Part shown: piece after piece, positions 1 through 64,000 of the stretch
Layout of the letters: each line of letters starts with the position of its first letter
How positions within the stretch are numbered: the stretch's first letter is position 1
Assembly (NCBI GenBank): GCA_963789465.1
Contig: CAWBLL010000019.1
Coordinates: 782,173-846,172 of the forward strand
Reading direction: 5' to 3'
Length of the DNA stretch: 64,000 nt
DNA from: an uncultured Bacteroidales bacterium
Lineage (GTDB): Bacteria; Bacteroidota; Bacteroidia; Bacteroidales; VadinHA17
Program-made: the position numbers and the translations under genes
Notes under the pieces: model-generated
What the model was told of the DNA's origin: nothing
What the model saw: the letters and a program-made list of their open reading frames with translations, nothing else
Database searches by the model: none

Positions 1-50
1 AAGAAGAGCATTGCCAATATCCGCCAACGGTAATTTCCGGTTTTACTCAT
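1..50 (-). CDS. 5' end of MFS transporter (ExuT-like hexuronate transporter), runs off window start
   Basis: Reverse strand from ATG at 50 reads MSKTGNYRWRILAMLF, typical of the first helix of ExuT-type MFS proteins; 36 bp downstream of gnd in the same orientation. Only 16 codons visible. Confidence 0.55.
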   Translation of the reverse strand, partial: MSKTGNYRWRILAMLF

Positions 51-86
51 AAAAGGTTAACTTAAGGTTATTTTCAAAGTTCAGGC

Positions 87-1541
87 TTATACATTATACG
101 TTGAAGAAGCGGTAGTCCCACCACGTCCGGTCCAGTTGGTATGGAAGAATTCACCTCGAGGTTTGTCTGTCCGCTCATATGTATGAGCTCCGAAATAATC
201 GCGCTGGGCCTGCAAAAGGTTGGCAGGCAGCCTTTCGCAGCGATAACCGTCGTAATATCCAAGTGCAGAGGCTATTGCAGGGACAGGTATGCCGTTCAAT
301 ACTGCGGTTGAAACGACTTTTCTCCATCCGGCTTCAGCCCCTCCAACCTTAGTCCTGAAATAGGGATCAAGAAGAAGGTTGGTAATTGAGGGATTATTTG
401 CAAAAGCCTCCTTTATCTTCCCCAGGAAGGCAGATCTGATTATGCATCCACCTCTCCACATAAGCGCTATGCCTCCATAGTTGAGGTTCCATCCATATTC
501 CACTGCTGCCGCTTTCATCAGTGCATAACCCTGTGCATATGAGACTATCTTGGAAGCATAGAGTGCATCCCTGATATTATTGATAAACTCTGTTCTGTCA
601 CCTTCAAACACAGGAGTAGGGCCATGCAGTATCCCGGAAGCAAGGACACGCTCATCCTTTACAGCAGAAAGACATCTCGAAAAGACTGCTTCCCCGATCA
701 GAGTAAGAGGAATTCCAAGGTCAAGAGCTGCGATACCAGTCCACTTGCCTGTTCCTTTTTGTCCGGCGGTGTCAAGGATCTTATCCACCAGAGGGCTTCC
801 GTCGGTATCTTTATAAGCCAGAATATCACGGGTAATCTCGATCAGATAGCTGTCCAGTTCGCCTTCATTCCACTCCCTGAAAATCTCATGCATCTCTTCA
901 GCATTAAGCCTGAGGAGATCACGCATTATCTGATACGCCTCAGTAATAAGTTGCATATCGCCATATTCTATCCCGTTATGCACCATTTTTACAAAGTGTC
1001 CGGCGCCATTTTCACCAACCCAGTCACAACAAGGCGACCCATCCTCAACTTTTGCTGCAATTGCCTGTAATATGGGTTTTACAATTGGCCAGGCACCAGG
1101 TGATCCTCCGGGCATTATTGAAGGCCCGTGCAAAGCTCCCTCTTCACCTCCCGATACCCCCGTGCCGATGTACAGAAGTCCTTTGCTCTCAACCAGCGCA
1201 GTTCTTCTGTTGGTGTCAGGGAAATGCGTATTTCCCCCGTCAATGATAGTGTCTCCTGGTGACAACAGGGGCAGGAGCGTGGCAATCATTTCATCGACGG
1301 CATCTCCCGCTTTAATCATCATCATAACTTTCCTCGGACTCGAGAGGGTCTTAACCAATTCCTCAATAGAGTGTGTGCCGGTTATGTTTTTGCCCCTGGC
1401 TCTGCCGCTGAGAAAGTCATCGACTTTCTTTGTGTGGCGGTTGTAAACGGAGACTCTGAAACCCTTGCTCTCCATATTGAGTACAAGGTTTTCTCCCATA
1501 ACAGCTAATCCTATTAATCCGATGTCAGAAAGTGTATCCAT
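87..1541 (-). CDS. gndA: NADP-dependent 6-phosphogluconate dehydrogenase (decarboxylating)
   Basis: IGLIGLAVMGENL Rossmann start, GHFVKMVHNGIEYGDMQ, WRGGCIIRS, QAQRDYFGAHTYER motifs; 484 aa. Confidence 0.97.
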   Translation of the reverse strand: MDTLSDIGLIGLAVMGENLVLNMESKGFRVSVYNRHTKKVDDFLSGRARGKNITGTHSIEELVKTLSSPRKVMMMIKAGDAVDEMIATLLPLLSPGDTIIDGGNTHFPDTNRRTALVESKGLLYIGTGVSGGEEGALHGPSIMPGGSPGAWPIVKPILQAIAAKVEDGSPCCDWVGENGAGHFVKMVHNGIEYGDMQLITEAYQIMRDLLRLNAEEMHEIFREWNEGELDSYLIEITRDILAYKDTDGSPLVDKILDTAGQKGTGKWTGIAALDLGIPLTLIGEAVFSRCLSAVKDERVLASGILHGPTPVFEGDRTEFINNIRDALYASKIVSYAQGYALMKAAAVEYGWNLNYGGIALMWRGGCIIRSAFLGKIKEAFANNPSITNLLLDPYFRTKVGGAEAGWRKVVSTAVLNGIPVPAIASALGYYDGYRCERLPANLLQAQRDYFGAHTYERTDKPRGEFFHTNWTGRGGTTASSTYNV

Positions 1542-1563
1542 GAGTATGAATTTAATTATGTTA

Positions 1564-2550
1564 TTATGTCATTTTATTGTAGTAACCCCGCACAATATCA
1601 TCCATAACATGGCTTGTTCTTGCACCTGAGATACCGGTACTCGGTGATTCCCCTTTCCCTTCAAGGGCCCTCACGATCTTTTCAATCAGGTAATACTGGA
1701 CATGCTCAGGACGTTCGTTCCGATATTCCATCCGGCCTGACTCATTTGCGACCACTATTGGCTCAAAACTGAAAGCAGAGAACTTAATAAATCCTTTTGT
1801 GCCTGTTATCTCAATGGTATCACGGTTGCTTTCCGCTGAAGCATTGAAACACCAGGTGCCGGTTCCGGCTATATTGTCAGGAAATTCGAACTCTGCACTC
1901 ACAAAATCTTCGGCTTTGTAAAGACCTCCCTGGTTCAGCACTAACGACTGAACCTTCTGTATGGATCCGAAGAGAAAGTCAAGGTAATCGAGCTGATGAC
2001 AGGCAAGGTCAAAGAAATGCCCACCCCCTGAAATAGCAGGATCGACACGCCATGGTAGCCTTCCGGCTTTTTCATCTTCAGAGGGACTCTTGAAGAGCTG
2101 CATCTGGAGAAAACGCACCCTCCCGATGCTTCCGTTTTCGATGAACTCCTTTACCTTGAGAAATCCTGGGAGCGCGCGTCTGTAATATGCCACGAATACC
2201 GGTATTCCTTTCTTTTCAGCAGCTTCATTGATCCGTTGACATTCGGCATGATTCACTGCCATAGGTTTTTCAATGTAAACAGGTTTTCCGGCCTCGATAG
2301 CCGCAATGGCATATTCCATGTGACTGCCCGGAGGTGTGGCGACATAAACAGCATCAATATCCTTATCACTGATTAGGTCAAATCCGGTAGAATGGACTTT
2401 TGGTACATTGTGTCGCCGTGCATAATCTTCGGCAAGCGCTTTATTCCTTCTGGTCACAGCAATAAGCCTTGATCCTTCAATTTTATTGAATGCGGGCCCG
2501 CTCTTGAGTTCTGTGACATTTCCACATCCTATGATTCCCCAGTTTATCAT
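1564..2550 (-). CDS. Gfo/Idh/MocA family oxidoreductase (cytoplasmic, substrate unknown)
   Basis: WGIIGCG, VYVATPP, YIEKPMA, GGGHFFDLACH motifs; no signal peptide. Confidence 0.9.
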   Translation of the reverse strand: MINWGIIGCGNVTELKSGPAFNKIEGSRLIAVTRRNKALAEDYARRHNVPKVHSTGFDLISDKDIDAVYVATPPGSHMEYAIAAIEAGKPVYIEKPMAVNHAECQRINEAAEKKGIPVFVAYYRRALPGFLKVKEFIENGSIGRVRFLQMQLFKSPSEDEKAGRLPWRVDPAISGGGHFFDLACHQLDYLDFLFGSIQKVQSLVLNQGGLYKAEDFVSAEFEFPDNIAGTGTWCFNASAESNRDTIEITGTKGFIKFSAFSFEPIVVANESGRMEYRNERPEHVQYYLIEKIVRALEGKGESPSTGISGARTSHVMDDIVRGYYNKMT

Positions 2551-2570
2551 ATTATTGGTATCATGTTAAT

Positions 2571-3845
2571 TTAGCCGTTCAGTCTTTCCCCTGATGTCCA
2601 TAATCCGAGTGCCGGATTTGATATATAGAATATTTCTTCGCCATCACTCATCCTGTTGAAACCTTCATTCATGTTGTCAGGATTGTATTTTTTCAACATT
2701 TTACTGAGATCCTGGTATCTGAAATTTACCGACTCAATCTCTTCCTGTGATATGAAGCCCGGGCAGTAAGTTATGGAAAACCTGCTTTCAGAACTGCCAT
2801 GAATGAGGTGGGCAGCCGCACTCAGGTTATTTCTCAGTTCTTCATTTTCCCCAAGGGATTTCAGTGTTTCAGGTGTTCCCCTGTAACCGTATTTTCTTAT
2901 CAACCGGTCAATTTCCCTGTCTTCACCGAATTCTTTCAGCCCGGGAGCCAGTACAATGAGTTCACCATTGTCTGCCATAGCCATTCTGGTTCGGTAAATG
3001 CTCTTATTTCCCAGCCAGGTGCTCTTGAATTCTGAAGGATTGAGATACACGATAACTTTTTTCAGGGGTTTGTCCAGCCTTGAAAAGTTCACCTTTATGG
3101 AGAGTTCGGAAGCCAGCCGGAATACCTCTTCATCATCCCCTATATAGAGGCCCCGGATAACAAGCTTCCCGTCACTTTCACGTCCGATCACGGTCTGTAC
3201 ATAAACTACAGGAAGATGAGACATAAACTTTGAATCGGCATAATTGAGCAGGTCCCTTACCGGATTGTGGTACTTGCCCATTATCCGCTCCATTCCATAT
3301 ACTGCTCCCAGGAAGTGACTTTTGTTAATACCCTCAGGCCCGCCTGTGCCGACCAGAAGGTTTTTGTTATAACTCGCCATTCCTATTACTTCATGCGGAA
3401 CAACCTGTCCAACCGAGAGTATAAGATCATGCCCCCCGTTGAATACCAATCTGTTCAGTTGTGCGGGCCAGGAATAATCCAGTGCTCCATTGGTGATATT
3501 TGAAACAAAGTCACCAGGAACAGTACCTATAGTAACAACATCCTTCCTCCAGTCATGAACACGGAACAGACCGCGGGGAACACCATGAAACATGATCTCC
3601 AGCTGATCATCAGACATTTTAACGTGAGTGCCCAGAGCCGGAAGAATGTCCTTGAGCCTGTCTTTATAGTAATTGTATATCAAGGTTGTCAGTTCACCGG
3701 CCCTGGAATGAAAACGGGTAAAATCAGGGGGAACAACGAGAACTTTTTTCACTGTACCCAGTTTGTCCAGTGCAGTGCAGAGACCCTGTTCCAGATCCTT
3801 ACCGTCAATTACTGTATTTTCAGAACCTGACTGGAAGTATATCAT
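2571..3845 (-). CDS. LarA-family (nickel-pincer, DUF2088) alpha-hydroxyacid racemase/epimerase, probable D-mannonate/D-gluconate 2-epimerase
   Basis: PPDFTRFH, ALGTH, VHDWR, VPHEVIG, YNKN, NKSH motifs match LarA catalytic and cofactor residues; substrate inferred from position between uxuB and gnd. Confidence 0.8.
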   Translation of the reverse strand: MIYFQSGSENTVIDGKDLEQGLCTALDKLGTVKKVLVVPPDFTRFHSRAGELTTLIYNYYKDRLKDILPALGTHVKMSDDQLEIMFHGVPRGLFRVHDWRKDVVTIGTVPGDFVSNITNGALDYSWPAQLNRLVFNGGHDLILSVGQVVPHEVIGMASYNKNLLVGTGGPEGINKSHFLGAVYGMERIMGKYHNPVRDLLNYADSKFMSHLPVVYVQTVIGRESDGKLVIRGLYIGDDEEVFRLASELSIKVNFSRLDKPLKKVIVYLNPSEFKSTWLGNKSIYRTRMAMADNGELIVLAPGLKEFGEDREIDRLIRKYGYRGTPETLKSLGENEELRNNLSAAAHLIHGSSESRFSITYCPGFISQEEIESVNFRYQDLSKMLKKYNPDNMNEGFNRMSDGEEIFYISNPALGLWTSGERLNG

Positions 3846-3963
3846 AACTAATATTCCGTTTTATAGCATTACAAATTTCCTCTTTCTTATCCCAAATAAT
3901 ATCAGGCAACAGGAGTTCTTCTCCTTTCAACCTGTCTCTAAGCTTAGACCTGCAGTATATAGT

Positions 3964-4807
3964 CTACACTCCGCTATATGCACTGAATCCGCCGTCGACA
4001 GGAATGACTACACCGGTCACAAAATTAGACATCTCAGACACAAGATAAAGCAGTGTGCCTGTTAATTCTTCAGGTACAGCATAGCGTTCCATCGGTGTGC
4101 CCTTCAGTACCTTCAATCCCCTGGGGGTTGGTCCGCCAGTTGTTTCATCTATCATGAGGAACCTGTTCTGATTTGTAAGCAGGAAGCCGGGAGCGATGGC
4201 ATTTACCCTGACTCCCGTTTTGGAAAAGTGTACGGCAAGCCATTGTGTGAAGTTATTTATAGCCGCTTTTGCAGCGGAATAAGCTGCAATTTTTGTGAGG
4301 GGGCGGTAAGAATTCATCGATGATATATTTATTATCACTCCGGATTTCTTTCTGACCATGTCGGTAGCAAAAACCATGGAGGGTATAAGTGTGCCTTTAA
4401 AATTAATGTCAAAAACCTTATCAAACCCTTCAGATCTGCAGGCCGAAAAAGGTGTCCTCAAGATTTTCGTTCACGGTTCCATCCATCTTTTCGACCTTCG
4501 TGGTTCCGGCCGGTGAGTTTCCGCCCGCTCCATTTACCAGTATATCAATGGGACCAAATTTATCATTGATCTCTTTTTTTGCCGCAATCAGAGAGGCTTT
4601 GTCCAGTACATTGGCTGAAATCCCAAGGGTGGCAATTCCCAGATCTTTTTCTATATCTGACGATACCCGAAGGGCGGCTTCCCTGTTCAGGTCAAGGACA
4701 GCGCATTTTACACCCTGTGCTGCGAGTGACCTTGCCATCACTGAACAGATTATCCCGGCACCGCCGGTAATGACTGCAACTTTATCCCTTAAATTAAATT
4801 CATTCAT
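3964..4807 (-). CDS. uxuB: SDR family D-mannonate oxidoreductase (fructuronate reductase); one apparent +1 frameshift near 4432
   Basis: Two ORF-track pieces join: VAVITGGAG...LVNGAGGNSP and INISSM...YSAAK...VNAIAPGF; removing one T in CAG ATC TGA AGG gives QIEGFDKVF. Start taken as ATG 4807 next to the uxaC stop. Confidence 0.85.
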
Positions 4808-4808
4808 G

Positions 4809-6221
4809 TCAGCTTGGTTTTTTATTAAAGTTAAAATAATTCCTCGCATTTTTATAGGATATACCCTCGATCAAGGGTTTAAGCAGGTCATCATCATCAG
4901 GTATGAGGCCTTTTTCAACCTGTTCGCCAATGAAATTGCAGGCAAGCCTCCGGAAATATTCATGCCTGGGGTAGGAGAGGAAGCTTCTGGAATCCGTCAC
5001 CATTCCGACAAATCTTCTCAGAAGGCCCAATGATGAAAGGTCTTTCAGATGTTTTTCCATTCCGTTCATCTGATCATGAAACCACCATGCAGCACCGTAC
5101 TGGACCTTCATGGGATAGGAGCCGTCATTGAAATTGCCGGCCATTGTAATCATCATTTCATTGTCAGAAGGGTTCAGATTGTAAAGGATTGTTCTTGCAA
5201 GCTGATCAGTATTGTCGAGCGCATCGAGAAACCTCGACATTTTAACTGCATCCTGAGGAACACCGATCGAATCCCAGCCCGTATCCGGGCCCATCTGCCT
5301 GAATTTCCTCGAATTGTTATTTCTCAGGGCACCTACGTGAAATTGCTGGGTCCAGCCTCGCTCATGATTCATCTTGCAAAGCTCAATCATTACTGCCGAT
5401 CTGTATTTTTCGCTATCCTCAGCTGAAACTTCGTTTCCTTTGAGTAGCTTCCTGAATACGGAATTTACCTCTGAGGGGGTACAGTCGGCAAAATAGAAGC
5501 GGTCAAGACCATGGTCGGAAAGACGACAGCCTGTTTCGTGGAAGTATGTATGCCGCCGGTGAAGAGCTTCGATAAGGTTATAGAAAGTCTTGATCGTGGT
5601 TCCGCTGGCATGTCCGAGTTGATCCAGGTATTTTTTAAACTTTTCAGGATCACTTGTTTTCAATACGTTATCCGGTCTGAAGGTAGGAAGCACAGTTATC
5701 TCAAAAGATTTCTTAAGGCTGATGTGATGCTCAAGTGAGTCGGTAGGATCATCCGTAGTGCAGATTATCTCAGCATTCATATTCCTTATAATGGATTTGA
5801 TGCTGAATTCTTTTGTTCTGAGCATGGCAGTTGCCTTTTCATATATTCCCTCTGCAGTAGACGGAGAAAGAAGCTCATAAATATTGAAATACCGTGCCAG
5901 TTCCAGATGGGTCCAGTGATATAACGGATTTCCCAGGGTAGCCGGAACAGTCTCTGCCCATTTCCGGAACTTGTCAATGTCAGATGCATTGCCTGTGCAA
6001 AATCTTTCAGATATACCGTTACTCCGCATTGCGCGCCATTTGTAGTGATCTCCCTCAAGCCAGGCCTGGGAGAGATTTCCAAAATGCCGGTCCTCTGCGA
6101 TCATTGCAGGTGAGAGATGACAATGGAAATCTATTATGGGCTGATTTTCAGCATATTTATGATACAGATTAACCGCAGTTTTATTTCCCAGCAAAAAATT
6201 ATCATTAATAAATGACTTCAT
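4809..6221 (-). CDS. uxaC: Glucuronate (uronate) isomerase
   Basis: PIIDFHCHL, GDHYKWRAMR, NPLYHWTHLEL, GAAWWF, GMVTDSRSFLSYPRHEYFRR motifs; 470 aa. Confidence 0.97.
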   Translation of the reverse strand: MKSFINDNFLLGNKTAVNLYHKYAENQPIIDFHCHLSPAMIAEDRHFGNLSQAWLEGDHYKWRAMRSNGISERFCTGNASDIDKFRKWAETVPATLGNPLYHWTHLELARYFNIYELLSPSTAEGIYEKATAMLRTKEFSIKSIIRNMNAEIICTTDDPTDSLEHHISLKKSFEITVLPTFRPDNVLKTSDPEKFKKYLDQLGHASGTTIKTFYNLIEALHRRHTYFHETGCRLSDHGLDRFYFADCTPSEVNSVFRKLLKGNEVSAEDSEKYRSAVMIELCKMNHERGWTQQFHVGALRNNNSRKFRQMGPDTGWDSIGVPQDAVKMSRFLDALDNTDQLARTILYNLNPSDNEMMITMAGNFNDGSYPMKVQYGAAWWFHDQMNGMEKHLKDLSSLGLLRRFVGMVTDSRSFLSYPRHEYFRRLACNFIGEQVEKGLIPDDDDLLKPLIEGISYKNARNYFNFNKKPS

Positions 6222-6264
6222 AATTTTACAGGATTCTAAAAATATCTAAATTTGAAAATTTAAC

Positions 6265-6276
6265 ATCGTTAACGAT
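6265..6276. promoter_or_regulatory. Perfect 12-bp palindrome ATCGTTAACGAT, candidate operator between divergent uxaC and GH105 operons
   Basis: Direct reading; 44 bp upstream of the uxaC start. Cognate regulator not in window. Confidence 0.35.
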
Positions 6277-6455
6277 CACGAAAATAGGAAATTCAAACCA
6301 ATAATTCAAGTAATATGTCAAATGTCAATATTAAATTTACATCCGTTTTAAAAGACAAAAGACGATTTTTCATATGATTTCCGTAACATTGTTGCAGAAC
6401 TTTCTCAAAAATTTAAAATTTGAAATATACCTGTCAAAACTTTAAATAATATTCA

Positions 6456-7622
6456 ATGAATCACTCGAGGACAATATTCGTATTTCTTTTGCTGATATCT
6501 TGTTTGTCAGTCAGGTCGCAAAACAGGCAAGCTGCATCCTTCCGGGATGACCTTACGAAGAATGATATTAAAAAAGTTCTGAAAACTATAGCCGACTGGC
6601 AGATCAGGACGCCGCTCGTTCACCCGGCAGCTGACTGGACCAATGCTGCCCTTTATGCAGGAATGGTCAAGTGGGCTGGCATATCGGGCGATGAATCATA
6701 TTTTGAATGGTTGAGAGGCAAGGCAGAGGAAAATTCCTGGTCTTACAAGCAGCCGGATCAGCCTTTGGGCAGGTATCACGCAGATGATTATTGTGTTGGT
6801 CAGACCTACGTTGAACTATACCGAAAATATCATGACATAAAAATGATCGGGCCGGTACGTAAACATCTCGATAATATACTTGATGATCCTGCAACAGGGA
6901 GCCTTGAATTCGTTTATACCGACGATTACTGGCCGACCCAGCGCTGGGCCTGGTGCGATGCAATTTTCATGGGTCCCACGGTCTGGACAAAGATGGCAAA
7001 TGTTACAGGACAAAAGAAGTATCTTGACTTTATGTTTCAGGAGTTTAAGGCCACAACGGATTACCTGTACGATAAGGAGGAACATCTTTATTACAGGGAT
7101 TCACGATATTTCGGCATGAAAGAAGCCAACGGCACAAAAGTCTTCTGGGGAAGGGGGAACGGTTGGGTATTGGCAGGACTACCCGTGATATTAAATGAAC
7201 TTCCGTCAGGCTATGAGCATAAAGATTATTTTGAGGAAATATTTAAAGATATGGCTTCAAAAATACTTTCACTTCAGGGCCCTGACGGCTGCTGGCACGC
7301 TAGCCTGCTTGATCCCGGGAGCTATCCCAATCCTGAAATGAGCGCCACTGCCTTTTTTGTATATGGCTTTGCCTGGGGAATCAATAACGGATATCTCGAC
7401 AGGGAGACTTATCTTCCTGCAATCATCAAAGGATGGAAATCGATGGTGGCAGATGTTGACCCTGATGGTAAGGTTGGTTTCATTCAACCAATCGGTGCTG
7501 ATCCCAAGAAAGTCACCAAAGAGATGACCGAAGTATATGGTGTCGGTGGTTTTCTGATGGCAGGGACTGAAATAACCAGACTTATAGATAACGGGATCCT
7601 GAAAAGCAAAAGAGAAAAGTAA
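6456..7622 (+). CDS. Glycoside hydrolase family 105 (unsaturated rhamnogalacturonyl/glucuronyl hydrolase, YteR-like), secreted
   Basis: Signal peptide; YHADDYC, WAWCDAIFM, FWGRGNGW, QPIGADP, YGVGGFLMAG motifs; upstream of kduI-kduD. Confidence 0.9.
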   Translation: MNHSRTIFVFLLLISCLSVRSQNRQAASFRDDLTKNDIKKVLKTIADWQIRTPLVHPAADWTNAALYAGMVKWAGISGDESYFEWLRGKAEENSWSYKQPDQPLGRYHADDYCVGQTYVELYRKYHDIKMIGPVRKHLDNILDDPATGSLEFVYTDDYWPTQRWAWCDAIFMGPTVWTKMANVTGQKKYLDFMFQEFKATTDYLYDKEEHLYYRDSRYFGMKEANGTKVFWGRGNGWVLAGLPVILNELPSGYEHKDYFEEIFKDMASKILSLQGPDGCWHASLLDPGSYPNPEMSATAFFVYGFAWGINNGYLDRETYLPAIIKGWKSMVADVDPDGKVGFIQPIGADPKKVTKEMTEVYGVGGFLMAGTEITRLIDNGILKSKREK

Positions 7623-7627
7623 GAAGA

Positions 7628-7755
7628 CGTCAGGCGTCAGGCATCAGGCATCAGGCAAAAAGTAAGGATGATCGGCAGGCTGATTCCCAATTTGAAGGGG
7701 GCAAGGGGGATGTTTTAGCTCAGGGCTCAAGGCATAAGTCATAAGGTAAAAGTTT
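7628..7755 (+). repeat. Composite dispersed repeat, copy 1: heptamer array (CRTCAGG x4) + about 50-bp core + degenerate heptamers
   Basis: cgtcagg cgtcagg catcagg catcagg caaaaag, then taaggatgatcggcaggctgattcccaatttgaagggggcaagggggatgt; near-identical reverse-complement copy at 46573-46673. Confidence 0.85.
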
Positions 7756-7827
7756 ATGGTAAATAGAAGCGGAAAACCATCAGGACAGGACATCCGCGGA
7801 TTTTAAAAATCTTTAAATAATATAGAT

Positions 7828-8664
7828 ATGAAAACGGAAATAAGATATGCGGCACATCCCGATGATTTCAAAAAATACGATACGGCAAAAATCAGGGAAC
7901 AATTTCTGGTAGAGAATATCTTTATCCCCGACGAGATCTCTCTTGTCTATTCAATGTACGACCGTTTTATCGTTGGCGGAGCGATGCCGGTAACATCGGA
8001 ACTTTCGCTGACCAGCCCGGATGAGCTGAAATCGGGACAATTTCTTGAAAGAAGGGAGATGGGTATCATTAACGTGGGGGGCGTATCTGAAATAGAAGCC
8101 GGAGGACAGCTCTACAATATCGGATTCAAGGAGGCATTATACCTTGGGAAAGGAACCTTTGACGTAGTATTTAGGTCAGTCGATCCCCGTAAACCCGCCA
8201 GACTTTATATAAATTCAGCACCCGCTCATTATATCTGCAGTTCACGTAAGATCACCATGGAGGATGCGGAAAAAACGGTGCTTGGCAACCCTGAATCATC
8301 AAATCATCGCACTGTTAATAAGCTGCTGGTAAACAGTATTATAGAGACCTGCCAGCTTCAGATGGGCATGACGGAACTCAGGACCGGAAGCGTGTGGAAT
8401 ACGATGCCTGTTCATACACATAACAGGCGTATGGAGGCCTATTTTTACTTTGAGGTTCCGGAGCAACAGGCCATCTGTCACTTTATGGGATCTCCCGACG
8501 AAACCCGGCATATCTGGATGCGTAATGAACAGGCAGTACTGTCGCCTTCATGGAGCATTCACAGCGCAGCAGGGACATCCAATTATACTTTTATATGGGG
8601 AATGGCGGGAGAAAACCTGGATTATGGTGACATGGATGTAAGACAACCAGATACACTTAAGTAA
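7828..8664 (+). CDS. kduI: 5-dehydro-4-deoxy-D-glucuronate isomerase
   Basis: DRFIVGGAMP, FLERREMGIINVGG, CQLQMG, WNTMPVHTHNRRMEAYFYF, SPSWSIH, MAGENLDYGDMD motifs. Confidence 0.96.
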   Translation: MKTEIRYAAHPDDFKKYDTAKIREQFLVENIFIPDEISLVYSMYDRFIVGGAMPVTSELSLTSPDELKSGQFLERREMGIINVGGVSEIEAGGQLYNIGFKEALYLGKGTFDVVFRSVDPRKPARLYINSAPAHYICSSRKITMEDAEKTVLGNPESSNHRTVNKLLVNSIIETCQLQMGMTELRTGSVWNTMPVHTHNRRMEAYFYFEVPEQQAICHFMGSPDETRHIWMRNEQAVLSPSWSIHSAAGTSNYTFIWGMAGENLDYGDMDVRQPDTLK

Positions 8665-8766
8665 TGATAACTTTATGACGCTCCTGGTAATAAAATAAGA
8701 ACTTACAAAGAGTAACATGTCGGGTGCCCGGAGTTTAACAGTGGCATTCATTAAACTTTTCATATT

Positions 8767-9561
8767 ATGACGGATTTATTTGATTTAACAGGAAAGGTAG
8801 CCCTTGTAACAGGAGGAACACACGGAATTGGTCTCGCAACAGGCATTCTGCTGGCTAAAGCAGGTGCCAGGGTTTGTGTAAATGACCTCAGTGAGGATAA
8901 GCTTCAGATATGCAGGGAAAGTTTTAAAAAGGAAGGACTGGAGGTGTTTGCCCTGAGATTTGATGTTACTGATGAAAACGATGTTGACAGGGGTGTCGGT
9001 ATCATTGAAAGGAAGGTGGGACCTGTGGATATACTTGTAAATAATGCAGGAATAATAAAACGCATTCCGATCCTGGATATGTCGGTATCTGACTTTAAGC
9101 AGGTGATCGATGTCGATCTGGTTGCGCCCTTGATTGTCTCCAGGAGGGTAGCCCCTGGGATGATCAGCAAACGTTCCGGAAAAATTATCAATATGTGTTC
9201 AATGATGAGCATATATGGTCGTAATACCGTATCAGCCTATGCCTCTGCAAAGGGGGGGCTGAAGCTGCTTACCCAGAATATGACATGCGAATGGGCAAAA
9301 TACAACATTCAGATTAACGGGATCGGACCCGGATACATCGCTACTGCTCAAACAGCCCCTATCAGGGAGAACGGACATCCTTTCAATGACCTTGTCATGA
9401 CCCGAACACCTGCTGGCAGGTGGGGAGAACCGGAGGATGTGGCGAATGCGGTACTGTTTCTTGCATCAAATGCAAGTAATTTTGTCAATGGTCATATTCT
9501 CTTCGTGGATGGAGGAATATTGGCCAATTTCGGATATGTAAAGGGTGAAAATGATCTTTAG
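8767..9561 (+). CDS. kduD: 2-dehydro-3-deoxy-D-gluconate 5-dehydrogenase (SDR, gluconate 5-dehydrogenase family)
   Basis: ALVTGGTHGIG, LVNNAGII, YASAKGG, NGIGPGYI, RTPAGRWG; directly downstream of kduI. Confidence 0.85.
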   Translation: MTDLFDLTGKVALVTGGTHGIGLATGILLAKAGARVCVNDLSEDKLQICRESFKKEGLEVFALRFDVTDENDVDRGVGIIERKVGPVDILVNNAGIIKRIPILDMSVSDFKQVIDVDLVAPLIVSRRVAPGMISKRSGKIINMCSMMSIYGRNTVSAYASAKGGLKLLTQNMTCEWAKYNIQINGIGPGYIATAQTAPIRENGHPFNDLVMTRTPAGRWGEPEDVANAVLFLASNASNFVNGHILFVDGGILANFGYVKGENDL

Positions 9562-9610
9562 CCGGCTTCTGTTCAAGATAAGCAGGACAGACTCTCAGAC
9601 AACCTGAAAA

Positions 9611-10537
9611 TCAGCCTTTATTATCCGGATTATCAGGATGGTCGTCAGAATATGGTTTTGCATAAAGGTCTTCAACTCTCACCCTGCTGATTTCAGGATC
9701 AGTGCTGATTATCTCGCTGGTTATATCCTCCCTGGCTTTTCCATTAAAATAGAGAATACAGGAAAATAAAGGAATCAGAGGCATTGTAAGTGCACCTGCC
9801 AGGGCCGAGAGAATTAAAAATAATGGATTGTTGACCATGTTGACAATTTCAGATGTCTCTCCAGGATTAAAAATTGTCTTTATGAAACTCCCTGTGAAAG
9901 GAAGCAGGATTATCCCTGACAAGATCAGCGACAGAACAATAAGTATGATGATGAATACGGCCACCCATCCAATGTTGGCCCAGAAATTTCTGTGAGCCAG
10001 CGTGATGGTCCTCCTGATAGTCTGGCTTATATTTGGTCCTTCAACCATCATCACGGGTAATATGAAAAGATACAGGGTCATGATATATAAAATTGAAAAA
10101 AACACTCCCACTACAAAAAGCAATATACCCAGTGCAATGGCAATTGAAGCAGCAACTGCCAGTAATACCATGATTATAAGATAAGGTATAAAATACTTCA
10201 TAGATGCGATTACCCCTGCAAAAAAACTGTTTTGTGTGTCGAGAGGACTGAAAATCACATAGTACTGAAGAATAACATTAAAGAACAGATTTACTATTGA
10301 GATTATCAGGATGGGAACGATCACCGCCTTTAATTTTTCCAGTATGAGCATGGGATCAGTGACTGTCGAAAGATCCTGCAGATTGACAAATGTGGAAACA
10401 TATTGCAATACCAGTGACATGGCAAATGACAGAATAAAAAGAGGCAGGAATTTTTTTTTGTAAAAATCCCATAATGAATTCATTGCACTGTCAATATTGT
10501 GAGGCTTATAAAGAGGATGATTGCTGAATTGATCCAT
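9611..10537 (-). CDS. Hypothetical multi-pass membrane protein (about 6 TM)
   Basis: 308 aa with long hydrophobic stretches; GPNISQTIRRTITLAHRNFW resembles membrane-anchor domains of glycerophosphodiester-phosphodiesterase-like proteins. Confidence 0.7.
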   Translation of the reverse strand: MDQFSNHPLYKPHNIDSAMNSLWDFYKKKFLPLFILSFAMSLVLQYVSTFVNLQDLSTVTDPMLILEKLKAVIVPILIISIVNLFFNVILQYYVIFSPLDTQNSFFAGVIASMKYFIPYLIIMVLLAVAASIAIALGILLFVVGVFFSILYIMTLYLFILPVMMVEGPNISQTIRRTITLAHRNFWANIGWVAVFIIILIVLSLILSGIILLPFTGSFIKTIFNPGETSEIVNMVNNPLFLILSALAGALTMPLIPLFSCILYFNGKAREDITSEIISTDPEISRVRVEDLYAKPYSDDHPDNPDNKG

Positions 10538-10774
10538 GATATTTCAAGATTTTTTGCCAAATCTAAGCAATAATATTTAATTATCCACTCAGTCAATGAG
10601 GTGCTTTCAACATTATGCCAAGGTTAACGTCACCCTGCTTTTTGTCACATAATGCAATAATTAAAGAATAAAATTATCAAATTTGTACTCTATTGTTAAT
10701 TAATTGATACATATTGGCTGACAAATCTTTTTTAATAAGAATATTTGATAAATATAATTAATACGACCAAGAAG

Positions 10775-11839
10775 ATGAAACTAAGAAAATTAAGCATACC
10801 GGTAGTAATTACCGTTTTGATTGGATTTGGCCTGGTATCGTGTACAGGCGGTGCATCTAAAAAGGGTGGGCATTCAGGCGTGGAATATTACAGGGCTCTT
10901 CAGTTCAGTGAAACACCGTATGATATTGAAAGGGGGACGCATCCTGTTACTCCTGATCAGGCTGCCTCGGTAAACAATTATAAATTTACCTATGACAATT
11001 CAGGACATCTCCTTTCAGTGGAATTTGGCCGCAACAACATTCTCCTTGATTATTCATCGATGGGAGGTGCGTCTAAAATCACATATGAGTATAAGGACAA
11101 TAAACAGATAAAAAGGTTCTTCAATAAGAATAATGAAGAGATTGAATCATCAGGCGTATATACTGCTGAATATACTCTGGATAAGAATGGATTAAGGACC
11201 GGATTGAAATTTTACGGGAAGGATGGATCGCCTGTGGAAAACAGGAATAAGATTCACTCTTATGACTGGAGTATCCTGGATAATGGTATGGTCAGGGAGC
11301 TCAGATATAATCTGGCGAATGAGGAGGTTGTTATGAATCCTTTCTGTCCATTCTATGAGTTGCGATTCAGTTACAATGACAAGGGATACATGACAAGAAT
11401 GGCCAACTATAAGGCCGATACGCTATATAATTGCACTGCAGAAAACTGCGGCGATATTGGAGTCTCTTACTTTTCATTTATGCCAAATAAAAACGGCGAT
11501 AATGAAGAGTTCTCTGTTTTTAATGTATTCGGACAAATGTCAAATCTCTACTGGGGATGGTCAAAGAGGGTAACTAAATTTGATGAGAACGGCTATCCGG
11601 TCGAGATCCAAGTCTATGATCAGGATGACGAATACGTAGGAGGGAAGCTTACCCCGGTAGAAGTTCATACTTACGATACTCACGGAGCTCTGACCGAAGT
11701 CAGAAACATGGATAAGGACAGGAATCTGATCAACGACGAGGAAAGCGGGATCGCGATCACTGAATACAAATATGATGAACTTGGAAACAGAACGGAGACC
11801 TTAAAATTTGACAAGGACAGGGTTCCTGTGAATATCTGA
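10775..11839 (+). CDS. Lipoprotein with YD/RHS-like repeats
   Basis: Start at ATG 10775 gives signal MKLRKLSIPVVITVLIGFGLVS-C; repeated Y-x-Y-D-x-x-G motifs (FTYDNSG, YTLDKNG, FSYNDKG, KFDENG, HTYDTHG, YKYDELG). Confidence 0.75.
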   Translation: MKLRKLSIPVVITVLIGFGLVSCTGGASKKGGHSGVEYYRALQFSETPYDIERGTHPVTPDQAASVNNYKFTYDNSGHLLSVEFGRNNILLDYSSMGGASKITYEYKDNKQIKRFFNKNNEEIESSGVYTAEYTLDKNGLRTGLKFYGKDGSPVENRNKIHSYDWSILDNGMVRELRYNLANEEVVMNPFCPFYELRFSYNDKGYMTRMANYKADTLYNCTAENCGDIGVSYFSFMPNKNGDNEEFSVFNVFGQMSNLYWGWSKRVTKFDENGYPVEIQVYDQDDEYVGGKLTPVEVHTYDTHGALTEVRNMDKDRNLINDEESGIAITEYKYDELGNRTETLKFDKDRVPVNI

Positions 11840-11859
11840 TCCCTGCATAAAATCCTGAT

Positions 11860-12906
11860 ATGAATAAAAAATATATTCCGGCACTTGCCGCTGTATTCTT
11901 TTTACTGGTTTTTCTTACAGGTTGCAATGGGAATAAAACCGGAAATAAACCAGGTGGTGAGCATGTTTCCATCAGTGCAGAAAAAGCTCCCGTAATAATT
12001 GGAAAGGAGACCACTCTGCTTTTAAAAGACCTGAAGGAAAATGGCGATTATGTCAATAGCCAGGTCTTCCCGTCATTAATTAAGGCATCGATAGTTCACG
12101 ACAATATAGGTAAAAATATATTGATAGTTGATCTGAGATCACCTGAAAATTATTCAAAGGGGCATATCAAAGGGGCTGTCAATAAACGCTTTGAAGATCT
12201 TCCGGCATATTTTGAAACAGGTATCAAACCATTTCAGTATGACAAGATCGTTATGGTATGTTCTGATGGTCAGCTCTCCAGCTACACTACATGCCTGCTC
12301 AGGCTCATGGGATATGGAAATGTTTATGCCATGAGATGGGGAATGAGTGCCTGGAACAAGAGTTGTGCAAAGGAAGGGTGGCTGAAAGGTGTTTCATCCA
12401 GGCATGAACCCGATATTGAGACTAAGGTGAATGAGAAACCTGATGCCAGGGAGATGCCTGAACTGGGTACCGGAAAAAGTACCGGTGAGGATATAGGTGC
12501 AGCAAGATTTCACAGGCTGTTTGCCGAGGGTACTGGCAATATCTTAATATCAGCCGATGAAGTATTCTCTGATCCTCAGAAATACTTCATTGTAAATTAT
12601 GAAAGAAAAGATAAATATGAAGATGGCCATATCCCGGGGGCTGTCAGATATAAACCTGAAGCAACGCTGGGATATACTGATGAGCTGGCTACAATTCCTA
12701 CTGATAAAACTATAGTCGTCTATTGTGGCACAGGTCATAACTCTGGTTTCGCAACAGCATACCTGAGATTATTCGGATATGATGCCAGAACTTTGAGATT
12801 TGGCAACAATAGTTTTATGTATGACAAGATGGGCAGGGAGAGAGTTAAGCTGTCATGGCTGCCTTTCACGGAGGCTGAGGTGAATGATTTTGAGACTGTA
12901 AAATAG
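11860..12906 (+). CDS. Tandem-rhodanese (sulfurtransferase) lipoprotein
   Basis: Lipobox FLTG-C; two rhodanese domains (VDLRSPENYSKGHIKGA and YEDGHIPGA), each with an active-loop Cys (VCSDGQ, YCGTGH). Confidence 0.88.
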   Translation: MNKKYIPALAAVFFLLVFLTGCNGNKTGNKPGGEHVSISAEKAPVIIGKETTLLLKDLKENGDYVNSQVFPSLIKASIVHDNIGKNILIVDLRSPENYSKGHIKGAVNKRFEDLPAYFETGIKPFQYDKIVMVCSDGQLSSYTTCLLRLMGYGNVYAMRWGMSAWNKSCAKEGWLKGVSSRHEPDIETKVNEKPDAREMPELGTGKSTGEDIGAARFHRLFAEGTGNILISADEVFSDPQKYFIVNYERKDKYEDGHIPGAVRYKPEATLGYTDELATIPTDKTIVVYCGTGHNSGFATAYLRLFGYDARTLRFGNNSFMYDKMGRERVKLSWLPFTEAEVNDFETVK

Positions 12907-12927
12907 CTCTGTTATTATTTTAGATTA

Positions 12928-13398
12928 TCAGATTTCCGGTCTGACAGTTGTGTCGGGCCGGAATTCGTTTTTAAAATCTTCACCAGTATTAACATAAGAG
13001 AAAATATACAGGTTTTTAAAACCGGTCTGACTGAGTATCATCCATAACCTTGCCGAAAGTGCCGGATCAGAAGAGGACAACAATACCGGTCCATTATGTT
13101 CCCTGATCCTTTTAAGGTTCGATTTGTTAATGAGGGAATCCGGTGAAATATGGATTAATGTAACGGTTCCGTCATTCATCTCCTTCATGCTGTCGTCCAG
13201 ATCAACTATTAGTTTCTGACCGGGCAGGTTTCCCATTCCCTGTTCCGTTACTACATTTGAAAGATCGAATGATGGTGCAGCCCATTTTTTTGCATTATAT
13301 TTAAATGTATCGTTGCTGCAGGTTTTTAAGACCAGTAGGATAAGCAATGGCAGAACTGCCGCAATTATTATTCTGTATTTCTTTACCAGGTTCATCAT
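12928..13398 (-). CDS. Membrane-anchored degenerate rhodanese-like protein
   Basis: N-terminal hydrophobic anchor; LIVDLD and ARLWMILSQTGFKNLYIF resemble the rhodanese fold; no Cys in the active-loop position (VLLSSSDP). Confidence 0.6.
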   Translation of the reverse strand: MMNLVKKYRIIIAAVLPLLILLVLKTCSNDTFKYNAKKWAAPSFDLSNVVTEQGMGNLPGQKLIVDLDDSMKEMNDGTVTLIHISPDSLINKSNLKRIREHNGPVLLSSSDPALSARLWMILSQTGFKNLYIFSYVNTGEDFKNEFRPDTTVRPEI

Positions 13399-13412
13399 TA
13401 AGCCATTTTATT

Positions 13413-14024
13413 TCATTCACAGCCCCCGTCAAGCTTTTTGGCGGCAATGTGTTGCGCATCTATGAATTTCTGCTTCAGGCTGTCAGGAAGGCTGTTGATC
13501 TCAGTGAACATTCTCCTGGCCTGCAATCTGGTCTCAAAGAGTGCGTTTTCCCTTGCTGATATCCTTTCTCCCGTGAAGGTGCTGTTCATTACCTTGTTGA
13601 ACCATTCGTTCAGCCCCCCCTTCATTACATAAGTATTGTTGTATTTCAATCCCCTTGCAATAGTCAGGGCATAGTTTGAGTACAAATCTCCATTGGAATA
13701 AAATATATATTTTGCCTTACCGCTGTTTAATATCGCTTCAGGATCCTGGTCAAGAAACTCATTATAAGGTATATTGACCGAACCGGGAATATTGAATGCC
13801 ATGAATTCTTTCCTTGACCTGAGATCAATGAGTAGAACCGTATTATCTTCTGAGGCAACTACTCTGGCCACCTGGTCCGCAGTAAGATAGCTCTCCGGGT
13901 CAAGCATTTCACCCAGGACCTTATGAGGACTTGCATTGAATGATCTGTTCGACGAAAGTGGCAGCAGGGCCAGTATCAGGCCAAATGTCAGAAGTATAAC
14001 TGATATTTTTTCTCTTGGATTCAT
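13413..14024 (-). CDS. Membrane-anchored rhodanese-like protein with C-terminal GGC motif
   Basis: LIDLRSRKEFMAFNIPGSVNIP and YVMKGGLNEW rhodanese motifs; active-loop Cys replaced (IFYSNG); ends KKLDGGCE. Confidence 0.8.
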   Translation of the reverse strand: MNPREKISVILLTFGLILALLPLSSNRSFNASPHKVLGEMLDPESYLTADQVARVVASEDNTVLLIDLRSRKEFMAFNIPGSVNIPYNEFLDQDPEAILNSGKAKYIFYSNGDLYSNYALTIARGLKYNNTYVMKGGLNEWFNKVMNSTFTGERISARENALFETRLQARRMFTEINSLPDSLKQKFIDAQHIAAKKLDGGCE

Positions 14025-14035
14025 TTTTCTGATTT

Positions 14036-14638
14036 TTAATTTTCACTTGTTATCTCCGGCCTGGCAAACCTCTTCTCAGCGGCGTCGCCTATCCTGAACA
14101 TAGCAACAGCTGCTATTATGAGCAGGAATATAAAAATACCGGTAGGGATTCCCAGCGCCTCATCTATCTTAAGAGCCCCTTTATAGGACCCATTAGCCAG
14201 ACCTTGTATTGCGGGATAGGTTTCAGCAAAGAGAAAAGCGCCGGCAAATCCCCCAATCACATACGCCAATGCGTCTATCTTGCCTATCGACATTGCACTC
14301 AACCCTGTTCCGGGGCAGAATCCTCCCATAACAAAACCTGCACCCATTATTATTCCTCCAACAATAGATGCTGAAACATAAAATTCATTCACATATACCT
14401 GATTGAGATTCAGCAATCCGAAATAACTCAGGAACTGTGAACCTACAAGTGCTACAATTGCCGCAGTAAAGAAGACCTTTAAAACTGTAGTATCGTATCC
14501 GTAGAACATGCCGACAAGCTTTCGGCTCGAAGAGAATCCTGCCTGTTCGAGGGAGAATCCAAATCCTGTCCCGATAAGAAGGGGGACGAGTATCTGAAGC
14601 CAGCCTGCACCTGAGAAATGTGATAATATTGGACCCAT
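14036..14638 (-). CDS. YeeE/YedE family sulfur-compound transporter subunit
   Basis: Start at ATG 14638 (MGPIL); GFSLEQAGF, DTTVLKVFFTA, GFCPGT motifs. Confidence 0.88.
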   Translation of the reverse strand: MGPILSHFSGAGWLQILVPLLIGTGFGFSLEQAGFSSSRKLVGMFYGYDTTVLKVFFTAAIVALVGSQFLSYFGLLNLNQVYVNEFYVSASIVGGIIMGAGFVMGGFCPGTGLSAMSIGKIDALAYVIGGFAGAFLFAETYPAIQGLANGSYKGALKIDEALGIPTGIFIFLLIIAAVAMFRIGDAAEKRFARPEITSEN

Positions 14639-14705
14639 GGCTTTATTTCTTATTGAGATTTGATCATTTTTATGTCCGGGGCCTGCGAAAGGCTCCTGAG
14701 CTGTT

Positions 14706-15200
14706 TTAAATCCAGTTCTTTCTGAAGAACCATGCAAACAAATATGCGGAACCGAAGATGGCTATCATTGTAACAAATCCTGCAACTGAAAGAACAGCCA
14801 TTCCGGATAGTGCGGCGCCACTGGTACATCCTCGTGCCAGCTGGGCACCGTATACAAAAAAAACACCTCCCAGGAATGCCAGGAGAAGACGTCTTGAGTT
14901 TGAAATACGAGGTGATTTTTCAATTCTGAATTTCAATCTTTTTGATACAGCTCCTGAGATGAATCCTCCTGCCACCAGGCCAAGAATTTCAAATGTCAGC
15001 CAGTTGTTCAGGGGTTTCTTCCCGTTTTCAAAATATTTGCTGTAATAGACGGAACCTTCAGCGTGTGGCCTGTCAACGGCTCCTACTATCGAGACAACGC
15101 AGTATTTCATTCCCCCGCTTGCCCCAAGACCCCTTCCGGAAATAAACATTGCGAGAAGAAGCACTAGACCAAGCAACGTACCAGCAAGGTACGGATTCAT
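14706..15200 (-). CDS. YeeE/YedE family sulfur-compound transporter subunit
   Basis: MNPYLAG, GRGLGASG, GAQLARGCTSGAALSG motifs. Confidence 0.9.
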   Translation of the reverse strand: MNPYLAGTLLGLVLLLAMFISGRGLGASGGMKYCVVSIVGAVDRPHAEGSVYYSKYFENGKKPLNNWLTFEILGLVAGGFISGAVSKRLKFRIEKSPRISNSRRLLLAFLGGVFFVYGAQLARGCTSGAALSGMAVLSVAGFVTMIAIFGSAYLFAWFFRKNWI

Positions 15201-15463
15201 GTATTTGCTTTTTCATTGCTTTTACTTTTCAGTATATTCGGGTTCCTATTCATGCAAAAATAATAAATGTGAACCTCAGTCTAACATACGTGATGTCATT
15301 AAAGTTCGACGACTATGCCGGTTGTCTGTACATCAGGTTGTAAAAGACATTGTTAACCCTGTCATGACTCTCCCGGATAAATTACCGCTGTGACGGATAT
15401 ACGTGCGTCGTGTCAATGTTTAACTGACTACCTTAAATATTAATAAGTGTTCATGAATAGTTA

Positions 15464-15471
15464 TACCTTTG
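15464..15471 (+). promoter_or_regulatory. Bacteroidota sigma-A -7 element (TACCTTTG) upstream of truA
   Basis: Matches TAnnTTTG consensus 26 bp before the truA ATG; no clear -33 TTTG. Confidence 0.55.
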
Positions 15472-15497
15472 CCATTTATAATTATAAGAAAAAGATA

Positions 15498-16274
15498 ATG
15501 AGCCGGTTTAAACTTACAATAGAATATGATGGAACCCGATATGCAGGATGGCAGATACAGAAAGGAGGCAAGACCATTCAGGGAGAAATACTTGATGCCT
15601 GCAGGGACTTATTCGGAACAGGAGAAATCGACTTCTTTGGAGCCGGAAGGACAGACGGGGGAGTTCATGCTCTCGGACAGGTTGCTCATCTTGGTGTTGA
15701 AACTGATCTTGAGCCTCTGAGAATAAAATATGGGATCAATGACAGGCTTCCTCCGGATATATGCATTATAAATGTCGAAGAGGCTCATCCTAAATTTCAT
15801 GCAAGATATGATGCAAACGCCAGAAGTTATATCTATCAGATAAGCAGGAGACGCACCGCATTCGGGAAAAAAATTGTATGGTGGATAAAAGATCAGCTTG
15901 ATGTTGAAAAAATGAAGGAGGCGGCAAAAAATTTTCCTGGTCTGAAGGACTACAGGTCATATACCGATGAAGACCATGAACAAGCCTCCACAAAAGTTGA
16001 AATATTGCACGCATCAGTGAATGATTATGGTGATCTGATAATTTTTCATGTTATAGGTTCGCACTTTTTATGGAAGCAAGTCAGACGTATGACAGGTGTT
16101 CTGGTTGAAGCAGGAAGGGGCAAGCTGTCAGCACAGGAGATCTCCTCCTTCTTCAGGATAAGATCCGGGATGCCTGCCAGGCTTACTGCTCCCCCCAGCG
16201 GATTATTCCTTGAGAGGGTTTATTACCGTAATGAGGAGATTGTATTACAGACAAAACCGGTTATACAAATCTGA
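15498..16274 (+). CDS. truA: tRNA pseudouridine(38-40) synthase
   Basis: IEYDGTRYAGWQIQ, GAGRTDGGVHA, FHARYDA, FLWKQVRRM, TAPPSGLFL; start taken as ATG 15498. Confidence 0.95.
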   Translation: MSRFKLTIEYDGTRYAGWQIQKGGKTIQGEILDACRDLFGTGEIDFFGAGRTDGGVHALGQVAHLGVETDLEPLRIKYGINDRLPPDICIINVEEAHPKFHARYDANARSYIYQISRRRTAFGKKIVWWIKDQLDVEKMKEAAKNFPGLKDYRSYTDEDHEQASTKVEILHASVNDYGDLIIFHVIGSHFLWKQVRRMTGVLVEAGRGKLSAQEISSFFRIRSGMPARLTAPPSGLFLERVYYRNEEIVLQTKPVIQI

Positions 16275-16428
16275 GAACTCCTAACCCCGGACTGACCACA
16301 ACCATTTGCACGTGCAAATGTTATTATTCACAGATCTGAAATTAATATTATTAGAATATTATCATACGATTTCTTGTCAGATAGCTAATAATTTGTTAAC
16401 TTTTACCATGGTAAATAAACAAAGCGAT

Positions 16429-17393
16429 ATGAAAAGACGTGATTTTCTTAAAACATCTGCGATAGTAGCGCCTATGATAAGGATGTTCCCGGCAGATCTG
16501 AATTCAGTTATGAGGGAATCGCTTCCGGGCAAGATCGAGAAAAGATCTCTCGGACGGACAGGCGAAATGCTCAGCATGATCGGTTTTGGCGGAATACTTG
16601 TCATGGATGCCACTCCTGAGGAATCTTCCAGACCTGGTTAAACTTGCCATCGATTCAGGTATCAATTACTTCGATGTTGCACCTACATACGGAGATGCAG
16701 AAATAAAGCTCGGACCTGCCCTCGAACCATATCGCAAGGGTGTTTTCCTGGCATGCAAAACCACTGAACGGGATAAGGAGGGTTCACATGAAAGAGCTTG
16801 AACAGTCACTCCTGAACCTTCGCACAGATCATGTTGATCTGTATCAGTTTCATGCAGTTACAACACCCGAGGATGTCGAAAATATTTTCTCTTCGGGCGG
16901 TGCAATGGAGACATTCCTTGAAGCAAGGAAGGAAGGTAAGATCCGTTTTATTGGTTTTTCGGCACATTCAGTGGAAGCAGCAATGTCTATGATGGACAGG
17001 TTTGATTTTGATACAATTTTGTTCCCCGTTAATTATGTAACATGGAATGCAGGAAATTTCGGACCGCAGGTACTGGAAAGGGCGCATCAGAAAAAAATGG
17101 GCATTCTTGCACTGAAAGCCATGGCTAAGGGGCCCTGGCCAGAAGGTGCCGATAAATCAGAATATCCAAAATGCTGGTATGAACCGCTTGTAACTCCTGA
17201 TGACATAAAAATGGGTCTCAGTTTTACCCTGTCACATCCTGTAACAGCTGCAATTACACCAGGGGATCACAGATTATTCCGGACTGCCCTTAGCCTGGCA
17301 GATAGTATTAAGCCACTTCCGGAAAGTGAACTCCAGAAAATCAAAACCAGGGGAATGGCCGGTGTGCCTTTGTTTAAATATCCCAGGGCATAA
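16429..17393 (+). CDS. Aldo/keto reductase with twin-arginine signal; two apparent +1 frameshifts (about 16631 and 16787)
   Basis: MKRRDFLK signal; three overlapping ORF pieces (LGRTG..IGFGG / GINYFDVAPTYG..LACKT / LRTDHVDLYQFH..IRFIGFSAH) join into one AKR. Confidence 0.85.
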
Positions 17394-17407
17394 GGCTCTC
17401 AGATCTG

Positions 17408-17825
17408 TCAGAGGGTATATTTTAATTTCAGGTTACATTTCCTGTCGTAAATGTAATAACAGGGATTATCACACTGTGATTTATCATATTTCACACGTGG
17501 CGTTGCCGAGTCCACTGCAATGTATTTATCATCCTTTACATAGTAAGTTGCGGTGATGGTATATTTTCTGTTCAGCGGCACATCCCGTGTGAATACCTTG
17601 GAAAAGCTAGTAAAGCTTTCATTAAGGATACTGTCTTCCAGATTGCCTTCCCATATCTGTACAAGAGCGCCGTAAAAATATTCCGGGTCAAGATCGGCAT
17701 ATAACTCTGCAGTCACCGGCTCATCAGCAGTACAATCCGAACACGTTATAATAAAAGTCTGATCCTCGCATGAAAATGAGAATACCAAAATAAGAAATGC
17801 AATTAGCCTGATAGAATTTATGCAT
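17408..17825 (-). CDS. Hypothetical lipoprotein; apparent +1 frameshift near 17812 in the signal peptide
   Basis: ATG 17825 plus removal of one base gives MHKF-IRLIAFLILVFSFS-C lipobox, continuing into the 126-aa ORF; translationally adjacent to the ankyrin gene stop. Confidence 0.6.
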
Positions 17826-17827
17826 GC

Positions 17828-19345
17828 CTAGTACCATTTAATTGGGGATATCTGTGTTCTTACCCTGTCGAAAAACAGAGTATAGGAAAGTCCTGCTCTC
17901 ATCCAGACGGGTCCGATACGATAGAAGGGAGATTTGATATATTCCATCCCTAAAGATGCCGAAAATTTCTTTCTGGTCCACTTAAATGTAAGGTCAGGAA
18001 TTATCATGAATTTATTTGCAGGCACCATTAAAGTACCTTTCAATGTGTGGCCAAAGGAATATCCTGCCATCAATGTTGTAGTGAATGAGTAAGTGGATTT
18101 GAACGGATTCTCTGAAAGAACGAAATCCTTAAACACTCCTGCATATACCATATATCCTTTATCAAAATACTGATAATATGTATGTTCCGAATCTTTTTCC
18201 AATACCCTGGTATCCCATAATTTCATATCCAGCCCTGTTATTATGCCACCGTTAAGATATGGTTCCTTGAAAGACATACTGATGCCTGTATAATAATCCC
18301 TGGTGGTTAATCTTGATGAAAGAGTAACAGCTGTCTGGTCGATTCCTAATTTTACCTGACCGGGCACATTGTTCTTTTTCATGATACTGATTATTTCCTT
18401 TCTCCTGTATTTTGCCGCAACAAGATACGGATCGACGGCTTTTTCAGATATGTCAGTCCATTTATTCCCAATTCTGAGAAGATAATTCACCGCTTCAGGC
18501 TGGTCAGAGGAAATTGCCAGATCAAGGGCATTGTAATGGTTTTTAGTGGTGGCGTATATATTAACCCCATTCCTGAAGAGAAGATCCATAATAAGGGTAT
18601 CCCCATTAACCGAGGCCATAAGAAAAGGAGTAAATCCCAGATTATTGCTGGCTTCCTTATCGGCACCATTCTGTACAAGCAAATCAGCGAGATTTGCATA
18701 GCCGGCTGTTACTGCAGCCAGCAGAGGTGTTGTGCCGTCATCAGATTTCTGATTAATGGATGCATTATAATATAGAAGGAGATCAGTAATTTCAAGATAC
18801 CCGTTGATGGCAGCATAATGCAGTGGTGTAGCTCCGTTCCTGTCTACGAAATCGACATCAGCGCCGGCACGAATCAGGGCTTCACAGATATCAAAATCGT
18901 TATTCTTGACTGCCATAATTAGAGCCGTCTCAAAACTTGAAGTCAATTTTTCCAGATCCGGCTTGTATTTCAGCAGGGCCTTAACGGCAGGCAGGCTGTT
19001 ATTCAGGACGGCAAACATCAGCGGAGTGACTCCAGTTGTGGTGGTGGTATTGATATCAGCCCCTTCGCCAATCAAACGGTCGATCTCGGATACATAGCCC
19101 TTTGAAGCAGCTATCATTAGATTGTAATCCAATGATGATTCATAGAAAGCAGGCAGATAATCGGATGTGTCTATTGCCTCCGTCATATCGGATTTCTTTA
19201 ATGTGTCCACCTGTTGGGCCTTGACGAGAACTGAGTGGCATATAAAAAAACCAATAGGGAGGATCCATGAAATATATTTTTTGTTGGCCGGCATAAATAC
19301 AAAGTTAATTTTTTGAATCTTCATTCCTTGCATCTTGAACAGCAT
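17828..19345 (-). CDS. Exported ankyrin-repeat protein with C-terminal beta-rich (probable outer-membrane barrel) domain; start may be 19294
   Basis: Signal ending VKA-QQ; about 8 ankyrin repeats (GVTPLMFA, GATPLHYA, GTTPLLAA, GFTPFLMA); C-terminal amphipathic strands. Confidence 0.85.
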   Translation of the reverse strand: MLFKMQGMKIQKINFVFMPANKKYISWILPIGFFICHSVLVKAQQVDTLKKSDMTEAIDTSDYLPAFYESSLDYNLMIAASKGYVSEIDRLIGEGADINTTTTTGVTPLMFAVLNNSLPAVKALLKYKPDLEKLTSSFETALIMAVKNNDFDICEALIRAGADVDFVDRNGATPLHYAAINGYLEITDLLLYYNASINQKSDDGTTPLLAAVTAGYANLADLLVQNGADKEASNNLGFTPFLMASVNGDTLIMDLLFRNGVNIYATTKNHYNALDLAISSDQPEAVNYLLRIGNKWTDISEKAVDPYLVAAKYRRKEIISIMKKNNVPGQVKLGIDQTAVTLSSRLTTRDYYTGISMSFKEPYLNGGIITGLDMKLWDTRVLEKDSEHTYYQYFDKGYMVYAGVFKDFVLSENPFKSTYSFTTTLMAGYSFGHTLKGTLMVPANKFMIIPDLTFKWTRKKFSASLGMEYIKSPFYRIGPVWMRAGLSYTLFFDRVRTQISPIKWY

Positions 19346-19613
19346 TATGAGGAATATTTATCAAAAAAAGTTATTCAAAATCCGAAAATTTTTAACAATC
19401 CGGGGTAAAGTTACCCGTGATGAGCCGAAAGGATGATCAACCCCTGTTCATCCGGTTTGGTGCACCAGCGTCCAGTAGGCTTTTCACTCTCATGCCATAT
19501 GAAACGATGTTTCATGCTGTTTTGTTATTAAATATTCCCTTGGTGATGATAAATTTTCCAAAATACTGGTTGTCAAAATAAAATAGTTTTTATTTTTGAC
19601 GGATAAAATAAAA

Positions 19614-20931
19614 ATGTTGATCAGACTTGCGAAAATATTTTTGGTAACCTTGTTACTGTCCTTGATGAGTTTTAACCCTGGTGCAAGGGAGAACAGCCTG
19701 GTGCTTGTGGATAAACTGGTGCCCGAAAATATAAGGATAACAAACAATACTCCTGAATCTCAGGCATTCCCTGCGGCAGAAAAAATTGTCAATTCATTCC
19801 TTCATAAATGGTCGATAGCCGGGGCATCAATTGCGGTGGCAAAGGATGGAAAACTCATTTATGCAAGAGGCTTCGGCCTGGCTGATACTGTGGAAAAGAT
19901 TCAGACTCAGCCTTTTAGTCAATTCAGGGTAGCCAGTATTTCTAAGCTTGTAACGGCAACTGCCCTGATGAAACTTTATGAAGAGGGCAAACTGTCACTC
20001 GATGCCAGAGTCTTTGGTCCCCAAGGAATACTTAATGATCCGTACTTTGCTGAACCTAAGGACAAGCGGGTTTTTGACATAACGGTTGAAGAGTTGTTGA
20101 GTCATGAAGGAGGATGGAGTCAGAGATATGGAGACCAGATGTTTATGCCAATTGTCATCGCTGAGAAATTGAATCTCAGACCACCGGTAGATACCAGGGA
20201 CATTGTCAGATTCGCTTTGGACAAAAGACTTCAATATACTCCGGGGAAAGGACGTGCCTACTCAAATCTTGGCTACAGTATACTTGGGCTGGTAATCGAG
20301 AAAATTACAGGGATGCCTTATGAAACATACTGCAGGAAGGCAATACTGGAACCACTGGGTATTTATGATATGACGATAGCCGGAAATCTTCAGACTGAAA
20401 AGGCACCTTTTGAAGTAACATATTACGAAGCAACCGATGTTGTTCTAAAACCATCGATATACGGCACAGGAGAATTGCTTCCTCCGAGATATGGCGGAAA
20501 CGATATCAGGGCACTGGGTGCTGCCGGTGCCTGGATTGCAACGGCCCCTGACCTGATGCGCTTATTGCTTGCCGTTGACGGATTTCAGACAAGGCCTGAT
20601 ATCCTGTCACAGCAAAGCATAGAGTTTATGACTGACCTGAGCAACGGCTTTGCTCCGGTTGGATGGAAAACAACTGTAATGAACGGAAATTGGTGGAGGA
20701 CCGGTTCTTTCCCCGGAACTGCCGGTATGTTGAAGAGACAGCCAGACGGAACAGCCTGGGTTGTGCTCCTTAATTCCAGCGCCTGGAACGGTCCTGAGAT
20801 CTATTCATATATCAACAATATGATGAACAGGTTGATTTCTAAAATGGATCCCGATGCCTGACTATGACCTTTTTAATAACTCACTGCCCCTGCCATTGAA
20901 TACTTCGCTTAAGGGATATTCCTCAAAATAG
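19614..20931 (+). CDS. Serine hydrolase (beta-lactamase class C / penicillin-binding family); apparent +1 frameshift near 20853
   Basis: FRVASISK (SxxK), LLSHEGG, AYSNLGY motifs; removing one base extends the C-terminus through PDYDLF to TAG 20931, 2 bp before the next ATG. Confidence 0.85.
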
Positions 20932-20933
20932 CC

Positions 20934-21660
20934 ATGTGCTTTACAGTAAATGTAAATCTTATTAAAGAGGAACTGGAGAACAGGTATGGCGCAACGCTTA
21001 TAGATCCTGATAATTACAGACCGAGTTACTATTATCAGGCTTTCAGCCTTCCGGATATTCCTGCAATTTGCTCCCCTGAACCTGACAAGATAAGGCTTTT
21101 AAAATGGGGACTGATACCATCATGGACAAGAACACTTGACGACGCAAGGGCAATCCGGTACAAAACATTCAATGCCAGGGCAGAAAGCATTGAGAAGAAG
21201 CCTTCTTTCTCTGCTTCAGTCAGGTACAGAAGGTGCATTATCCCTCTTCAGGGGTTTTATGAGTGGCAGCATACAGTAAAGGGGAAAATACCCTGGTATA
21301 TTTATCATTACAGGAATGAAATACTCTCAGTAGCCGGAGTGTTCGACGATTGGATTTCCGGTGAGACAGGTGAGAAATTCACAACATTCTCGATCGTCAC
21401 AACCGATGCTAACGAACTGATGGCTGAAATTCACAATTCGGCAAAAAGAATGCCTGTTATCCTCGAAAAGTCCTCAGAAACTATATGGATGGAACAATCA
21501 ACATCCCTGGATAATGCCCTCGCCGTTTTGAAACCATGTCCTTCTGAGATTTTAAAGGCTTATACAGTGAGCCCACTTATCAATGACCGGAGTATCAACC
21601 GCAACACTCCAGAAGCTTATTGAACCTTATTCCTATGATACCGGGAATCTGCTTTTTTGA
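20934..21660 (+). CDS. SOS response-associated peptidase (SRAP/YedK/HMCES family); apparent +1 frameshift near 21614
   Basis: N-terminal M-C catalytic Cys, KWGLIPSW, FNARAE, GFYEW, IHNSAKRMPVIL; corrected tail PELIEPYSYDTGNLLF. Confidence 0.92.
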
Positions 21661-21762
21661 TTTAAGGCTTCTCCCGGTATAACCATGATTGCATCGTTAA
21701 GAAAATCCCGATGACGTGTCTGTATAGGAATTTTTAACATTCGGGGCAATGGCATCGCCCAA

Positions 21763-22527
21763 TTATTGCGCCACAAAATGATAAGTGAGTGTTCCGGTTT
21801 CGATCTTTGGGGAATTCATGTCTGGATTGAAACGGGAAATAAGTGCCGTTGATACAGCTTTTTCAACAAGACAAGGATCGGAGGTAGTACTTTCGCCTTC
21901 CAGAACTTTTACCTTTTCTACGATCCCCTTCTGATTAACCTCAATTGACATCACAACTTTACCCTCACCCTCACATTCATAGATTGGAATAGGAAGATAA
22001 GTGTGAGTCCGGCCAGGCAGGTTATAATATATGCGGGTAGGCCCTTTATAATTGGCAGCCATTTCCTGTGACTTTTCAGGCTTGTTTGTTTTTTTCCCGG
22101 CACTATCCTTTTCAGCAACCGAAATATTGGCATCTTCATTCAAAGCGGCCTTTTTTTGTTCATCGATAAAATTGTCCTTGCCAAGCTTCCCGCTCTTGAT
22201 GAGCTCATCCTTCACCTTGTCAATATAATCTGCCGCATTGATTTTTGGATCGCCCTTATTTGCCATATTCCGGGCTATGTTAAGCAATTCCTGATCTCCC
22301 TGAAGAACCTTTTCGACAGTTGTTGCAGGCAGAGCGATCTGCTTTTCCTTATTATCATCTTTGGGTTCGGGCTTTACCGTTTCTTCGGGTGCAAACTCCA
22401 CCTGGAAGACATCGTTCATTTCATTATGCAATGATCCGATCTGAAATGACATGAAAATAATAGCAGCAATAAGATGAATTATCACAGTTCCAAGTATTCC
22501 CACGAGTCTTCCTTCATTCTTTTTCAT
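21763..22527 (-). CDS. TonB-C-terminal-like energy transducer family protein
   Basis: N-terminal TM helix, charged linker, C-terminal PIYECEGEGKVVMSIEVNQKG...GTLTYHFVAQ typical of Bacteroidota TonB-like proteins. Confidence 0.7.
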   Translation of the reverse strand: MKKNEGRLVGILGTVIIHLIAAIIFMSFQIGSLHNEMNDVFQVEFAPEETVKPEPKDDNKEKQIALPATTVEKVLQGDQELLNIARNMANKGDPKINAADYIDKVKDELIKSGKLGKDNFIDEQKKAALNEDANISVAEKDSAGKKTNKPEKSQEMAANYKGPTRIYYNLPGRTHTYLPIPIYECEGEGKVVMSIEVNQKGIVEKVKVLEGESTTSDPCLVEKAVSTALISRFNPDMNSPKIETGTLTYHFVAQ

Positions 22528-22708
22528 GAATGCGAAATTATAAAATATTACTTTTATCATGGCTATCAGCCATCCTTATAATTTAATGGGTGGTTTTGAC
22601 GTGGGGCTATGCAGTAGGTTTCTGCCTGAGTATTGCTTTGTAATAATCAGCTGGCCTGGTGAAAACCTTAAACCTCCCGGAGCAATAAGAGCCCCTGGCA
22701 AAAGTGAT

Positions 22709-23401
22709 TTAATTGTTTTTCTGTCTTTTATTCTTTTTCCTGACCTTAGCCTCTGTGGGTTTGTCAAATTTTTGATTTTTAAAGAGACCATGCTTCAGTC
22801 CGTTAACGAATTTTGCCCATGCAAATGGATTGAGCAGGTTATTGACAGGATACTGATTTTTAGTTGCCATGGCATTGAAGTTCTGCTCCATGGCATATCT
22901 GTAGCCGGCTTCGGGAGCTACCCTCAGGCCGACCTGGTTTGACATTGCAACATAAATGGAAGCAAGATTGTCATTCATGTTTTCTATTATCGGATCGATA
23001 GGCTTTTCCCTTGTCATATCCTTCAGAAAATCATTGTAGGTCTTCCAGGGCAGAATTGTCACTTCCTTTATTGAGATGGTATCTATCTGGAGTACAATGT
23101 CAACATTAACCTGCTTCCCATCATATGATTCCGGGATAATTGTATGATATCTCTTATATCCGAGAGCTCTGAAAAGGATAGTATCGCCAGGTGTACTGGG
23201 AATAGAATAGATACCTGAATTCTCGCTTACCGTTCCTCTCTTCAGTTTTCTTGAAATTACAGCTACCCCCGATACCGGTTGGTACGCCTCATCTACGATT
23301 ATGCCGCTTACCTGTATATAAGACTGTCTTCCGGCTATCTGACCGCGTACGGTAAGAAAAGAGACAGTCAGCAAAATGATAGTATAAATAACTCTGTACA
23401 A
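22709..23401 (-). CDS. Carboxypeptidase-regulatory-like domain-containing protein
   Basis: Signal peptide; VSGIIVD..PVSGVAV..GTVSENSGIYSI..GDTILFRALGYK pattern. Confidence 0.75.
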   Translation of the reverse strand: MYRVIYTIILLTVSFLTVRGQIAGRQSYIQVSGIIVDEAYQPVSGVAVISRKLKRGTVSENSGIYSIPSTPGDTILFRALGYKRYHTIIPESYDGKQVNVDIVLQIDTISIKEVTILPWKTYNDFLKDMTREKPIDPIIENMNDNLASIYVAMSNQVGLRVAPEAGYRYAMEQNFNAMATKNQYPVNNLLNPFAWAKFVNGLKHGLFKNQKFDKPTEAKVRKKNKRQKNN

Positions 23402-23559
23402 AGCGAACCTCGTTTTCTTTTAAAACTTTTTACCGTTGCAAATTAAGCAATATTGAATGTAATGTTTAAACATTTAACCATTTTTTAACGCGAGTGTTCA
23501 ACAGATAGTCACAGTTAAGAACCGATCTTGATTAATTTAAAACTTTGGTCATATTAAAG

Positions 23560-23578
23560 TATTGAAAATATTTCAATA
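23560..23578. promoter_or_regulatory. Inverted repeat TATTGAAA-ata-TTTCAATA, candidate operator upstream of iorAB
   Basis: Perfect 8-bp arms, 93 bp before the iorA ATG; AT-rich so chance occurrence is possible. Confidence 0.3.
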
Positions 23579-23671
23579 TTTGCTCCTGGTTTCACAGGCA
23601 TAATGAGACATTATAAATAATTTTGGATGAATACCCTGGATTACCAGGACCATCCGTTACAATATTGACAT

Positions 23672-25276
23672 ATGGAAAAATTACTTTTACTTGGTGATGA
23701 AGCCGTGGCGCAGGCTGCCATGGATGCAGGATTGAGCGGGATGTATGCTTATCCCGGGACTCCGTCCACCGAGATTATGGAATATATTCAGGCATCCGGT
23801 GAAGCAAGGGTCCGTGACGTGCAAAGGGAATGGTCATCTAATGAAAAAACGGCAATGGAAGCTGCCCTGGGCATGTCATATGCAGGCAAAAGAGCCATGG
23901 TGGCCATGAAACATGTAGGCCTGAATGTTGCTGCCGATGCCTTTATTAACTCAGCAATCACAGGTGTAAACGGGGGGCTGGTCGTTGTTTCTGCTGATGA
24001 TCCTTCAATGCATTCATCGCAGAACGAACAGGATTCCAGATTCTATGGGAAGTTCGCCTTAGTTCCATGCTACGAACCTTCAAATCAGCAGGAAGCATAC
24101 GACATGATATCTGATGCATTTGAACTTTCTGAAAAATACAGGACTCCCGTTTTGGTCAGACTCACAACAAGACTCGCACACTCCAGGGCTGTCGTTTTAA
24201 GGAAAGAGACATTGCCCGAAAATAAAATCTCCCTGCCGTCTGACCCGAGGATGTTCGTTCTGCTTCCGGCAATTGCCAGAGAAAAATATAAGAGTCTTTT
24301 ATCTTCAAGCGAAGCGGTTAAATATGATATAAGAATTTCAAAGTACAATCAGTTCAGGGATGGCCGTAAGAGGGAACTAGGAATCATAGCATGCGGCATT
24401 GCGCATAATTACCTGATGGAAAACATAATTGATTTATCGGATGATATTCCTGTTCTTAAAATCTCTGCCTATCCTTTCCCAAAAGAACTCATTGAGGATA
24501 TGACCAAAAGATGCAATGAAGTACTGGTGCTTGAAGAAGGAGCTCCCCTCGTTGAAGAGGCTTTGAGGGGAATTCTCGACAATGGGATAAAAATTTATGG
24601 CAGGCTTGATGGCACACTCCCCCGTGACGGGGAGTTAAATCCTTCACTTGTTGCAAAAGCTCTCGGATTGCCATCTGGCTACGGTGCGGATGTACCTTCC
24701 GTCGTAAAAATGAGGCCTCCTTCCTTCTGCAAAGGGTGCGGACATGCTGATATGTTCACTGATCTTAATGAAGCGATAAAATCCTATGGTCCTGGCAGGG
24801 TTTTCTCAGATATCGGGTGTTATACACTTGCAGCACTACCTCCATATTCTTCCATTAATTCCTGTGTCGATATGGGAGCATCAGTTACTATGGCAATCGG
24901 AGCTGCAGACGCAGGTTTGTTTCCCTCCATCGCAGTTATTGGCGATTCAACTTTTACCCACTCGGGAATGACAGGTCTGCTGGATGCCGTGGTGAAAAAT
25001 TCACCTGTCACTATAATTATAGGCGATAACTCCACAACGGGAATGACGGGGGGGCAGCGTTCTCAGGCTACAGGCAGGATCCGGCAGATATGCGAAGGCA
25101 TAGGAGTGCTGCCCGAACATGTGATCACAATAATACCACTGAGGAAGAATCACGATGAAAATGTCCGCATCATGCGCGAAGAATTTGAATATATAGGCGT
25201 CTCTGTGATAATTGCTGCCAGGGAGTGCATTCAGATGGCGACAAGACGAAAAAAAGGTGAAGTGTCAGCTGAGTAA
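23672..25276 (+). CDS. iorA: Indolepyruvate:ferredoxin oxidoreductase alpha subunit
   Basis: YPGTPSTEI, NEKTAME, MKHVGLNVAAD, SSQNEQDSR, CKGCGH, SDIGCY, IGDSTFTHSG (TPP motif). Confidence 0.93.
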   Translation: MEKLLLLGDEAVAQAAMDAGLSGMYAYPGTPSTEIMEYIQASGEARVRDVQREWSSNEKTAMEAALGMSYAGKRAMVAMKHVGLNVAADAFINSAITGVNGGLVVVSADDPSMHSSQNEQDSRFYGKFALVPCYEPSNQQEAYDMISDAFELSEKYRTPVLVRLTTRLAHSRAVVLRKETLPENKISLPSDPRMFVLLPAIAREKYKSLLSSSEAVKYDIRISKYNQFRDGRKRELGIIACGIAHNYLMENIIDLSDDIPVLKISAYPFPKELIEDMTKRCNEVLVLEEGAPLVEEALRGILDNGIKIYGRLDGTLPRDGELNPSLVAKALGLPSGYGADVPSVVKMRPPSFCKGCGHADMFTDLNEAIKSYGPGRVFSDIGCYTLAALPPYSSINSCVDMGASVTMAIGAADAGLFPSIAVIGDSTFTHSGMTGLLDAVVKNSPVTIIIGDNSTTGMTGGQRSQATGRIRQICEGIGVLPEHVITIIPLRKNHDENVRIMREEFEYIGVSVIIAARECIQMATRRKKGEVSAE

Positions 25277-25293
25277 TGAATAAATAGTTCAAA

Positions 25294-25875
25294 ATGAAGA
25301 ATGATATTATTTTATCAGGCGTAGGAGGTCAGGGGATCTTATCCATTGCAGCGGCAATAGGCCTGGCCGCGGTATCTAACGACTTGTTCCTGAAACAGTC
25401 TGAAGTCCACGGTATGAGCCAGAGAGGCGGTGATGTTCAGTCGCACCTGAGGCTTTCTGACAAAGCAGTGTCATCCGACCTTATTCCTCATGGTAAGGCC
25501 AGCCTGATAATTTCTGTCGAACCCATGGAATCGTTAAGGTATCTGCCCTGGCTGTCAAAAGAGGGCTGGCTGGTTACAAATTCAAGCCCGTTTATAAATA
25601 TTCCTGATTATCCTCCTGTAGATGAATTGCTTGCAGAGATCAGGAAAATAAAAAACCATCTCATAGTTGATGCCGACCGTATTGCCAGGGAATGTGGCTC
25701 GGCACGTTCCGGGAATATGGTAATTCTGGGAGCCGCCTCACCATTTATTGATATGCCTGCCAGTAGTTTAGAAGAGGCAATAAAAAAATTATTTGCCAGA
25801 AAAGGAGAGGAGCTGGTTGAAATAAACCTGAAAGCCTTCAGGGCAGGCAGGGATTCCGCAGCTTCCTCATCATAA
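25294..25875 (+). CDS. iorB: Indolepyruvate:ferredoxin oxidoreductase beta subunit
   Basis: GVGGQGIL, SEVHGMSQRGGDV, EPMESLR, GNMVILGA motifs; follows iorA. Confidence 0.93.
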   Translation: MKNDIILSGVGGQGILSIAAAIGLAAVSNDLFLKQSEVHGMSQRGGDVQSHLRLSDKAVSSDLIPHGKASLIISVEPMESLRYLPWLSKEGWLVTNSSPFINIPDYPPVDELLAEIRKIKNHLIVDADRIARECGSARSGNMVILGAASPFIDMPASSLEEAIKKLFARKGEELVEINLKAFRAGRDSAASSS

Positions 25876-25953
25876 AATAAAATCAGGATATAATCAGACG
25901 GCGACTTCTGATTTCTGTAACAATTGCTTAATTTGCCTGCTAAAATATTTAAG

Positions 25954-27525
25954 ATGTCAGACAATTCAGCAAAAAAAGCAGAAGATTTCCTTTCAATATC
26001 TTCTCAATATAAACTCGGTGGACTTGTTACAGAATCACCTCATCCTGAAACCGGAGATCTTTCATACCTGGCTGCCGGGAACCTTTCGAAAGCTGTTTCA
26101 ATACTAAAAAAGCTTGACGATCATGCGATTAAGGTGCTTTTGGAGAAAAAAAGCGAGATATGTGCACTAAAGAGAGAAGTAAGAGATACCCTGATGTCGG
26201 GAGGTGACATATATTTCTGCGGTTGCGGAGCAACAGGAAGGCTTTCCCTTACAATAGAGACACTATGGCGACAGGTTCATGAGCGTAGCCCTTTAAAAGA
26301 CAGAGTCTTCAGTTTCATGTCTGGAGGGGATGTTGCCCTAATCAGATCTATTGAGAATTTTGAGGATTATCCTCTTTACGGAGCCAGACAGCTGGTTGAG
26401 GCCGGCTTTAAGGATGGAGACCTTCTTATAGGCACCACTGAGGGGGGTGAGACTCCTTTTGTGATAGGGGCTGTAGAAAAAGCTGTTGGATTATCGCACA
26501 GGAAACCATATTTTCTATACTGCAATCCGGACGACCTGCTCATCAGTGCTGCCGAGAGGTCACGTATTGTCATTCAAAACCGTGGCATAGAAAAAATAAA
26601 TCTTACAGTTGGGCCAATGGCCGTCACCGGAAGTACACGAATGCAGGCTTCAACCATCCTTCTGGCAGCGGCAGGGATCTCATTGCTTTCATATAACGAT
26701 ACTGATGAATCTGTATGCGGTTCCATCGATTCATTCCATGAATTCTGGCAAAAAACAGATATACATTTCATTGAGAGGTTTATTATTCAGGAGAGCGCCT
26801 GTTACGACAAAGGCAATTTTCTCCTCTATGAAACGGACAACAGCCTTGGAATCACCATTATCACCGACACTACGGAAAGATCCCCAACATTTAGTCTCTA
26901 TCCCTTCGAAAATGAGAATGAACCTACCGAGCCGCCTTCACTCTGCTATATTTATATGCCCGGTTCGGGAAGCAGCCGTGAGGCATGGGAGAGTTTGTTG
27001 CATAGAGAACCCCGGACTCTCGAATGGCCGGAAATAAACGGAATAGCTTCCATGAAAAGACTGCTTGGATTCGATTTTAGTTCGGAATTAATAAAGAGAA
27101 GAGCACGGAGTGTAAAAAGTGGCAGTCATCATCTCTTCAGGATAAACTTTGAAAATTCTGCAGTCCATTTTGTCCTGGATAAAGAAAAATACTCATTGTC
27201 AACACCGTTTAACAACCCCCTCTTTACCCATCTGATGTTAAAAATGATATTGAATACTCATTCGACCATTGTGATGGGGAGGATGGGAAGGTATGAGGGG
27301 AATATAATGACATATGTACGGGCGAGCAATAATAAGCTTATCGACAGGGCCATCAGATATATCGATCTGATACTTAAGAAAAAACATATCAGTCTCTCCT
27401 ACGAATCTCTGGCACATGTTCTTTTCAGCATGCTGGAAAAGACCCCTGTTGACAGTTCTATAGTTCTGGCAACTGTTGAAGCAATTGAAAAGCGGGAAGA
27501 TAAAACAAACAGGGGCACCCTTTGA
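25954..27525 (+). CDS. Long SIS-domain protein, MurQ / glucokinase-regulatory-protein-like
   Basis: GCGATGRLS, GGDVALIRSIENFED, GETPFVIGA, VGPMAVTGSTRMQAST, GNIMTYVRASNNKLIDRA align to MurQ motifs with an insertion of roughly 200 aa. Confidence 0.75.
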   Translation: MSDNSAKKAEDFLSISSQYKLGGLVTESPHPETGDLSYLAAGNLSKAVSILKKLDDHAIKVLLEKKSEICALKREVRDTLMSGGDIYFCGCGATGRLSLTIETLWRQVHERSPLKDRVFSFMSGGDVALIRSIENFEDYPLYGARQLVEAGFKDGDLLIGTTEGGETPFVIGAVEKAVGLSHRKPYFLYCNPDDLLISAAERSRIVIQNRGIEKINLTVGPMAVTGSTRMQASTILLAAAGISLLSYNDTDESVCGSIDSFHEFWQKTDIHFIERFIIQESACYDKGNFLLYETDNSLGITIITDTTERSPTFSLYPFENENEPTEPPSLCYIYMPGSGSSREAWESLLHREPRTLEWPEINGIASMKRLLGFDFSSELIKRRARSVKSGSHHLFRINFENSAVHFVLDKEKYSLSTPFNNPLFTHLMLKMILNTHSTIVMGRMGRYEGNIMTYVRASNNKLIDRAIRYIDLILKKKHISLSYESLAHVLFSMLEKTPVDSSIVLATVEAIEKREDKTNRGTL

Positions 27526-27534
27526 GTGTCCCTG
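27510..27534 (-). terminator. Intrinsic terminator between convergent SIS gene and ssb
   Basis: Stem caggggcac / gtgtccctg with 7-nt loop; U-rich tail on the minus strand. Confidence 0.6.
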
Positions 27535-27576
27535 TATCAGCGGAAATGCAGCGATTATTTTAAAATCGCCCGGCCT

Positions 27577-27951
27577 TTACAACTCACCTTCTTCATCCTT
27601 GCCAGTGCCATTGGCTTTACCGGATCCGAGGAGCATGAGATCATTCAGAACTATCTCAGTGATATTCTTTGTTAACCCTTTTTTGTCCTCATAGCTGCGG
27701 TATACAATTCTGCCTTCCACTGCAACCTGGCGTCCTTTCTTCAGAAATCTGTCGGCGACATCTGCGATACCGTTCCAGGCAACAATGTTATGCCATGTGG
27801 CTTCCTTTATCTTCTGGCCTTCGGAATTCTTGTAACTGTCGTCAGTTGCAAGGGTGAAACGGGTTACTTTCTTCCCGTTGTCAATTGTTTTTGTCTCAGG
27901 ATTCTGTCCGAGACGACCGATCAGGAGTACCCTGTTTTTTAATGTGTTCAT
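27577..27951 (-). CDS. ssb: Single-stranded DNA-binding protein (short form)
   Basis: NRVLLIGRLGQNPE, FTLAT, TWHNIVAW, KKGRQVAVEGRI OB-fold motifs; start taken as ATG 27951. Confidence 0.92.
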   Translation of the reverse strand: MNTLKNRVLLIGRLGQNPETKTIDNGKKVTRFTLATDDSYKNSEGQKIKEATWHNIVAWNGIADVADRFLKKGRQVAVEGRIVYRSYEDKKGLTKNITEIVLNDLMLLGSGKANGTGKDEEGEL

Positions 27952-28115
27952 GATTTGAAAATTAAGTTTGACATTCAGTTTATTCATGTACAAACTTACA
28001 CCACAACCCTGTACTGTCCCGGTTATTAAGTATTTATACCCGATTCGGAATCATTTATAATCGTTTGTAAACGTTTCACAACGATTTTTTATATCTTTAT
28101 GAAAACATTAGTGCT

Positions 28116-28481
28116 GTGGAAAAGAAATGTCTCGATTGCGGCGACACCCTGCGTGGCCGGACCGATAAAAAATTCTGTTCTGATCAGTGCCGGAATAATT
28201 ATAATAACAGGCTTAACCGTGAATCAAACAACTTTGTCAGAAATGTTCATGGATTGCTGAGAAAAAACAGAAGGATACTTGCCGATCTTTACGCTGAGAA
28301 TAAACTGAGGCTTCATAAGGATGCCTTGTTCGCTCTTGGCTACAATTTCAGTTTCTTTACACACATTATTGAAACCTCTGAGGGACATAAATTTTATTAC
28401 TGCTTTGAGTACGGGTACAGGGATACGGGAAATGATTTTCTTGAACTCAGCGTAAACAGCCGCTACCTTCAATATCAGTGA
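28116..28481 (+). CDS. Zn-ribbon protein (DUF2116-like), conserved Bacteroidota hypothetical
   Basis: CLDCG...GRTDKKFCSDQCRNNYNN motif; GTG start. Confidence 0.75.
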   Translation: MEKKCLDCGDTLRGRTDKKFCSDQCRNNYNNRLNRESNNFVRNVHGLLRKNRRILADLYAENKLRLHKDALFALGYNFSFFTHIIETSEGHKFYYCFEYGYRDTGNDFLELSVNSRYLQYQ

Positions 28482-28504
28482 TCATTCCCGCAATTTCATC
28501 CGGA

Positions 28505-29050
28505 TCACAAAAGTAAGTCATCAGGGGCCGCCTTTTCCACCTTAGGTTTAAGGGGTATGAAATTCCCCGTATATCTCACATGGTCTATCTTGTAATTGTT
28601 GACCGATGCATCACAATATCCGTCCTTCGAAATTGTAAGATAAACATCAAAGGTATTTGTGTCGTTTTTGACCTTCATATTGATTTGATAAGTACCCTTC
28701 GAACTATTATTTTTCAATTCAAATGCAACGACCTTTCCAACCATGTCTATTCCCTTGATCGGTCTAAAACTGTATTGTCTTCCGACATAAGCAGCGCTAA
28801 TAACAACTCTGTTCCCGTCAAGGATAATATAATTGCTCCTGGCTATAAGATCTACCTGGCCTCCGTTTAAAATATGGAGCCGGTCAAACTTGACCAGGAA
28901 CCTCCTCATCTCAACTGCCTGCTTTATGTCGGCCAGCCTTGTAGTATCAATTTTGTTCTCAGGTATATTTTTTGAAGTTTCCGCTACCCTGGAGGTAGCA
29001 CAGGATGTCAAAATTATCAAACCCGACAAAGCAACAATCAGTTTATTCAT
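28505..29050 (-). CDS. DUF4251-like lipoprotein
   Basis: Lipobox ILTS-C from ATG 29050; beta-rich body with NYIILDG and YTG motifs seen in this family. Confidence 0.65.
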   Translation of the reverse strand: MNKLIVALSGLIILTSCATSRVAETSKNIPENKIDTTRLADIKQAVEMRRFLVKFDRLHILNGGQVDLIARSNYIILDGNRVVISAAYVGRQYSFRPIKGIDMVGKVVAFELKNNSSKGTYQINMKVKNDTNTFDVYLTISKDGYCDASVNNYKIDHVRYTGNFIPLKPKVEKAAPDDLLL

Positions 29051-29106
29051 GGCATTCTGTTTACGTGTAATCATTCAAATATCATGCCACATGCTCTGCC
29101 GGATTT

Positions 29107-30000
29107 TCAGGGATTTTTAATAAATGGAAAGTAATAGTCTATATTACCGGCAGTCAGTTTAGTCCCGTATCCTGAATCCTGAAATGCCTCGCAATACCTT
29201 ATGGATTCACCCTTCACCGGCCCGTAAAGCTCTATCAGTTTGTCGCGGTATGGTGCAGCCTCGAAAGCCTTTTTCCTTGTCTCCCCCAGCCATTTGCGCC
29301 GGTCGGCATCAGAGACCGGGACCTGGCTCAGAACTCCCCTGTTATACGGCAGCCATTCATACATCTGAGACTTATGCTGATGATACATATCCATTTTCTT
29401 TTCAATGACATCGTCGATATCAATGCATACGTCTGCTTTAAAAGGCTCAGGATGAATGAATCCGTCACTCATGAAGAGGAAAAGCGGATTCTTTTCGACG
29501 ATTGGTACTTTTGGAAGTATTGTCGGGACCGTTACCATATATGCCGCATCCAGTACCAGTACACCTGTATATCTGTGGTCGGGATGATAATCATAGGGTC
29601 TTGGACAGATTACAATATCAGCTTTTGCTTCCCTGATTATTTTTATTATCTGCAGCCTGTTCTTGTAAGTAGGCATCAGTTGTCCGTCATGATTGTTGAG
29701 AGTGATATACCGCACACCGATCACTTCGCCGGCCTTGCGGGCTTCCTCCCGTCTGAGCTTAGCCAGTGGCCTGGCCTTAATGGTCTGGTGTCCGGCATCG
29801 CCATTGGTAACTGACACCAGAAGCACATCGTATCCCAGCTGTGCCCATTTACAGGCTGTCCCGCCTGCTTTGTCAGGATCGTCAGGATGTGCCCCGAAAA
29901 TAACTACATGAAGTTTTTTATTCTGATCACCCTGAGCATGTGTGGAAGGAGCCAGGACAAACAAGACAAGCAACTGAATCAGAACGATAAGTGTTTTCAT
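29107..30000 (-). CDS. PIG-L/LmbE family deacetylase, exported
   Basis: Signal peptide; GAHPDD, VTNGDAG, RREEA, DYHPDH metal-binding motifs. Confidence 0.9.
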   Translation of the reverse strand: MKTLIVLIQLLVLFVLAPSTHAQGDQNKKLHVVIFGAHPDDPDKAGGTACKWAQLGYDVLLVSVTNGDAGHQTIKARPLAKLRREEARKAGEVIGVRYITLNNHDGQLMPTYKNRLQIIKIIREAKADIVICPRPYDYHPDHRYTGVLVLDAAYMVTVPTILPKVPIVEKNPLFLFMSDGFIHPEPFKADVCIDIDDVIEKKMDMYHQHKSQMYEWLPYNRGVLSQVPVSDADRRKWLGETRKKAFEAAPYRDKLIELYGPVKGESIRYCEAFQDSGYGTKLTAGNIDYYFPFIKNP

Positions 30001-30037
30001 TTTTTAGTATTTTATTTGCCGAAATTGTAATTCTATA

Positions 30038-31654
30038 CTACTGCACATGTATCTGCCACCTGGCATTCGCCAGGTCCCAGGTATCGGTAAAACCAATTTT
30101 TACAATTTTTTCCATGATATCCCAGTCAAGGGTGCCGGCCTCATCCTTTGGTGTATGGTATTCTTCCCTGTGTCCGGACTTGATTCTTATTACAGGGATG
30201 CCGGCTTCAACAAATGATCTGTGGTCGGTGCCTCCGGGAGGATCGTCGGATGGCTGATAATCAATGTCTAAATCGATTCCGTACTTTTTAATATTGTCGG
30301 AGGTTATATTCCGGAACCATGGAAAGGAACTCGTATAAGTCATGGTAACTTTATTTGGCTCATTATCGGAGATGTATCTTGAGATCATATCGAAATTCAT
30401 GTTAAGCTTAAGTTCATTAACAGGAAATTCCGGATTTCTGACAAAGTATCTCGAGCCCAGAAGCCCTTCCTCTTCAGCTGTCCATAAGGCAAATATTATG
30501 CTGTTTTCAGGCTTTTCCCCGGTTGCCGATACTGCGGCTGCAATTGACATTACACCTACAGTCCCGGATCCATTATCGTCTGCTCCGTTCCATATGTAAC
30601 CGTTTACCTTGCCAATATGATCGTAATGGGCTCCGATAACAATAAAACTATCCGGATTTTTACCTTCTATAATGCCAAGGACATTCCTTACGGCCAGCAG
30701 CGAGTTTTTTACGGTCGTCTTAAGATAAACTGATTTGCCTTTTAATTCGGGAATTGTATATTTTCCCTTGCCGTCGGACCTTAGTATATAATCATCCGTA
30801 TTTATTTCCGAGCCACGCAGGATCTCATTTGCCGTTCTTACTGAAACTTCGATTCTGATAAAGTTATCCGGGTTATTCTTCGCCGGAAGCGAGAGGTGTG
30901 AATGAGGTCTTCCCGACAGATCCGCCCTCTCGGAAGGGGACATATTCATAAATTCCTTCATTTCCGGTCTTCCGGCCACTGTTGCCTTTGGATCGTATTC
31001 AAGCACACCGGCTACACCCATTGACCTGTACCTGGATTCCATTTCCTTTCTTAGTGATGCAGCTTTTTGCCAGGTAAGTGTCTCAAGTACAAATTTTGGG
31101 AATCCTGCAATCTTAAGAATATATTTGCCTCTCACATCCAGTTTACTGAAGTCATTGTAATTCATTGAATCATCAATATATCCGTAACCTGCAAATACAA
31201 CAGGAGCCTCAATTTCAAGAGACTGGTAACCAGGCCGGATTGTAAAATCAACATCGCGGGTCATATCGACTGATCTGACCATTTTATTATTTGAGTCTTT
31301 GATTTTCAGCACCTGTTCATCCCCGGGAACGGTCTTCACAAGATTGAAATTCTGAAAGTAGGATCTTTCATTTTTTACAAAGTCATTTCCCCGGTTCAGA
31401 TCGGACAGATAGTCGCCGAATGGCTGAATACCATAGAGTTTCAGCATGCTGGCAATATAATCTGCCGCCAGGTATGCACCTTTTTCTCCTGCTTCACGTC
31501 CCTCCATCCAGTCGGAGGAGAGGAATTCCAACTGAGCCTTGAGTCTGTCGGTTGTTATCGTATGAAGGCCTTTTTCAACAGCCGTCAGCTGGCCGTAATT
31601 TAAAGTTGTTTTAGAGATCAATAATATGAGGGCCAAAAGAATATGACGTTTCAT
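30038..31654 (-). CDS. M28 family metallopeptidase with PA-like insert, exported
   Basis: Signal peptide; GAHYDH, GADDNGSG, AEEEGLLGS, NFDM, TDH, YHTPKD motifs. Confidence 0.9.
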   Translation of the reverse strand: MKRHILLALILLISKTTLNYGQLTAVEKGLHTITTDRLKAQLEFLSSDWMEGREAGEKGAYLAADYIASMLKLYGIQPFGDYLSDLNRGNDFVKNERSYFQNFNLVKTVPGDEQVLKIKDSNNKMVRSVDMTRDVDFTIRPGYQSLEIEAPVVFAGYGYIDDSMNYNDFSKLDVRGKYILKIAGFPKFVLETLTWQKAASLRKEMESRYRSMGVAGVLEYDPKATVAGRPEMKEFMNMSPSERADLSGRPHSHLSLPAKNNPDNFIRIEVSVRTANEILRGSEINTDDYILRSDGKGKYTIPELKGKSVYLKTTVKNSLLAVRNVLGIIEGKNPDSFIVIGAHYDHIGKVNGYIWNGADDNGSGTVGVMSIAAAVSATGEKPENSIIFALWTAEEEGLLGSRYFVRNPEFPVNELKLNMNFDMISRYISDNEPNKVTMTYTSSFPWFRNITSDNIKKYGIDLDIDYQPSDDPPGGTDHRSFVEAGIPVIRIKSGHREEYHTPKDEAGTLDWDIMEKIVKIGFTDTWDLANARWQIHVQ

Positions 31655-31764
31655 CTGTGTCTGATTTTATTTTACCCTTACCGGATATTGATTTTACTAA
31701 GGTAATTATTAATTGCTTTTTGATGAACAATTCTATCTTTGAAAAAATTATCTGACAAAATGTA

Positions 31765-32297
31765 ATGAAAAAAATATTCCTGATTGCAATTATGTATTTA
31801 TCAGTAACACTGTTCTCAGATGGACAGGAAAAGAAGGTCTATGAAAATGGTTACCTTGTTAAAACAGGCGACATGGCGCCGGATTTTATGATAAATGAAG
31901 CCGGAGGAAAATCGTACCGTCTTTCTGATCTGAAAGGGAAAGTGGTAATGCTTCAGTTTACTGCCAGCTGGTGCAGTGTGTGCAGGACTGAAATGCCATT
32001 CATCGAAAAGGAGATATGGCAGGAAAAAAAAGGGCAGGACTTATTGTTATCGGGATTGACAGGGATGAACCGGTAGATAAGGTTGTCAAATTTAAAAAGG
32101 ATATTGCTGTTACCTATCCGCTGGCATTGGATCCGGATGCAGATATTTTCGGTCTGTACGCACTGAAAGAGGCCGGGGTTACCAGAAATGTAATAATTGA
32201 CAGATCCGGCAAGATCGTATTCCTGACACGTTTATTCGACAGAAAGGAATTTGATGAAATGAAGAAGGCAATATTCCGGGAGCTGGCAGCAAAATAA
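31765..32297 (+). CDS. TlpA/AhpC-TSA family thiol-disulfide oxidoreductase; apparent -1 frameshift in the A/G run near 32030
   Basis: Signal peptide, GDMAPDF, FTASWCSVCRTEMP, then second-frame GLIVIGIDRDE...VTRNVIIDRSGKI. Confidence 0.88.
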
Positions 32298-32351
32298 TTT
32301 ACAGGGTGCATTTTCATTATGGACGGATAGAATGAATATTGCCTGTAACAA

Positions 32352-32390
32352 AAAATGAGCGAAGTACCCGGCAGGCACTCCGCTCATTTT
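32352..32390. terminator. Bidirectional intrinsic terminator between convergent genes
   Basis: aaaatgagcg / cgctcatttt 10-bp outer stem with A/T tails on both sides. Confidence 0.65.
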
Positions 32391-32419
32391 CAGAAATCGC
32401 AGCAAAATTGAAATCTTTA

Positions 32420-32974
32420 CTATTTCGCCCCAAATAATGTCCAGCCTGCATAGATCTGTAAAGTGCGGTTTTTAATAGTCTCTGTCGATACATCCGAAAT
32501 ATTGGTGAAACCAAACACATACCTTGCCCCAACATTGAGGCCGAGTGGCAGATGCAAGCCTGCTCCCAGGGCCAGTCCGAAATCATTGTTTTTGAGCTGA
32601 TCCTTTACATCACCCACACTTTCCACATGCGCTTTGGTAAGAAAACCGAACTGAGGGCCTGCTTCCAGACTGATCAGACTAATTGGCTTGAACCGCAACA
32701 TGACAGGGATAGATACATAGTCAAGATCTACCTTGGAATTATTCCATTTACTTCCATAAGCTGAATATAATACCTCAGGGGTAATCCCGAACTTATCGGT
32801 AAAATTCAAATTTACATAGCCGCCCACAAGAAAGTCAGTTACTGATTTTATGGTTACATCTTTTACATCCTGATTGGCAAAATTAGCTCCTGCTTTTATA
32901 CCGATTCCTATGCCTTGTCCCTGGATAAGAAATGGCACCAGAAATATTACTACGAACAGAAAGGATTTTTTCAT
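32420..32974 (-). CDS. Outer-membrane beta-barrel protein (PorT/porin-like, 8-stranded)
   Basis: Signal peptide; GIKAGANF, PEVLYS, LDYVSIPVML, EAGPQFGFL, GARYVFG motifs. Confidence 0.85.
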   Translation of the reverse strand: MKKSFLFVVIFLVPFLIQGQGIGIGIKAGANFANQDVKDVTIKSVTDFLVGGYVNLNFTDKFGITPEVLYSAYGSKWNNSKVDLDYVSIPVMLRFKPISLISLEAGPQFGFLTKAHVESVGDVKDQLKNNDFGLALGAGLHLPLGLNVGARYVFGFTNISDVSTETIKNRTLQIYAGWTLFGAK

Positions 32975-33196
32975 TTTGCAGATTTTTTGGTTAAACAATA
33001 GCTGTAAATTTAAGAATTAATAGATATAATATTCTCCCTACTAACAATAATGTAACAGATATTCCCTATAAGTGGTATAAAAATATCGTTTTTGCTGATT
33101 TATATTTTGTTTCCTGTCAGCAAAACTTTCCCCAATGGTCAGGAACCCCACCTTCCCGGCATCTTCTCAATAATCCATAACGATTAAACGTTAAAA

Positions 33197-33571
33197 TTAT
33201 TTCGTCAGGAGCATTTTTGCCGCAACCAGCAGGAGAAGAATTCCAAATATTTTTTTCAGTGTGGCCTGGGGCAGGGTCAGGGCATATTTTGACCCGAAAT
33301 ATGAGCCTATAAGGAAGGCTCCCGCAAGGATTAAAGCAAAAATTAGGTTCACCTGACCTGCTTTATAATAATTATAGGCTGCAATGATGCCAATAGGGGG
33401 CAGCATAACGGCAAGACTTGTCCCCTGGGCCATCTGTTGGCTGAAACCCAAAAAATAGACCATAGCAGGAATCATGATTATCGCTCCGCCTATTCCAAGC
33501 ATCCCTGCCATAGCGCCGGTTACAATTCCAATCCCAAGAAGGATCAGTAGCATAGAGATTGACATTTTCAT
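33197..33571 (-). CDS. Half-size TauE/SafE (DUF81) family membrane protein
   Basis: AGMLGIGGAIIMIPAM, AQGTSLA, GSYFGS, LKKIFG motifs; 124 aa, single repeat. Confidence 0.85.
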   Translation of the reverse strand: MKMSISMLLILLGIGIVTGAMAGMLGIGGAIIMIPAMVYFLGFSQQMAQGTSLAVMLPPIGIIAAYNYYKAGQVNLIFALILAGAFLIGSYFGSKYALTLPQATLKKIFGILLLLVAAKMLLTK

Positions 33572-33718
33572 TCTATTTTAATATGATTAATTCTTATTGC
33601 AGGCAAATGTAAAAAAATCCGGGGAATTATAAGGGCTACTTGTCAGGATATCGTGCAGGTCTGGAAGGTCATACAAGTTATCCTGGTCGTATTGGACGGC
33701 ACGACCGGGCTGAGATTC

Positions 33719-33749
33719 TTTGTTAATTCTTACTTTATCCCTAAATTTG
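33719..33749 (+). promoter_or_regulatory. Bacteroidota sigma-A promoter for mltG (TTTG-N19-TAAATTTG)
   Basis: -33 TTTG at 33719-33722 and -7 TAAATTTG at 33742-33749 with canonical spacing. Confidence 0.75.
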
Positions 33750-33766
33750 CAGTCTGTTGAAAGGAC

Positions 33767-34798
33767 ATGAAAAAAAGAGCATACTATATATTTCGATGGT
33801 AGCAGGTCTGCTGATTATGGCCGCAGCTATCATGCTCTGGAAAACCATTTACGGGATCTCTATCCATGCGGAAAAACCGGGAAAGACTTTGATTATATCG
33901 ACAGGCGCATCGTATGATCAGGTTGTAGATTCAATTATTGCGAATCACATCGTAAGTAATATTAGGCTTTTTGACTGGCTTGCACGGCAGAAAAATTACC
34001 CTTCACTGATAAAGCCCGGAAGGTATGTAATTGATAAAAGCCTGAGTTATAATGCCTTTATTAACATGCTGAGATCAGGTCATCAAACACCTGTTCGCAT
34101 TACCTTTCAGAATATAAGGACATTAAATCAACTCGCCGGTAAAATTGGAAAACAGCTCGAAACTGACTCGGCAACGATTAATGAAATTTCTTTCTGACGA
34201 AGGAAATTATTTGTCAGACGGTTTTAACAGGGAGACGGTTATTGCACTTTTCATTCCGAATACATACGAAATATACAGGAATACGGATGCCCGGGGATTA
34301 TATACCAGGATGCTCAGGGAGTACAGGTTATTCTGGAATGAAAAGCGTTTGGACAAGGCAAGGGAGGAGGGGCTGGATCCCATTCAGGTATCTATCCTGG
34401 CTTCCATTATTGATGATGAGGTGGCAAAGCCTGATGAGAAGCCCCGGATAGCAGGAGTCTATCTGAATCGTTTAAAACAGGGAATACCCCTTCAGGCGTG
34501 TCCCACGATTAAATTTGCCCTGAATGATTTCACAATTACAAGGATTCTTTATAAGTATCTTCAGATAGACTCTCCGTATAATACTTACAAACACAGCGGG
34601 TTTCCTCCTGGTCCAATAGGATGTCCTTCCATCGAAGGCATCGATGCAGTATTAAATGCTGAAAAGCACGATTATTTGTTTTTTGCCGCCAAAGCTGATT
34701 TTTCAGGATATCATAATTTTTCAAGAACCCTGGCTGAGCATAATCACTATGCGGCGATTTACCAGAAGGAACTCAATAAGAGAAGAATATTCAGGTAG
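33767..34798 (+). CDS. mltG: Endolytic transglycosylase MltG; apparent frameshifts near 33772 (A run) and 34180
   Basis: IKPGRY, LFIPNTYE, ILASIIDDE, IAGVYLNRL, LQACPT, SPYNTY, PPGPI, YLFFAAK motifs across two ORF pieces. Confidence 0.9.
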
Positions 34799-35808
34799 AA
34801 CCGATTACCTCTACTTCCCTTTCAAGCTCAACTTCAAACCTGTACCATACAGATTTCCTCACCTCTTCAGAAAGTCTCAGTATCTCCTCTCCGCTGGCTT
34901 TGCCATAATTTATTATGACGAGTGCCTGGTTATCGTGAATGCCGGTATTTCCTGATCTCTTACCCTTCCATCCGCACTGCTCTATCAACCATCCTGCGGA
35001 CAGCTTAACTCCTCCCGAATAATCAAGGTAGCAAGGTAAGCCGGGATATCTCTTTCTCAGCGTTTCTGCAGTCATGGTGTCAACAACAGGATTTCTGAAA
35101 AAACTCCCGGCATTTCCAATGATTTCAGGATCAGGTAATTTGCTTCTTCTTATATTTATAACTGCCTCCCTGACATTTTTTAGTGAGGCTTCACCATACC
35201 TGGATACTTCATCAGCCAGAGAGCCATAAATGAGATTCAGAACCGGATTTACAGATAGTTTAAAGTACACTCTGTGTTATCAGGTATTTACCTTTAAGAT
35301 GATCTTTAAATATACTGTTTCTGTAACCGAACCGACATTCATTATTATTGAATTCCCTTACCGATCCGTCCGAAGTTGAGACAGCCCTTACCTTTTCAAT
35401 TGAATCTTTTACTTCAACTCCGTAAGCGCCGATATTCTGAACGGGAGCAGCTCCCACCGTGCCCGGGATTAAAGAAAGATTCTCAATTCCGCCAAAACCG
35501 TTCCCAACACTCCATTCCACAAAAGAATCCCAGTCAACACCCGCTCCGACTGATGCTATTACATACTCAGCTCCCTTTTCCTCAATATCTATTCCTGTGA
35601 TCTCCGGATGAATTATTGTTCCGTAAAAATCACTGGTAAATAGAATATTACTCCCTCGGCCCAGAATGAGTACGGGTCCTATGAGGCCTTCCTTAACTTC
35701 AAAAAGCCGGATGGCCTCATCTTCAGTACTTAGCCTGACAAAAAACGAAGACTTATAATTCAGGCCAAAGGTGTTGTAATTTTTAAGGGACTGGTTTTTC
35801 AGGATCAT
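34791..35808 (-). CDS. murB: UDP-N-acetylenolpyruvoylglucosamine reductase; apparent +1 frameshift near 35275
   Basis: LGRGSNILF, IPGTVGAAPVQNIGAYG, CRFGYRNSIFK, then GNAGSFFRNP, KLSAGWLIE, LEREV in the second frame. Confidence 0.93.
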
Positions 35809-35915
35809 ATAGCCGGCTTTGCCGTAAATTTATGAAATCATATTGATAAATAACCTCATTTACCGGGAATAACCCGGCCTGGTTTATGGAGGTTCTATCG
35901 TCGCATGATTTTTTG

Positions 35916-35923
35916 TAATTTTG
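35916..35923 (+). promoter_or_regulatory. Possible Bacteroidota -7 element (TAATTTTG) upstream of Crp/Fnr gene
   Basis: Consensus match 124 bp before the ATG. Confidence 0.4.
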
Positions 35924-36047
35924 TGGCTTCAGTAGGGACGATAGTGGAAACTATGGGCCAAATGCCGCAAATGACAGAAAATAAGATATGGCATGATTTG
36001 ATCCATAGTCTTTTAAAGGTATTTTGGAATAAATTGCAGAATTTCAA

Positions 36048-36704
36048 ATGGACAAACTCGAATTAATAAGAAAAACATACCCTTTCCTGGAGAAGGATTT
36101 GATCAGCGAAATAAACAGGGTATCTTCCCTCTATGAGCTGAAGGTCGATCAGAGCATTCTGGGCGAGGGTGATTATATTAAATCGTTTCCGATGGTTCTG
36201 GAAGGATGCCTCAGGGTAGTACGCCTTTCGGAAACAGGGAATGAGCTGCTGCTCTATTATCTTAACAGCGGGGAGATATGCAGCATGTCGCTTACCTGCT
36301 GCATAGGCCTTCAAAAAAGCAATATAAAGATGATCGCCGAGCAAGATTCAATAATTCTGACTATTCCGGTTGATGTACCGGAAAAATGGATGTCAGAATT
36401 TAAATCATGGAAGGAATTTATGATGTATTCCTATAAGCACAGATTTGATGAACTTCTTGAAACAATTGATTCCATTGCTTTTACGAAGCTGGATGAACGA
36501 CTGGTGCGGTTTTTTGAAGACAGGTACAGGTCGACCGGTCAAACAATATTCAGGGGAACACATCAGGAGATTGCCCTGCAGCTGAATACCTCACGCGAAG
36601 TTGTTTCTCGTCTTTTGAAAAATCTTGAAAAAAAGAAATATCTGCTAACAGGAAGGAATTCAGTTGATTATATGAATTTGGTTAAAAATAATCGGCCTTT
36701 GTGA
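36048..36704 (+). CDS. Crp/Fnr family transcriptional regulator
   Basis: cNMP-like domain (LEGCLRV, LYYLNSGEICSMS) and HTH THQEIALQLNTSREVVSRLLK. Confidence 0.93.
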   Translation: MDKLELIRKTYPFLEKDLISEINRVSSLYELKVDQSILGEGDYIKSFPMVLEGCLRVVRLSETGNELLLYYLNSGEICSMSLTCCIGLQKSNIKMIAEQDSIILTIPVDVPEKWMSEFKSWKEFMMYSYKHRFDELLETIDSIAFTKLDERLVRFFEDRYRSTGQTIFRGTHQEIALQLNTSREVVSRLLKNLEKKKYLLTGRNSVDYMNLVKNNRPL

Positions 36705-36715
36705 CTAAAGTCACT
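36700..36715. promoter_or_regulatory. CRP-type box TGTGA-CTAAAG-TCACT at the end of the Crp/Fnr gene
   Basis: 9 of 10 match to TGTGA-N6-TCACA; inner perfect repeat GTGACT-aa-AGTCAC; 43 bp upstream of the next ATG. Confidence 0.6.
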
Positions 36716-36758
36716 GACCAGATATCCTGGCTTGGGGATATTTGCATCAAAATCCAAT

Positions 36759-36992
36759 ATGAAAGAGTTTATAAGAAAACACATTATCCCGGTCCTCTTT
36801 TCAGTAGCAGGATCTGCCGGAGGTTTTCTCTACTGGAAGTTTGTCGGATGTGCCTCAGGGACTTGCATAATAAAGTCGGTATGGTATCTGAGTACCCTCT
36901 ATGGACTGATCCTGGGCTGGGTCCTGGGCGGCGTACTGGAGGATATTATTCTGAAGTTCAGAAAATCAAAAAAATATGAAGGAGAAGTTTGA
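36759..36992 (+). CDS. DUF6132-like small membrane protein
   Basis: GGFLYWKFVGCASGTCII...LYGLILG motif. Confidence 0.8.
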   Translation: MKEFIRKHIIPVLFSVAGSAGGFLYWKFVGCASGTCIIKSVWYLSTLYGLILGWVLGGVLEDIILKFRKSKKYEGEV

Positions 36993-37302
36993 AGATATAA
37001 TAAAAGGTGATGTTCCGGTTCTTGTGGATTTTTCTGCAGAATGGTGCAGCCCTTGCAAAATGATGGGACCTGTGCTCGGGCAGCTTAAAGAAAGGATGGC
37101 CGGCAAACTTAGAATAGTAAAAATTGACGTTGACAGGAACAGGGAGCTGGCAGGCCGATACCGGATACAGAGTGTACCGACCCTTGTATTGTTTCAGGGA
37201 GGTAAGACCAAATGGTCGGGAGTTGGAGTAATGACATCAAATTATCTTGAAAATGTTATTAACAATAATAGTAGTCTCATATCTGATAAAAAAGATTCAT
37301 GA
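36976..37302 (+). CDS. trxA: Thioredoxin
   Basis: VLVDFSAEWCSPCKMM, KIDVD, IQSVPTL. Confidence 0.92.
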   Translation: MKEKFEDIIKGDVPVLVDFSAEWCSPCKMMGPVLGQLKERMAGKLRIVKIDVDRNRELAGRYRIQSVPTLVLFQGGKTKWSGVGVMTSNYLENVINNNSSLISDKKDS

Positions 37303-37487
37303 ACGCTATAAGAATAGAAGCATCAAAGTGCCCGCAAAACCATGTTTGTCCTGTGATTAATATTTGCCCTTCAGGGGCAATTGTGCAGAAAACAGACTTC
37401 AGTGCACCTGAGATAATTGGTGAAAAATGCGCTGAATGCGGTCTTTGTACAAATTTTTGTGGATTTGATGCAATTCAAATGAGTTAA
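37299..37487 (+). CDS. Small 4Fe-4S ferredoxin-like protein (CPQNHxCP type)
   Basis: CPQNHVCPVINICP and CAECGLCTNFC motifs; ATGA overlap with the trx stop. Confidence 0.85.
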   Translation: MNAIRIEASKCPQNHVCPVINICPSGAIVQKTDFSAPEIIGEKCAECGLCTNFCGFDAIQMS

Positions 37488-37518
37488 AATCCAAAGGTAG
37501 ATTCTATTTCGTTGCCCT

Positions 37519-37543
37519 GGCCGTCAGAAATGACGGCCTTTTT
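37519..37543 (+). terminator. Intrinsic terminator of the trx-ferredoxin unit
   Basis: ggccgtca-gaaa-tgacggcc followed by ttttt. Confidence 0.85.
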
Positions 37544-37709
37544 CTTTGTGTTCCCTGTGCTGTCCTGCTCTACAGTTGTAATGCCTTCACTGATTTTAAC
37601 CGGAATATGACAGAGTTTATACTTCCTTTCAGATTAATTCTTGTGTTTTTAAATAAAGTGTTAATTTTCGGACTGGAAACTATGGACTATTAACCAGAAA
37701 TATAAAATC

Positions 37710-39185
37710 ATGACAACAAATCGCCGAAACTTCCTTAAGGCCGCGACTTTCGCCGGTGCTGGCGCTATGACCGGTGGACTTATATCCGGATGCGCTCCTG
37801 AACAACCTGCCTCGAACATGGCAGCAATATTGGAATCTGCCAGGAAAACCCATACCCAAAAGTTCAACATGTGTGGATATGCTGCTCCTCCAATACCTGT
37901 TGTAAGAATAGGAGTTATCGGATTAGGAGACAGAGGCAGTGAAGCCGTCAAGCGCTTATCATTCATCGAAGGAGTAGAAATAACTGCTATCTGTGATATT
38001 CGCAGGGCAGCCCTTGATGGCACTCAGAAGTTTCTTGACAGTACGGGGAGGCCTGCAGCACGCGAGTTTACCGGGGATGATCTGGCCTGGAAAAAGCTTG
38101 TAGAGCTGCCAGATCTGGATCTGATTTATATAGTTACCCCTTGGATATGGCACACAAAAATGGCGGTATATGCAATGGAAAATGGGAAACATGCCTGTTC
38201 CGAGGTGCCCATTGCCCGTACCCTGGATGAAGCATGGCAGCTAGTTGAGACTTCGGAAAAGACAAAAAAGCATTGCATGATGCTTGAGAACTGTTGTTAC
38301 GATTTCTTTGAACTGCTTACCCTGAATATGGCCAGGCAGGGGATGTTCGGAGATATTATTCACGGTGAGGGAGCATATATTCACAACCTTCTGGAAATGA
38401 ATTTCAGAAAACCAATAGATGACCAGCAGACAGATGATGCTTATACAAATATGTGGAGGCTTCGTGAAAATGCAACAAGGAATGGTAATTTATATCCCAC
38501 TCATGGTCTGGGACCTGTATGCCAGGCCCTGAATATAAACCGGGGTGACAGGATGGAGCACCTCAGTTCAGTTTCAACAGCTGACTTTTCCATGGCTCCG
38601 AAAGAGAAGGAACTGGATGCCACTGACCCCTTCTATGACGAATGGAAAAACTCTAAATTCAGAGGCAACCTGAATACCTCAATAATAAGAACTGCCCTTG
38701 GCAAAACCATTATGGTTCAGCACGACGTGTCATCCACTCAGCCATATTCCAGGATACATCTTGTTAAAGGAACCAAAGGAATGGTCCTTAAATATCCGTC
38801 TGAACATATAGCAATCGGTGAAACATGGGCTGATGAATCTCAAATGAAAGAAATTTACGACAAATATACCCCCGAGATAGTTAAAAGAGTGGGAGAGATG
38901 GCAAGAAAGGTGGGCGGACATGGTGGAATGGATTTTATAATGGACTGGAGGACAATCGACTGTCTCAGGAACGGACTGCCTCTCGACCAGAATGTATATG
39001 ACGGCGCATTATGGAGTTCAATCGCACCACTCAGTGAATGGTCGGTTGCAAATAATTCCCAGTCAATTGTAGTTCCGGACTTTACCGGCGGATCATGGAA
39101 GGCCAACAAACCTCACGATATCAATCTTGAATCTGGCGGAAACACAAAAGTATTGGAGAAGCAGAATGCAGAAACAGTTATTTAG
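37710..39185 (+). CDS. Tat-exported Gfo/Idh/MocA oxidoreductase, glycoside hydrolase family 109 (alpha-N-acetylgalactosaminidase-like)
   Basis: NRRNFLK signal with following GC lipobox-like motif; MMLENCCYD, HGEGAYIH, YPTHGLGP, GHGGMDF motifs. Confidence 0.88.
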   Translation: MTTNRRNFLKAATFAGAGAMTGGLISGCAPEQPASNMAAILESARKTHTQKFNMCGYAAPPIPVVRIGVIGLGDRGSEAVKRLSFIEGVEITAICDIRRAALDGTQKFLDSTGRPAAREFTGDDLAWKKLVELPDLDLIYIVTPWIWHTKMAVYAMENGKHACSEVPIARTLDEAWQLVETSEKTKKHCMMLENCCYDFFELLTLNMARQGMFGDIIHGEGAYIHNLLEMNFRKPIDDQQTDDAYTNMWRLRENATRNGNLYPTHGLGPVCQALNINRGDRMEHLSSVSTADFSMAPKEKELDATDPFYDEWKNSKFRGNLNTSIIRTALGKTIMVQHDVSSTQPYSRIHLVKGTKGMVLKYPSEHIAIGETWADESQMKEIYDKYTPEIVKRVGEMARKVGGHGGMDFIMDWRTIDCLRNGLPLDQNVYDGALWSSIAPLSEWSVANNSQSIVVPDFTGGSWKANKPHDINLESGGNTKVLEKQNAETVI

Positions 39186-39244
39186 CCTGTCATTGAAACA
39201 GAATTGTTCAGATAATTAATAAGGATTGTTCTAATATTCAGACA

Positions 39245-41266
39245 TTGTTAAATATCTTTTTTGCAATAGTTGCTTTTGTCCTTATAAGCGTTTTGTTTCT
39301 AAATATCAGAGGCAAAGGCATTATTACCTTGTCAGCAGTCTTTGTAATTGCTGCACTTAGCAGTGTGTATGCAGTGAGGGCTCTTTCCGGAAATACCTTT
39401 GAGGCATTATTCAGGGGAAATGAGCTTTTCGGAAATGTCTTGCTGAAAATAGATTCATTGTCGGCCTGGTTTATCCTGATTATAAACTTCACTATGCTTA
39501 CCGGTTCGTTCTACGGTTTCAGCTATATGAAGCAATATGCCGGAAGGAAGAGCGATATTACCCTTCATTGCGTCGCATTTATTCTTCTTCAGGTCTCCAT
39601 GATCGGAATCTGCACGGTTCAGAATGGATTTGTATTTATGATATTATGGGAACTGCTTGCGATATCCGTATTTATTCTTGTAATATTTGACCATGGCAGG
39701 AATGATACAGTAAGAGCTGGATTCAATTATCTGGTGCAGTCGCATTTAAGCATAGTTTTCATTATGCTTGGATTCATTTATGTCGGTTACAAAACTGGCA
39801 GCTATAACTTCGATGCGATTTCAGATTTTTCCAGACAGCAGTCGACACTTGCAGGTACAACACTATTCCTCTGTTTCTTTATCGGTTTTGCCTTGAAATC
39901 CGGCTTTGTCCCTTTCCATACATGGTTGCCATACGCTCATCCTGCAGCTCCTTCACACGTTTCAGCAATAATGTCGGGCGTTGTAATAAAAATCGGCATC
40001 TATGGTATCCTCAGGATGTTGTTGCTGATCAGAACAGATTATACCACAATAGGTTATATAATTCTGATCATTTCTGTACTGACCGGGATCTATGGAGTTA
40101 TGCTTGCTATCATTCAGCATGATCTCAAAAAATTACTCGCATATCATAGTATCGAGAACATTGGAATCATTGGTATCGGGATAGGAGTTGGCTGTATCGG
40201 ATTGGGAGCGTCAAACAAATGGATGGCGATTCTCGGCTTCTCGGGTGCCTTGCTTCATACGCTTAACCATTCACTGTTCAAATCACTATTATTCTATAGC
40301 ACAGGTAATGTATTGCAGGCTGTTCATACTGTAAATGTAGAAAAACTTGGCGGATTAATTAAAAAGATGCCTCATACTGCCCTTCTCTTTCTGGCTGCAG
40401 CCATTGCAATTTGCGGTTTGCCTCCGCTTAACGGGTTTATCTCCGAATTTCTCATCTATGGAGGACTTTATAACTGGCTATACAGTGCCTCACTGTTATC
40501 CCTGATAACAATAGTGTTTTCAATTGTTGGTCTGGTTCTTATCGGAGGCCTGGCCATATTGTGTTTCACCAAAGCTTTCGGGATAGTTTTTCTTGGTAAT
40601 TCACGCTTTGTGGATATATCTGAGGTAAAGGAGACTGGAGCCGGGCAGCTGATACCAATGTATGCTGCCGCTTCCCTGATGATCATGATAGGTCTTTTCC
40701 CTTCGTTATTTATCAGTATGCTTCAAAGGCCCGTGAATCTTTTTACCCATGATGTTGTTTTCAATCTGAATCTCATAAAGGTCGGGTCAATTGATTCCCT
40801 TGAGGTAATTAACAGGTTATTCCTGGTATTTATTCTTCTTGTCCTTTTCATCATGCTCCTGAGAAAGATGGCAGGGAGGAAAAAGATAATTCATTCTGGT
40901 CCGACATGGGGTTGCGGCTATTCTGCTGCTGGCAGCAAGCTTCAGTATACTGCTAATTCTTTTGTGAGGAGTTATTCAAAACTTGCTAAGCCGATACTCG
41001 ATATTGAAAAGAAAGAGATGGAGATTACAGAAGTATTTCCTCTTGAAAAACGTTATGAAACAGAGTCTTATGATAAGATGGAGAGAATACTTATCGACAG
41101 GCCTGTCGGACTTATTAACAAATTTCTGGAGTATTTTACGTTTTTGCAGAACGGAAGGCTCCAACGATATATTCTGTATGGCATAATTTTCATTTCGGCT
41201 CTTGTCATAGTGCCGCTTGTTTTAGAAAAGATAACCATATTGCTGCATTTTTTAAATAATCTGTAA
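39245..41266 (+). CDS. hyfB: Ehr/Hyf-type antiporter-like membrane subunit (HyfB/NuoL-MrpA family)
   Basis: LWELL, ALKSGFVPFHTWLPYAHPAAPSHVSA, KKLLAYHSIENIGII, NHSLFK, SEFLIY, TWGCGY. Confidence 0.88.
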   Translation: MLNIFFAIVAFVLISVLFLNIRGKGIITLSAVFVIAALSSVYAVRALSGNTFEALFRGNELFGNVLLKIDSLSAWFILIINFTMLTGSFYGFSYMKQYAGRKSDITLHCVAFILLQVSMIGICTVQNGFVFMILWELLAISVFILVIFDHGRNDTVRAGFNYLVQSHLSIVFIMLGFIYVGYKTGSYNFDAISDFSRQQSTLAGTTLFLCFFIGFALKSGFVPFHTWLPYAHPAAPSHVSAIMSGVVIKIGIYGILRMLLLIRTDYTTIGYIILIISVLTGIYGVMLAIIQHDLKKLLAYHSIENIGIIGIGIGVGCIGLGASNKWMAILGFSGALLHTLNHSLFKSLLFYSTGNVLQAVHTVNVEKLGGLIKKMPHTALLFLAAAIAICGLPPLNGFISEFLIYGGLYNWLYSASLLSLITIVFSIVGLVLIGGLAILCFTKAFGIVFLGNSRFVDISEVKETGAGQLIPMYAAASLMIMIGLFPSLFISMLQRPVNLFTHDVVFNLNLIKVGSIDSLEVINRLFLVFILLVLFIMLLRKMAGRKKIIHSGPTWGCGYSAAGSKLQYTANSFVRSYSKLAKPILDIEKKEMEITEVFPLEKRYETESYDKMERILIDRPVGLINKFLEYFTFLQNGRLQRYILYGIIFISALVIVPLVLEKITILLHFLNNL

Positions 41267-42172
41267 ATGCTGAGTCTGATTCTTATATTGTCTGCCGCAG
41301 TTATTTTTCCCGGAATAATTCTCAGGACCAAGAGTATTGCTTCAGGTCGTAAGGGACCGGGTATAATGCAGCCGTTGAAGGATATTGTCAGGTTATTCAG
41401 AAAGGGATCTGTGTACAGCGAAACTACGAGCATTATATTCCGAATCGCACCTGTTATAAGCTTTTCATCGGTGGTTATGGCTTGCCTTGTGATACCTTTC
41501 AGCAGCTACAAGGGTGTGGTTAGTTTTGACGGCGATTTCATATTTTTTGCATACATACTTGCTCTGGGACGATTTTTCATCATTATCTCGGCTCTGGATA
41601 CGGGAAGCAGTTTTGAAGGAATGGGAGCAAGCCGTGAAGCACTCTTTTCCATTTTTGCAGAACCGGCGTTTTTTATCCTGATCGGCTCGTTTGCCCTGTT
41701 TACTGACAACACCTCTTTCTATAAAATATTTTCTATTCTCCATCTGAACTCGTCAATAACCTATACGCTGGGTGTACTTGCAGCCATGGTATTCATTATG
41801 CTCTCAATGATTGAAAACAGCCGTATGCCCGTCGATGATCCGAAGACTCATCTTGAACTAACAATGATACATGAGGTTATGGTGTTGGATAACAGCGGAT
41901 TTGATCTCGGATTAATACTTGCTTCGGGATATTTGAAATTTGCCATCTATGGTGCCATTATCGCTGATTTCTTTATCGCAGGTTTATCTGTACAATTTGC
42001 CATACCGCTCTTCCTGCTGATCCAGGTTGTTGTCGCGGTTTCAGCAGGGATGATAGAATCATTTATGGCCAGGTTCAGAATGAATCACAACCCTCAGTTT
42101 ATCCTGGTATTATCATCTGTCAGCTTCCTGATTTTCATGGGCGTATTGCTTGTTCTTGAAAAATTTGCCTGA
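41267..42172 (+). CDS. hyfC: Ehr/Hyf-type NuoH-like subunit (HyfC/HycD)
   Basis: GRKGPGIMQP, LDTGSSFEGMGASRE, ENSRMPVDDPKTHLELTMIHE. Confidence 0.88.
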   Translation: MLSLILILSAAVIFPGIILRTKSIASGRKGPGIMQPLKDIVRLFRKGSVYSETTSIIFRIAPVISFSSVVMACLVIPFSSYKGVVSFDGDFIFFAYILALGRFFIIISALDTGSSFEGMGASREALFSIFAEPAFFILIGSFALFTDNTSFYKIFSILHLNSSITYTLGVLAAMVFIMLSMIENSRMPVDDPKTHLELTMIHEVMVLDNSGFDLGLILASGYLKFAIYGAIIADFFIAGLSVQFAIPLFLLIQVVVAVSAGMIESFMARFRMNHNPQFILVLSSVSFLIFMGVLLVLEKFA

Positions 42173-42183
42173 AAAATAAAACC

Positions 42184-42816
42184 ATGACAAACGTATTGCT
42201 TATCATATTCATAATTAGCTTATTATATTTTTCAATCGCGAACAGGATTAGTACCTATGTCAGATTACTTGCCTTACAGGGTGTCATTCTATTCGGCGTC
42301 ACCTTTCTCCATCTTCAGGAGGTAAGAACATGGAACCTGATCCTGATTCTTCTGGAAACGGTGATTTTTAAGACAATTGCCGTGCCATATTTCCTGTCAT
42401 ACATTATTAAAAGAAACAAGATAACGCGTGAGGCAGAGCCTTATCTGCCAAATTTTATCTCATTGCTGATCATTACCATGATTGTAGTTGCAACCGTATT
42501 GCTTGCCAACTCAATTCACGATAGCCATCTTGATAAGCTTTTCTTTATAGTTTCACTGTCAACTCTTTTCACAGGGCTCTATTTTATTGCTTCCAGGAAA
42601 AAGATCATTACACATGTAATGGGATATCTGATTATTGAAAATGGAGTATTCGTACTCTCCCTTGCAGTGGGGAATGAGATGCCAAATCTTGTGAACCTGG
42701 GCATTATGCTAGATGTGTTTGCCAGCGTACTCATTCTCGGTGTTTTTCTGAATAAGATCGGTGATGTTTTCAGGGATGCGGATGTTGATCAGCTGAGTGA
42801 TCTGAAAGATTATTAA
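42184..42816 (+). CDS. hyfE: Ehr/Hyf-type HyfE membrane subunit
   Basis: LALQG, IFKTIAVP, GYLIIENG, LGIMLD motifs. Confidence 0.85.
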   Translation: MTNVLLIIFIISLLYFSIANRISTYVRLLALQGVILFGVTFLHLQEVRTWNLILILLETVIFKTIAVPYFLSYIIKRNKITREAEPYLPNFISLLIITMIVVATVLLANSIHDSHLDKLFFIVSLSTLFTGLYFIASRKKIITHVMGYLIIENGVFVLSLAVGNEMPNLVNLGIMLDVFASVLILGVFLNKIGDVFRDADVDQLSDLKDY

Positions 42817-42824
42817 ACAAAAAG

Positions 42825-44255
42825 ATGATGACCGCACTATATCTGATAGGTTCATTTTTGATAGCATGTCTTCTGCTGGCAAACCGCAGTACAACTATTA
42901 ACAATATGCTGGTTATCGCTTTTGCCGTTCTGCAGACCTGTTTTACATTTTCATCCTGTCTCAGTTACCGGACCACGGCACTTGAATATTTTACATTCGA
43001 TTCCCTTGGATTACTCCTTATGCTGACTTTAAGCGTCATAACCATTCCTGCCCTGATTCATAGTCATATCTATATAACCGGGCATGATGAGACCCCGGAG
43101 TCAAGGAGTATTTATTTTTCTTCACTTATCCTTCTCATCACCTCAATAACTGCTGCATATATTTCAAATCATATTGCCGTAATCTGGATCTTTACGGAGC
43201 TGACAACCTTATCTGCATCAATGCTGATATATCATCACAGGAACAAGCTTGCTCTGGAAGGCACCTGGAAATATGTATTTATCTGTGCAATAAGCATTAC
43301 GTTTGTCTTCATCGGTATTCTCTTTCTCAGCCTGTCACTGCAGCATGCCGGATCGCAAGATCTCTCCTTCGCCAATCTGCTTGCATATAGAGACAGGCTG
43401 AATCCATTCTGGCTTAAGCTCTCTTTCCTGTTTATATTCACCGGATACACAGCAAAAATGGGTCTTGTACCTATGTATACCGCAGGAATTGATGCAAAGG
43501 ATATTGCACCTGCTCCCGCCGGAGCCCTTCTTGCAACTGTTCTCATGAATATGGGTTTTGTTGCCATTTTCAGATTCTACACTATTATAGCGCAAACCAG
43601 CCTGTTTCACTGGACCAACATGGTTATAATCATTGCAGCCACCCTGTCAATATTTTTCGCAACTGTTTACATGACAAGAGTGGTGAATATCAAACGGATG
43701 TTTGCCTATTCCGGCATAGAACACATGGGGATAGTGATGTTGGGTATTGCTGCCGGGGGTATCGGATATTATGCAGCCATACTTCATATTATCCTGCATG
43801 CCCTTGCCAAGTCGGGTCTCTTTTTTCAGTTTAATCAGCTCTACAGGACTTTTCAGAGCAAAAGCATCCAACATGCCGGTAATTATTTTAAATATAATCC
43901 TTCCGGAGCTATTGTCCTGTTGCTCGGATTTATGAGCGCAGCGGCAATGCCCCCTTCAGGATTGTTCGTCAGCGAATTTCTGATCTTCCGGTCGCTGTTC
44001 GAGGCCAATCATATTATACTGCTTCTGACTGTTCTGCTGCTCCTGACAATTGTGATCTGGGCTTTCGGGAAAAATATATTCAAAATATTATTCATACCGC
44101 TTCCGGGACTGGACGAAACTCTCATCCCAAAAATTAGTCCCTGGGAATCACTTTCCCAGTATCTTCTGATCTTTGCAGCAATTTGGCTGGGGTTTTTTCC
44201 TCCTGATTTATTTGTTAATCTGATTAAGGATGCCGTTAAAATTCTACCACTCTGA
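42825..44255 (+). CDS. hyfF: Ehr/Hyf-type antiporter-like subunit (HyfF)
   Basis: IWIFTELTT, ALEGTWKY, GYTAKMGLVP, KRMFAYSGIEHMG, PPSGLFVSEF. Confidence 0.88.
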   Translation: MMTALYLIGSFLIACLLLANRSTTINNMLVIAFAVLQTCFTFSSCLSYRTTALEYFTFDSLGLLLMLTLSVITIPALIHSHIYITGHDETPESRSIYFSSLILLITSITAAYISNHIAVIWIFTELTTLSASMLIYHHRNKLALEGTWKYVFICAISITFVFIGILFLSLSLQHAGSQDLSFANLLAYRDRLNPFWLKLSFLFIFTGYTAKMGLVPMYTAGIDAKDIAPAPAGALLATVLMNMGFVAIFRFYTIIAQTSLFHWTNMVIIIAATLSIFFATVYMTRVVNIKRMFAYSGIEHMGIVMLGIAAGGIGYYAAILHIILHALAKSGLFFQFNQLYRTFQSKSIQHAGNYFKYNPSGAIVLLLGFMSAAAMPPSGLFVSEFLIFRSLFEANHIILLLTVLLLLTIVIWAFGKNIFKILFIPLPGLDETLIPKISPWESLSQYLLIFAAIWLGFFPPDLFVNLIKDAVKILPL

Positions 44256-44256
44256 T

Positions 44257-45756
44257 ATGAACCATATAACTCTAAAGAATCATCAGTCGGTCCCAGTCAG
44301 TTCTATTCCGGAAAGTGATTACGATGGTTTTCTGGATCTGAATACCAGCTTGCTTGACGGGCATCCGGAAAGACACTGTGTCCTTTATGTCGCCTATAAT
44401 TCTGATAATGGGATAAGGCTTATCTGCTGCATTGCAGATGATTCAGATGGGAGCATCTTGATCTCATCATCGTATGCTGACACGACCAGGCATTTCCGGT
44501 CTTTAACGGCAATAAACCTCTCATTTGAGAAATTTGAACGTGAGATACATGAGAATTTTGGAATTCTATACTCTGATCATCCATGGTTAAAGCCTCTCCG
44601 TTATCCGCAAAGCAGTGCAGGCAAGGCGGAGAAAATATCAGACTACCCCTTCTTCAGCGTAAGTGGTGATGAGATCCATGAGGTTGGTGTTGGTCCTGTT
44701 CATGCCGGTATTATTGAACCTGGTCATTTCAGATTTGTCTGCAATGGGGAACAGATCCTTCATCTGGAAATTCAACTTGGCTATCAGCACAGGGGGATAG
44801 AAAACTTGTTCCTTGAGAGGAAGAAGCTTCTTCAGAGAACCATCCTTGCTGAATCAATTGCCGGAGACAGCGCTGTCGGACATACAACAGCATTTGCATA
44901 TCTTTGGGAAAGTCTCTGTGGCATTCCTCAGACACCGGCAATATTATATTCAAGGACTCTTGCGCAGGAGCTGGAACGTATTGCCATACATACGGGTGAT
45001 CTCAGTGCGATATGTACCGATGTAGCTTATCAGCTTGGAAGTTCCGTGTTCGGAAGGCTCAGAACACCTCTTATTAATTTCTTTCAGGAATGGTGCGGTA
45101 ACCGCCTGGCCAAAGGGTTGATTAGGGGAGGATCTGATCCCTATCCCTTCACCGGAGATCTGGCCGGCCGGCTGAATATGGTACTTGATGAATTCGAGCC
45201 TGATTTTACAGAAATGAATAATGAGCTTTCAAAAATGCCAAGCTGTCTTTCCCGATTCGAGAGGACGGGTACAATGAGTTACAACCGGCTGCTGACTATT
45301 GGGGCTGTTGGAATGACAGCGAGGATGAACGGGTTGAACAGGGATATCCGAAGTTCCCATCCATACGGCCTGTACAATGAGATTGCCCATTCTCCTGTAA
45401 TTAAACATCATGGCGACGTATATTCACGGGTTCAGATCAGAAAGGAAGAGGTCAGACAATCGGTGTCATATATAAGGCAACTTCTTGGAAAAATTCCTGG
45501 AAAAACTGAATTTGAAGGAATGAAGCTTAAACCAAGGGGAAAGATGTTCGGAATTTCTCTTACCGAAGGATGGAGAGGAGAAATATGCCATGCTGCAATA
45601 ACGGATAAGAATGGGGATTTGCTTCTATATAAAGTAAAGGATCCCTCATTCCATAACTGGCTTGCCCTGGCTCTTGCCGTCAGGAATAATGAAATTTCGG
45701 ATTTTCCTGTCTGCAATAAGAGTTTCAACCTTTCCTATTGCGGGCACGACCTTTAA
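44257..45756 (+). CDS. Ehr large subunit (HycE/HyfG-like NuoC+NuoD fusion) lacking NiFe-binding motifs
   Basis: VGPVHAGIIEPGHFRF, GYQHRG, ELERIA, EGWRGE, KVKDPS; L1 site reads ESIAGDSAVGH, L2 site reads KSFNLSYCGHDL. Start taken as ATG 44257. Confidence 0.9.
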   Translation: MNHITLKNHQSVPVSSIPESDYDGFLDLNTSLLDGHPERHCVLYVAYNSDNGIRLICCIADDSDGSILISSSYADTTRHFRSLTAINLSFEKFEREIHENFGILYSDHPWLKPLRYPQSSAGKAEKISDYPFFSVSGDEIHEVGVGPVHAGIIEPGHFRFVCNGEQILHLEIQLGYQHRGIENLFLERKKLLQRTILAESIAGDSAVGHTTAFAYLWESLCGIPQTPAILYSRTLAQELERIAIHTGDLSAICTDVAYQLGSSVFGRLRTPLINFFQEWCGNRLAKGLIRGGSDPYPFTGDLAGRLNMVLDEFEPDFTEMNNELSKMPSCLSRFERTGTMSYNRLLTIGAVGMTARMNGLNRDIRSSHPYGLYNEIAHSPVIKHHGDVYSRVQIRKEEVRQSVSYIRQLLGKIPGKTEFEGMKLKPRGKMFGISLTEGWRGEICHAAITDKNGDLLLYKVKDPSFHNWLALALAVRNNEISDFPVCNKSFNLSYCGHDL

Positions 45757-45775
45757 TAAGTCAACTGAAGAAATA

Positions 45776-46531
45776 ATGATAAGGACAATTAAAATATTAT
45801 ATCACCAGGGGAAACAATATATTCCCGATCTGACAACAGCAACAGTTCCGGGTATTTTCAGAGGACGACCTGAAATAAGCTGGACAAAGGCTGAGGGAGA
45901 AGCCATAGCTGAAATTTGCCCGGTAAATGCAATATATACTGCACCTTTAAGGATTGATATGGGAAGATGCACATTCTGCGGTGAGTGCTCACGATTATTC
46001 CCCGGTAAAATACGGTTTACTACGGACTACAGGCTCTCGTCGAACAACAGGAAGAGCCTGGTGATCTCCGAAGGCTCACATGAGCCTGTCAGACTCGATC
46101 CGGATCTTATACGAAAAGAGATCCGCAGCTGTTTCAAGGGCTCTCTCAAACTACGGCAGGTTTCGGCAGGAGGGGACAATAGTTGTGAGCTTGAGCTGAA
46201 TGCATGCAGCAATGTCAATTTTGATATGGGACGTTATGGCATTGAATTTGTTGCTTCACCACGCCATGCCGACGGGATTGTCATTACCGGCCCACTGTCC
46301 TCTAATATGGCTGAACCTCTTCAGATGACATACGACGCAATACCTGAACCCCGGATCATAGTGCTTGCCGGTACTGATGCTATTAGCGGAGGTATTTTTG
46401 AAGGAAGTCCCGCTCTTGACAGAAAATTTATTGAACAAAATCATATTGATCTGTATGTACCGGGAAATCCTATACATCCTCTGACTTTCATTAACGGGAT
46501 CACCGATCTCGTGGGAATAAAATCCCGGTAA
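45776..46531 (+). CDS. Ehr small subunit (NuoI-like ferredoxin fused to HycG/NuoB-like domain) with degenerate Fe-S motifs
   Basis: ICPVNAI and CTFCGEC; ASPRHADGIVITGP; GGDNSCE, GTDAISGG, PGNPIHP. Start taken as ATG 45776. Confidence 0.88.
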   Translation: MIRTIKILYHQGKQYIPDLTTATVPGIFRGRPEISWTKAEGEAIAEICPVNAIYTAPLRIDMGRCTFCGECSRLFPGKIRFTTDYRLSSNNRKSLVISEGSHEPVRLDPDLIRKEIRSCFKGSLKLRQVSAGGDNSCELELNACSNVNFDMGRYGIEFVASPRHADGIVITGPLSSNMAEPLQMTYDAIPEPRIIVLAGTDAISGGIFEGSPALDRKFIEQNHIDLYVPGNPIHPLTFINGITDLVGIKSR

Positions 46532-46572
46532 TGAATACTAACCAGCACCGCAGGCTGTCTCTCCTTTTTCTT

Positions 46573-46673
46573 ACATCTCCCTTACCCCCTTCAATGGGAA
46601 ATCAGCCTGCCGATCATCCTTCTTTTTGCCTTACTCCTTACTCCTGACGCCTGACGCCTGACGCCTGATGCCT
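46573..46673 (-). repeat. Composite dispersed repeat, copy 2 (heptamer array + about 50-bp core)
   Basis: Minus strand: catcagg cgtcagg cgtcagg cgtcagg agtaagg agtaagg caaaaag aaggatgatcggcaggctgatttcccattgaagggggtaagggagatgt; starts right after the ggt stop. Confidence 0.85.
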
Positions 46674-48362
46674 TCAATATCCCGCAGCCTGTCCGTCTTT
46701 CCTCGATTCTGAAGCGCCGTACCAGACCTTGTTTTTGGCATCCCACATAATTGCCTGATATCCACCGTAACCTCCCAGATCCCACTGCACTTTATGTCCC
46801 ATATTTATCAGTTTTTGAATAACCTCCCAGCGGAATCCGGATTCCAAAAGCAGGGTCCCTCCGTCAGTCATCTGCTGACCAGTAGGTTCGGATGAGCCGA
46901 CATGATGAATTCTGGGAGCATCCCCTGCTTCCTGAAGATTCATCTTGAAGTCGACCAGATTGATAACTATCTGTGCCTGTCCCTGGGGCTGCATATCTCC
47001 CCCCATTACCCCAAAACTGATCCAGGGTTTTCCTTTTTTTGTGATGAAAGAGGGGATTATTGTGTGAAAAGGTCTTTTTCCCGGAGCATACATATTATTG
47101 TGGCCTTCGGACAGACTGAACATTTCACCGCGATCCTGGAGAACAAATCCGAGTCCGGTCGGACACATTCCTGATCCCATGCCCCGGTAATTGCTTTGTA
47201 TAAGTGATACCATATTACCGAATCTGTCTGCTACAGTCAGGTATACGGTATTGCCGGCCTCAATTTTACCACTGTCATAAATATTTGCCGCCTTTTCAGG
47301 ATTAATGAGTTTTCTTCTTTCGACAGCATACTTTTTTGATATCAGCTTTTCCACGGGTATATCGTTGAATCGTGGATCGGCATAATACCTGGCACGGTCC
47401 TCAAAAGCCAGTTTTTTGGCCTCTGTAAACACATGAATGTATTCGGCAGATCCAAATCCCATTGAAGCTATATCAAAGCCTTCGAGTATATTAAGGATCT
47501 GAAGGGTAGCTATACCTTGTCCGTTTGGAGGCAGTTCCCAGACTTCTACTCCCCTGTAGGTTGATTTGACGGGTTCCACCCATTCTGAATGATGACGGGC
47601 AAGGTCCTCATACGAAAGAAACCCCCCCTGCTTCTTCATGAAAGCACCAATGTCCCGTGCGATACTGCCCCTGTAGAACTCATTTCTTCCACCTCGTACG
47701 ATTTTTTCAAGAGTCGATGCCAGTTGTGGATTTTTAAAGATTGTGCCTTTTGCCGGAGACTTTCCTCCTGGCATATACACCTCTTTTATATTCGGATAGT
47801 CCTTGAGAATTTCAAGGTTTTTTGCAAGGGAGTAAGCTATAACTTCGGTAACCGGGAAACCATCCCTGGCATAATTAATTGCAGGCTGCAAGATATCCTT
47901 CATTGGAAGCCGGCCAAACATCTCATTCATCTCATACCAGCCGTCTACACAACCCGGAACTGAAACAGGCAAAGGACCATACGACGGTATAAGCTCATAC
48001 CCGTTATCCCTGAAATATTCCATCTTAAGAGATCTCGGTGATCTGCCGCTGCCATTCAAACCATAAAGCTTTTCCTTGTCGGCGCTCCATATCAGAGCAA
48101 AAATATCACCACCGATACCGGCTCCCGTCGGTTCTACAACACCCAGAACTGCATTGGCTGCAATTGCAGCATCTATCGCATTGCCCCCTTTCTTTAAAAT
48201 GTCAAGTGCAACCTGAGTTGCCAAAGGGTGACTAGTAGCGGCCATCCCGTTACGTGCAATGATTTCTGACCTGGTGGCAAACTCCCTTCCCGTGATACGG
48301 TCCTGAGAGAACAACCCGGCATGAATGGCCAATAAGATCGTCAGAAAGAATATTCTCGTCAT
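46674..48362 (-). CDS. ggt: Gamma-glutamyltransferase, exported
   Basis: GGNAIDAAIA, EPTGAGIGGD, ELPPNGQG, GNTVY (Thr nucleophile), PGKRPFHTIIP, GGDMQPQG, SRKDG. Confidence 0.94.
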   Translation of the reverse strand: MTRIFFLTILLAIHAGLFSQDRITGREFATRSEIIARNGMAATSHPLATQVALDILKKGGNAIDAAIAANAVLGVVEPTGAGIGGDIFALIWSADKEKLYGLNGSGRSPRSLKMEYFRDNGYELIPSYGPLPVSVPGCVDGWYEMNEMFGRLPMKDILQPAINYARDGFPVTEVIAYSLAKNLEILKDYPNIKEVYMPGGKSPAKGTIFKNPQLASTLEKIVRGGRNEFYRGSIARDIGAFMKKQGGFLSYEDLARHHSEWVEPVKSTYRGVEVWELPPNGQGIATLQILNILEGFDIASMGFGSAEYIHVFTEAKKLAFEDRARYYADPRFNDIPVEKLISKKYAVERRKLINPEKAANIYDSGKIEAGNTVYLTVADRFGNMVSLIQSNYRGMGSGMCPTGLGFVLQDRGEMFSLSEGHNNMYAPGKRPFHTIIPSFITKKGKPWISFGVMGGDMQPQGQAQIVINLVDFKMNLQEAGDAPRIHHVGSSEPTGQQMTDGGTLLLESGFRWEVIQKLINMGHKVQWDLGGYGGYQAIMWDAKNKVWYGASESRKDGQAAGY

Positions 48363-48404
48363 CGCTGAATTAATTTTATCTGTAAAGGTAAAAAACTGAA
48401 GTTA

Positions 48405-49112
48405 CTATTTTATCATCGCCTTTGCTTTTAATTCCAGCGGCATTTTTTCAATCGAGTATCTCAGGGATGTTCTCGGCATTATTGTCCTGTGGCTCATAAT
48501 ATAGTTGAAAACTTTTTCCTGGTGAGCCTGGCTTGCTGCTTTAAGCATCCAACCGTAACCTTTCTGAACCATGTCATCCTTGTCAGTGAGGAGTAAGTCA
48601 GAAATTTCAAAGATATCTTCCAGGAATTTGCCATTCCTGGCAGGCACAATAAGGGATACTGCAGAAGCACGCTTTACCCATCTGTCTTCTGATTTTGCCC
48701 ATTCTTTTAGTTTTGCCAGCAGAGAAGGATACATTTCAACCAGAGTCCCGACCGAATGATTGCATAGAGTATCACATGATGCCCAGTTACCGACATAGTT
48801 CCTTACCCAGTTGTCGAAAAATCCAAAATCTGAGTACTCATAATCCTTATGAAGATAATATGACCAGTTACATGCAATGAACGACTCTTCCATAATGCCT
48901 GATTGCCACAGTGCATCACAGAGGGAGAATATTTCCGTTTTGCTTTTGTGCTCTATCCGCCTGAAGTGATCCTTTCCAATATTCTTAACAATGGCAGATT
49001 TTATGCCATACATCCGTACCTCTTCTTTGAAGAACCTCTCACCTGATTCTTTTACCTTATCATCTGCATTGCGGATAAGCTCCTCCCTTAAGTCATTCAA
49101 TAAGTTTCTCAT
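48405..49112 (-). CDS. DNA alkylation repair protein (AlkD-like HEAT family)
   Basis: GNWASCDTLC, WAKSEDRWVKRAS, DMVQKGYGWMLK, MPRTSLRYSIEK. Confidence 0.88.
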   Translation of the reverse strand: MRNLLNDLREELIRNADDKVKESGERFFKEEVRMYGIKSAIVKNIGKDHFRRIEHKSKTEIFSLCDALWQSGIMEESFIACNWSYYLHKDYEYSDFGFFDNWVRNYVGNWASCDTLCNHSVGTLVEMYPSLLAKLKEWAKSEDRWVKRASAVSLIVPARNGKFLEDIFEISDLLLTDKDDMVQKGYGWMLKAASQAHQEKVFNYIMSHRTIMPRTSLRYSIEKMPLELKAKAMIK

Positions 49113-49210
49113 TTCCTGAACTTTTATTGAAAGTCAAAGTTACAGGAATCGCTGACAGACACAATATGCAGCAGGGAGATAAATTAAAATTTCAGCACAA
49201 ATCCATTATG

Positions 49211-49609
49211 TCACATCTGTGGCTGAAGAAGACTCAATCTGTTGCCTTCAGTATCGATGAAAGAGATATAAGAACCCACACCAGGAATTTCCACTGGTTC
49301 TCCAAGTACCGTACCTCCCGATTTTTTCACTCTATCTGATGCTTCCTTAATGTCATCAACTGCAATTACGAGAGAAGGGTGTTGAGCAGGGTCCCCGGGT
49401 TTAACAGTATAAAATCCGCCGTTAATAGCTCCTGGCGTTACAGGACGTCCCTTCTCATCAGCTTGTGTTGTTGATACAGTTATGTAGTTGCCCATATCTT
49501 CTCCAAGCATCTGCATCTCCCAGCCAAAAGCTCCGCTGTAGAAATTTGCCATCCGCACCCTGTCTGCAGCCGGCAGTTCAAAATGTACCACAGGATTCAT
49601 CTTTTTCAT
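49211..49609 (-). CDS. VOC/glyoxalase family protein
   Basis: VVHFELPA, FYSGAFGW, INGG, VEIPGVG, FIDTEGN. Confidence 0.9.
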   Translation of the reverse strand: MKKMNPVVHFELPAADRVRMANFYSGAFGWEMQMLGEDMGNYITVSTTQADEKGRPVTPGAINGGFYTVKPGDPAQHPSLVIAVDDIKEASDRVKKSGGTVLGEPVEIPGVGSYISFIDTEGNRLSLLQPQM

Positions 49610-49812
49610 GATATCACATATTTGAGGTAAGTAAAATCATATATAGTTTCAGTCTGGTTTAAAATAATCTTCACAATAGTTAGAAACAAATAATCAATCG
49701 GCAGGTTCAAAATGGCATTAGTATTCTTACAGGCTTTTTTGTCCTATCACTCAACCCTTTGTGTTTTCTTGTGTTTAATAAATGCATAATTTAGTGGCTT
49801 GGTCCCGATCAA

Positions 49813-51882
49813 ATGATCAGAGCCATGAATCTGTGCACGAAACATCTTATCTTCTTTTCTATGACTTCAATAAGTTTTATTTCCAGTAAAAGCGAAAAAA
49901 ATCCGCCAGCCGAAACAAGTGATGATTTCTCCTATTTCGTCGAGCAGTTCGACGATATGCGCGTTCTGAAATATAAATTACCTGGATTTGAAAATCTTAC
50001 GCTTCAGCAAAAGGAATATCTGTTCTATCTGAGCCAGGCAGCTCTTTCCGGCAGGGATATATTGTGGGATCAGAATTTCAGGTACAATCTGAAAATAAGA
50101 AAGACACTTGAAGCGATTATACGCAGTTACTCCGGCGACAGGGAATCATCAGATTACAAATTGTTTCTGACCTATGCAAAAAGAGTATTCTTTGCAAACG
50201 GGATTCATCATTTCTATTCAAGCGATAAAATGAAACCTGATTTTACTCCTGAATATTTTGCCGTACTCGTTAAGGGAAGCTCTGCAGGTGAAATGCCTCT
50301 TTCGGCCGGAGAGAAGGCTGACGAGCTTGTTTCAGCGCTTACTCCAATAATTTTCAATGAGCATTTATTCCCGCGTAAAGTTGAACAGAAAGCTGGCTCT
50401 GACATGGTTGCAGAATCGGCTTCAAATTTTTACGAGGGAGTTACCCAGGCAGAAGCAGAGAATTTCTATGCAGCCAAAGTTGTACCGGATGACCCTCACC
50501 CTGTTTCTCTTGGTCTCAATGCAAAATTAGTGAAAGTAAACGGGAAGATTACAGAGGAAGTATATAAATCCGGAGGCAAATACGGACCTGCTATTGATAC
50601 CATTATAACCTGGCTTGAAAAGGCTGCATCAGTTGCAGAGACTGATCTCCAGAAAAAGGAGATTAACCTTCTTATAAACTATTATAAGTCAGGTGATCTC
50701 AAACAATGGGATGAGTACAATGTCACATGGGTCAGGAATGCTGATCCTATGGTGGATTATATAAACGGATTTATTGAGAATTATGAGGATCCACTCGGTA
50801 TGAAAGCGACATGGGAAGCTATTGTTGATTATACCGACATGGACGCGACAAAACGGACCAGGATCATCACTGACAATGCCCAGTGGTTTGAAGATAATTC
50901 TCCTGTCCAGCCGGAGTACAGGAAAGATAAAGTTTCCGGAATTGCTGCAAAGGTGATAAACATTGCCATGCTTGGCGGTGATTGCTATCCTGCTTCGCCC
51001 CTTGGCATTAACCTTCCCAATGCCGACTGGATCAGAAAGGAGATAGGATCAAAATCCGTCACACTGGCTAATATTACAAATGCCTATGATGTGACATCAC
51101 AGGGAAACGGTTTCCTGGAGGAATTTGCTGCGGATGACAGAGAAGTCTCCAGAATAAAAAAGTGGGGTTCTATTGCGGATGCGCTCCATACTGATCTGCA
51201 TGAATGCGTAGGCCATGCCAGCGGCAAGCTGGCGGCAGGGACAGATCCGAATGCCCTTAAGAATTATGCTTCATCGCTCGAAGAGGCACGTGCGGACCTG
51301 TTTGCACTTTATTTTATGATGGACAAAAAGATTACAGACCTTGGTCTCCTTCCTGATGGCGAAGCTGCCGAAGCAGGATATGATGCCTATCTCAGAAACG
51401 GTTTGCTCACACAGGTTGTCAGGATAAAACCAGGAAAAAATATCGAGGAGGCCCACATGCGTTGCAGATCAGCTATTGCACACTGGGTTTTTCAAAAAGG
51501 CAAGAAAGACAATATCCTTGGGTTTGTCAGGAAAGATGGCAAAACTTATATAAAGATCAACAATTATCAAAAGCTCAGGAGCCTCTTCGGTAATTTACTG
51601 AAGGAAATTCAGCGTATCAAATCGGAAGGTGATTTTGAAGCAGGCAAGAACCTTATAGAAGGATATGGCGTCAGAGTCAATCCAAAACTTCATGCTGAAG
51701 TGCTTGAACGCTATGCCAGGCTCAAACTTGCACCTTACACAGGATTTCTGAATCCTGTTTTATCTCCGGTATATGATGAGAATGGAAACATTGCCGATAT
51801 AACCGTGAGGTACATAGATGACTACCTCGGACAGATGATGTATTACGGGAAAAATTATTCTTTTCTGAATGGCTCCTCATAA
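49813..51882 (+). CDS. Dipeptidyl peptidase III (peptidase M49)
   Basis: HECVGH zinc motif, EEARAD, GINLPNA, EEAHMR. Confidence 0.93.
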   Translation: MIRAMNLCTKHLIFFSMTSISFISSKSEKNPPAETSDDFSYFVEQFDDMRVLKYKLPGFENLTLQQKEYLFYLSQAALSGRDILWDQNFRYNLKIRKTLEAIIRSYSGDRESSDYKLFLTYAKRVFFANGIHHFYSSDKMKPDFTPEYFAVLVKGSSAGEMPLSAGEKADELVSALTPIIFNEHLFPRKVEQKAGSDMVAESASNFYEGVTQAEAENFYAAKVVPDDPHPVSLGLNAKLVKVNGKITEEVYKSGGKYGPAIDTIITWLEKAASVAETDLQKKEINLLINYYKSGDLKQWDEYNVTWVRNADPMVDYINGFIENYEDPLGMKATWEAIVDYTDMDATKRTRIITDNAQWFEDNSPVQPEYRKDKVSGIAAKVINIAMLGGDCYPASPLGINLPNADWIRKEIGSKSVTLANITNAYDVTSQGNGFLEEFAADDREVSRIKKWGSIADALHTDLHECVGHASGKLAAGTDPNALKNYASSLEEARADLFALYFMMDKKITDLGLLPDGEAAEAGYDAYLRNGLLTQVVRIKPGKNIEEAHMRCRSAIAHWVFQKGKKDNILGFVRKDGKTYIKINNYQKLRSLFGNLLKEIQRIKSEGDFEAGKNLIEGYGVRVNPKLHAEVLERYARLKLAPYTGFLNPVLSPVYDENGNIADITVRYIDDYLGQMMYYGKNYSFLNGSS

Positions 51883-52030
51883 GACAGGTAATAAGGAAGT
51901 GCTTAATAACATTGAGAGTCGGATGAAAAATTGAAAAATCAAAATCTCCTGACCTGTGAGTCAGACAGTGTTTGAGCTAAATCAAAAAAGACTTTTACCG
52001 CCGGATTGAATTCAGGGGTGACGGAGGATA

Positions 52031-53276
52031 TTATTTCATATTCTTCCAGAACCGGGCTTCCGATTTTTGCATATCTTTTCTTTTCTTGCTTTCAAGAAGG
52101 AGATAATAAACCATCCCGACCACAAATGATCCAAAAAGCCCCAGGATGATGTATCGTACGATGCCTGAGATATTTCCCTGTTCTGCAATAATAGCTGTAC
52201 CGGGCTGAGCCTGGATTCCTGCAAATTCTCCTGTTTTGTATGCCACGACAAGACCGAAAATATTCTTCATAAAGAAAAGTGAGAGAAAGGCCAGCAGTCC
52301 TGATACAACAGGAGTCGCAAGCCAGCCCAGTGCAATTTCACCAAGAATTTTTAAATTGATATTCCTGGCACCCTTATACAATCCAATCCCAAGGAGACAT
52401 CCCACTATTACCTGGGAACTGGAAACCGGTACCATTGGAATTGGTGGCAGCCCGATTTTTATAAAGAAGTTGGAGAGAGCTGTCGAAGAAAAGATAAATA
52501 AAACCATCGATTGTGCAAGGACAACCACCAGGGCCGATTCTGAGGAAAGCTCAACAATATTTACTCCGATTGTTTCGATTACTTTTTTCGAGTAGGTAAA
52601 AATCCCGAATGCAATAGCTATTCCGCCAAGAAGAAACAACTGCTGATTGGAATTAAGGGAAAAAATATTCAGATCAAGAACATGAAGGTTGAATGCAGGA
52701 ACAAAAACTCCCATAACATTGGCAATGTTATTTGCACCAAGGCTATAGGCGGCAAAAGCTCCAACTACTATCAGGCCGGTTTTAATATATGATTCAAATC
52801 GTATCAGATGTATTTTTGCAGTTCTTTTAATCTTTTTCAGGGCCACAAACAGAAGAATTGCAAAAACAGCTCCAATAACTGGTCCGGAGATCCATGTGGC
52901 AACGATCTGCGACAGAGCCTTGCTGTCTGTAGGGTTGCCTGTGAAAAAGTTCCAACCGATGATGGCTCCTACAATTGCCTGTGTGGTAGAAACAGGAAGA
53001 GCAAATTTAGTCATCATATATACGGTGGTTGCAGCGGCAAGAGCAACAGTGAATGAACCACCCAATGCATTAACAGAGCCCAGCTTTCCAAGAGTCTGGG
53101 AAGCTCCTGCTCCCTGAATCACTGCTCCCAGAATAACAAAGACAGATGAAACTATTGCCGCTGTTCTGAAATTCACCAGTCTTTGAACCTACGGCCGACC
53201 CGAAAATATTTGAGGCATCATTTGCGCCAAGGGACCAGCCAAGGAAGAGACCGCTTGTCAGGAAAAATAATATCAT
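52031..53276 (-). CDS. Inorganic phosphate transporter (PiT family); apparent +1 frameshift near 53182
   Basis: GWSLGANDASNIFG signature, PVSTTQAIVG, second GANNIAN repeat, PVSSSQ. Confidence 0.9.
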
Positions 53277-53333
53277 CCTTTTGTTATTAAGAATTGTTTT
53301 GTGCCAAACTGATCATTTATTATTTGTTGTGAT

Positions 53334-53395
53334 TGTTGCTGGGTGCCTGGTGCTGGTGCCTGTTGCTTGTTGCTGGTTGCTGGTTGCTTGTTGCA
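53334..53395. repeat. Degenerate heptamer tandem array (TGTTGCT/GGTTGCT, about 9 units)
   Basis: tgttgct gggtgcc tggtgct ggtgcc tgttgct tgttgct ggttgct ggttgct tgttgca; about 22 bp after the reconstructed DUF47 stop. Confidence 0.8.
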
Positions 53396-53416
53396 GTACA
53401 TGAGTCGTGTGTCTCT

Positions 53417-54068
53417 TTACATCATAATCTTTATCGCCATCCCCGAAAGAGATCCGCTGCTTTTTGAGCAAGATCTGAGATATTTTCAATATGATGAAGG
53501 ATATACCTCAGATGTGATTTATGAGCCAGGTCAAGTTCCTTCATCTCCTGGAAGATGATCTTCCTCGTCGACAGTGAAATTTTATCGGTCTCGGATTCAA
53601 AGTAATAAACTTTAAGCAGTTTCTCCCTTACTGTAAAAGGAGCTTTGAAGTAGGCTCTTGCAGCGGGGATCAGCTCTTCAGCGGAGTTTACAGATGTTTC
53701 TGTCAGGCTGATAATGTGTCTTGTTGAGTGATGCGGGAATTTCCGGAACTTCAATGCAGAACTCGTTCAAAGTGCTTTTAATGGCATCTATTATTTCATC
53801 CAGCTCATCGATAAGGGTGCTGACCTCCGCCCTGTGCTGAGGCAGAATGGAGTGAGTAATCATTTCATTCTCTATGGCTCTCTGCAATTTATCTGCATTG
53901 TTTTCAAGCAAATCGACCTTCTGAAGATGCCTGTCAAATGCTGCCATATCCTTATCCAGATAAGCCCTGATACCCTCCCTGAAAACAAGAAGCCCAAGTT
54001 CAATATTGTCAAAGAACTCATCTATCTTCAGAATAAGCTTCTTTGTAGTTCGTGGTAAATACCGGCAT
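53417..54068 (-). CDS. DUF47/PhoU-like phosphate transport regulator; three apparent frameshifts
   Basis: Reconstruction gives ...KKLILKIDEFFD...LENNADKLQRAIE...DEIID...FESETDK...ENISDLAQKAAD; upstream of PiT as usual for DUF47. Confidence 0.82.
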
Positions 54069-54168
54069 ATTATATGATTATTAGGATATTAAAGCAAATT
54101 TAGCAATATTTGGATTATGGACAAGATGACCTTCGTATGATCTTTGATATGATATCCCCGGGAAGGCA

Positions 54169-55540
54169 TCAGAAGTCTATGATCTTCTCCACCCTGTTGT
54201 TTTTAAGATACTGTTTCAGAATAACCTGGATATCCCTGTTGTCGGAAGAGGGCTTAATGCATTCATGCAGGGCAGCTAGTCCGAATCCCATCTCATTGAT
54301 ATTGAAATAACCATATCCCGCATATTTTCCATTGATAATTTTGACGGCGCAACGTTCATCATCGTAACGTCCTTTATCGATGACAAAGAAATTACGTCTT
54401 GTGAAAATAAATTCTTCTATTGCCTTTGAGGCCCGTTCATTATATTCACCGGGTAATTCCTTGCCACAGCATGCTCCCCGGCATATTCCGACCTGATGAT
54501 GGAAACACGGTCCTTCCGTCTCGTAGAGTCCTGATAATTTCTGACAAAGGTTATATCTTTCAACTATTGAATTCGAGCTTTGACCTGGCTTTGTCCTTTG
54601 AGGAGAAAACCGAAACCGGAGTATCATCATTGTCGAGGTTTCCAAACCTGTAATTTATATAACCGTAAAGATCGACGAAGCTGAAAATACCCCAGTTGAA
54701 GTTTGTCCTCCTCTGGGCCCTGTTGTAGACAGGTTTGTTCTTCTTTATTTCCGATGATTCCTTGAGCAGAGCTATCAGTTCGCTGCCGGTCACCTCCCAG
54801 GTGATATCTGCTATCAGATCCCTCATCTCCATAGCACGGTTAGTGGCGTTATTTGACAGATGAGTGCTTATCCTCTGCTGAAGATTCCTGCTTTTCCCGA
54901 TATAAATCAGATCGCCCTTTTCATTGTAGAAATAATAGATTCCGGGTTCATCAGGGATATTTTCAATTCTGGATATATCCAGTTTAGGATGAAGTTTTGA
55001 TAACCGAGTATTCTTCATCAGCCTGGGCCTGCTTCCGCTTAGCTCCCTGTCGCGTTCAAGAAGCAACTCAAAAAGTTTAACGGTTGCAAATGCATCTCCG
55101 GCTGCACGGTGCCTCCTGTTAATATTAATATTCAGATCACTGCAGATATTTCCGAGACTGTATGATCTGTGACCCGGGAAAAGTTTTCTGCTTAGGGCAA
55201 CAGTGTCCAGGATGTTTCTTTTAAAATTAAATCCAAGTGATTTGAATTCCTGTCTTATGAATGAATAATCAAACCTGGCATTATGTGCTACAAATGTGCT
55301 GCCTTCAGTCATTTCGACAATCGTTTTGGCTATCTCATAAAAACGGGGAGCCTTCTCTACCATCTCATTTGTTATTCCGGTAAGATTGGTAATGAAGTAG
55401 GGAATATTTCTTTCAGGATTTATAAGGGAGGAAAACTCTCCTGTTATCTGGTTGCCATCATGAAGATAGATGGCAATCTCAGTGATTTTTTCGATCCTCG
55501 AACTCCCTCCGGTGGTTTCGATATCAACAATCGCATACAT
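54169..55540 (-). CDS. DEDDh 3'-5' exonuclease (DnaQ-like) fused to GIY-YIG (UvrC/Cho-like) nuclease; apparent +1 frameshift near 54570
   Basis: AIVDIETTG, VAHNARFD, HRAAGDA; GIYYFYNEKGDLIYIGKS; C-terminal LCQKL...CFHHQVGICRGAC. Confidence 0.88.
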
Positions 55541-55638
55541 CCCCTGTACTCTCAGTTCCTTTCAATATGCGAATATACTCAGAATTGGCGCCAGTAATTC
55601 CTAATGTTTGTACTTTTGTTGATTAAATATCCACTGGT

Positions 55639-56469
55639 ATGAATGAATGTTTCGGCAAGAATTTTATCCTCAACGGAGAGCTGTATCCTTCGGAGCAATT
55701 TGATAATTCCTTTATATATGAAGGTGATTCGGTGTATGAGGTGCTTCGGATGCTGAATGGCAGCCCTGTATTTTTCAGTGATCACATGGTACGTCTTGCA
55801 TTAAGTGTCAGCCTTCAGGGTAAGGAGATGCTGACTGGCAGCAATGAGCTGAGAAATGCGATTGTCAGCCTGAACAGGTCGGAGAGGAGGAAGGAGGCCA
55901 ATCTTAAAATTGTATTTAACTTCAATGGAGATTCCGTTAACTGGCTTATCTATTTCATTGAACCTATCTACCCTACTTCACAGCAATATGTTAACGGGGT
56001 CAAGGGAATACTGTTTAACGCCCAACGAAAGAACCCTGAATCGAAGGTAATAAATCATAAACTCAGGTCGGAGATATATCACAGGCTTATCCTGGAAGGT
56101 GCCTATGAGGCCCTCCTGGTGAATGATAAAAAAATGGTTACGGAAGGTAGCCGTTCAAATATTTTTTTTATCAGGGATAATATTCTGTATACTGCTCCTG
56201 ATAATCTCATCCTCAATGGGATAACAAGAAAACATATACTCATGATATGCGATGAGGAAGATGTGAGGGTTGAGCTTACTCCCGTCAATGAGGATGATAT
56301 AGGGAAATTTGAATCGGTTTTCATGACAGGCACTTCACCCATGGTCCTTCCTTTCTGTTGCATTGGTGAAAGGGCTTTTAAAGTCGAATCAACACTTATC
56401 CTGAGGCTTCGGCAACTTTATTTGATAAGGGCAAAGGAGAGCATGCGCAGTTTCCGGTCACAATATTGA
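55639..56469 (+). CDS. Aminotransferase class IV (D-amino-acid/branched-chain/PabC-like)
   Basis: VYEVLR, DHMVRL, EALLVN..VTEGSRSNIFF, ILNGITRK, FMTGTS. Confidence 0.85.
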   Translation: MNECFGKNFILNGELYPSEQFDNSFIYEGDSVYEVLRMLNGSPVFFSDHMVRLALSVSLQGKEMLTGSNELRNAIVSLNRSERRKEANLKIVFNFNGDSVNWLIYFIEPIYPTSQQYVNGVKGILFNAQRKNPESKVINHKLRSEIYHRLILEGAYEALLVNDKKMVTEGSRSNIFFIRDNILYTAPDNLILNGITRKHILMICDEEDVRVELTPVNEDDIGKFESVFMTGTSPMVLPFCCIGERAFKVESTLILRLRQLYLIRAKESMRSFRSQY

Positions 56470-56501
56470 AGGATCAGGGAAAATACCGGAGGATAATTTA
56501 T

Positions 56502-56509
56502 TATCTTTG
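56502..56509 (+). promoter_or_regulatory. Bacteroidota -7 element (TATCTTTG)
   Basis: Consensus match 27 bp before ATG 56537. Confidence 0.55.
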
Positions 56510-56536
56510 TGGCAGTTTTAATCTAAAGTGTATTGT

Positions 56537-56830
56537 ATGGCAAGCATCAGAGACCTGAAAAAAGATATCGATTACCTGATTTACGAAGTCATTTCCGACT
56601 GTTTCGTTTTTTCAAATATTCATCCTGATATTAAATCGGATGAATTATCTGCACTAATTTCAGAAGCAGTTGATTTTCGCAACGATTTGATTGCGCGAGT
56701 CAACAATCCTGATGGGAAAGACAATGCAAAAATTGTAAAGGCCTATTACAAAGCCGTTGAAAAAGACCTTCTTACAGGGGTAGATAAACTTTTCACCAGG
56801 CTCAGCGAGATGACGAAGAAGGAGGCTTAA
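56537..56830 (+). CDS. Conserved hypothetical helical protein
   Basis: MASIRDLKKDIDYL...; 97 aa, own promoter element, resembles small conserved Bacteroidales proteins. Confidence 0.7.
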   Translation: MASIRDLKKDIDYLIYEVISDCFVFSNIHPDIKSDELSALISEAVDFRNDLIARVNNPDGKDNAKIVKAYYKAVEKDLLTGVDKLFTRLSEMTKKEA

Positions 56831-57824
56831 AATATTTGTAAACTATATTTCCGCAGCCAGTACACGTTCCGTTATCATCAAGGTTTAATAGTTGTGTTCT
56901 GTAACCTGAACGTACTGTTACGGTTTTGCCGCATACAGGGCACGACGTGTTCTGTCGTGATCCCGTCTGACTGTTGCCAGTGTAAACATGATCAAGAGAT
57001 CCTGATGCAATCCCGGCAAGTCTTTCGATTGTATCTTCAGATGTGGGGTGTTCTTCCCGTTTATACATTGGGAAGTATCTGCTGAGATGGAGTGGTACAT
57101 TTTTCCCAAGTTCACCGGAAATCCATTCCGCCTCCATTGACATTTCCCTTTCATTGTCATTATGACCCGGGATAATGAGGGTAGTGATTTCCAAATGTTT
57201 GCCAGATCGGCTGATCTGCTTTAATCCCTCTTTTACCGGTTCGATATCTGAGCCTGTAAGTGTCCTGTAGAAGTCATTGTTAAAAGCTTTAAGGTCAATA
57301 TTGAATGCATCGATGAAGCTGATTATCTCCTCCAGCGGTTCAGGATTTACAAAGCCGTTGCTTACCATTACCGTATACATTCCAGCCTTTTTAACTTCAA
57401 TGGCAGCATCTCTCATGAACTCAAACCAGATTACCGGTTCATTGTATGTAAAGGCTAGTCCAATATTTCTTTCCGAGGAGGTGGCATCTTCTGCCAGCTT
57501 TTCGGGTGAAATGTTCCTGATCATGCTTTTAGGAATATTCTGGGAGATATGATAATTCTGGCAAAAGTCACATCTCATATTGCAGCCAAAAGAGCCGGCA
57601 GATAAAATATTATATCCCGGGAAAAAATGATAAAGTGGCTTCTTTTCCACAGGATCGAGTGAGTAACCTGATAATACTCCATAAGTTTGCAATTCAATTT
57701 TATTTCCAGTATTCTTCCTTACACCGCAGATACCGCTATTGCCTGATGTTATCCGGCAGAAGTGGGGGCAGAGCAGACACTCGGCTTTTCCCATGCTTAT
57801 CTTATAAAGCTCAGTCATAATCAT
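56802..57824 (-). CDS. amrS: AmmeMemoRadiSam system radical SAM enzyme
   Basis: CLLCPHFC..CGVR, DPVEKKPLYHF, CNMRCDFCQN, FTYNEP, HLSRYFP, C-terminal CPVCG/CTGCG. Confidence 0.92.
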   Translation of the reverse strand: MIMTELYKISMGKAECLLCPHFCRITSGNSGICGVRKNTGNKIELQTYGVLSGYSLDPVEKKPLYHFFPGYNILSAGSFGCNMRCDFCQNYHISQNIPKSMIRNISPEKLAEDATSSERNIGLAFTYNEPVIWFEFMRDAAIEVKKAGMYTVMVSNGFVNPEPLEEIISFIDAFNIDLKAFNNDFYRTLTGSDIEPVKEGLKQISRSGKHLEITTLIIPGHNDNEREMSMEAEWISGELGKNVPLHLSRYFPMYKREEHPTSEDTIERLAGIASGSLDHVYTGNSQTGSRQNTSCPVCGKTVTVRSGYRTQLLNLDDNGTCTGCGNIVYKYFKPPSSSSR

Positions 57825-57977
57825 AAGTCCCTATTGCAAAATTACTACTTTATGCCCAGGATTTTCCGGTTTTTTGCAGAACGTATGCCTAAGAAGGTTA
57901 TTTTTGCTGAACGATCCGGTCTTATGATAGCGTAGGGGAAGATAACAAATTCACATATTGAATATTATACCTGACAA

Positions 57978-58997
57978 ATGGGAAATTCAGAAGAACACAT
58001 CAGAATTCCGTCCGACCAGATGAAAGCCGAGTTTTTCAGAATTCTGCTCAGACTTGGGTTCGCTACTGAAAGAGCCTATAAGTGTGCCGAAATATTTATG
58101 CTTAACAGTCTTGAAGGAGTCTATTCTCACGGGGTATACAGGTTTCCGAAATTCGTGGAGATGGTCAGGAGGGGCCATGTCAGGCCCGAAGGAATGCCTT
58201 CCCTGGTTCAAAAGACTGGATCCATTGAACAGTGGAACGGAAACCTGGGGCCCGGCCCTCTGAATGCCTTATTTGCCACCGAGAGGGCAATGGAGATAGC
58301 GGCAGAAAACAGCATTTCTCTTGTATCACTTGCAAATACGAATCACTGGATGAGAGGAGGTACCTATGGCTGGCATGCTGCAAGAAAAGGCTTTGTATTG
58401 ATCTGCTGGACCAATACATGCCAGAATATGCCGGCATGGGGTGCAAAAGATCCGCGTCTTGGAAACAATCCTTTCATAATGGCCGTACCTTTTCACAAGG
58501 AGGCTATTGTGCTCGACTTTGCCATGTCGCAATTTTCCTATGGCAAGATGGATACCTACCGGAAAGAAGGATTAAAGCTTCCTTTTCCGGGCGGGTTTAA
58601 TTCGGATAACAAACTTACCGATGATCCCGGAGAAATACTTGAAACATGGCGGGCTTTGCCTGTGGGATACTGGAAAGGCGCTGGCCTGTCGCTGTTGCTG
58701 GACATCCTGGCTACGGTGCTTTCAGGAGGTCTGTCAACCCATCAGATCAGTTCCTGTGACACGGAATCAAGTGTCTCTCAGGTGTTCATTGCAATACAGC
58801 TAAAAAACCTGAAAAATTTTCCGGCCATTGTTAATTCAATCGATCAGATCATTGAAAACCTCCATAACTCTGTACCGGAAAAGGAGAGTGTAAAGATTCG
58901 TTATCCGGGTGAAAACATTGCAGGCATCAGAAATGAAAACCTGATGAATGGCATACCAGTAATAAAAAAAATCTGGGAGAAGATAGTTGCCATGTGA
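57978..58997 (+). CDS. yiaK: 3-dehydro-L-gulonate 2-dehydrogenase (2,3-diketo-L-gulonate reductase, Ldh_2 family)
   Basis: GVYSHGVYRFP, GPGPLNA, NTNHWMRGGTYGW, WTNT..NMPAWG, GYWKGAGLSLLLD, RYPGE. Confidence 0.88.
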   Translation: MGNSEEHIRIPSDQMKAEFFRILLRLGFATERAYKCAEIFMLNSLEGVYSHGVYRFPKFVEMVRRGHVRPEGMPSLVQKTGSIEQWNGNLGPGPLNALFATERAMEIAAENSISLVSLANTNHWMRGGTYGWHAARKGFVLICWTNTCQNMPAWGAKDPRLGNNPFIMAVPFHKEAIVLDFAMSQFSYGKMDTYRKEGLKLPFPGGFNSDNKLTDDPGEILETWRALPVGYWKGAGLSLLLDILATVLSGGLSTHQISSCDTESSVSQVFIAIQLKNLKNFPAIVNSIDQIIENLHNSVPEKESVKIRYPGENIAGIRNENLMNGIPVIKKIWEKIVAM

Positions 58998-59006
58998 TAT
59001 TTACCA

Positions 59007-59480
59007 TTACAGCTCTTCTTCAATAATTTCAAAATCAATTTTATTTAATCCGGCAAATTCTTCAGTTTTAATCTTTATTGGTTCTATTACATCGATAAAA
59101 GAAGTACCGAATCTTAAGATTGTTTTTCCACCCTTGTTGAAGTAAAAAATAAGATTTAGTGGAAAAATCTCAATTTTTTTCAATTCAGACGCAACCAACT
59201 CCTTCTGTGGAAGAAACGAGTTCTTCCTGAGTATTATTTTATCAGCCTGTATCTGAATGAACCTTGTTGCCCGGCCAACACCCGCCCAGATCTGGTAGAA
59301 TCCGAATCCCGATAAAAAAAAGACTGTGATCCAGAGTGTCCTGTCTTCTTTTGAGGACCTGATATTGAAGATCATCCAGAAGAGAGCGATGCCTAAGCAT
59401 ACTATTCCGAACAGGATCCTGACTATCTTTAGAAAGTTGCTGCCTTCAGGCTGTCCGAGAAGGAAATATTCAGTTTCCAT
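59007..59480 (-). CDS. Hypothetical two-TM membrane protein
   Basis: Two hydrophobic helices followed by a beta-rich cytoplasmic domain; start taken as ATG 59480. Confidence 0.6.
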   Translation of the reverse strand: METEYFLLGQPEGSNFLKIVRILFGIVCLGIALFWMIFNIRSSKEDRTLWITVFFLSGFGFYQIWAGVGRATRFIQIQADKIILRKNSFLPQKELVASELKKIEIFPLNLIFYFNKGGKTILRFGTSFIDVIEPIKIKTEEFAGLNKIDFEIIEEEL

Positions 59481-59742
59481 ATATATTATTTGCCGCAATT
59501 TATAGTTTTCCCTGCAGATTGGCAAAACAACCAATATTGTCATTCAATAATATTACTGTCTTTCACGAAATTATTCTAATTTTATGCATTGCCTTGTTAC
59601 CCGTACGACATAAAAGTTCAGGTTTAAATTGAGGGCTGAAAGGATTAGATAAACGGTATTTGAGGAAAGAGCAATAAATCGTATAATTTTTTTCATAGCA
59701 TTGACCAATTTACTAGTAATTAATATTTAAATCTTTATCGAA

Positions 59743-60519
59743 ATGAAACAATCATTTGCTATCAGTTTAATAGTGTTCCTGCTTAGCGGCACTTATTTGA
59801 AAGCTCAGCAACAGGTGCTTATACCGGTTGATGACAAGATAACACCGGGTATGACTGAGATCTGGGATCCGGAAGTTAAAATTGTCGAGCCGGGAGAAAG
59901 GCCGGGAGATGCTCCCGCTGATGCCATAATTCTTTTCAATGGCAGTGAGGTAAACAAAGAATGGACGGATAATGACGGTAATCCGACAAAGTGGATCGTA
60001 AAAGATGGAGCTCTAATAAGCGTTAAAGGGGCAGGGGTGATCAAGAGCAGGCGTAAATTTTCCGATTTCCAGTTGCACATAGAATGGAAAACTCCATCGG
60101 AAGTGACAGGTGAAAGCCAGGGGAGGGGTAATAGTGGTGTTTTCCTGCAGGAACTTTATGAAGTACAGGTGCTCGACAGCTATAATAACCGTACCTATCG
60201 TAACGGCCAGGCTGCCAGTATTTACAAGCAGTTTGCGCCATTGGTGAATGTCTCAAGAAAACCTGGAGAATGGCAATCTTATGATATTATTTATACAGCT
60301 CCAACATTCAACAGCGATACGGTTACCTATTATACCCATCCCAGGGTTACTGTTCTTCACAACGGAGTATTGGTTCAGAATAATGTAAGCTTAAGAGGAC
60401 CAACTGTTTATATTGGGATACCAGAGTATTTTGTAAAGAAACACGGCCCTGGAAGCCTCGTACTTCAGGACCATGGAAACCCGGTTGCCTACAGGAATAT
60501 CTGGATAAGGGAATTGTAG
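59743..60519 (+). CDS. DUF1080 family 3-keto-glycoside hydrolase, exported
   Basis: Signal peptide; DAIILFNG, DFQLHIEW, GNSGVF, YEVQVLD, GEWQSYDI, LQDHG..VAYRNIWIR. Confidence 0.9.
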   Translation: MKQSFAISLIVFLLSGTYLKAQQQVLIPVDDKITPGMTEIWDPEVKIVEPGERPGDAPADAIILFNGSEVNKEWTDNDGNPTKWIVKDGALISVKGAGVIKSRRKFSDFQLHIEWKTPSEVTGESQGRGNSGVFLQELYEVQVLDSYNNRTYRNGQAASIYKQFAPLVNVSRKPGEWQSYDIIYTAPTFNSDTVTYYTHPRVTVLHNGVLVQNNVSLRGPTVYIGIPEYFVKKHGPGSLVLQDHGNPVAYRNIWIREL

Positions 60520-60633
60520 TTAAATTGCAATCAGGTCTCCTTTTATATTGTTAAATATGCTTTAAGAATGTCATAATTTCATATTATAATTATTAATTTT
60601 AACGGAATAAATTAAATTTTAATCTACCTGACA

Positions 60634-62130
60634 ATGAAAGAGAATACAAAAAACATTACACGCCGGTCATTTATAGAGAGAACTGGTGCTGTTGCTGCAG
60701 GTCTGACTATTATCCCCGGGTCTGTTATGAGTGGTTTTGGACACAGAGCTCCGAGTGACAAGCTTAATATTGCTGTTATAGGTATTGGGGGAATGGGTAA
60801 TTCAAACCTTAAGCATGTGGCTCCTACAGAGAATATTGTTGCCCTTTGCGATGTTGACTGGGGATATTCCAAAAAAGTCTTTGATGCAAATCCGAATGCT
60901 AAAAGATTCTGGGACTGGAGGAAAATGTATGATGAAATGGGCAAGTCAATAGATGCCGTTATAGTAGCTACTGCTGACCATTCCCATGCTGTTGCTGCAT
61001 CCAATGCCATTGTCATGGGGAAACATGCATATGTGCAGAAGCCATTGACTCATACAGTATATGAGTCGAGGTTACTGACCAAACTCGCAGCCAAATATAA
61101 AGTGGCTACCCAGATGGGTAATCAGGGATCGTCCGATGAAGGTGTAAACCTTACCATGGAATGGATTCAGAACGGCGAGATAGGTGAAGTAAGAAGAGTC
61201 GAAGCATTTACAGACCGTCCGATATGGCCCCAGGGATTAAATGTTCCTCCCGGAGAATGGGTTCCAGATACACTTAACTGGGATCTGTTCATTGGCCCTA
61301 CCAGGATGAGACCATATAACCATATTTACACTCCATGGAACTGGAGAGGCTGGTGGGATTTTGGTACAGGTGCTCTTGGTGATATGGCTTGCCATATTCT
61401 GCATCCCGTATTCAAAGGACTCAGATTACAATATCCCATCAGGGCTCAGGGAAGTTCAACTCTCTTGCTTACCGACTGTGCTCCTAATGCACAGATGGTA
61501 AATCTTGTTTATCCTGAAAGGGTTGCTCCAAAAGGATCAAAAGTAAAGTATCCCGAGGTAACTGTTACCTGGTATGATGGCGGTCTCGAGCCTCCAAAGC
61601 CTGCAGGATGGCCTGCCGGAAAGAATATGAATGATGCCGGCGGCGGGGTTATTTTCCATGGTTCCAAGGATACCCTCATCTGCGGTTGCTACGGTGTTCG
61701 CCCATGGCTGTTGTCGGGGCGTACCCCAAATGCTCCCAGGACCGAGAGAAGGGTTGCAAACGCTATGGAAGGCGGTCATGAAATGGACTGGGTACGTGCT
61801 TGTAAAGAAAGTCCTGATACCAGGGTGAAATCAAAATCTGATTTTTCGGAAGCTGGTCCATTTAACGAAATGGTAGTAATGGGAGTCCTTGCCGTCAGGC
61901 TTCAGGGTCTTAACAAAGAACTGGAGTGGAATGGTGACAGAATGGAATTCACAAACATCAATGACAACGATTCACTCAAAATTTGTATCTCCGATAACTT
62001 TACAATTACCGACGGAGATCCGAAATTTGACAGAAAATGGACTGAGCCAATGAATGCAAAACAGTTCGCTGCAGAGATGGTTAAACATACTTACAGACCG
62101 GGATTCACACTGCCCGAGATGCCTGTATAA
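60634..62130 (+). CDS. Tat-exported Gfo/Idh/MocA oxidoreductase (probable glycoside 3-dehydrogenase)
   Basis: TRRSFIE signal, LNIAVIGIGG, VATADHSH, YVQKPL, QMGNQG, DFGTGALGDMACH. Confidence 0.88.
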   Translation: MKENTKNITRRSFIERTGAVAAGLTIIPGSVMSGFGHRAPSDKLNIAVIGIGGMGNSNLKHVAPTENIVALCDVDWGYSKKVFDANPNAKRFWDWRKMYDEMGKSIDAVIVATADHSHAVAASNAIVMGKHAYVQKPLTHTVYESRLLTKLAAKYKVATQMGNQGSSDEGVNLTMEWIQNGEIGEVRRVEAFTDRPIWPQGLNVPPGEWVPDTLNWDLFIGPTRMRPYNHIYTPWNWRGWWDFGTGALGDMACHILHPVFKGLRLQYPIRAQGSSTLLLTDCAPNAQMVNLVYPERVAPKGSKVKYPEVTVTWYDGGLEPPKPAGWPAGKNMNDAGGGVIFHGSKDTLICGCYGVRPWLLSGRTPNAPRTERRVANAMEGGHEMDWVRACKESPDTRVKSKSDFSEAGPFNEMVVMGVLAVRLQGLNKELEWNGDRMEFTNINDNDSLKICISDNFTITDGDPKFDRKWTEPMNAKQFAAEMVKHTYRPGFTLPEMPV

Positions 62131-62151
62131 TAAAAACAGTTTATAATATAA

Positions 62152-62184
62152 GAAGAGGGTGCCCGAAAAGGACACCCTTCTTTG
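62152..62184. terminator. Intrinsic terminator between convergent genes
   Basis: agggtgcc-cgaaaa-ggacaccct hairpin followed by tctttg. Confidence 0.65.
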
Positions 62185-62259
62185 TATCCGGATATTTGTT
62201 ACTTAAATTATTAATAAGAAAGAAACCAATAATCTTCTTTTAATCTGTTGATTATTCCT

Positions 62260-62841
62260 TCAGGAGGTAAGGGGGACACTGCCTTTCAATCCTATCTCCT
62301 CTGCCACTGTCCTCATCCCCATAATGCAATCAGCAATAAGCTCATCAAGTGACACACCAAGCATCAGAGCACCTTTCTCAATTACGGACCTGTCAACGCC
62401 CGCTGCAAATCTTTTGTCAGTCCACTTTTTTTTCACAGATCTTACTTCCATATCCAATACACTCCTGGAGGGACGAACAAGCGCACTGGTAGTAACAAGG
62501 CCGGTGAGTTCATCCATTGCAAAAAGAGTCCTTTCAAGCAGTGATATCGGTTCTATATCAGAAACAATTCCCCAGCCATGACTCACTACCGCCCTGATAT
62601 ATTCTTCGGGCCATCCATTCTCAGTAAGGATAGTACGTGTCATTTTACAATGCTGATCAGGATACATCTCGTAATCCAGATCATGGATGAAGCCAATAAT
62701 TCCCCATTTATCCTCATCCTCGCCTGCCTTCACTGCCATATACCTCATTACGCCTTCAACCGCAAGGGCATGTTTCAGAAGACTTTCAGACTTGTTGTAC
62801 TGTCCGAATAATTCAAGGGCCATTGTGCGCGTTGGTACCAT
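62260..62841 (-). CDS. HD (HDIG) domain-containing phosphohydrolase
   Basis: HALAVEGVM, IHDLDYE, AVVSHG, DELTGL, KFAAGV-like motif. Confidence 0.85.
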   Translation of the reverse strand: MVPTRTMALELFGQYNKSESLLKHALAVEGVMRYMAVKAGEDEDKWGIIGFIHDLDYEMYPDQHCKMTRTILTENGWPEEYIRAVVSHGWGIVSDIEPISLLERTLFAMDELTGLVTTSALVRPSRSVLDMEVRSVKKKWTDKRFAAGVDRSVIEKGALMLGVSLDELIADCIMGMRTVAEEIGLKGSVPLTS

Positions 62842-62893
62842 AGTAATAGCAACTGTTGGATTAATCCGGCTAAATTAACGGCTAAAGTTATTA

Positions 62894-64000
62894 TTATTTT
62901 TTCATCTTTATAACCGGTATTGTTCTGTCAATTGTCGATCCCTTGATTTTCAGATAATACATGCCTGGAGAAAGGATAAGACCCGGGAATATTATGCTGT
63001 TCATTCCGGAAGTGATCTCCTTCTCCATTTCATAAAACTTTGTCCCGGAATTATTTATGACGGAAATTCTCAACCTGTCATTGTTAAGCGACTGAATGTA
63101 TAAAGTAAACTGAGTGGAGAAGGGATTGGGATAGACATTCAGCGAATCAGCCAATTGATTGTTTTCCAGATAAACCCTGGCAGTATCATTCAGGAGATAA
63201 TCATCATCGTTGCCATATGCATATGCAGTTATATTATAAGCTCCATACGCTGATAGATTTGCTTTTGTGCTGAATGATACTGTCACGGAATCAGAATAAG
63301 GCATAATAATATTATCAAATGATTGTGCCACAGTATTTCCATGGTCATTAACCCTGTAGGCGAGGTTAAATCCGCTTATCGGATCTTTGCCCAGGTTGAG
63401 GAGCTTGACTGAAACTGTCTCCTGGCCAAATTTATTCTTCTGCACCGGAGCCACTATCCTTGCAACCTGAAGATCTTTTTCAATGTAGGTTACAGGACTT
63501 GATTCCGCAAAATCTATAAGGTCAATCCAGGCACAGTCGGCCCCGCTTGATACTGATTGGTCTTTACTATACCTCCATTCTAGTTTATTTGTTCCTGCAG
63601 CAACGGGTACTGCAATCCTTGACCATGGGATCTCTCCCGACTTCTTGAAGACCTCAGTATCATTAATTCTGAATGACAGGTTATCATAGCTGGGTTCGGA
63701 TGACATCTTGTAATAGAATTTTAACGAATCATCGCTGGCAAGCTCTGTACGTATGATAAGTGAAGTGCTGGAGTTGTGGCCAATGTGGCCTGACCTGGCC
63801 GAGACGATTCCATCGTAGGGGCTGGTATCCGTAATTATCCAGGGTACTTCGCTTACATTGATCCATGGAAACACGTTGAAACCGAGAGATTCAAAGCTCT
63901 CTCTTATCTTTCCAACCCTGAATGAGAAGTCTTTATTCAGGATGAAAGGAGAGCAATCGAGCAGTGATGACAAGGAGATAAAGCTTCCTGAAGATATATT
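62894..64000 (-). CDS. 3' part of a T9SS type-A C-terminal-domain secreted protein (runs off window end)
   Basis: Frame is open to 64000; ends VYPNPFS...GMYYLKI...IPVIK (T9SS CTD); internal beta-sandwich domains. Confidence 0.85.
   Translation of the reverse strand, partial: NISSGSFISLSSLLDCSPFILNKDFSFRVGKIRESFESLGFNVFPWINVSEVPWIITDTSPYDGIVSARSGHIGHNSSTSLIIRTELASDDSLKFYYKMSSEPSYDNLSFRINDTEVFKKSGEIPWSRIAVPVAAGTNKLEWRYSKDQSVSSGADCAWIDLIDFAESSPVTYIEKDLQVARIVAPVQKNKFGQETVSVKLLNLGKDPISGFNLAYRVNDHGNTVAQSFDNIIMPYSDSVTVSFSTKANLSAYGAYNITAYAYGNDDDYLLNDTARVYLENNQLADSLNVYPNPFSTQFTLYIQSLNNDRLRISVINNSGTKFYEMEKEITSGMNSIIFPGLILSPGMYYLKIKGSTIDRTIPVIKMKK

Follow-up and report, generated by a model that had tools for sequence, protein, structure and literature searches.

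The window, a 64-kb stretch of DNA, begins with a run of hexuronate genes on the minus strand. Profile searches identified these as uxaC, an SDR-type uxuB, a gene for a LarA homologue, a Gfo/Idh/MocA-family gene, gnd and the start of a gene for an MFS transporter. The features are as follows.

1..50, minus strand: first 50 nt of the gene for an MFS sugar-acid transporter (429-aa ORF at C19:780933-782222, C19 being the contig)
87..1541, minus strand: gnd, long-type NADP-dependent decarboxylating 6-phosphogluconate dehydrogenase, 484 aa (TIGR00873, 766 bits)
1564..2550, minus strand: Gfo/Idh/MocA NAD(P)-oxidoreductase, an accessory member of the cluster (Pfam PF01408, PF22725, PF02894)
2571..3845, minus strand: LarA homologue of group 18, 424 aa, predicted nickel-pincer-nucleotide (NPN)-dependent hexonate 2-epimerase (NF052594, 651.3 bits)
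3964..4849, minus strand: uxuB, SDR-type fructuronate reductase / D-mannonate oxidoreductase, in two ORFs (NF006132)
4432..4433, minus strand: frame-breaking extra base in uxuB ('ATC T GAA', ATY GAA in relatives; DNA alignment with 7 relatives)
4809..6221, minus strand: uxaC, glucuronate/galacturonate isomerase, 470 aa (Pfam PF02614, 667 bits; NF002794, 616 bits)
6456..7622, plus strand: GH88 unsaturated glucuronyl hydrolase, divergently transcribed (Pfam PF07470, 292 bits)
7828..8664, plus strand: kduI, 5-dehydro-4-deoxy-D-glucuronate isomerase (NF002091, 417 bits)
8767..9561, plus strand: KduD / gluconate-5-dehydrogenase-type SDR (NF005488, 420 bits; cut-off 369)

The genes of the run are separated by only 1-118 nt, and no terminator-like site was found between them on the minus strand. 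The tight run given in the preliminary description, uxaC-uxuB-LarA-Gfo/Idh/MocA-gnd-MFS, is thus confirmed in its gene identities, except that uxuB is not a single ORF and that all but 50 nt of the MFS gene fall outside the window. Beyond the window the cluster continues on the same strand with genes for a LacI protein, UxaE, a DegT-like protein and a PfkB-family kinase. The full cluster comprises ten genes on one strand (uxaC, uxuB, larAH18, gfo, gnd, MFS, lacI, uxaE, degT-like and pfkB), of which the window contains the first half; lacI, uxaE, degT-like and pfkB, together with the bulk of the MFS gene, are located just beyond its edge. The MFS protein scored 223 bits, under the cut-off, against TIGR00893 (D-galactonate-transporter subfamily), and no NCBIfam model reached its cut-off on the Gfo/Idh/MocA protein. 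As the preliminary description noted, uxuA, larB, larC, larE and gluconokinase genes are absent from the window; genomic matches, where there are any, lie elsewhere on the same contig.

The LarA homologue is encoded by the only LarA-family gene of the genome and, judged by its sequence, is a clear member of LarAH group 18 (Desguin). It matched almost the whole of NF052594, "nickel-dependent putative hexonate epimerase" (positions 2-410 of 411), and scored 651.3 bits where the cut-off is 500; malate-racemase models gave 30 bits or less, and the protein does not group with the racemases of lactate or malate. Homology to Lar_N was also recognized (Pfam PF09861, 26.8 bits; cut-off 23.3). In a tree of 29 sequences (IQ-TREE) it branched within group 18, a clade with 100/100 support that is distinct from groups 19 and 20. 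The protein is 57-66% identical to group-18 members from Tannerella, Melioribacter, Acidobacterium and diatoms (57.5% for one diatom member).

The motifs reported earlier (DFTRFH, HDW, PHE, NKN and KSH) are all in place, as PPDFTRFHS, VHDWRK, VPHEV, YNKN and NKSH. In the alignment the protein retains D41, R44, H74, H151-E152-V153, K161, H177, W276 and N280-K281. D41, H74, H151 and K281 correspond to the catalytic D72, H108, H174 and K298 of LarA and line up with the residues of GntE2 and of group 18 at these sites, and R44, K161 and H177 align with R41, K164 and H180 of GntE2, equivalent to the NPN-binding R75, K184 and H200 of LarA; none of the seven residues for catalysis and NPN binding is missing. 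The 'EV' loop and the 'W-L-x-N-K' and 'S-x-A-A-x-L-I-H-x-S' stretches fit the group-18 signature (D R H H E V K H V W L N K S A A L I H S), which agreed at the positions checked, the I220 equivalent (V196 in 'NPVR') having been positioned by eye. The only sequence match in the PDB was 4NAR, Thermotoga maritima GntE2 (phmmer, residues 16-386, E = 2.7e-37).

The link to GntE drawn previously holds for the superfamily and for a predicted hexonate-epimerase function, but not for orthology. Identity is 29% to T. maritima GntE2 and 28% to Corynebacterium glutamicum GntE1, and both lie in separate, well supported clades, which rules out orthology to either; the T. maritima protein matched NF052594 only under the cut-off, and that of C. 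glutamicum did not match it. LarAH group 18 is the sister of the GntE groups. We predict from the sequence that the LarA homologue acts on D-mannonate and D-gluconate, or on their 6-phosphates.

Group 18 was published as a 'putative hexonate epimerase' with a gene context of SDR, gnd, ribokinase-family kinase, MFS, UxaC and KduI (Desguin et al. 2020, PMC7583248), and 6/6 of these genes are found in or adjoining the cluster. The present cluster resembles the group in HMM score, clade, signature and context; it is larger, however, and its ten genes add UxaE, LacI, Gfo/Idh/MocA and the DegT-like gene. A Phytophthora nicotianae enzyme, LarAH15, epimerizes D-mannonate with a kcat of 111 per s, a Km of 9.4 mM and a narrow substrate spectrum. 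The peptide encoded by the LarAH15 primer, M-A-TLLFAEG, matches the LarA domain of P. infestans PITG_09435 at its beginning, and group 18 includes this P. infestans protein; LarAH15 may thus belong to the group, an indirect assignment through the probable orthologue. GntE1 and GntE2 likewise act on free mannonate.

Genes for making the cofactor were found on the same contig. A larC-larE-larB cluster lies at C19:1651587-1654466 and a second larE at C19:748589-749359, with scores of 485 bits for LarC, 291 and 312 bits for LarE and 300 bits for LarB, every one over its cut-off. In a sample of 151 Bacteroidales genomes, 32 of them LarAH18-positive and 119 negative, LarC was present in 23/32 and 2/119, respectively; in 9/32 positive genomes it was not detected.

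No canonical uxuA was found in the genome. Its only UxuA homologue is 383 aa long, begins with a TAT-like leader and scored 185 bits against TIGR00695 (cut-off 199.55), whereas canonical relatives score 379-605 bits; this homologue does pass the subfamily model NF003027. The suggestion that the epimerase acts instead of UxuA therefore stands for this genome but not family-wide, since 11/32 LarAH18-positive Bacteroidales have canonical uxuA, in 6 of them within the same cluster. UxaB and UxaA were not seen within the cluster. A kdgK-eda pair is located at C19:183460-185253 (Eda 151.5 bits, slightly below the cut-off of 156) and is retained for the KduI/KduD branch. Because the genome is about 92.5% complete, gene absences are not proof.

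The neighbourhood is conserved. Among 80 related loci, uxuB is found at 71-73, uxaC at 68, gnd at 66, UxaE at 58, kduI at 54 and the KduD-type SDR at 52, and uxuB, kinase, LarAH, gnd is the recurring order among 29 loci from different families. The Gfo/Idh/MocA gene occurs in 66/80 close-relative loci versus about 5/29 family-level loci. LarAH is followed by gnd at 66/80 close loci and at most family-level loci, and the coupling of epimerase and gnd extends across the order. The cluster gnd is the sole long-type gnd of the genome, and a short NAD-type gnd and two zwf genes lie elsewhere. In one low-quality genome (G108), LarAH and gnd form a single open frame of 926 aa. The gene order kinase, epimerase, gnd is also compatible with a reversed order of steps.

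The kinase is exclusively associated with LarAH18. Orthologues of the cluster PfkB kinase (57-80% identity) are present in 24/32 LarAH18-positive and 0/119 negative genomes, and the kinase adjoins LarAH in at least 11 genomes; 7 of the 8 positive genomes lacking it have a PFK-like/HAD module in its place. The protein most resembles KDG kinases, while the true kdgK of the genome is elsewhere, adjoining eda. A genome-wide search for a classical gluconokinase, called for by the preliminary description, returned no SKI-type enzyme and no FGGY match near the gluconokinase cut-off. We know of no gluconokinase in the PfkB family.

From the gene identities, family membership, catalytic residues and cofactor genes observed here, and from the phyletic and positional coupling, we infer a pathway, including its substrates, its direction and which of the epimerase and kinase steps comes first. 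The MFS transporter would take up glucuronate and galacturonate, which UxaC would convert to fructuronate and tagaturonate, respectively, and UxaE would turn tagaturonate into fructuronate. The SDR-type UxuB would then reduce fructuronate to D-mannonate, and the LarA homologue, using NPN supplied by LarB, LarC and LarE of the genome, would invert C2 by the LarA hydride-transfer mechanism to give D-gluconate. The diverged PfkB-family kinase may phosphorylate gluconate to 6-phosphogluconate, and its decarboxylation by Gnd would yield ribulose-5-phosphate and regain the reducing equivalent used by UxuB. We give a probability of about 0.6 to this reading, in which the cluster routes hexuronates through mannonate, gluconate and 6-phosphogluconate to pentose phosphates. 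The earlier proposal that glucuronate is fed into the oxidative pentose-phosphate pathway is thus supported by the hexonate-epimerase family, larC-larE-larB, the lack of canonical uxuA and the coupling to gnd. Its further clause, 'rather than through KDG/Entner-Doudoroff', fits the mannonate branch, which is without canonical uxuA, but not the genome as a whole, where kdgK-eda still serves the KduI/KduD branch.

Several observations count against this route: uxuB is frameshifted as deposited, the PfkB protein is KDG-kinase-like, the Km of LarAH15 is high, LarC was not detected in the 9/32 positive genomes mentioned above, and the Gfo/Idh/MocA and DegT-like genes are not explained by it. The frameshift is a one-base insertion at window positions 4432-4433, which splits uxuB into ORFs of 139 aa (4430-4849) and 165 aa (3964-4461), matching NF006132 positions 4-124 and 122-280; the probable true start codon is 4807-4805. 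The site reads 'cagatCTgaaggg', and 7 aligned relatives read 'cagatYgaaggg'. Were the frameshift real, mannonate could not be made here, because the genome has no second SDR-type uxuB (the best paralogue is 33% identical). The cluster would then be decaying, with fructuronate reduction blocked and the downstream genes either relics or of use for imported gluconate or mannonate only. Although the insertion lies outside any homopolymer, we regard decay as quite improbable: the remaining genes of the cluster are all intact, all relatives matching both uxuB halves (71/71) carry them as one ORF, and the inserted 'CT' falls on a wobble position that is C or T in relatives, which fits a mixed-strain consensus artefact. 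Moreover, a +1 insertion of this kind also occurs 13 kb away in purB, which is single-copy and normally indispensable, and this points to assembly indels. The broken frame is, thus, most likely an assembly indel rather than a dead gene.

The steps could also run in reverse order, in which case the PfkB protein would phosphorylate mannonate and the LarA homologue would be a 6-phosphomannonate 2-epimerase, handing 6-phosphogluconate directly to Gnd. Extracts of Lactobacillus suebicus form 6-phosphomannonate from mannonate and ATP and interconvert 6-phosphogluconate and 6-phosphomannonate, but do not epimerize free mannonate to gluconate, and no later paper names the genes of that route. The high Km of LarAH15 for free mannonate, the fused frame of epimerase and gnd, and the order uxuB, PfkB, LarAH, gnd, which holds in most PfkB-bearing family-level loci, would agree with this, although gene order is weak evidence for reversed steps. 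Free D-mannonate is nevertheless a substrate of LarAH15, a putative group-18 enzyme, with a turnover of 111 per s; GntE1 and GntE2 also use the free acid, and no phosphate-binding feature was identified in the LarA homologue. To our knowledge, no LarA-family enzyme has a phosphorylated substrate, which further counts against the reversed order; we consider it possible but unlikely. Finally, there is little chance that the epimerase has a different substrate, such as L-gulonate/L-idonate or the galactonate/talonate pair, or runs from gluconate to mannonate to supply a dehydratase, gnd then being a housekeeping gene of the cluster. The paper describing the family did go no further than 'putative hexonate epimerase' for group 18 and proposed isomers for group 19, canonical uxuA shares the cluster with LarAH in 6 sampled families, the sole long-type gnd could with the two zwf also serve the normal oxidative branch, and the oxidoreductase between LarAH and gnd has no assigned substrate. 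However, this genome lacks canonical uxuA, UxaC, UxaE and UxuB converge on D-mannonate, the spectrum of LarAH15 is narrow and centred on mannonate/gluconate, a short-type 6-phosphogluconate dehydrogenase is on hand for housekeeping, and both the adjacency of gnd and the LarAH-specific kinase are kept across families.

The proposed route from mannonate to the pentose-phosphate pathway is an already known idea (Thermotoga 2012; L. suebicus 2020), to which the Bacteroidales cluster would add another case; such a shunt had been put forward for Thermotoga and was demonstrated biochemically in L. suebicus (PMC6978723). The T. maritima operon gnd-uxaR-uxaE-uxaD-gntE-gntK shares the logic of gnd, tagaturonate epimerase, fructuronate reductase, LarA homologue and kinase, and GntE2 (TM0442, PDB 4NAR, LarAH group 20) belongs to the same superfamily with the same catalytic and NPN residues. 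The two systems differ in the clade of the epimerase and its loop (E-V here, E-S in T. maritima), in the residue preceding the catalytic lysine (N here, G in GntE2), in the kinase (PfkB-family versus FGGY) and in the reductase (SDR UxuB versus UxaD); T. maritima also retains kdgAK-uxuBA. With the isomerase-phosphoketolase hybrid pathway of L. suebicus (Valk et al. 2020) the proposed route would have in common UxaC, UxaE and UxuB leading to mannonate, then 6-phosphogluconate and 6PGDH, a redox-neutral conversion to ribulose-5-phosphate and the bypass of UxuA, KdgK and KdgA. There, however, the kinase precedes an epimerase acting on the phosphorylated acid, and the steps are known from activities, whereas here candidate genes are in view. 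The canonical Ashwell pathway (UxaC-UxuB-UxuA-KdgK-Eda; Escherichia coli, Bacteroides thetaiotaomicron) shares its upper half, UxaC and UxuB; in place of a canonical mannonate dehydratase, UxaE, LarAH, the kinase and Gnd are proposed to act from mannonate onward, and kdgK-eda lies elsewhere in the genome, for the KduI/KduD branch.

The new lead is the PfkB kinase restricted to LarAH18-positive genomes. [quoted passage not shown] If so, this would be the first LarA enzyme with a phosphorylated substrate, and mannonate or gluconate would be a kind of substrate new to two sugar-kinase superfamilies.

The LarA homologue (424 aa, a predicted nickel-pincer hexonate epimerase) is part of an array of ten same-strand genes with gaps of 1-118 nt, and the minus-strand gene run named in the preliminary description was recovered within it by ORF listing and HMM scans.

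Genes of the array and its surroundings (from ORF listing and HMM scans in the window unless indicated; C19, contig carrying the window at 782173-846172)
4809-6221, minus strand: uxaC
3964-4849, minus strand: uxuB, SDR-type D-mannonate oxidoreductase
2571-3845, minus strand: LarA homologue
1564-2550, minus strand: Gfo/Idh/MocA oxidoreductase
87-1541, minus strand: gnd
starting at 50 and leaving the window, minus strand: MFS sugar-acid transporter, 429 aa in the genome (genome ORF)
outside the window, after the MFS gene, minus strand: LacI-family regulator (genome ORFs)
outside the window, after the MFS gene, minus strand: UxaE-family tagaturonate epimerase (Pfam, 170 bits)
C19:777278-778462, flanked by UxaE and PfkB beyond the window edge, minus strand: DegT/DnrJ/EryC1-type PLP enzyme (genome ORFs)
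C19:776166-777245, outside the window, beyond the MFS gene, minus strand: PfkB-family kinase (genome ORFs)
6456-9561, divergent from the cluster: GH88, kduI and KduD-type SDR (HMM scans)

Scans of the intergenic regions for sigma-70 promoters, terminators and inverted repeats gave no signal over background. Few close relatives (loci L026, L041 and L043) keep the DegT/DnrJ/EryC1-type gene alongside PfkB. In 47 of 80 related loci, the neighbour of the KduD gene encodes a 308-aa membrane protein (window 9611-10537, minus strand) with only a weak match to GPDPase_memb.

The LarA homologue scored 651 bits against NCBIfam NF052594, 'nickel-dependent putative hexonate epimerase' (the model for LarAH group 18, LarAH18; cut-off 500), and at most 30 bits against malate-racemase models. 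A search of PDB sequences returned 4NAR (Thermotoga GntE2, E = 2.7e-37) as its sole match and no lactate or malate racemase structure at E ≤ 0.01. In a tree that included supplementary sequences of Desguin et al. 2020, the protein fell within group 18 (support 100/100), closest to Melioribacter, Tannerella, acidobacterial and diatom sequences (57-66% identity), and apart from the characterised gluconate epimerases of group 19 (GntE1, 28% identity) and group 20 (GntE2, 29%). Thermotoga GntE, which the preliminary description cited, belongs to a separate group and is not an orthologue. The catalytic residues (D41, H74, H151, K281) and cofactor-binding residues (R44, K161, H177) are kept, the published group-18 signature is matched at the positions checked, and every LarA-like motif quoted in the preliminary description is present. 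We consider this sequence-level evidence decisive for the predicted family membership. The genome has no other LarA-family gene.

Cofactor genes larC, larE and larB are clustered at C19:1651587-1654466, with another larE copy at C19:748589-749359. The latter adjoins genes for a 775-aa heavy-metal P-type ATPase and for cysteine/methionine metabolism (C19:748538-751834, 33 kb before the window). We found no canonical uxuA in the genome; the sole match, which has 383 aa and a TAT-like leader, reached 185 bits, under the equivalog cut-off of 199.55 and under the 379-605 bits of canonical UxuA proteins from Bacteroidales. This divergent UxuA-family protein is encoded beside a ManD-like enolase-superfamily protein (453 aa) at C19:1794249-1796774, both with twin-arginine-like leaders and neither at its equivalog cut-off; TAT-leader Gfo/Idh/MocA and xylose-isomerase-like TIM-barrel genes surround the pair. 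The cluster gnd is the sole long-type gnd of the genome; a short NAD-type gnd, two zwf genes and a canonical kdgK-eda pair lie elsewhere.

The preliminary description listed uxuB without noticing that the gene is split. ORFs, profile matches and alignment reveal two ORFs of 139 and 165 aa, which match one and the same profile at positions 4-124 and 122-280. Both halves occupy a single ORF in all 71 relatives that match both, where the protein reads ...TFFGLQ(I/T)EGFDKVF.... DNA alignment with seven relatives placed one additional base at window 4432-4433, where there is no homopolymer; the window has cagatCTgaaggg and the relatives have cagatCgaaggg or cagatTgaaggg. An assembly indel is probably a better explanation than gene decay, because the single-copy purB (adenylosuccinate lyase; C19:768486-769830, some 12.3-13.7 kb ahead of the window) shows the same type of +1 insertion, giving ORFs of 334 and 142 aa. 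The gene beside purB (C19:767654-768410) likewise appears split, and together the two suggest indel errors in the assembly, which bear on every apparent pseudogene of this genome.

We scanned one genome per species and obtained 160 relatives, the best 80 of which (72-84% identity) were analysed; nearly all are MAGs of Bacteroidales that come from lakes, fens and sediments. The 10 kb around LarAH in these 80 loci contain uxuB (71-73 loci), uxaC (68), Gfo/Idh/MocA (66), gnd (66), MFS (59), UxaE (58) and KduI/KduD (52-54). LarAH and gnd share one 926-aa open frame with a lysine-rich linker in locus L125 (contig C28 of genome G108, 8977-11757), and uxaC and uxuB share one of 786 aa in L041; these could be gene fusions or stop codons missing in the MAGs.

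In an order-wide sample of 151 evenly spread Bacteroidales genomes, mostly one per family, 32 were LarAH18-positive (31 above the NF052594 cut-off and one partial match). LarC was present in 23 of these 32 and in 2 of the 119 negatives (Fisher p about 1e-17, kinship ignored). The nine positives without a LarC (Ni_insertion) match (G005, G018, G049, G061, G065, G081, G108, G109 and G134), several of them at least 97% complete, have either another nickel-insertion route or a missed gene. Canonical UxuA was found in 11 of the 32 positives, in six of them within the LarAH cluster, and in 22 of the 119 negatives. The earlier proposal that the epimerase acts instead of UxuA thus fits this genome but not the group as a whole: the shunt from mannonate to Gnd is a branch, at times alongside the dehydratase, and not a strict replacement.

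The preliminary description reported no gluconokinase in the window. Classical types are missing from the genome as well: the SKI type (TIGR01313) had no match, and the best FGGY match, a xylulokinase-like protein under the XylB cut-off, reached 183 bits against the gntK_FGGY cut-off of 648. The cluster, however, contains a candidate outside the window, the PfkB kinase. Of the 32 LarAH18-positive genomes, 24 encode an orthologue of it (57-80% identity), against none of the 119 negatives (p about 2e-21); in at least 11 families the orthologue directly adjoins LarAH. Across loci from different families, the genes recur in the order uxuB, (UxuA), kinase module, LarAH, (Gfo), gnd. Seven of the eight positives without the PfkB kinase have, directly upstream of LarAH, a gene for a PPi-PFK-family protein, for an unclassified HAD-family protein or for both; the eighth is a MAG 82% complete. 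This module (loci L102, L106, L107, L112, L125 and L130, also L035, L040 and others), in which a gene of the PPi-phosphofructokinase family (NF010675, 371 bits) accompanies one for a HAD-like protein of 292 aa without an NCBIfam match, may represent non-orthologous displacement of the pathway kinase. These patterns strongly link the epimerase and Gnd to a phosphorylation step. No curated model exists for this family of PfkB orthologues, whose closest resemblance is to KDG kinases, but we dropped the assignment as KdgK: the KdgK beside eda scores far better on the same model (498 vs 157 bits), and the orthologues are absent from all LarAH18-negatives though 22 of these have UxuA.

The most economical reading is that UxaC, UxaE and UxuB would convert uronates to D-mannonate, LarAH would epimerise it to D-gluconate, the PfkB kinase would form 6-phosphogluconate and Gnd would yield ribulose-5-phosphate. 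We put the probability of such a shunt, whichever the step order, at about 0.8. The epimerase-first version has the same step order as the scheme proposed in 2012 for the Thermotoga operon gnd-uxaE-uxaD-gntE-gntK, as described in PMC6978723 and PMC3750489. The route would be redox-neutral, a property stressed for L. suebicus (PMC6978723). L. suebicus extracts show the reverse order, with mannonate phosphorylated before a 6-phosphomannonate 2-epimerase acts (PMC6978723). By analogy, PfkB might be a mannonate kinase and LarAH the 2-epimerase; the genomic data fit either order, and we regard this one as unlikely and epimerisation first as somewhat favoured. LarAH group 4 (Lactobacillus) was dropped as a bridge to L. 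suebicus, since its members are putative malate racemases.

Desguin et al. 2020 (PMC7583248) already listed SDR, 6-phosphogluconate dehydrogenase, ribokinase-family kinase, MFS, UxaC and KduI as the commonest group-18 neighbours, and their set contained Tannerella forsythia. Both T. forsythia and Melioribacter roseus are cultivable organisms with group-18 genes. A 2024 follow-up study found Phytophthora nicotianae LarAH15 to be a narrow-spectrum D-gluconate/D-mannonate epimerase (Km 9.4 mM, kcat 111 per s). The primer used to clone it encodes M-A-TLLFAEG, in agreement with the beginning of the LarA domain in P. infestans PITG_09435, which is listed in group 18; therefore, judging by this match, group 18 very probably has an assayed member. 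The family, predicted function, gene context and pathway idea are thus published, and the NCBI protein name agrees; in the literature searched, no paper connects uronate use by Bacteroidota with nickel-pincer enzymes. The new findings are the extent of the module across Bacteroidales and its exclusive kinase partnership.

The shunt would carry hexuronates of pectin, glycosaminoglycans and hemicellulose into pentose phosphate at zero net redox cost, which is relevant to anaerobic fermenters of sediments, fens and guts and to engineered pectin fermentation. The strict pairing of the epimerase with one of two kinase modules provides concrete candidate genes for the kinase step. The module occurs in about a fifth of the sampled Bacteroidales families, and two thirds of its carriers lack canonical UxuA; standard pathway reconstructions would therefore misjudge their use of glucuronate and galacturonate as absent.

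Follow-up and report, generated by a model that had tools for sequence, protein, structure and literature searches.

The Ehr operon

The stretch of DNA analysed here (the window, 64,000 nucleotides) comes from an uncultured Bacteroidales bacterium. It contains an operon of six genes at positions 39245-46531, in which the gene for the small subunit, EhrS, comes last. All six open reading frames are intact.

39245..41266, + strand: EhrA, HyfB/NuoL/MbhH-like antiporter-like subunit, 673 aa (Proton_antipo_M, E 3.7e-56; hydrogenase-4 subunit B, E 2.4e-152)
41267..42172, + strand: EhrB, NuoH/HycD/MbhM-like coupling subunit, 301 aa (NADHdh, E 1.1e-33; HycD, 7z0s_D, E 7e-24)
42184..42816, + strand: EhrC, HyfE-like membrane subunit with a NuoK-like C-terminus, 210 aa (hydrogenase-4 membrane subunit, NCBIfam, E 6.7e-21; Oxidored_q2, E 1.2e-5)
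42825..44255, + strand: EhrD, HyfF/NuoN-like antiporter-like subunit, 476 aa (Proton_antipo_M, E 5.8e-42)
44230..45756, + strand: EhrL, NuoC-NuoD fusion, a large subunit without NiFe ligands (Complex1_49kDa, E 8e-32; Complex1_30kDa, E 4e-5)
45776..46531, + strand: EhrS, NuoI-NuoB (HycF-HycG) fusion, 251 aa (Pfam, NCBIfam and alignment to MbhJ/HycG)

The true start of EhrL is probably the ATG at 44257 (M10), since orthologues begin at the residue aligned with M10.

The membrane arm retains its canonical charged residues. Compared with MbhH, EhrA keeps the TM5 Glu (LWE), the TM7 Lys (LKSG), the His and Lys of HxxxHSLFK, and the SEF of TM12. EhrD keeps the TM5 Glu (FTE), the TM7 Lys (AKMG), HALAKS, and again the SEF of TM12. 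The antiporter core (TM5 Glu, TM7 Lys, TM8/11 His/Lys, TM12 Lys/Glu) is present in alignments to MbhH and to subunit H of MBS. The loops of the coupling subunit EhrB are also present (GRKGPG..QP..D, LDTGSSFEG.GASREA and IENSRMPVDDPKTHLEL).

Among 80 relatives, the order A-B-C-D-L-S is kept wherever the contig reaches far enough. The exceptions are an Alistipes locus (L089) and that of a Bacteroidaceae MAG (L087), which have no A-D beside L-S. When all open reading frames of the 80 loci are clustered, the result is the six Ehr genes, antisense shadow frames and an occasional extra antiporter-like gene. The same clustering finds no conserved redox partner (donor or acceptor module) beside Ehr at any of these loci. 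In public sequencing runs, the EhrS sequence turns up weakly in one soil-metagenome DNA run and in 0 RNA runs.

Judged by its gene content and motifs, the complex is a member of the Ehr family (energy-converting/Ech-hydrogenase-related), which is named but uncharacterised. It combines a NuoH-like and antiporter-like arm with hydrogenase-like L and S subunits, has neither RxCGxCxxxH nor DPCxxCxxH/R, and has neither a maturation extension nor HypD. Ehr complexes have been described as lacking NiFe ligands and being of unknown function (PMC10284858, PMC6349859, PMC4378227), and the earlier note, which took this for an undescribed system, overstated its novelty. Ligand loss from the small subunit was not found in the open papers that mention Ehr, which treat the large subunit only; Coppi 2005 or Marreiros et al. 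2013 may describe it. Annotations routinely mislabel Ehr genes, as “Ni,Fe-hydrogenase III small subunit” or as “NADH:ubiquinone oxidoreductase”.

Loss of the nickel-iron site

The first NiFe motif, DRVCGICGFAH in HycE, reads ESIAGDSAVGH in EhrL. The second, DPCYSC, reads NLSYCG (in NLSYCGHDL). The four Cys ligands are replaced by A211, S214, S502 and G505, which bears out the earlier statement that the NiFe site is missing too. Across 71 EhrL orthologues these positions hold A/T/S/V, T/S/A, S and G, and Cys at none of them. EhrL ends in YCGHDL, without a maturation extension. A search for HypD (PF01924), with positive controls, finds none in the source genome, which is 92.5% complete.

The former active site is nevertheless highly conserved. 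In EhrL, 125 of 508 columns are invariant or deviate in at most one of the 71 orthologues. The near-invariant residues around the site include E163, H166, R168, E208, D213, H218 and the C-terminal NKSF.LSY.GHDL.

Cysteines of EhrL were also considered as substitute ligands for the cluster of the small subunit. C171 was rejected, being present too in the Wallbacteria protein, whose complex retains its cluster, and C495 and C504 vary among orthologues. Only H49-C50 is left without an explanation.

The proximal-cluster site of EhrS

Residues 136-244 of EhrS match Oxidored_q6/NuoB (E 5e-18), with a weak Fer4 match at 59-72 (Pfam), and residues 19-98 match NuoI (E 3.5e-7) and HycF (E 7e-7; NCBIfam). 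An AlphaFold model confirms the fold (pLDDT 90.4, pTM 0.88), and the structures closest to it are HycG, MbhJ and complex I PSST/NuoB.

The protein can be aligned residue by residue with P. furiosus MbhJ (6cfw_J, E 5e-20) and with E. coli HycG (7z0s_G). The sgsCNGCdiE of these proteins becomes aggD134-N-S-C137-elE, their GaC becomes G-T-D201, and their PGC becomes P-G-N231. The four Cys ligands of the proximal/N2 [4Fe-4S] cluster are therefore absent as a set, and EhrS reads D134, C137, D201, N231 in their place. The sites involved, together with the ligands of the one cluster that EhrS retains, are:

45917-45919, 45968-45970, 45977-45979 and 45986-45988, + strand: C48, C65, C68 and C71, the retained [4Fe-4S] ligand set, invariant Cys
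46175..46186, + strand: D134-N-S-C137, former CxxC of the proximal/N2 cluster; D134 invariant, residue 137 replaceable
46376..46378, + strand: D201, former third ligand (GxC), codon GAT, from the alignment
46466..46468, + strand: N231, former fourth ligand (PGC), codon AAT, from the alignment

The codon of D134 is GAC (46175-46177), as read from the sequence. GAC, GAT and AAT each lie two substitutions from TGY. Two statements made before the alignments, that three of the four proximal cysteines are gone and that each replacing codon is two bases from Cys, are thereby confirmed.

The ferredoxin-like half

HycF and NuoI carry two CxxCxxCxxxCP motifs, with eight Cys in all. EhrS has instead, in order, I47-C48-P49, C65-T-F-C68-G-E-C71 and L74-F75-P76. 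Where the lost cluster had its ligands there now stand T37, G41 and I44 (the three Cys of motif 1) and F75; compared with eight-Cys relatives, T37, G41 and I44 are substitutions without an indel. Exactly one complete ligand set is left, as expected from the earlier observation that one of two ferredoxin clusters had been lost, and on these residues EhrS can bind just one [4Fe-4S] cluster, through C48, C65, C68 and C71.

All four are Cys in 120 of 120 close homologues and in 81 of 81 species genomes, with TGT and TGC mixed, and they are also invariant in both independent Asp-type lineages. Two-cluster relatives keep the same four Cys. On this ground, and by the T. thermophilus Nqo9 ligand assignments, we take the retained cluster to be the equivalent of N6b, which would place it beside the proximal site. 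Residues 35-47, the stretch that once held the distal cluster, are the most variable part of the protein (about 2 bits), which speaks against any conserved site at which an electron donor could dock there.

Two sequences were rejected as proof that the last cluster is dispensable. P0121 matches EhrS only from residue 57 and its CxxCxxC region looks frameshifted; P0148 has the same VAV pattern.

Conservation of the replaced ligands

The relatives compared are the 120 closest homologues and 81 species-level genomes with an EhrS identity of 61-77%. The latter comprise Bacteroidota of at least seven families and one Ignavibacteriota MAG. D134 and N231 are each found in 120/120 homologues and 81/81 genomes. 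D201 is Asp in all 120 homologues; of the genomes, 79 have Asp here and 2 have Glu. At all three positions the 81 genomes use both synonymous codons (D134, GAT 42 and GAC 39; D201, GAT 63 and GAC 16; N231, AAT 45 and AAC 36).

The remaining former ligand behaves differently. Residue 137 is Cys in 81, Thr in 30 and Ser in 9 of the closest homologues, and Cys in 78, Ala in 2 and Ser in 1 of the genomes. With Thr, Ser or Ala accepted by some relatives, it is dispensable as a Cys. Conservation of the whole D/C/D/N pattern, proposed as a check, is thus found for D134, D201 and N231 and fails for C137.

A normal cluster could in principle be rescued by another cysteine, such as C144 in ELNACS. This residue is C100/A16/T3 in the 120 homologues and A29/C27/S18/T7 in the 81 genomes, and the route is excluded because C144 is not conserved. 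No cryptic Cys set was found within EhrS in either sample.

The entropy minima of EhrS are its three former ligand motifs. Few subunits of the operon are as well conserved as this protein: identity among relatives is 61-77% for EhrS, against 48-71% for EhrL and about 50-57% for most EhrA orthologues. On this pattern of conservation, the Asp134/Asp201/Asn231 state is ancient and under purifying selection, not a product of decay. The earlier note had suspected selection, and had also supposed that the substitutions were shared by related Bacteroidota. Both suppositions hold: no lesion is confined to one lineage, and selection is indicated by the mixed synonymous codons, by the low entropy of the motifs and by a second independent origin.

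Distribution and evolutionary order

The complex occurs in 18 of 25 genomes of the source genus and in 14 of 301 genomes sampled evenly across the phylum. As sampled in these genomes, its distribution is phylogenetically broad yet patchy, so of the suggestion that the family is widespread, the breadth survives and the patchiness has to be added. Cultured carriers include Chryseolinea serpens DSM 24574 and the human-gut species Alistipes putredinis.

An Ehr locus from Wallbacteria (L091) has the six-gene synteny and a NiFe-less large-subunit C-terminus as in EhrL. Its EhrS keeps CCCC and a single ferredoxin cluster. Because Ehr complexes of other phyla, such as this one, are NiFe-less but have the four Cys, the order of events read from these sequences is that the proximal cluster was lost later than the NiFe site.

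The tree shows at least two origins of the Asp type, and an AU test rejects a single clade (delta lnL 98, p=0.0013). Each Asp-type clade has a CCCC, single-ferredoxin-cluster sequence as its sister or in a polytomy with it (P0127/P0128; P0240). By this phylogeny, ligands 1 and 3 changed from Cys to Asp in another, distant Ehr lineage as well, independently of the first, which argues for selection over decay. The ligand combinations of distant subfamilies include DTDN, DNDH, DIDD, DDDS, DEDS and DVDS. In a number of Asp-type relatives, Ala stands at ligand 3 or 4 (DIEA, DVEA, DCAA, DAAD).

Comparison with known systems

The nearest named relative is the EhrA-D/EhrL/EhrS set of Geobacter sulfurreducens (GSU0739-45), which has the same gene content and order. 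In Geobacter-type Ehr, the large subunit lacks both NiFe CxxC motifs, and no function has been shown (PMC7894505, PMC10284858, PMC6349859, PMC4378227). The Ehr complexes of Wallbacteria (L091) and Cloacimonadota (P0127) keep CCCC, whereas EhrS here has D/x/D/N and has also lost the distal ferredoxin cluster.

Group 4 [NiFe]-hydrogenases (7z0s, 6cfw) give the closest sequence and structure matches for every subunit, and the membrane arm is of the hydrogenase type. Their large subunit shares with EhrL the framework EPGHFRF and RGIE..AE..G..H. Unlike these enzymes, the present complex has no NiFe ligands and neither a proximal nor a distal cluster. HycF and HycG are fused, no HypD is encoded in the genome, and the operon has no formate dehydrogenase or ferredoxin-type partner.

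The MBS/MBX complexes of P. furiosus are likewise derived from hydrogenases, and have given up the NiFe site while retaining the ion-translocating arm. MBS has kept the proximal [4Fe-4S] cluster, regarded as its catalytic site for polysulfide; in EhrS the ligands of that cluster are gone.

The Q-module of complex I (NuoB/NuoD/NuoI/NuoH) has a homologous fold and subunit arrangement, and the coupling loops of NuoH are conserved in EhrB. The pair that ligates quinone is His38/Tyr87, in T. thermophilus Nqo4 numbering. EhrL H166 aligns with His38, but G212 stands at Tyr87, so the pair is incomplete. Unlike complex I, Ehr here has no N2 ligands and no N-module. The source genome encodes a separate, ordinary NuoB at G000:C19:1414790.

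Mrp antiporters also have two subunits of the MrpA/MrpD type with the canonical Glu and Lys, and encode no obligatory redox input. However, they lack the NuoH-, NuoD-, NuoC-, NuoB- and NuoI-like parts of Ehr, and Ehr lacks MrpE/F/G, so that the seven-subunit MrpA-G set is not present. A profile search for MnhG (PF03334) finds none in the source genome. In relatives, MnhG was rejected as a sign of a plain Mrp antiporter: it adjoins a second NuoB-like gene, which points to an Mbh/Mbx-type cluster. A two-by-two table of Ehr against MnhG presence within the source genus reads 7/10/5/3 and lends no weight to a complementary distribution of the two.

Models for the function of Ehr

With a conserved acidic pair in place of the cluster, the Ehr machine probably does without the usual electron relay. 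One model, to which we give a little less than an even chance, makes Bacteroidota-type Ehr an ion translocator whose Asp pair has taken over the cluster's role of providing the charge at the coupling site. The wire leading electrons to the interface of the large and small subunits would be interrupted on both sides of the cluster that remains. The canonical drive, substrate reduction through the proximal cluster, would then be impossible. A [4Fe-4S]2+ cluster with four thiolates has a net charge of -2, and two Asp likewise carry -2. The buried carboxylates could thus stand in for the cluster, with the charge of the site altered by protonation or cation binding and no electron involved. The complex would translocate cations and protons as a secondary, Mrp-like system, gated by its peripheral arm, with the single cluster as a structural element or redox sensor.

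The conservation of the former ligands, the lack of substitute Cys in EhrS, the order of losses, the two origins of the Asp type, the variable stretch of the former distal cluster, the intact membrane arm, and the absence of a linked partner and of NiFe maturation all count in favour of this translocator. Against it, the four invariant Cys also fit continuing electron transfer, the Asp/Asp/Asn set might just fill the cavity of the cluster, and the roughly 125 invariant or near-invariant residues at the former active site of EhrL look more like a catalytic or binding pocket than a gate. The options listed in the earlier note (an O/N-ligated metal site, a redox-gated antiporter, a sensor-coupled transporter) look alike at the level of sequence.

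In another model, Ehr remains a redox-driven pump whose wire has been shortened. The single cluster would take electrons directly from ferredoxin or flavodoxin and hand them on, either to a substrate or to a mononuclear metal (Fe or Mn) coordinated by D134, D201, N231 and residue 137, in the vacated space at the subunit interface. This would account for the invariance of the four Cys in all the samples above and for the densely conserved polar pocket of EhrL. Asp, Asp/Glu and Asn/Ser/His/Asp, which recur in distant subfamilies, are possible O/N metal ligands, and relatives with CCCC and one ferredoxin cluster show the family to have used a two-cluster wire. However, none of the 80 loci has a linked donor or acceptor module, and no region is less conserved than the surface vacated by the distal cluster. 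The Ala at ligand 3 or 4 of some relatives and the variable residue 137 mean that a strict four-ligand metal site is not universal, and hard O/N ligands are atypical of low-potential redox centres. A shortened wire is rather unlikely.

Still less probable is that the replacements are structural filler. Asp/Asp/Asn would only satisfy backbone amides and NuoB packing, the peripheral arm would be no more than a scaffold on which a membrane transporter is assembled, and the cluster would be structural. The fold is indeed predicted confidently without a cofactor, residue 137 varies freely, and the same packing constraint could explain the convergent change in both lineages. It would not explain why EhrS ranks among the best-conserved subunits, why its strongest constraint falls exactly on the former ligand motifs, or why the former active site of EhrL is conserved far beyond the needs of a scaffold. 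That EhrS is simply decaying, or that the substitutions are assembly or sequencing artefacts, has next to no probability. The one sequence in its favour is P0121, a 50%-cluster representative without CxxCxxC, whose truncated match and frameshift-like region weaken its testimony. The intact operon, identical residues in hundreds of independent assemblies, the two-substitution distance of every codon from Cys and purely synonymous variation all tell against this reading, which the conservation in the 120 and 81 sequences, together with the codon and entropy data, refutes.

Significance

Opinion is still divided on how complex I and its hydrogenase relatives turn a charge change at the Q/N2 site into ion pumping. 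In the Ehr complex described here, the coupling and pumping apparatus is under strong selection, while the NiFe site and the proximal and distal clusters have been discarded and carboxylates occupy the cluster site. Such a complex makes it possible to ask directly if the coupling module can operate without electron transfer.

The swap from Cys to carboxylate at a cluster site happened twice independently. It is conceivable, though on balance doubtful, that at least two lineages of the complex I and hydrogenase superfamily each turned a redox-driven pump into a redox-independent one, in which a buried Asp pair, equal in formal charge to the terminal [4Fe-4S] cluster it replaced and switched by protons or cations, would drive or gate the NuoH/antiporter path that in complex I is driven by reduction of the cluster or the substrate. 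The cultured carriers make work on this practical. Should the complex prove to be an ordinary secondary antiporter or an enzyme that still performs redox chemistry, the result would all the same be a first function for Ehr.

Operon and gene starts

EhrS is encoded by the final gene of a compact six-gene operon, and all six genes match the complex I / group 4 hydrogenase superfamily in Pfam and NCBIfam. A separate, ordinary NuoB is found at another site of the genome (5.69 Mb, with the window on contig 19).

Genes of the Ehr operon (window coordinates)
39245-41266, + strand, EhrA, 673 aa, HyfB/NuoL-like
41267-42172, + strand, EhrB, 301 aa, NuoH/HycD-like
42184-42816, + strand, EhrC, 210 aa, HyfE-like
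42825-44255, + strand, EhrD, 476 aa, HyfF/NuoN-like
44230-45756, + strand, EhrL, 508 aa, NuoC-NuoD fusion
45776-46531, + strand, EhrS, 251 aa, NuoI-NuoB fusion

Mechanical calling starts EhrS at a TTG at 45662 (289 aa; extra stretch 45662-45775). Since all homologues are 248-257 aa long and start at the position matching the ATG at 45776, the latter start, used in the earlier note, is correct. As listed, the EhrL reading frame shares 26 nt with EhrD (44230-44257). Its orthologues begin at the residue matching M10 (MNHITLKNHQ), and the true start is therefore probably the ATG at 44257, right behind the EhrD stop. Immediately 3' of EhrS and beyond the stop codon of ggt, which is convergent, there is a short CTGACGC heptamer array (ctcctgacgcctgacgcctgacgcctgatgcc; 46600-46680).

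Loss of cluster ligands

In phmmer searches against PDB chains, EhrS aligns with P. furiosus MbhJ over residues 127-243 (E 5e-20) and with E. coli HycG over residues 115-248. In these alignments the proximal-cluster CxxC has become D134-N-S-C137, the Cys of GxC is D201, and the Cys of PGC is N231. D134, D201, and N231 are encoded by GAC, GAT, and AAT, respectively, every one two substitutions off TGY, as had been read from the DNA.

The first 100 residues give weak but consistent matches to NuoI and HycF (NCBIfam). Compared with 8-Cys relatives, EhrS keeps C48-P49 and C65-x2-C68-x2-C71, while the other four ferredoxin Cys are replaced by T37, G41, I44, and F75 without any indel. In the 2x[4Fe-4S] ferredoxin fold, each cluster is held by three Cys of one motif and the Cys-Pro Cys of the other. 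Because ligands are shared between the motifs in this way, the four surviving Cys form exactly one complete site. Both alignments thus bear out the claim that three of four proximal Cys and one of two ferredoxin clusters are lost.

In T. thermophilus Nqo9, N6b is bound by C63, C98, C101, and C104, and by this comparison the retained cluster is presumably the one adjacent to N2. The same four Cys are kept in every relative having N2 and only one ferredoxin cluster, which lends this assignment indirect support. The AlphaFold model of EhrS (pLDDT 90.4) matches HycG, MbhJ, and PSST in structure.

The NiFe site is also missing, as the earlier note had stated: A211, S214, S502, and G505 occupy the four ligand positions of EhrL. 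These ligand losses in EhrS and EhrL show that the canonical wire, which runs over the distal, medial, and proximal clusters to the active site, is interrupted both before and after the medial cluster.

Conservation of the replacements

D134, D201, N231, and the four ferredoxin Cys are present in all 120 closest database homologues (76-85% identity), none of which has Cys at the three replaced positions. A scan of species-representative genomes gave 80 loci with 61-77% identity to EhrS. They span Bacteroidales, Rikenellaceae (Alistipes putredinis), Paludibacter, Prolixibacteraceae, Lentimicrobiaceae, Saprospiraceae, Chitinophagaceae, Flavobacteriales, Cytophagales (the cultured Chryseolinea serpens DSM 24574), and one Melioribacteraceae (Ignavibacteriota) MAG. 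When these are aligned with EhrS, D134, N231, and the four Cys are found in 81/81 sequences, and position 201 is Asp in 79 and Glu in 2. Related Bacteroidota do share the substitutions, as had been suspected.

The remaining proximal Cys is itself replaceable. Position 137 is Cys in 81, Thr in 30, and Ser in 9 of the close homologues, and Cys in 78, Ala in 2, and Ser in 1 of the species genomes. C144 of "ELNACS" varies freely in both sets, and neither alignment contains an alternative Cys set within EhrS.

Synonymous codons are mixed at all three positions (D134, GAT 42 and GAC 39; D201, GAT 63 and GAC 16; N231, AAT 45 and AAC 36). Since both are freely used, the residues are kept by selection rather than by recent ancestry. 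Smoothed column entropy has minima of 0.02-0.35 bits at residues 127-140, 157-171, 199-204, and 228-239, which are the three ex-ligand motifs and the SPRHADG core; its maximum, about 2 bits, lies at residues 35-47, the stretch that formerly bound the distal cluster. Clade-wide ligand conservation, mixed codons, and these minima rule out decay of EhrS, and the earlier preference for selection is upheld.

The other subunits

EhrB retains the HycD/NuoH loops (GRKGPG..QP..D; LDTGSSFEG.GASREA; IENSRMPVDDPKTHLEL), and EhrA and EhrD retain the TM5 Glu, TM7 Lys, TM8/11 His/Lys, and TM12 Glu. In EhrL, 125 of 508 columns are invariant or deviate in at most one of 71 orthologues. They include many charged residues around the ex-active site (E163, H166, R168, E208, D213, H218) and the entire C-terminus, SDFP.CNKSF.LSY.GHDL. 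By these sequence patterns the whole complex is strongly constrained.

EhrL H49-C50 (NuoC-like domain; 44374-44379) and C171 (44740-44742) are kept in at least 70 of 71 Bacteroidota-type orthologues. The former, absent in Wallbacteria and high-GC relatives, is a clade-specific His-Cys pair; C171 is shared with Wallbacteria, where the proximal cluster persists.

Neighbourhood and distribution

The order A-B-C-D-L-S is kept wherever the contig is long enough among the 80 loci, except in Alistipes and one Bacteroidaceae MAG. No conserved neighbour beyond the six operon genes occurs at these loci, and HypD was not found in the window's genome.

In Alistipes putredinis (L089, 8431-10753) and the Bacteroidaceae MAG (L087), the EhrL-EhrS pair stands alone amid housekeeping genes (PAP2, Dus, cyclophilin, GldB). 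A different contig carries a homologue of EhrB with 62% identity. The operon is split here into separate loci for the peripheral arm and the membrane arm.

Within the window's genus, 18 of 25 genomes have the complex, whereas an even sample of 301 genomes from the whole phylum contains it only 14 times. The family is thus widespread, as supposed, in its phylogenetic breadth, but its occurrence is patchy.

Many relatives have a second NuoB-like gene, with 32-33% identity to EhrS and with MnhG at a distance of about 7.5 kb (for instance G008:C7:10446-18261 and G024:C9:121051-129125), which suggests an Mbh/Mbx-type Mrp-linked complex. All five reasonably complete genus members without Ehr have it.

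Evolutionary origin

A HMMER search of 1.84 billion cluster representatives gave 3848 relatives. Full-length fused NuoI-NuoB proteins occur with all twelve Cys, with one ferredoxin cluster and four proximal Cys (CCCC), or with one ferredoxin cluster and D-x-D/E-x. An example for the second state is protein P0128 of a Wallbacteria MAG, which is encoded in the same six-gene arrangement. The large subunit there (42% identity to EhrL) has no NiFe Cys, and its C-terminus likewise reads CNKSFNLSYCGHDL. A NiFe-less large subunit beside a CCCC small subunit suggests that the proximal cluster went last; the likely order is NiFe and distal-cluster loss, in either mutual order, and then proximal-cluster loss.

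At this Wallbacteria locus (L091), an Rrf2-family (Fe-S-sensing) regulator gene directly follows the small-subunit gene (10976-11410); the Ehr there keeps its proximal cluster.

In a maximum-likelihood tree of 69 sequences, Asp-type proteins fall in two separate groups. One comprises Bacteroidota/Ignavibacteriota and DxDN/H relatives (SH-aLRT 98) and is nested in a 99-supported group that also contains CCCC sequences, among them P0127 (Cloacimonadota) and P0128. The other (SH-aLRT 86) has the states DVDS, DIDD, DDDS, and DEDS. Its sister is the CCCC sequence P0240 (support 93), within a 97-supported group that is otherwise CCCC. A member of this second group, L092 from a 68.5% G+C organism, has a rearranged operon, and its large subunit is NiFe-less too.

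The L092 order (4958-13906) is DUF190, NuoH-like, HyfE-like, antiporter-like, L, S, and HyfB-like gene; a gene for a universal stress protein and another for DUF190 come next.

Forcing the 22 Asp-type rows into a single clade costs 98 log-likelihood units and is rejected by the AU test (p = 0.0013). The test alignment retained the ligand columns, a bias that runs against the two-origin result. Given the tree and this rejection, Cys1-to-Asp and Cys3-to-Asp replacement arose at least twice. In the CCCC relatives nearest to each clade in the tree, the distal cluster is already gone.

Possible mechanisms

It may be inferred that the usual proximal-cluster chemistry is not the driver of the complex. 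In the preferred model, held tentatively and as a whole at somewhat under an even chance, the charge at the coupling site would come from the buried Asp pair in place of the cluster. The charge would be preserved, as [4Fe-4S]2+(SCys)4 carries -2 and two carboxylates carry -2. Protonation or cation binding would switch the pair, and the complex would be a secondary cation/proton translocator similar to Mrp, in which the remaining cluster has a structural or redox-sensing role.

The main rival, somewhat less probable, is a shortened redox wire, in which electrons would pass from the single cluster to a substrate or to a mononuclear metal bound at the D/D/N site. The invariant ferredoxin Cys and the conserved EhrL pocket speak for it. 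Against it stand the absence of a linked partner gene at the 80 loci, the hypervariable ex-docking region, and Ala at ligand 3 or 4 in some Asp-type relatives. That D/D/N is pure structural filler is less probable still, being hard to reconcile with very high constraint precisely on the ex-ligand motifs.

Relation to known systems

By sequence, the complex belongs to the Ehr family, as all three testable defining features are present. It is neither a [NiFe]-hydrogenase, nor complex I, nor an Mrp antiporter; a tested defining feature of each is lacking. Ehr has been described as NiFe-less and of unknown function (PMC10284858, PMC6349859, PMC4378227), and the earlier suggestion of an undescribed system has to be withdrawn. 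The open Ehr literature treats the large subunit only, with no mention of the small-subunit ligand state; the founding papers, outside this scope, may already have noted that state. Within this known but uncharacterised family, the complex is a new variant. Its most informative aspect is the convergent Cys-to-Asp replacement, which makes one specific mechanistic hypothesis testable.
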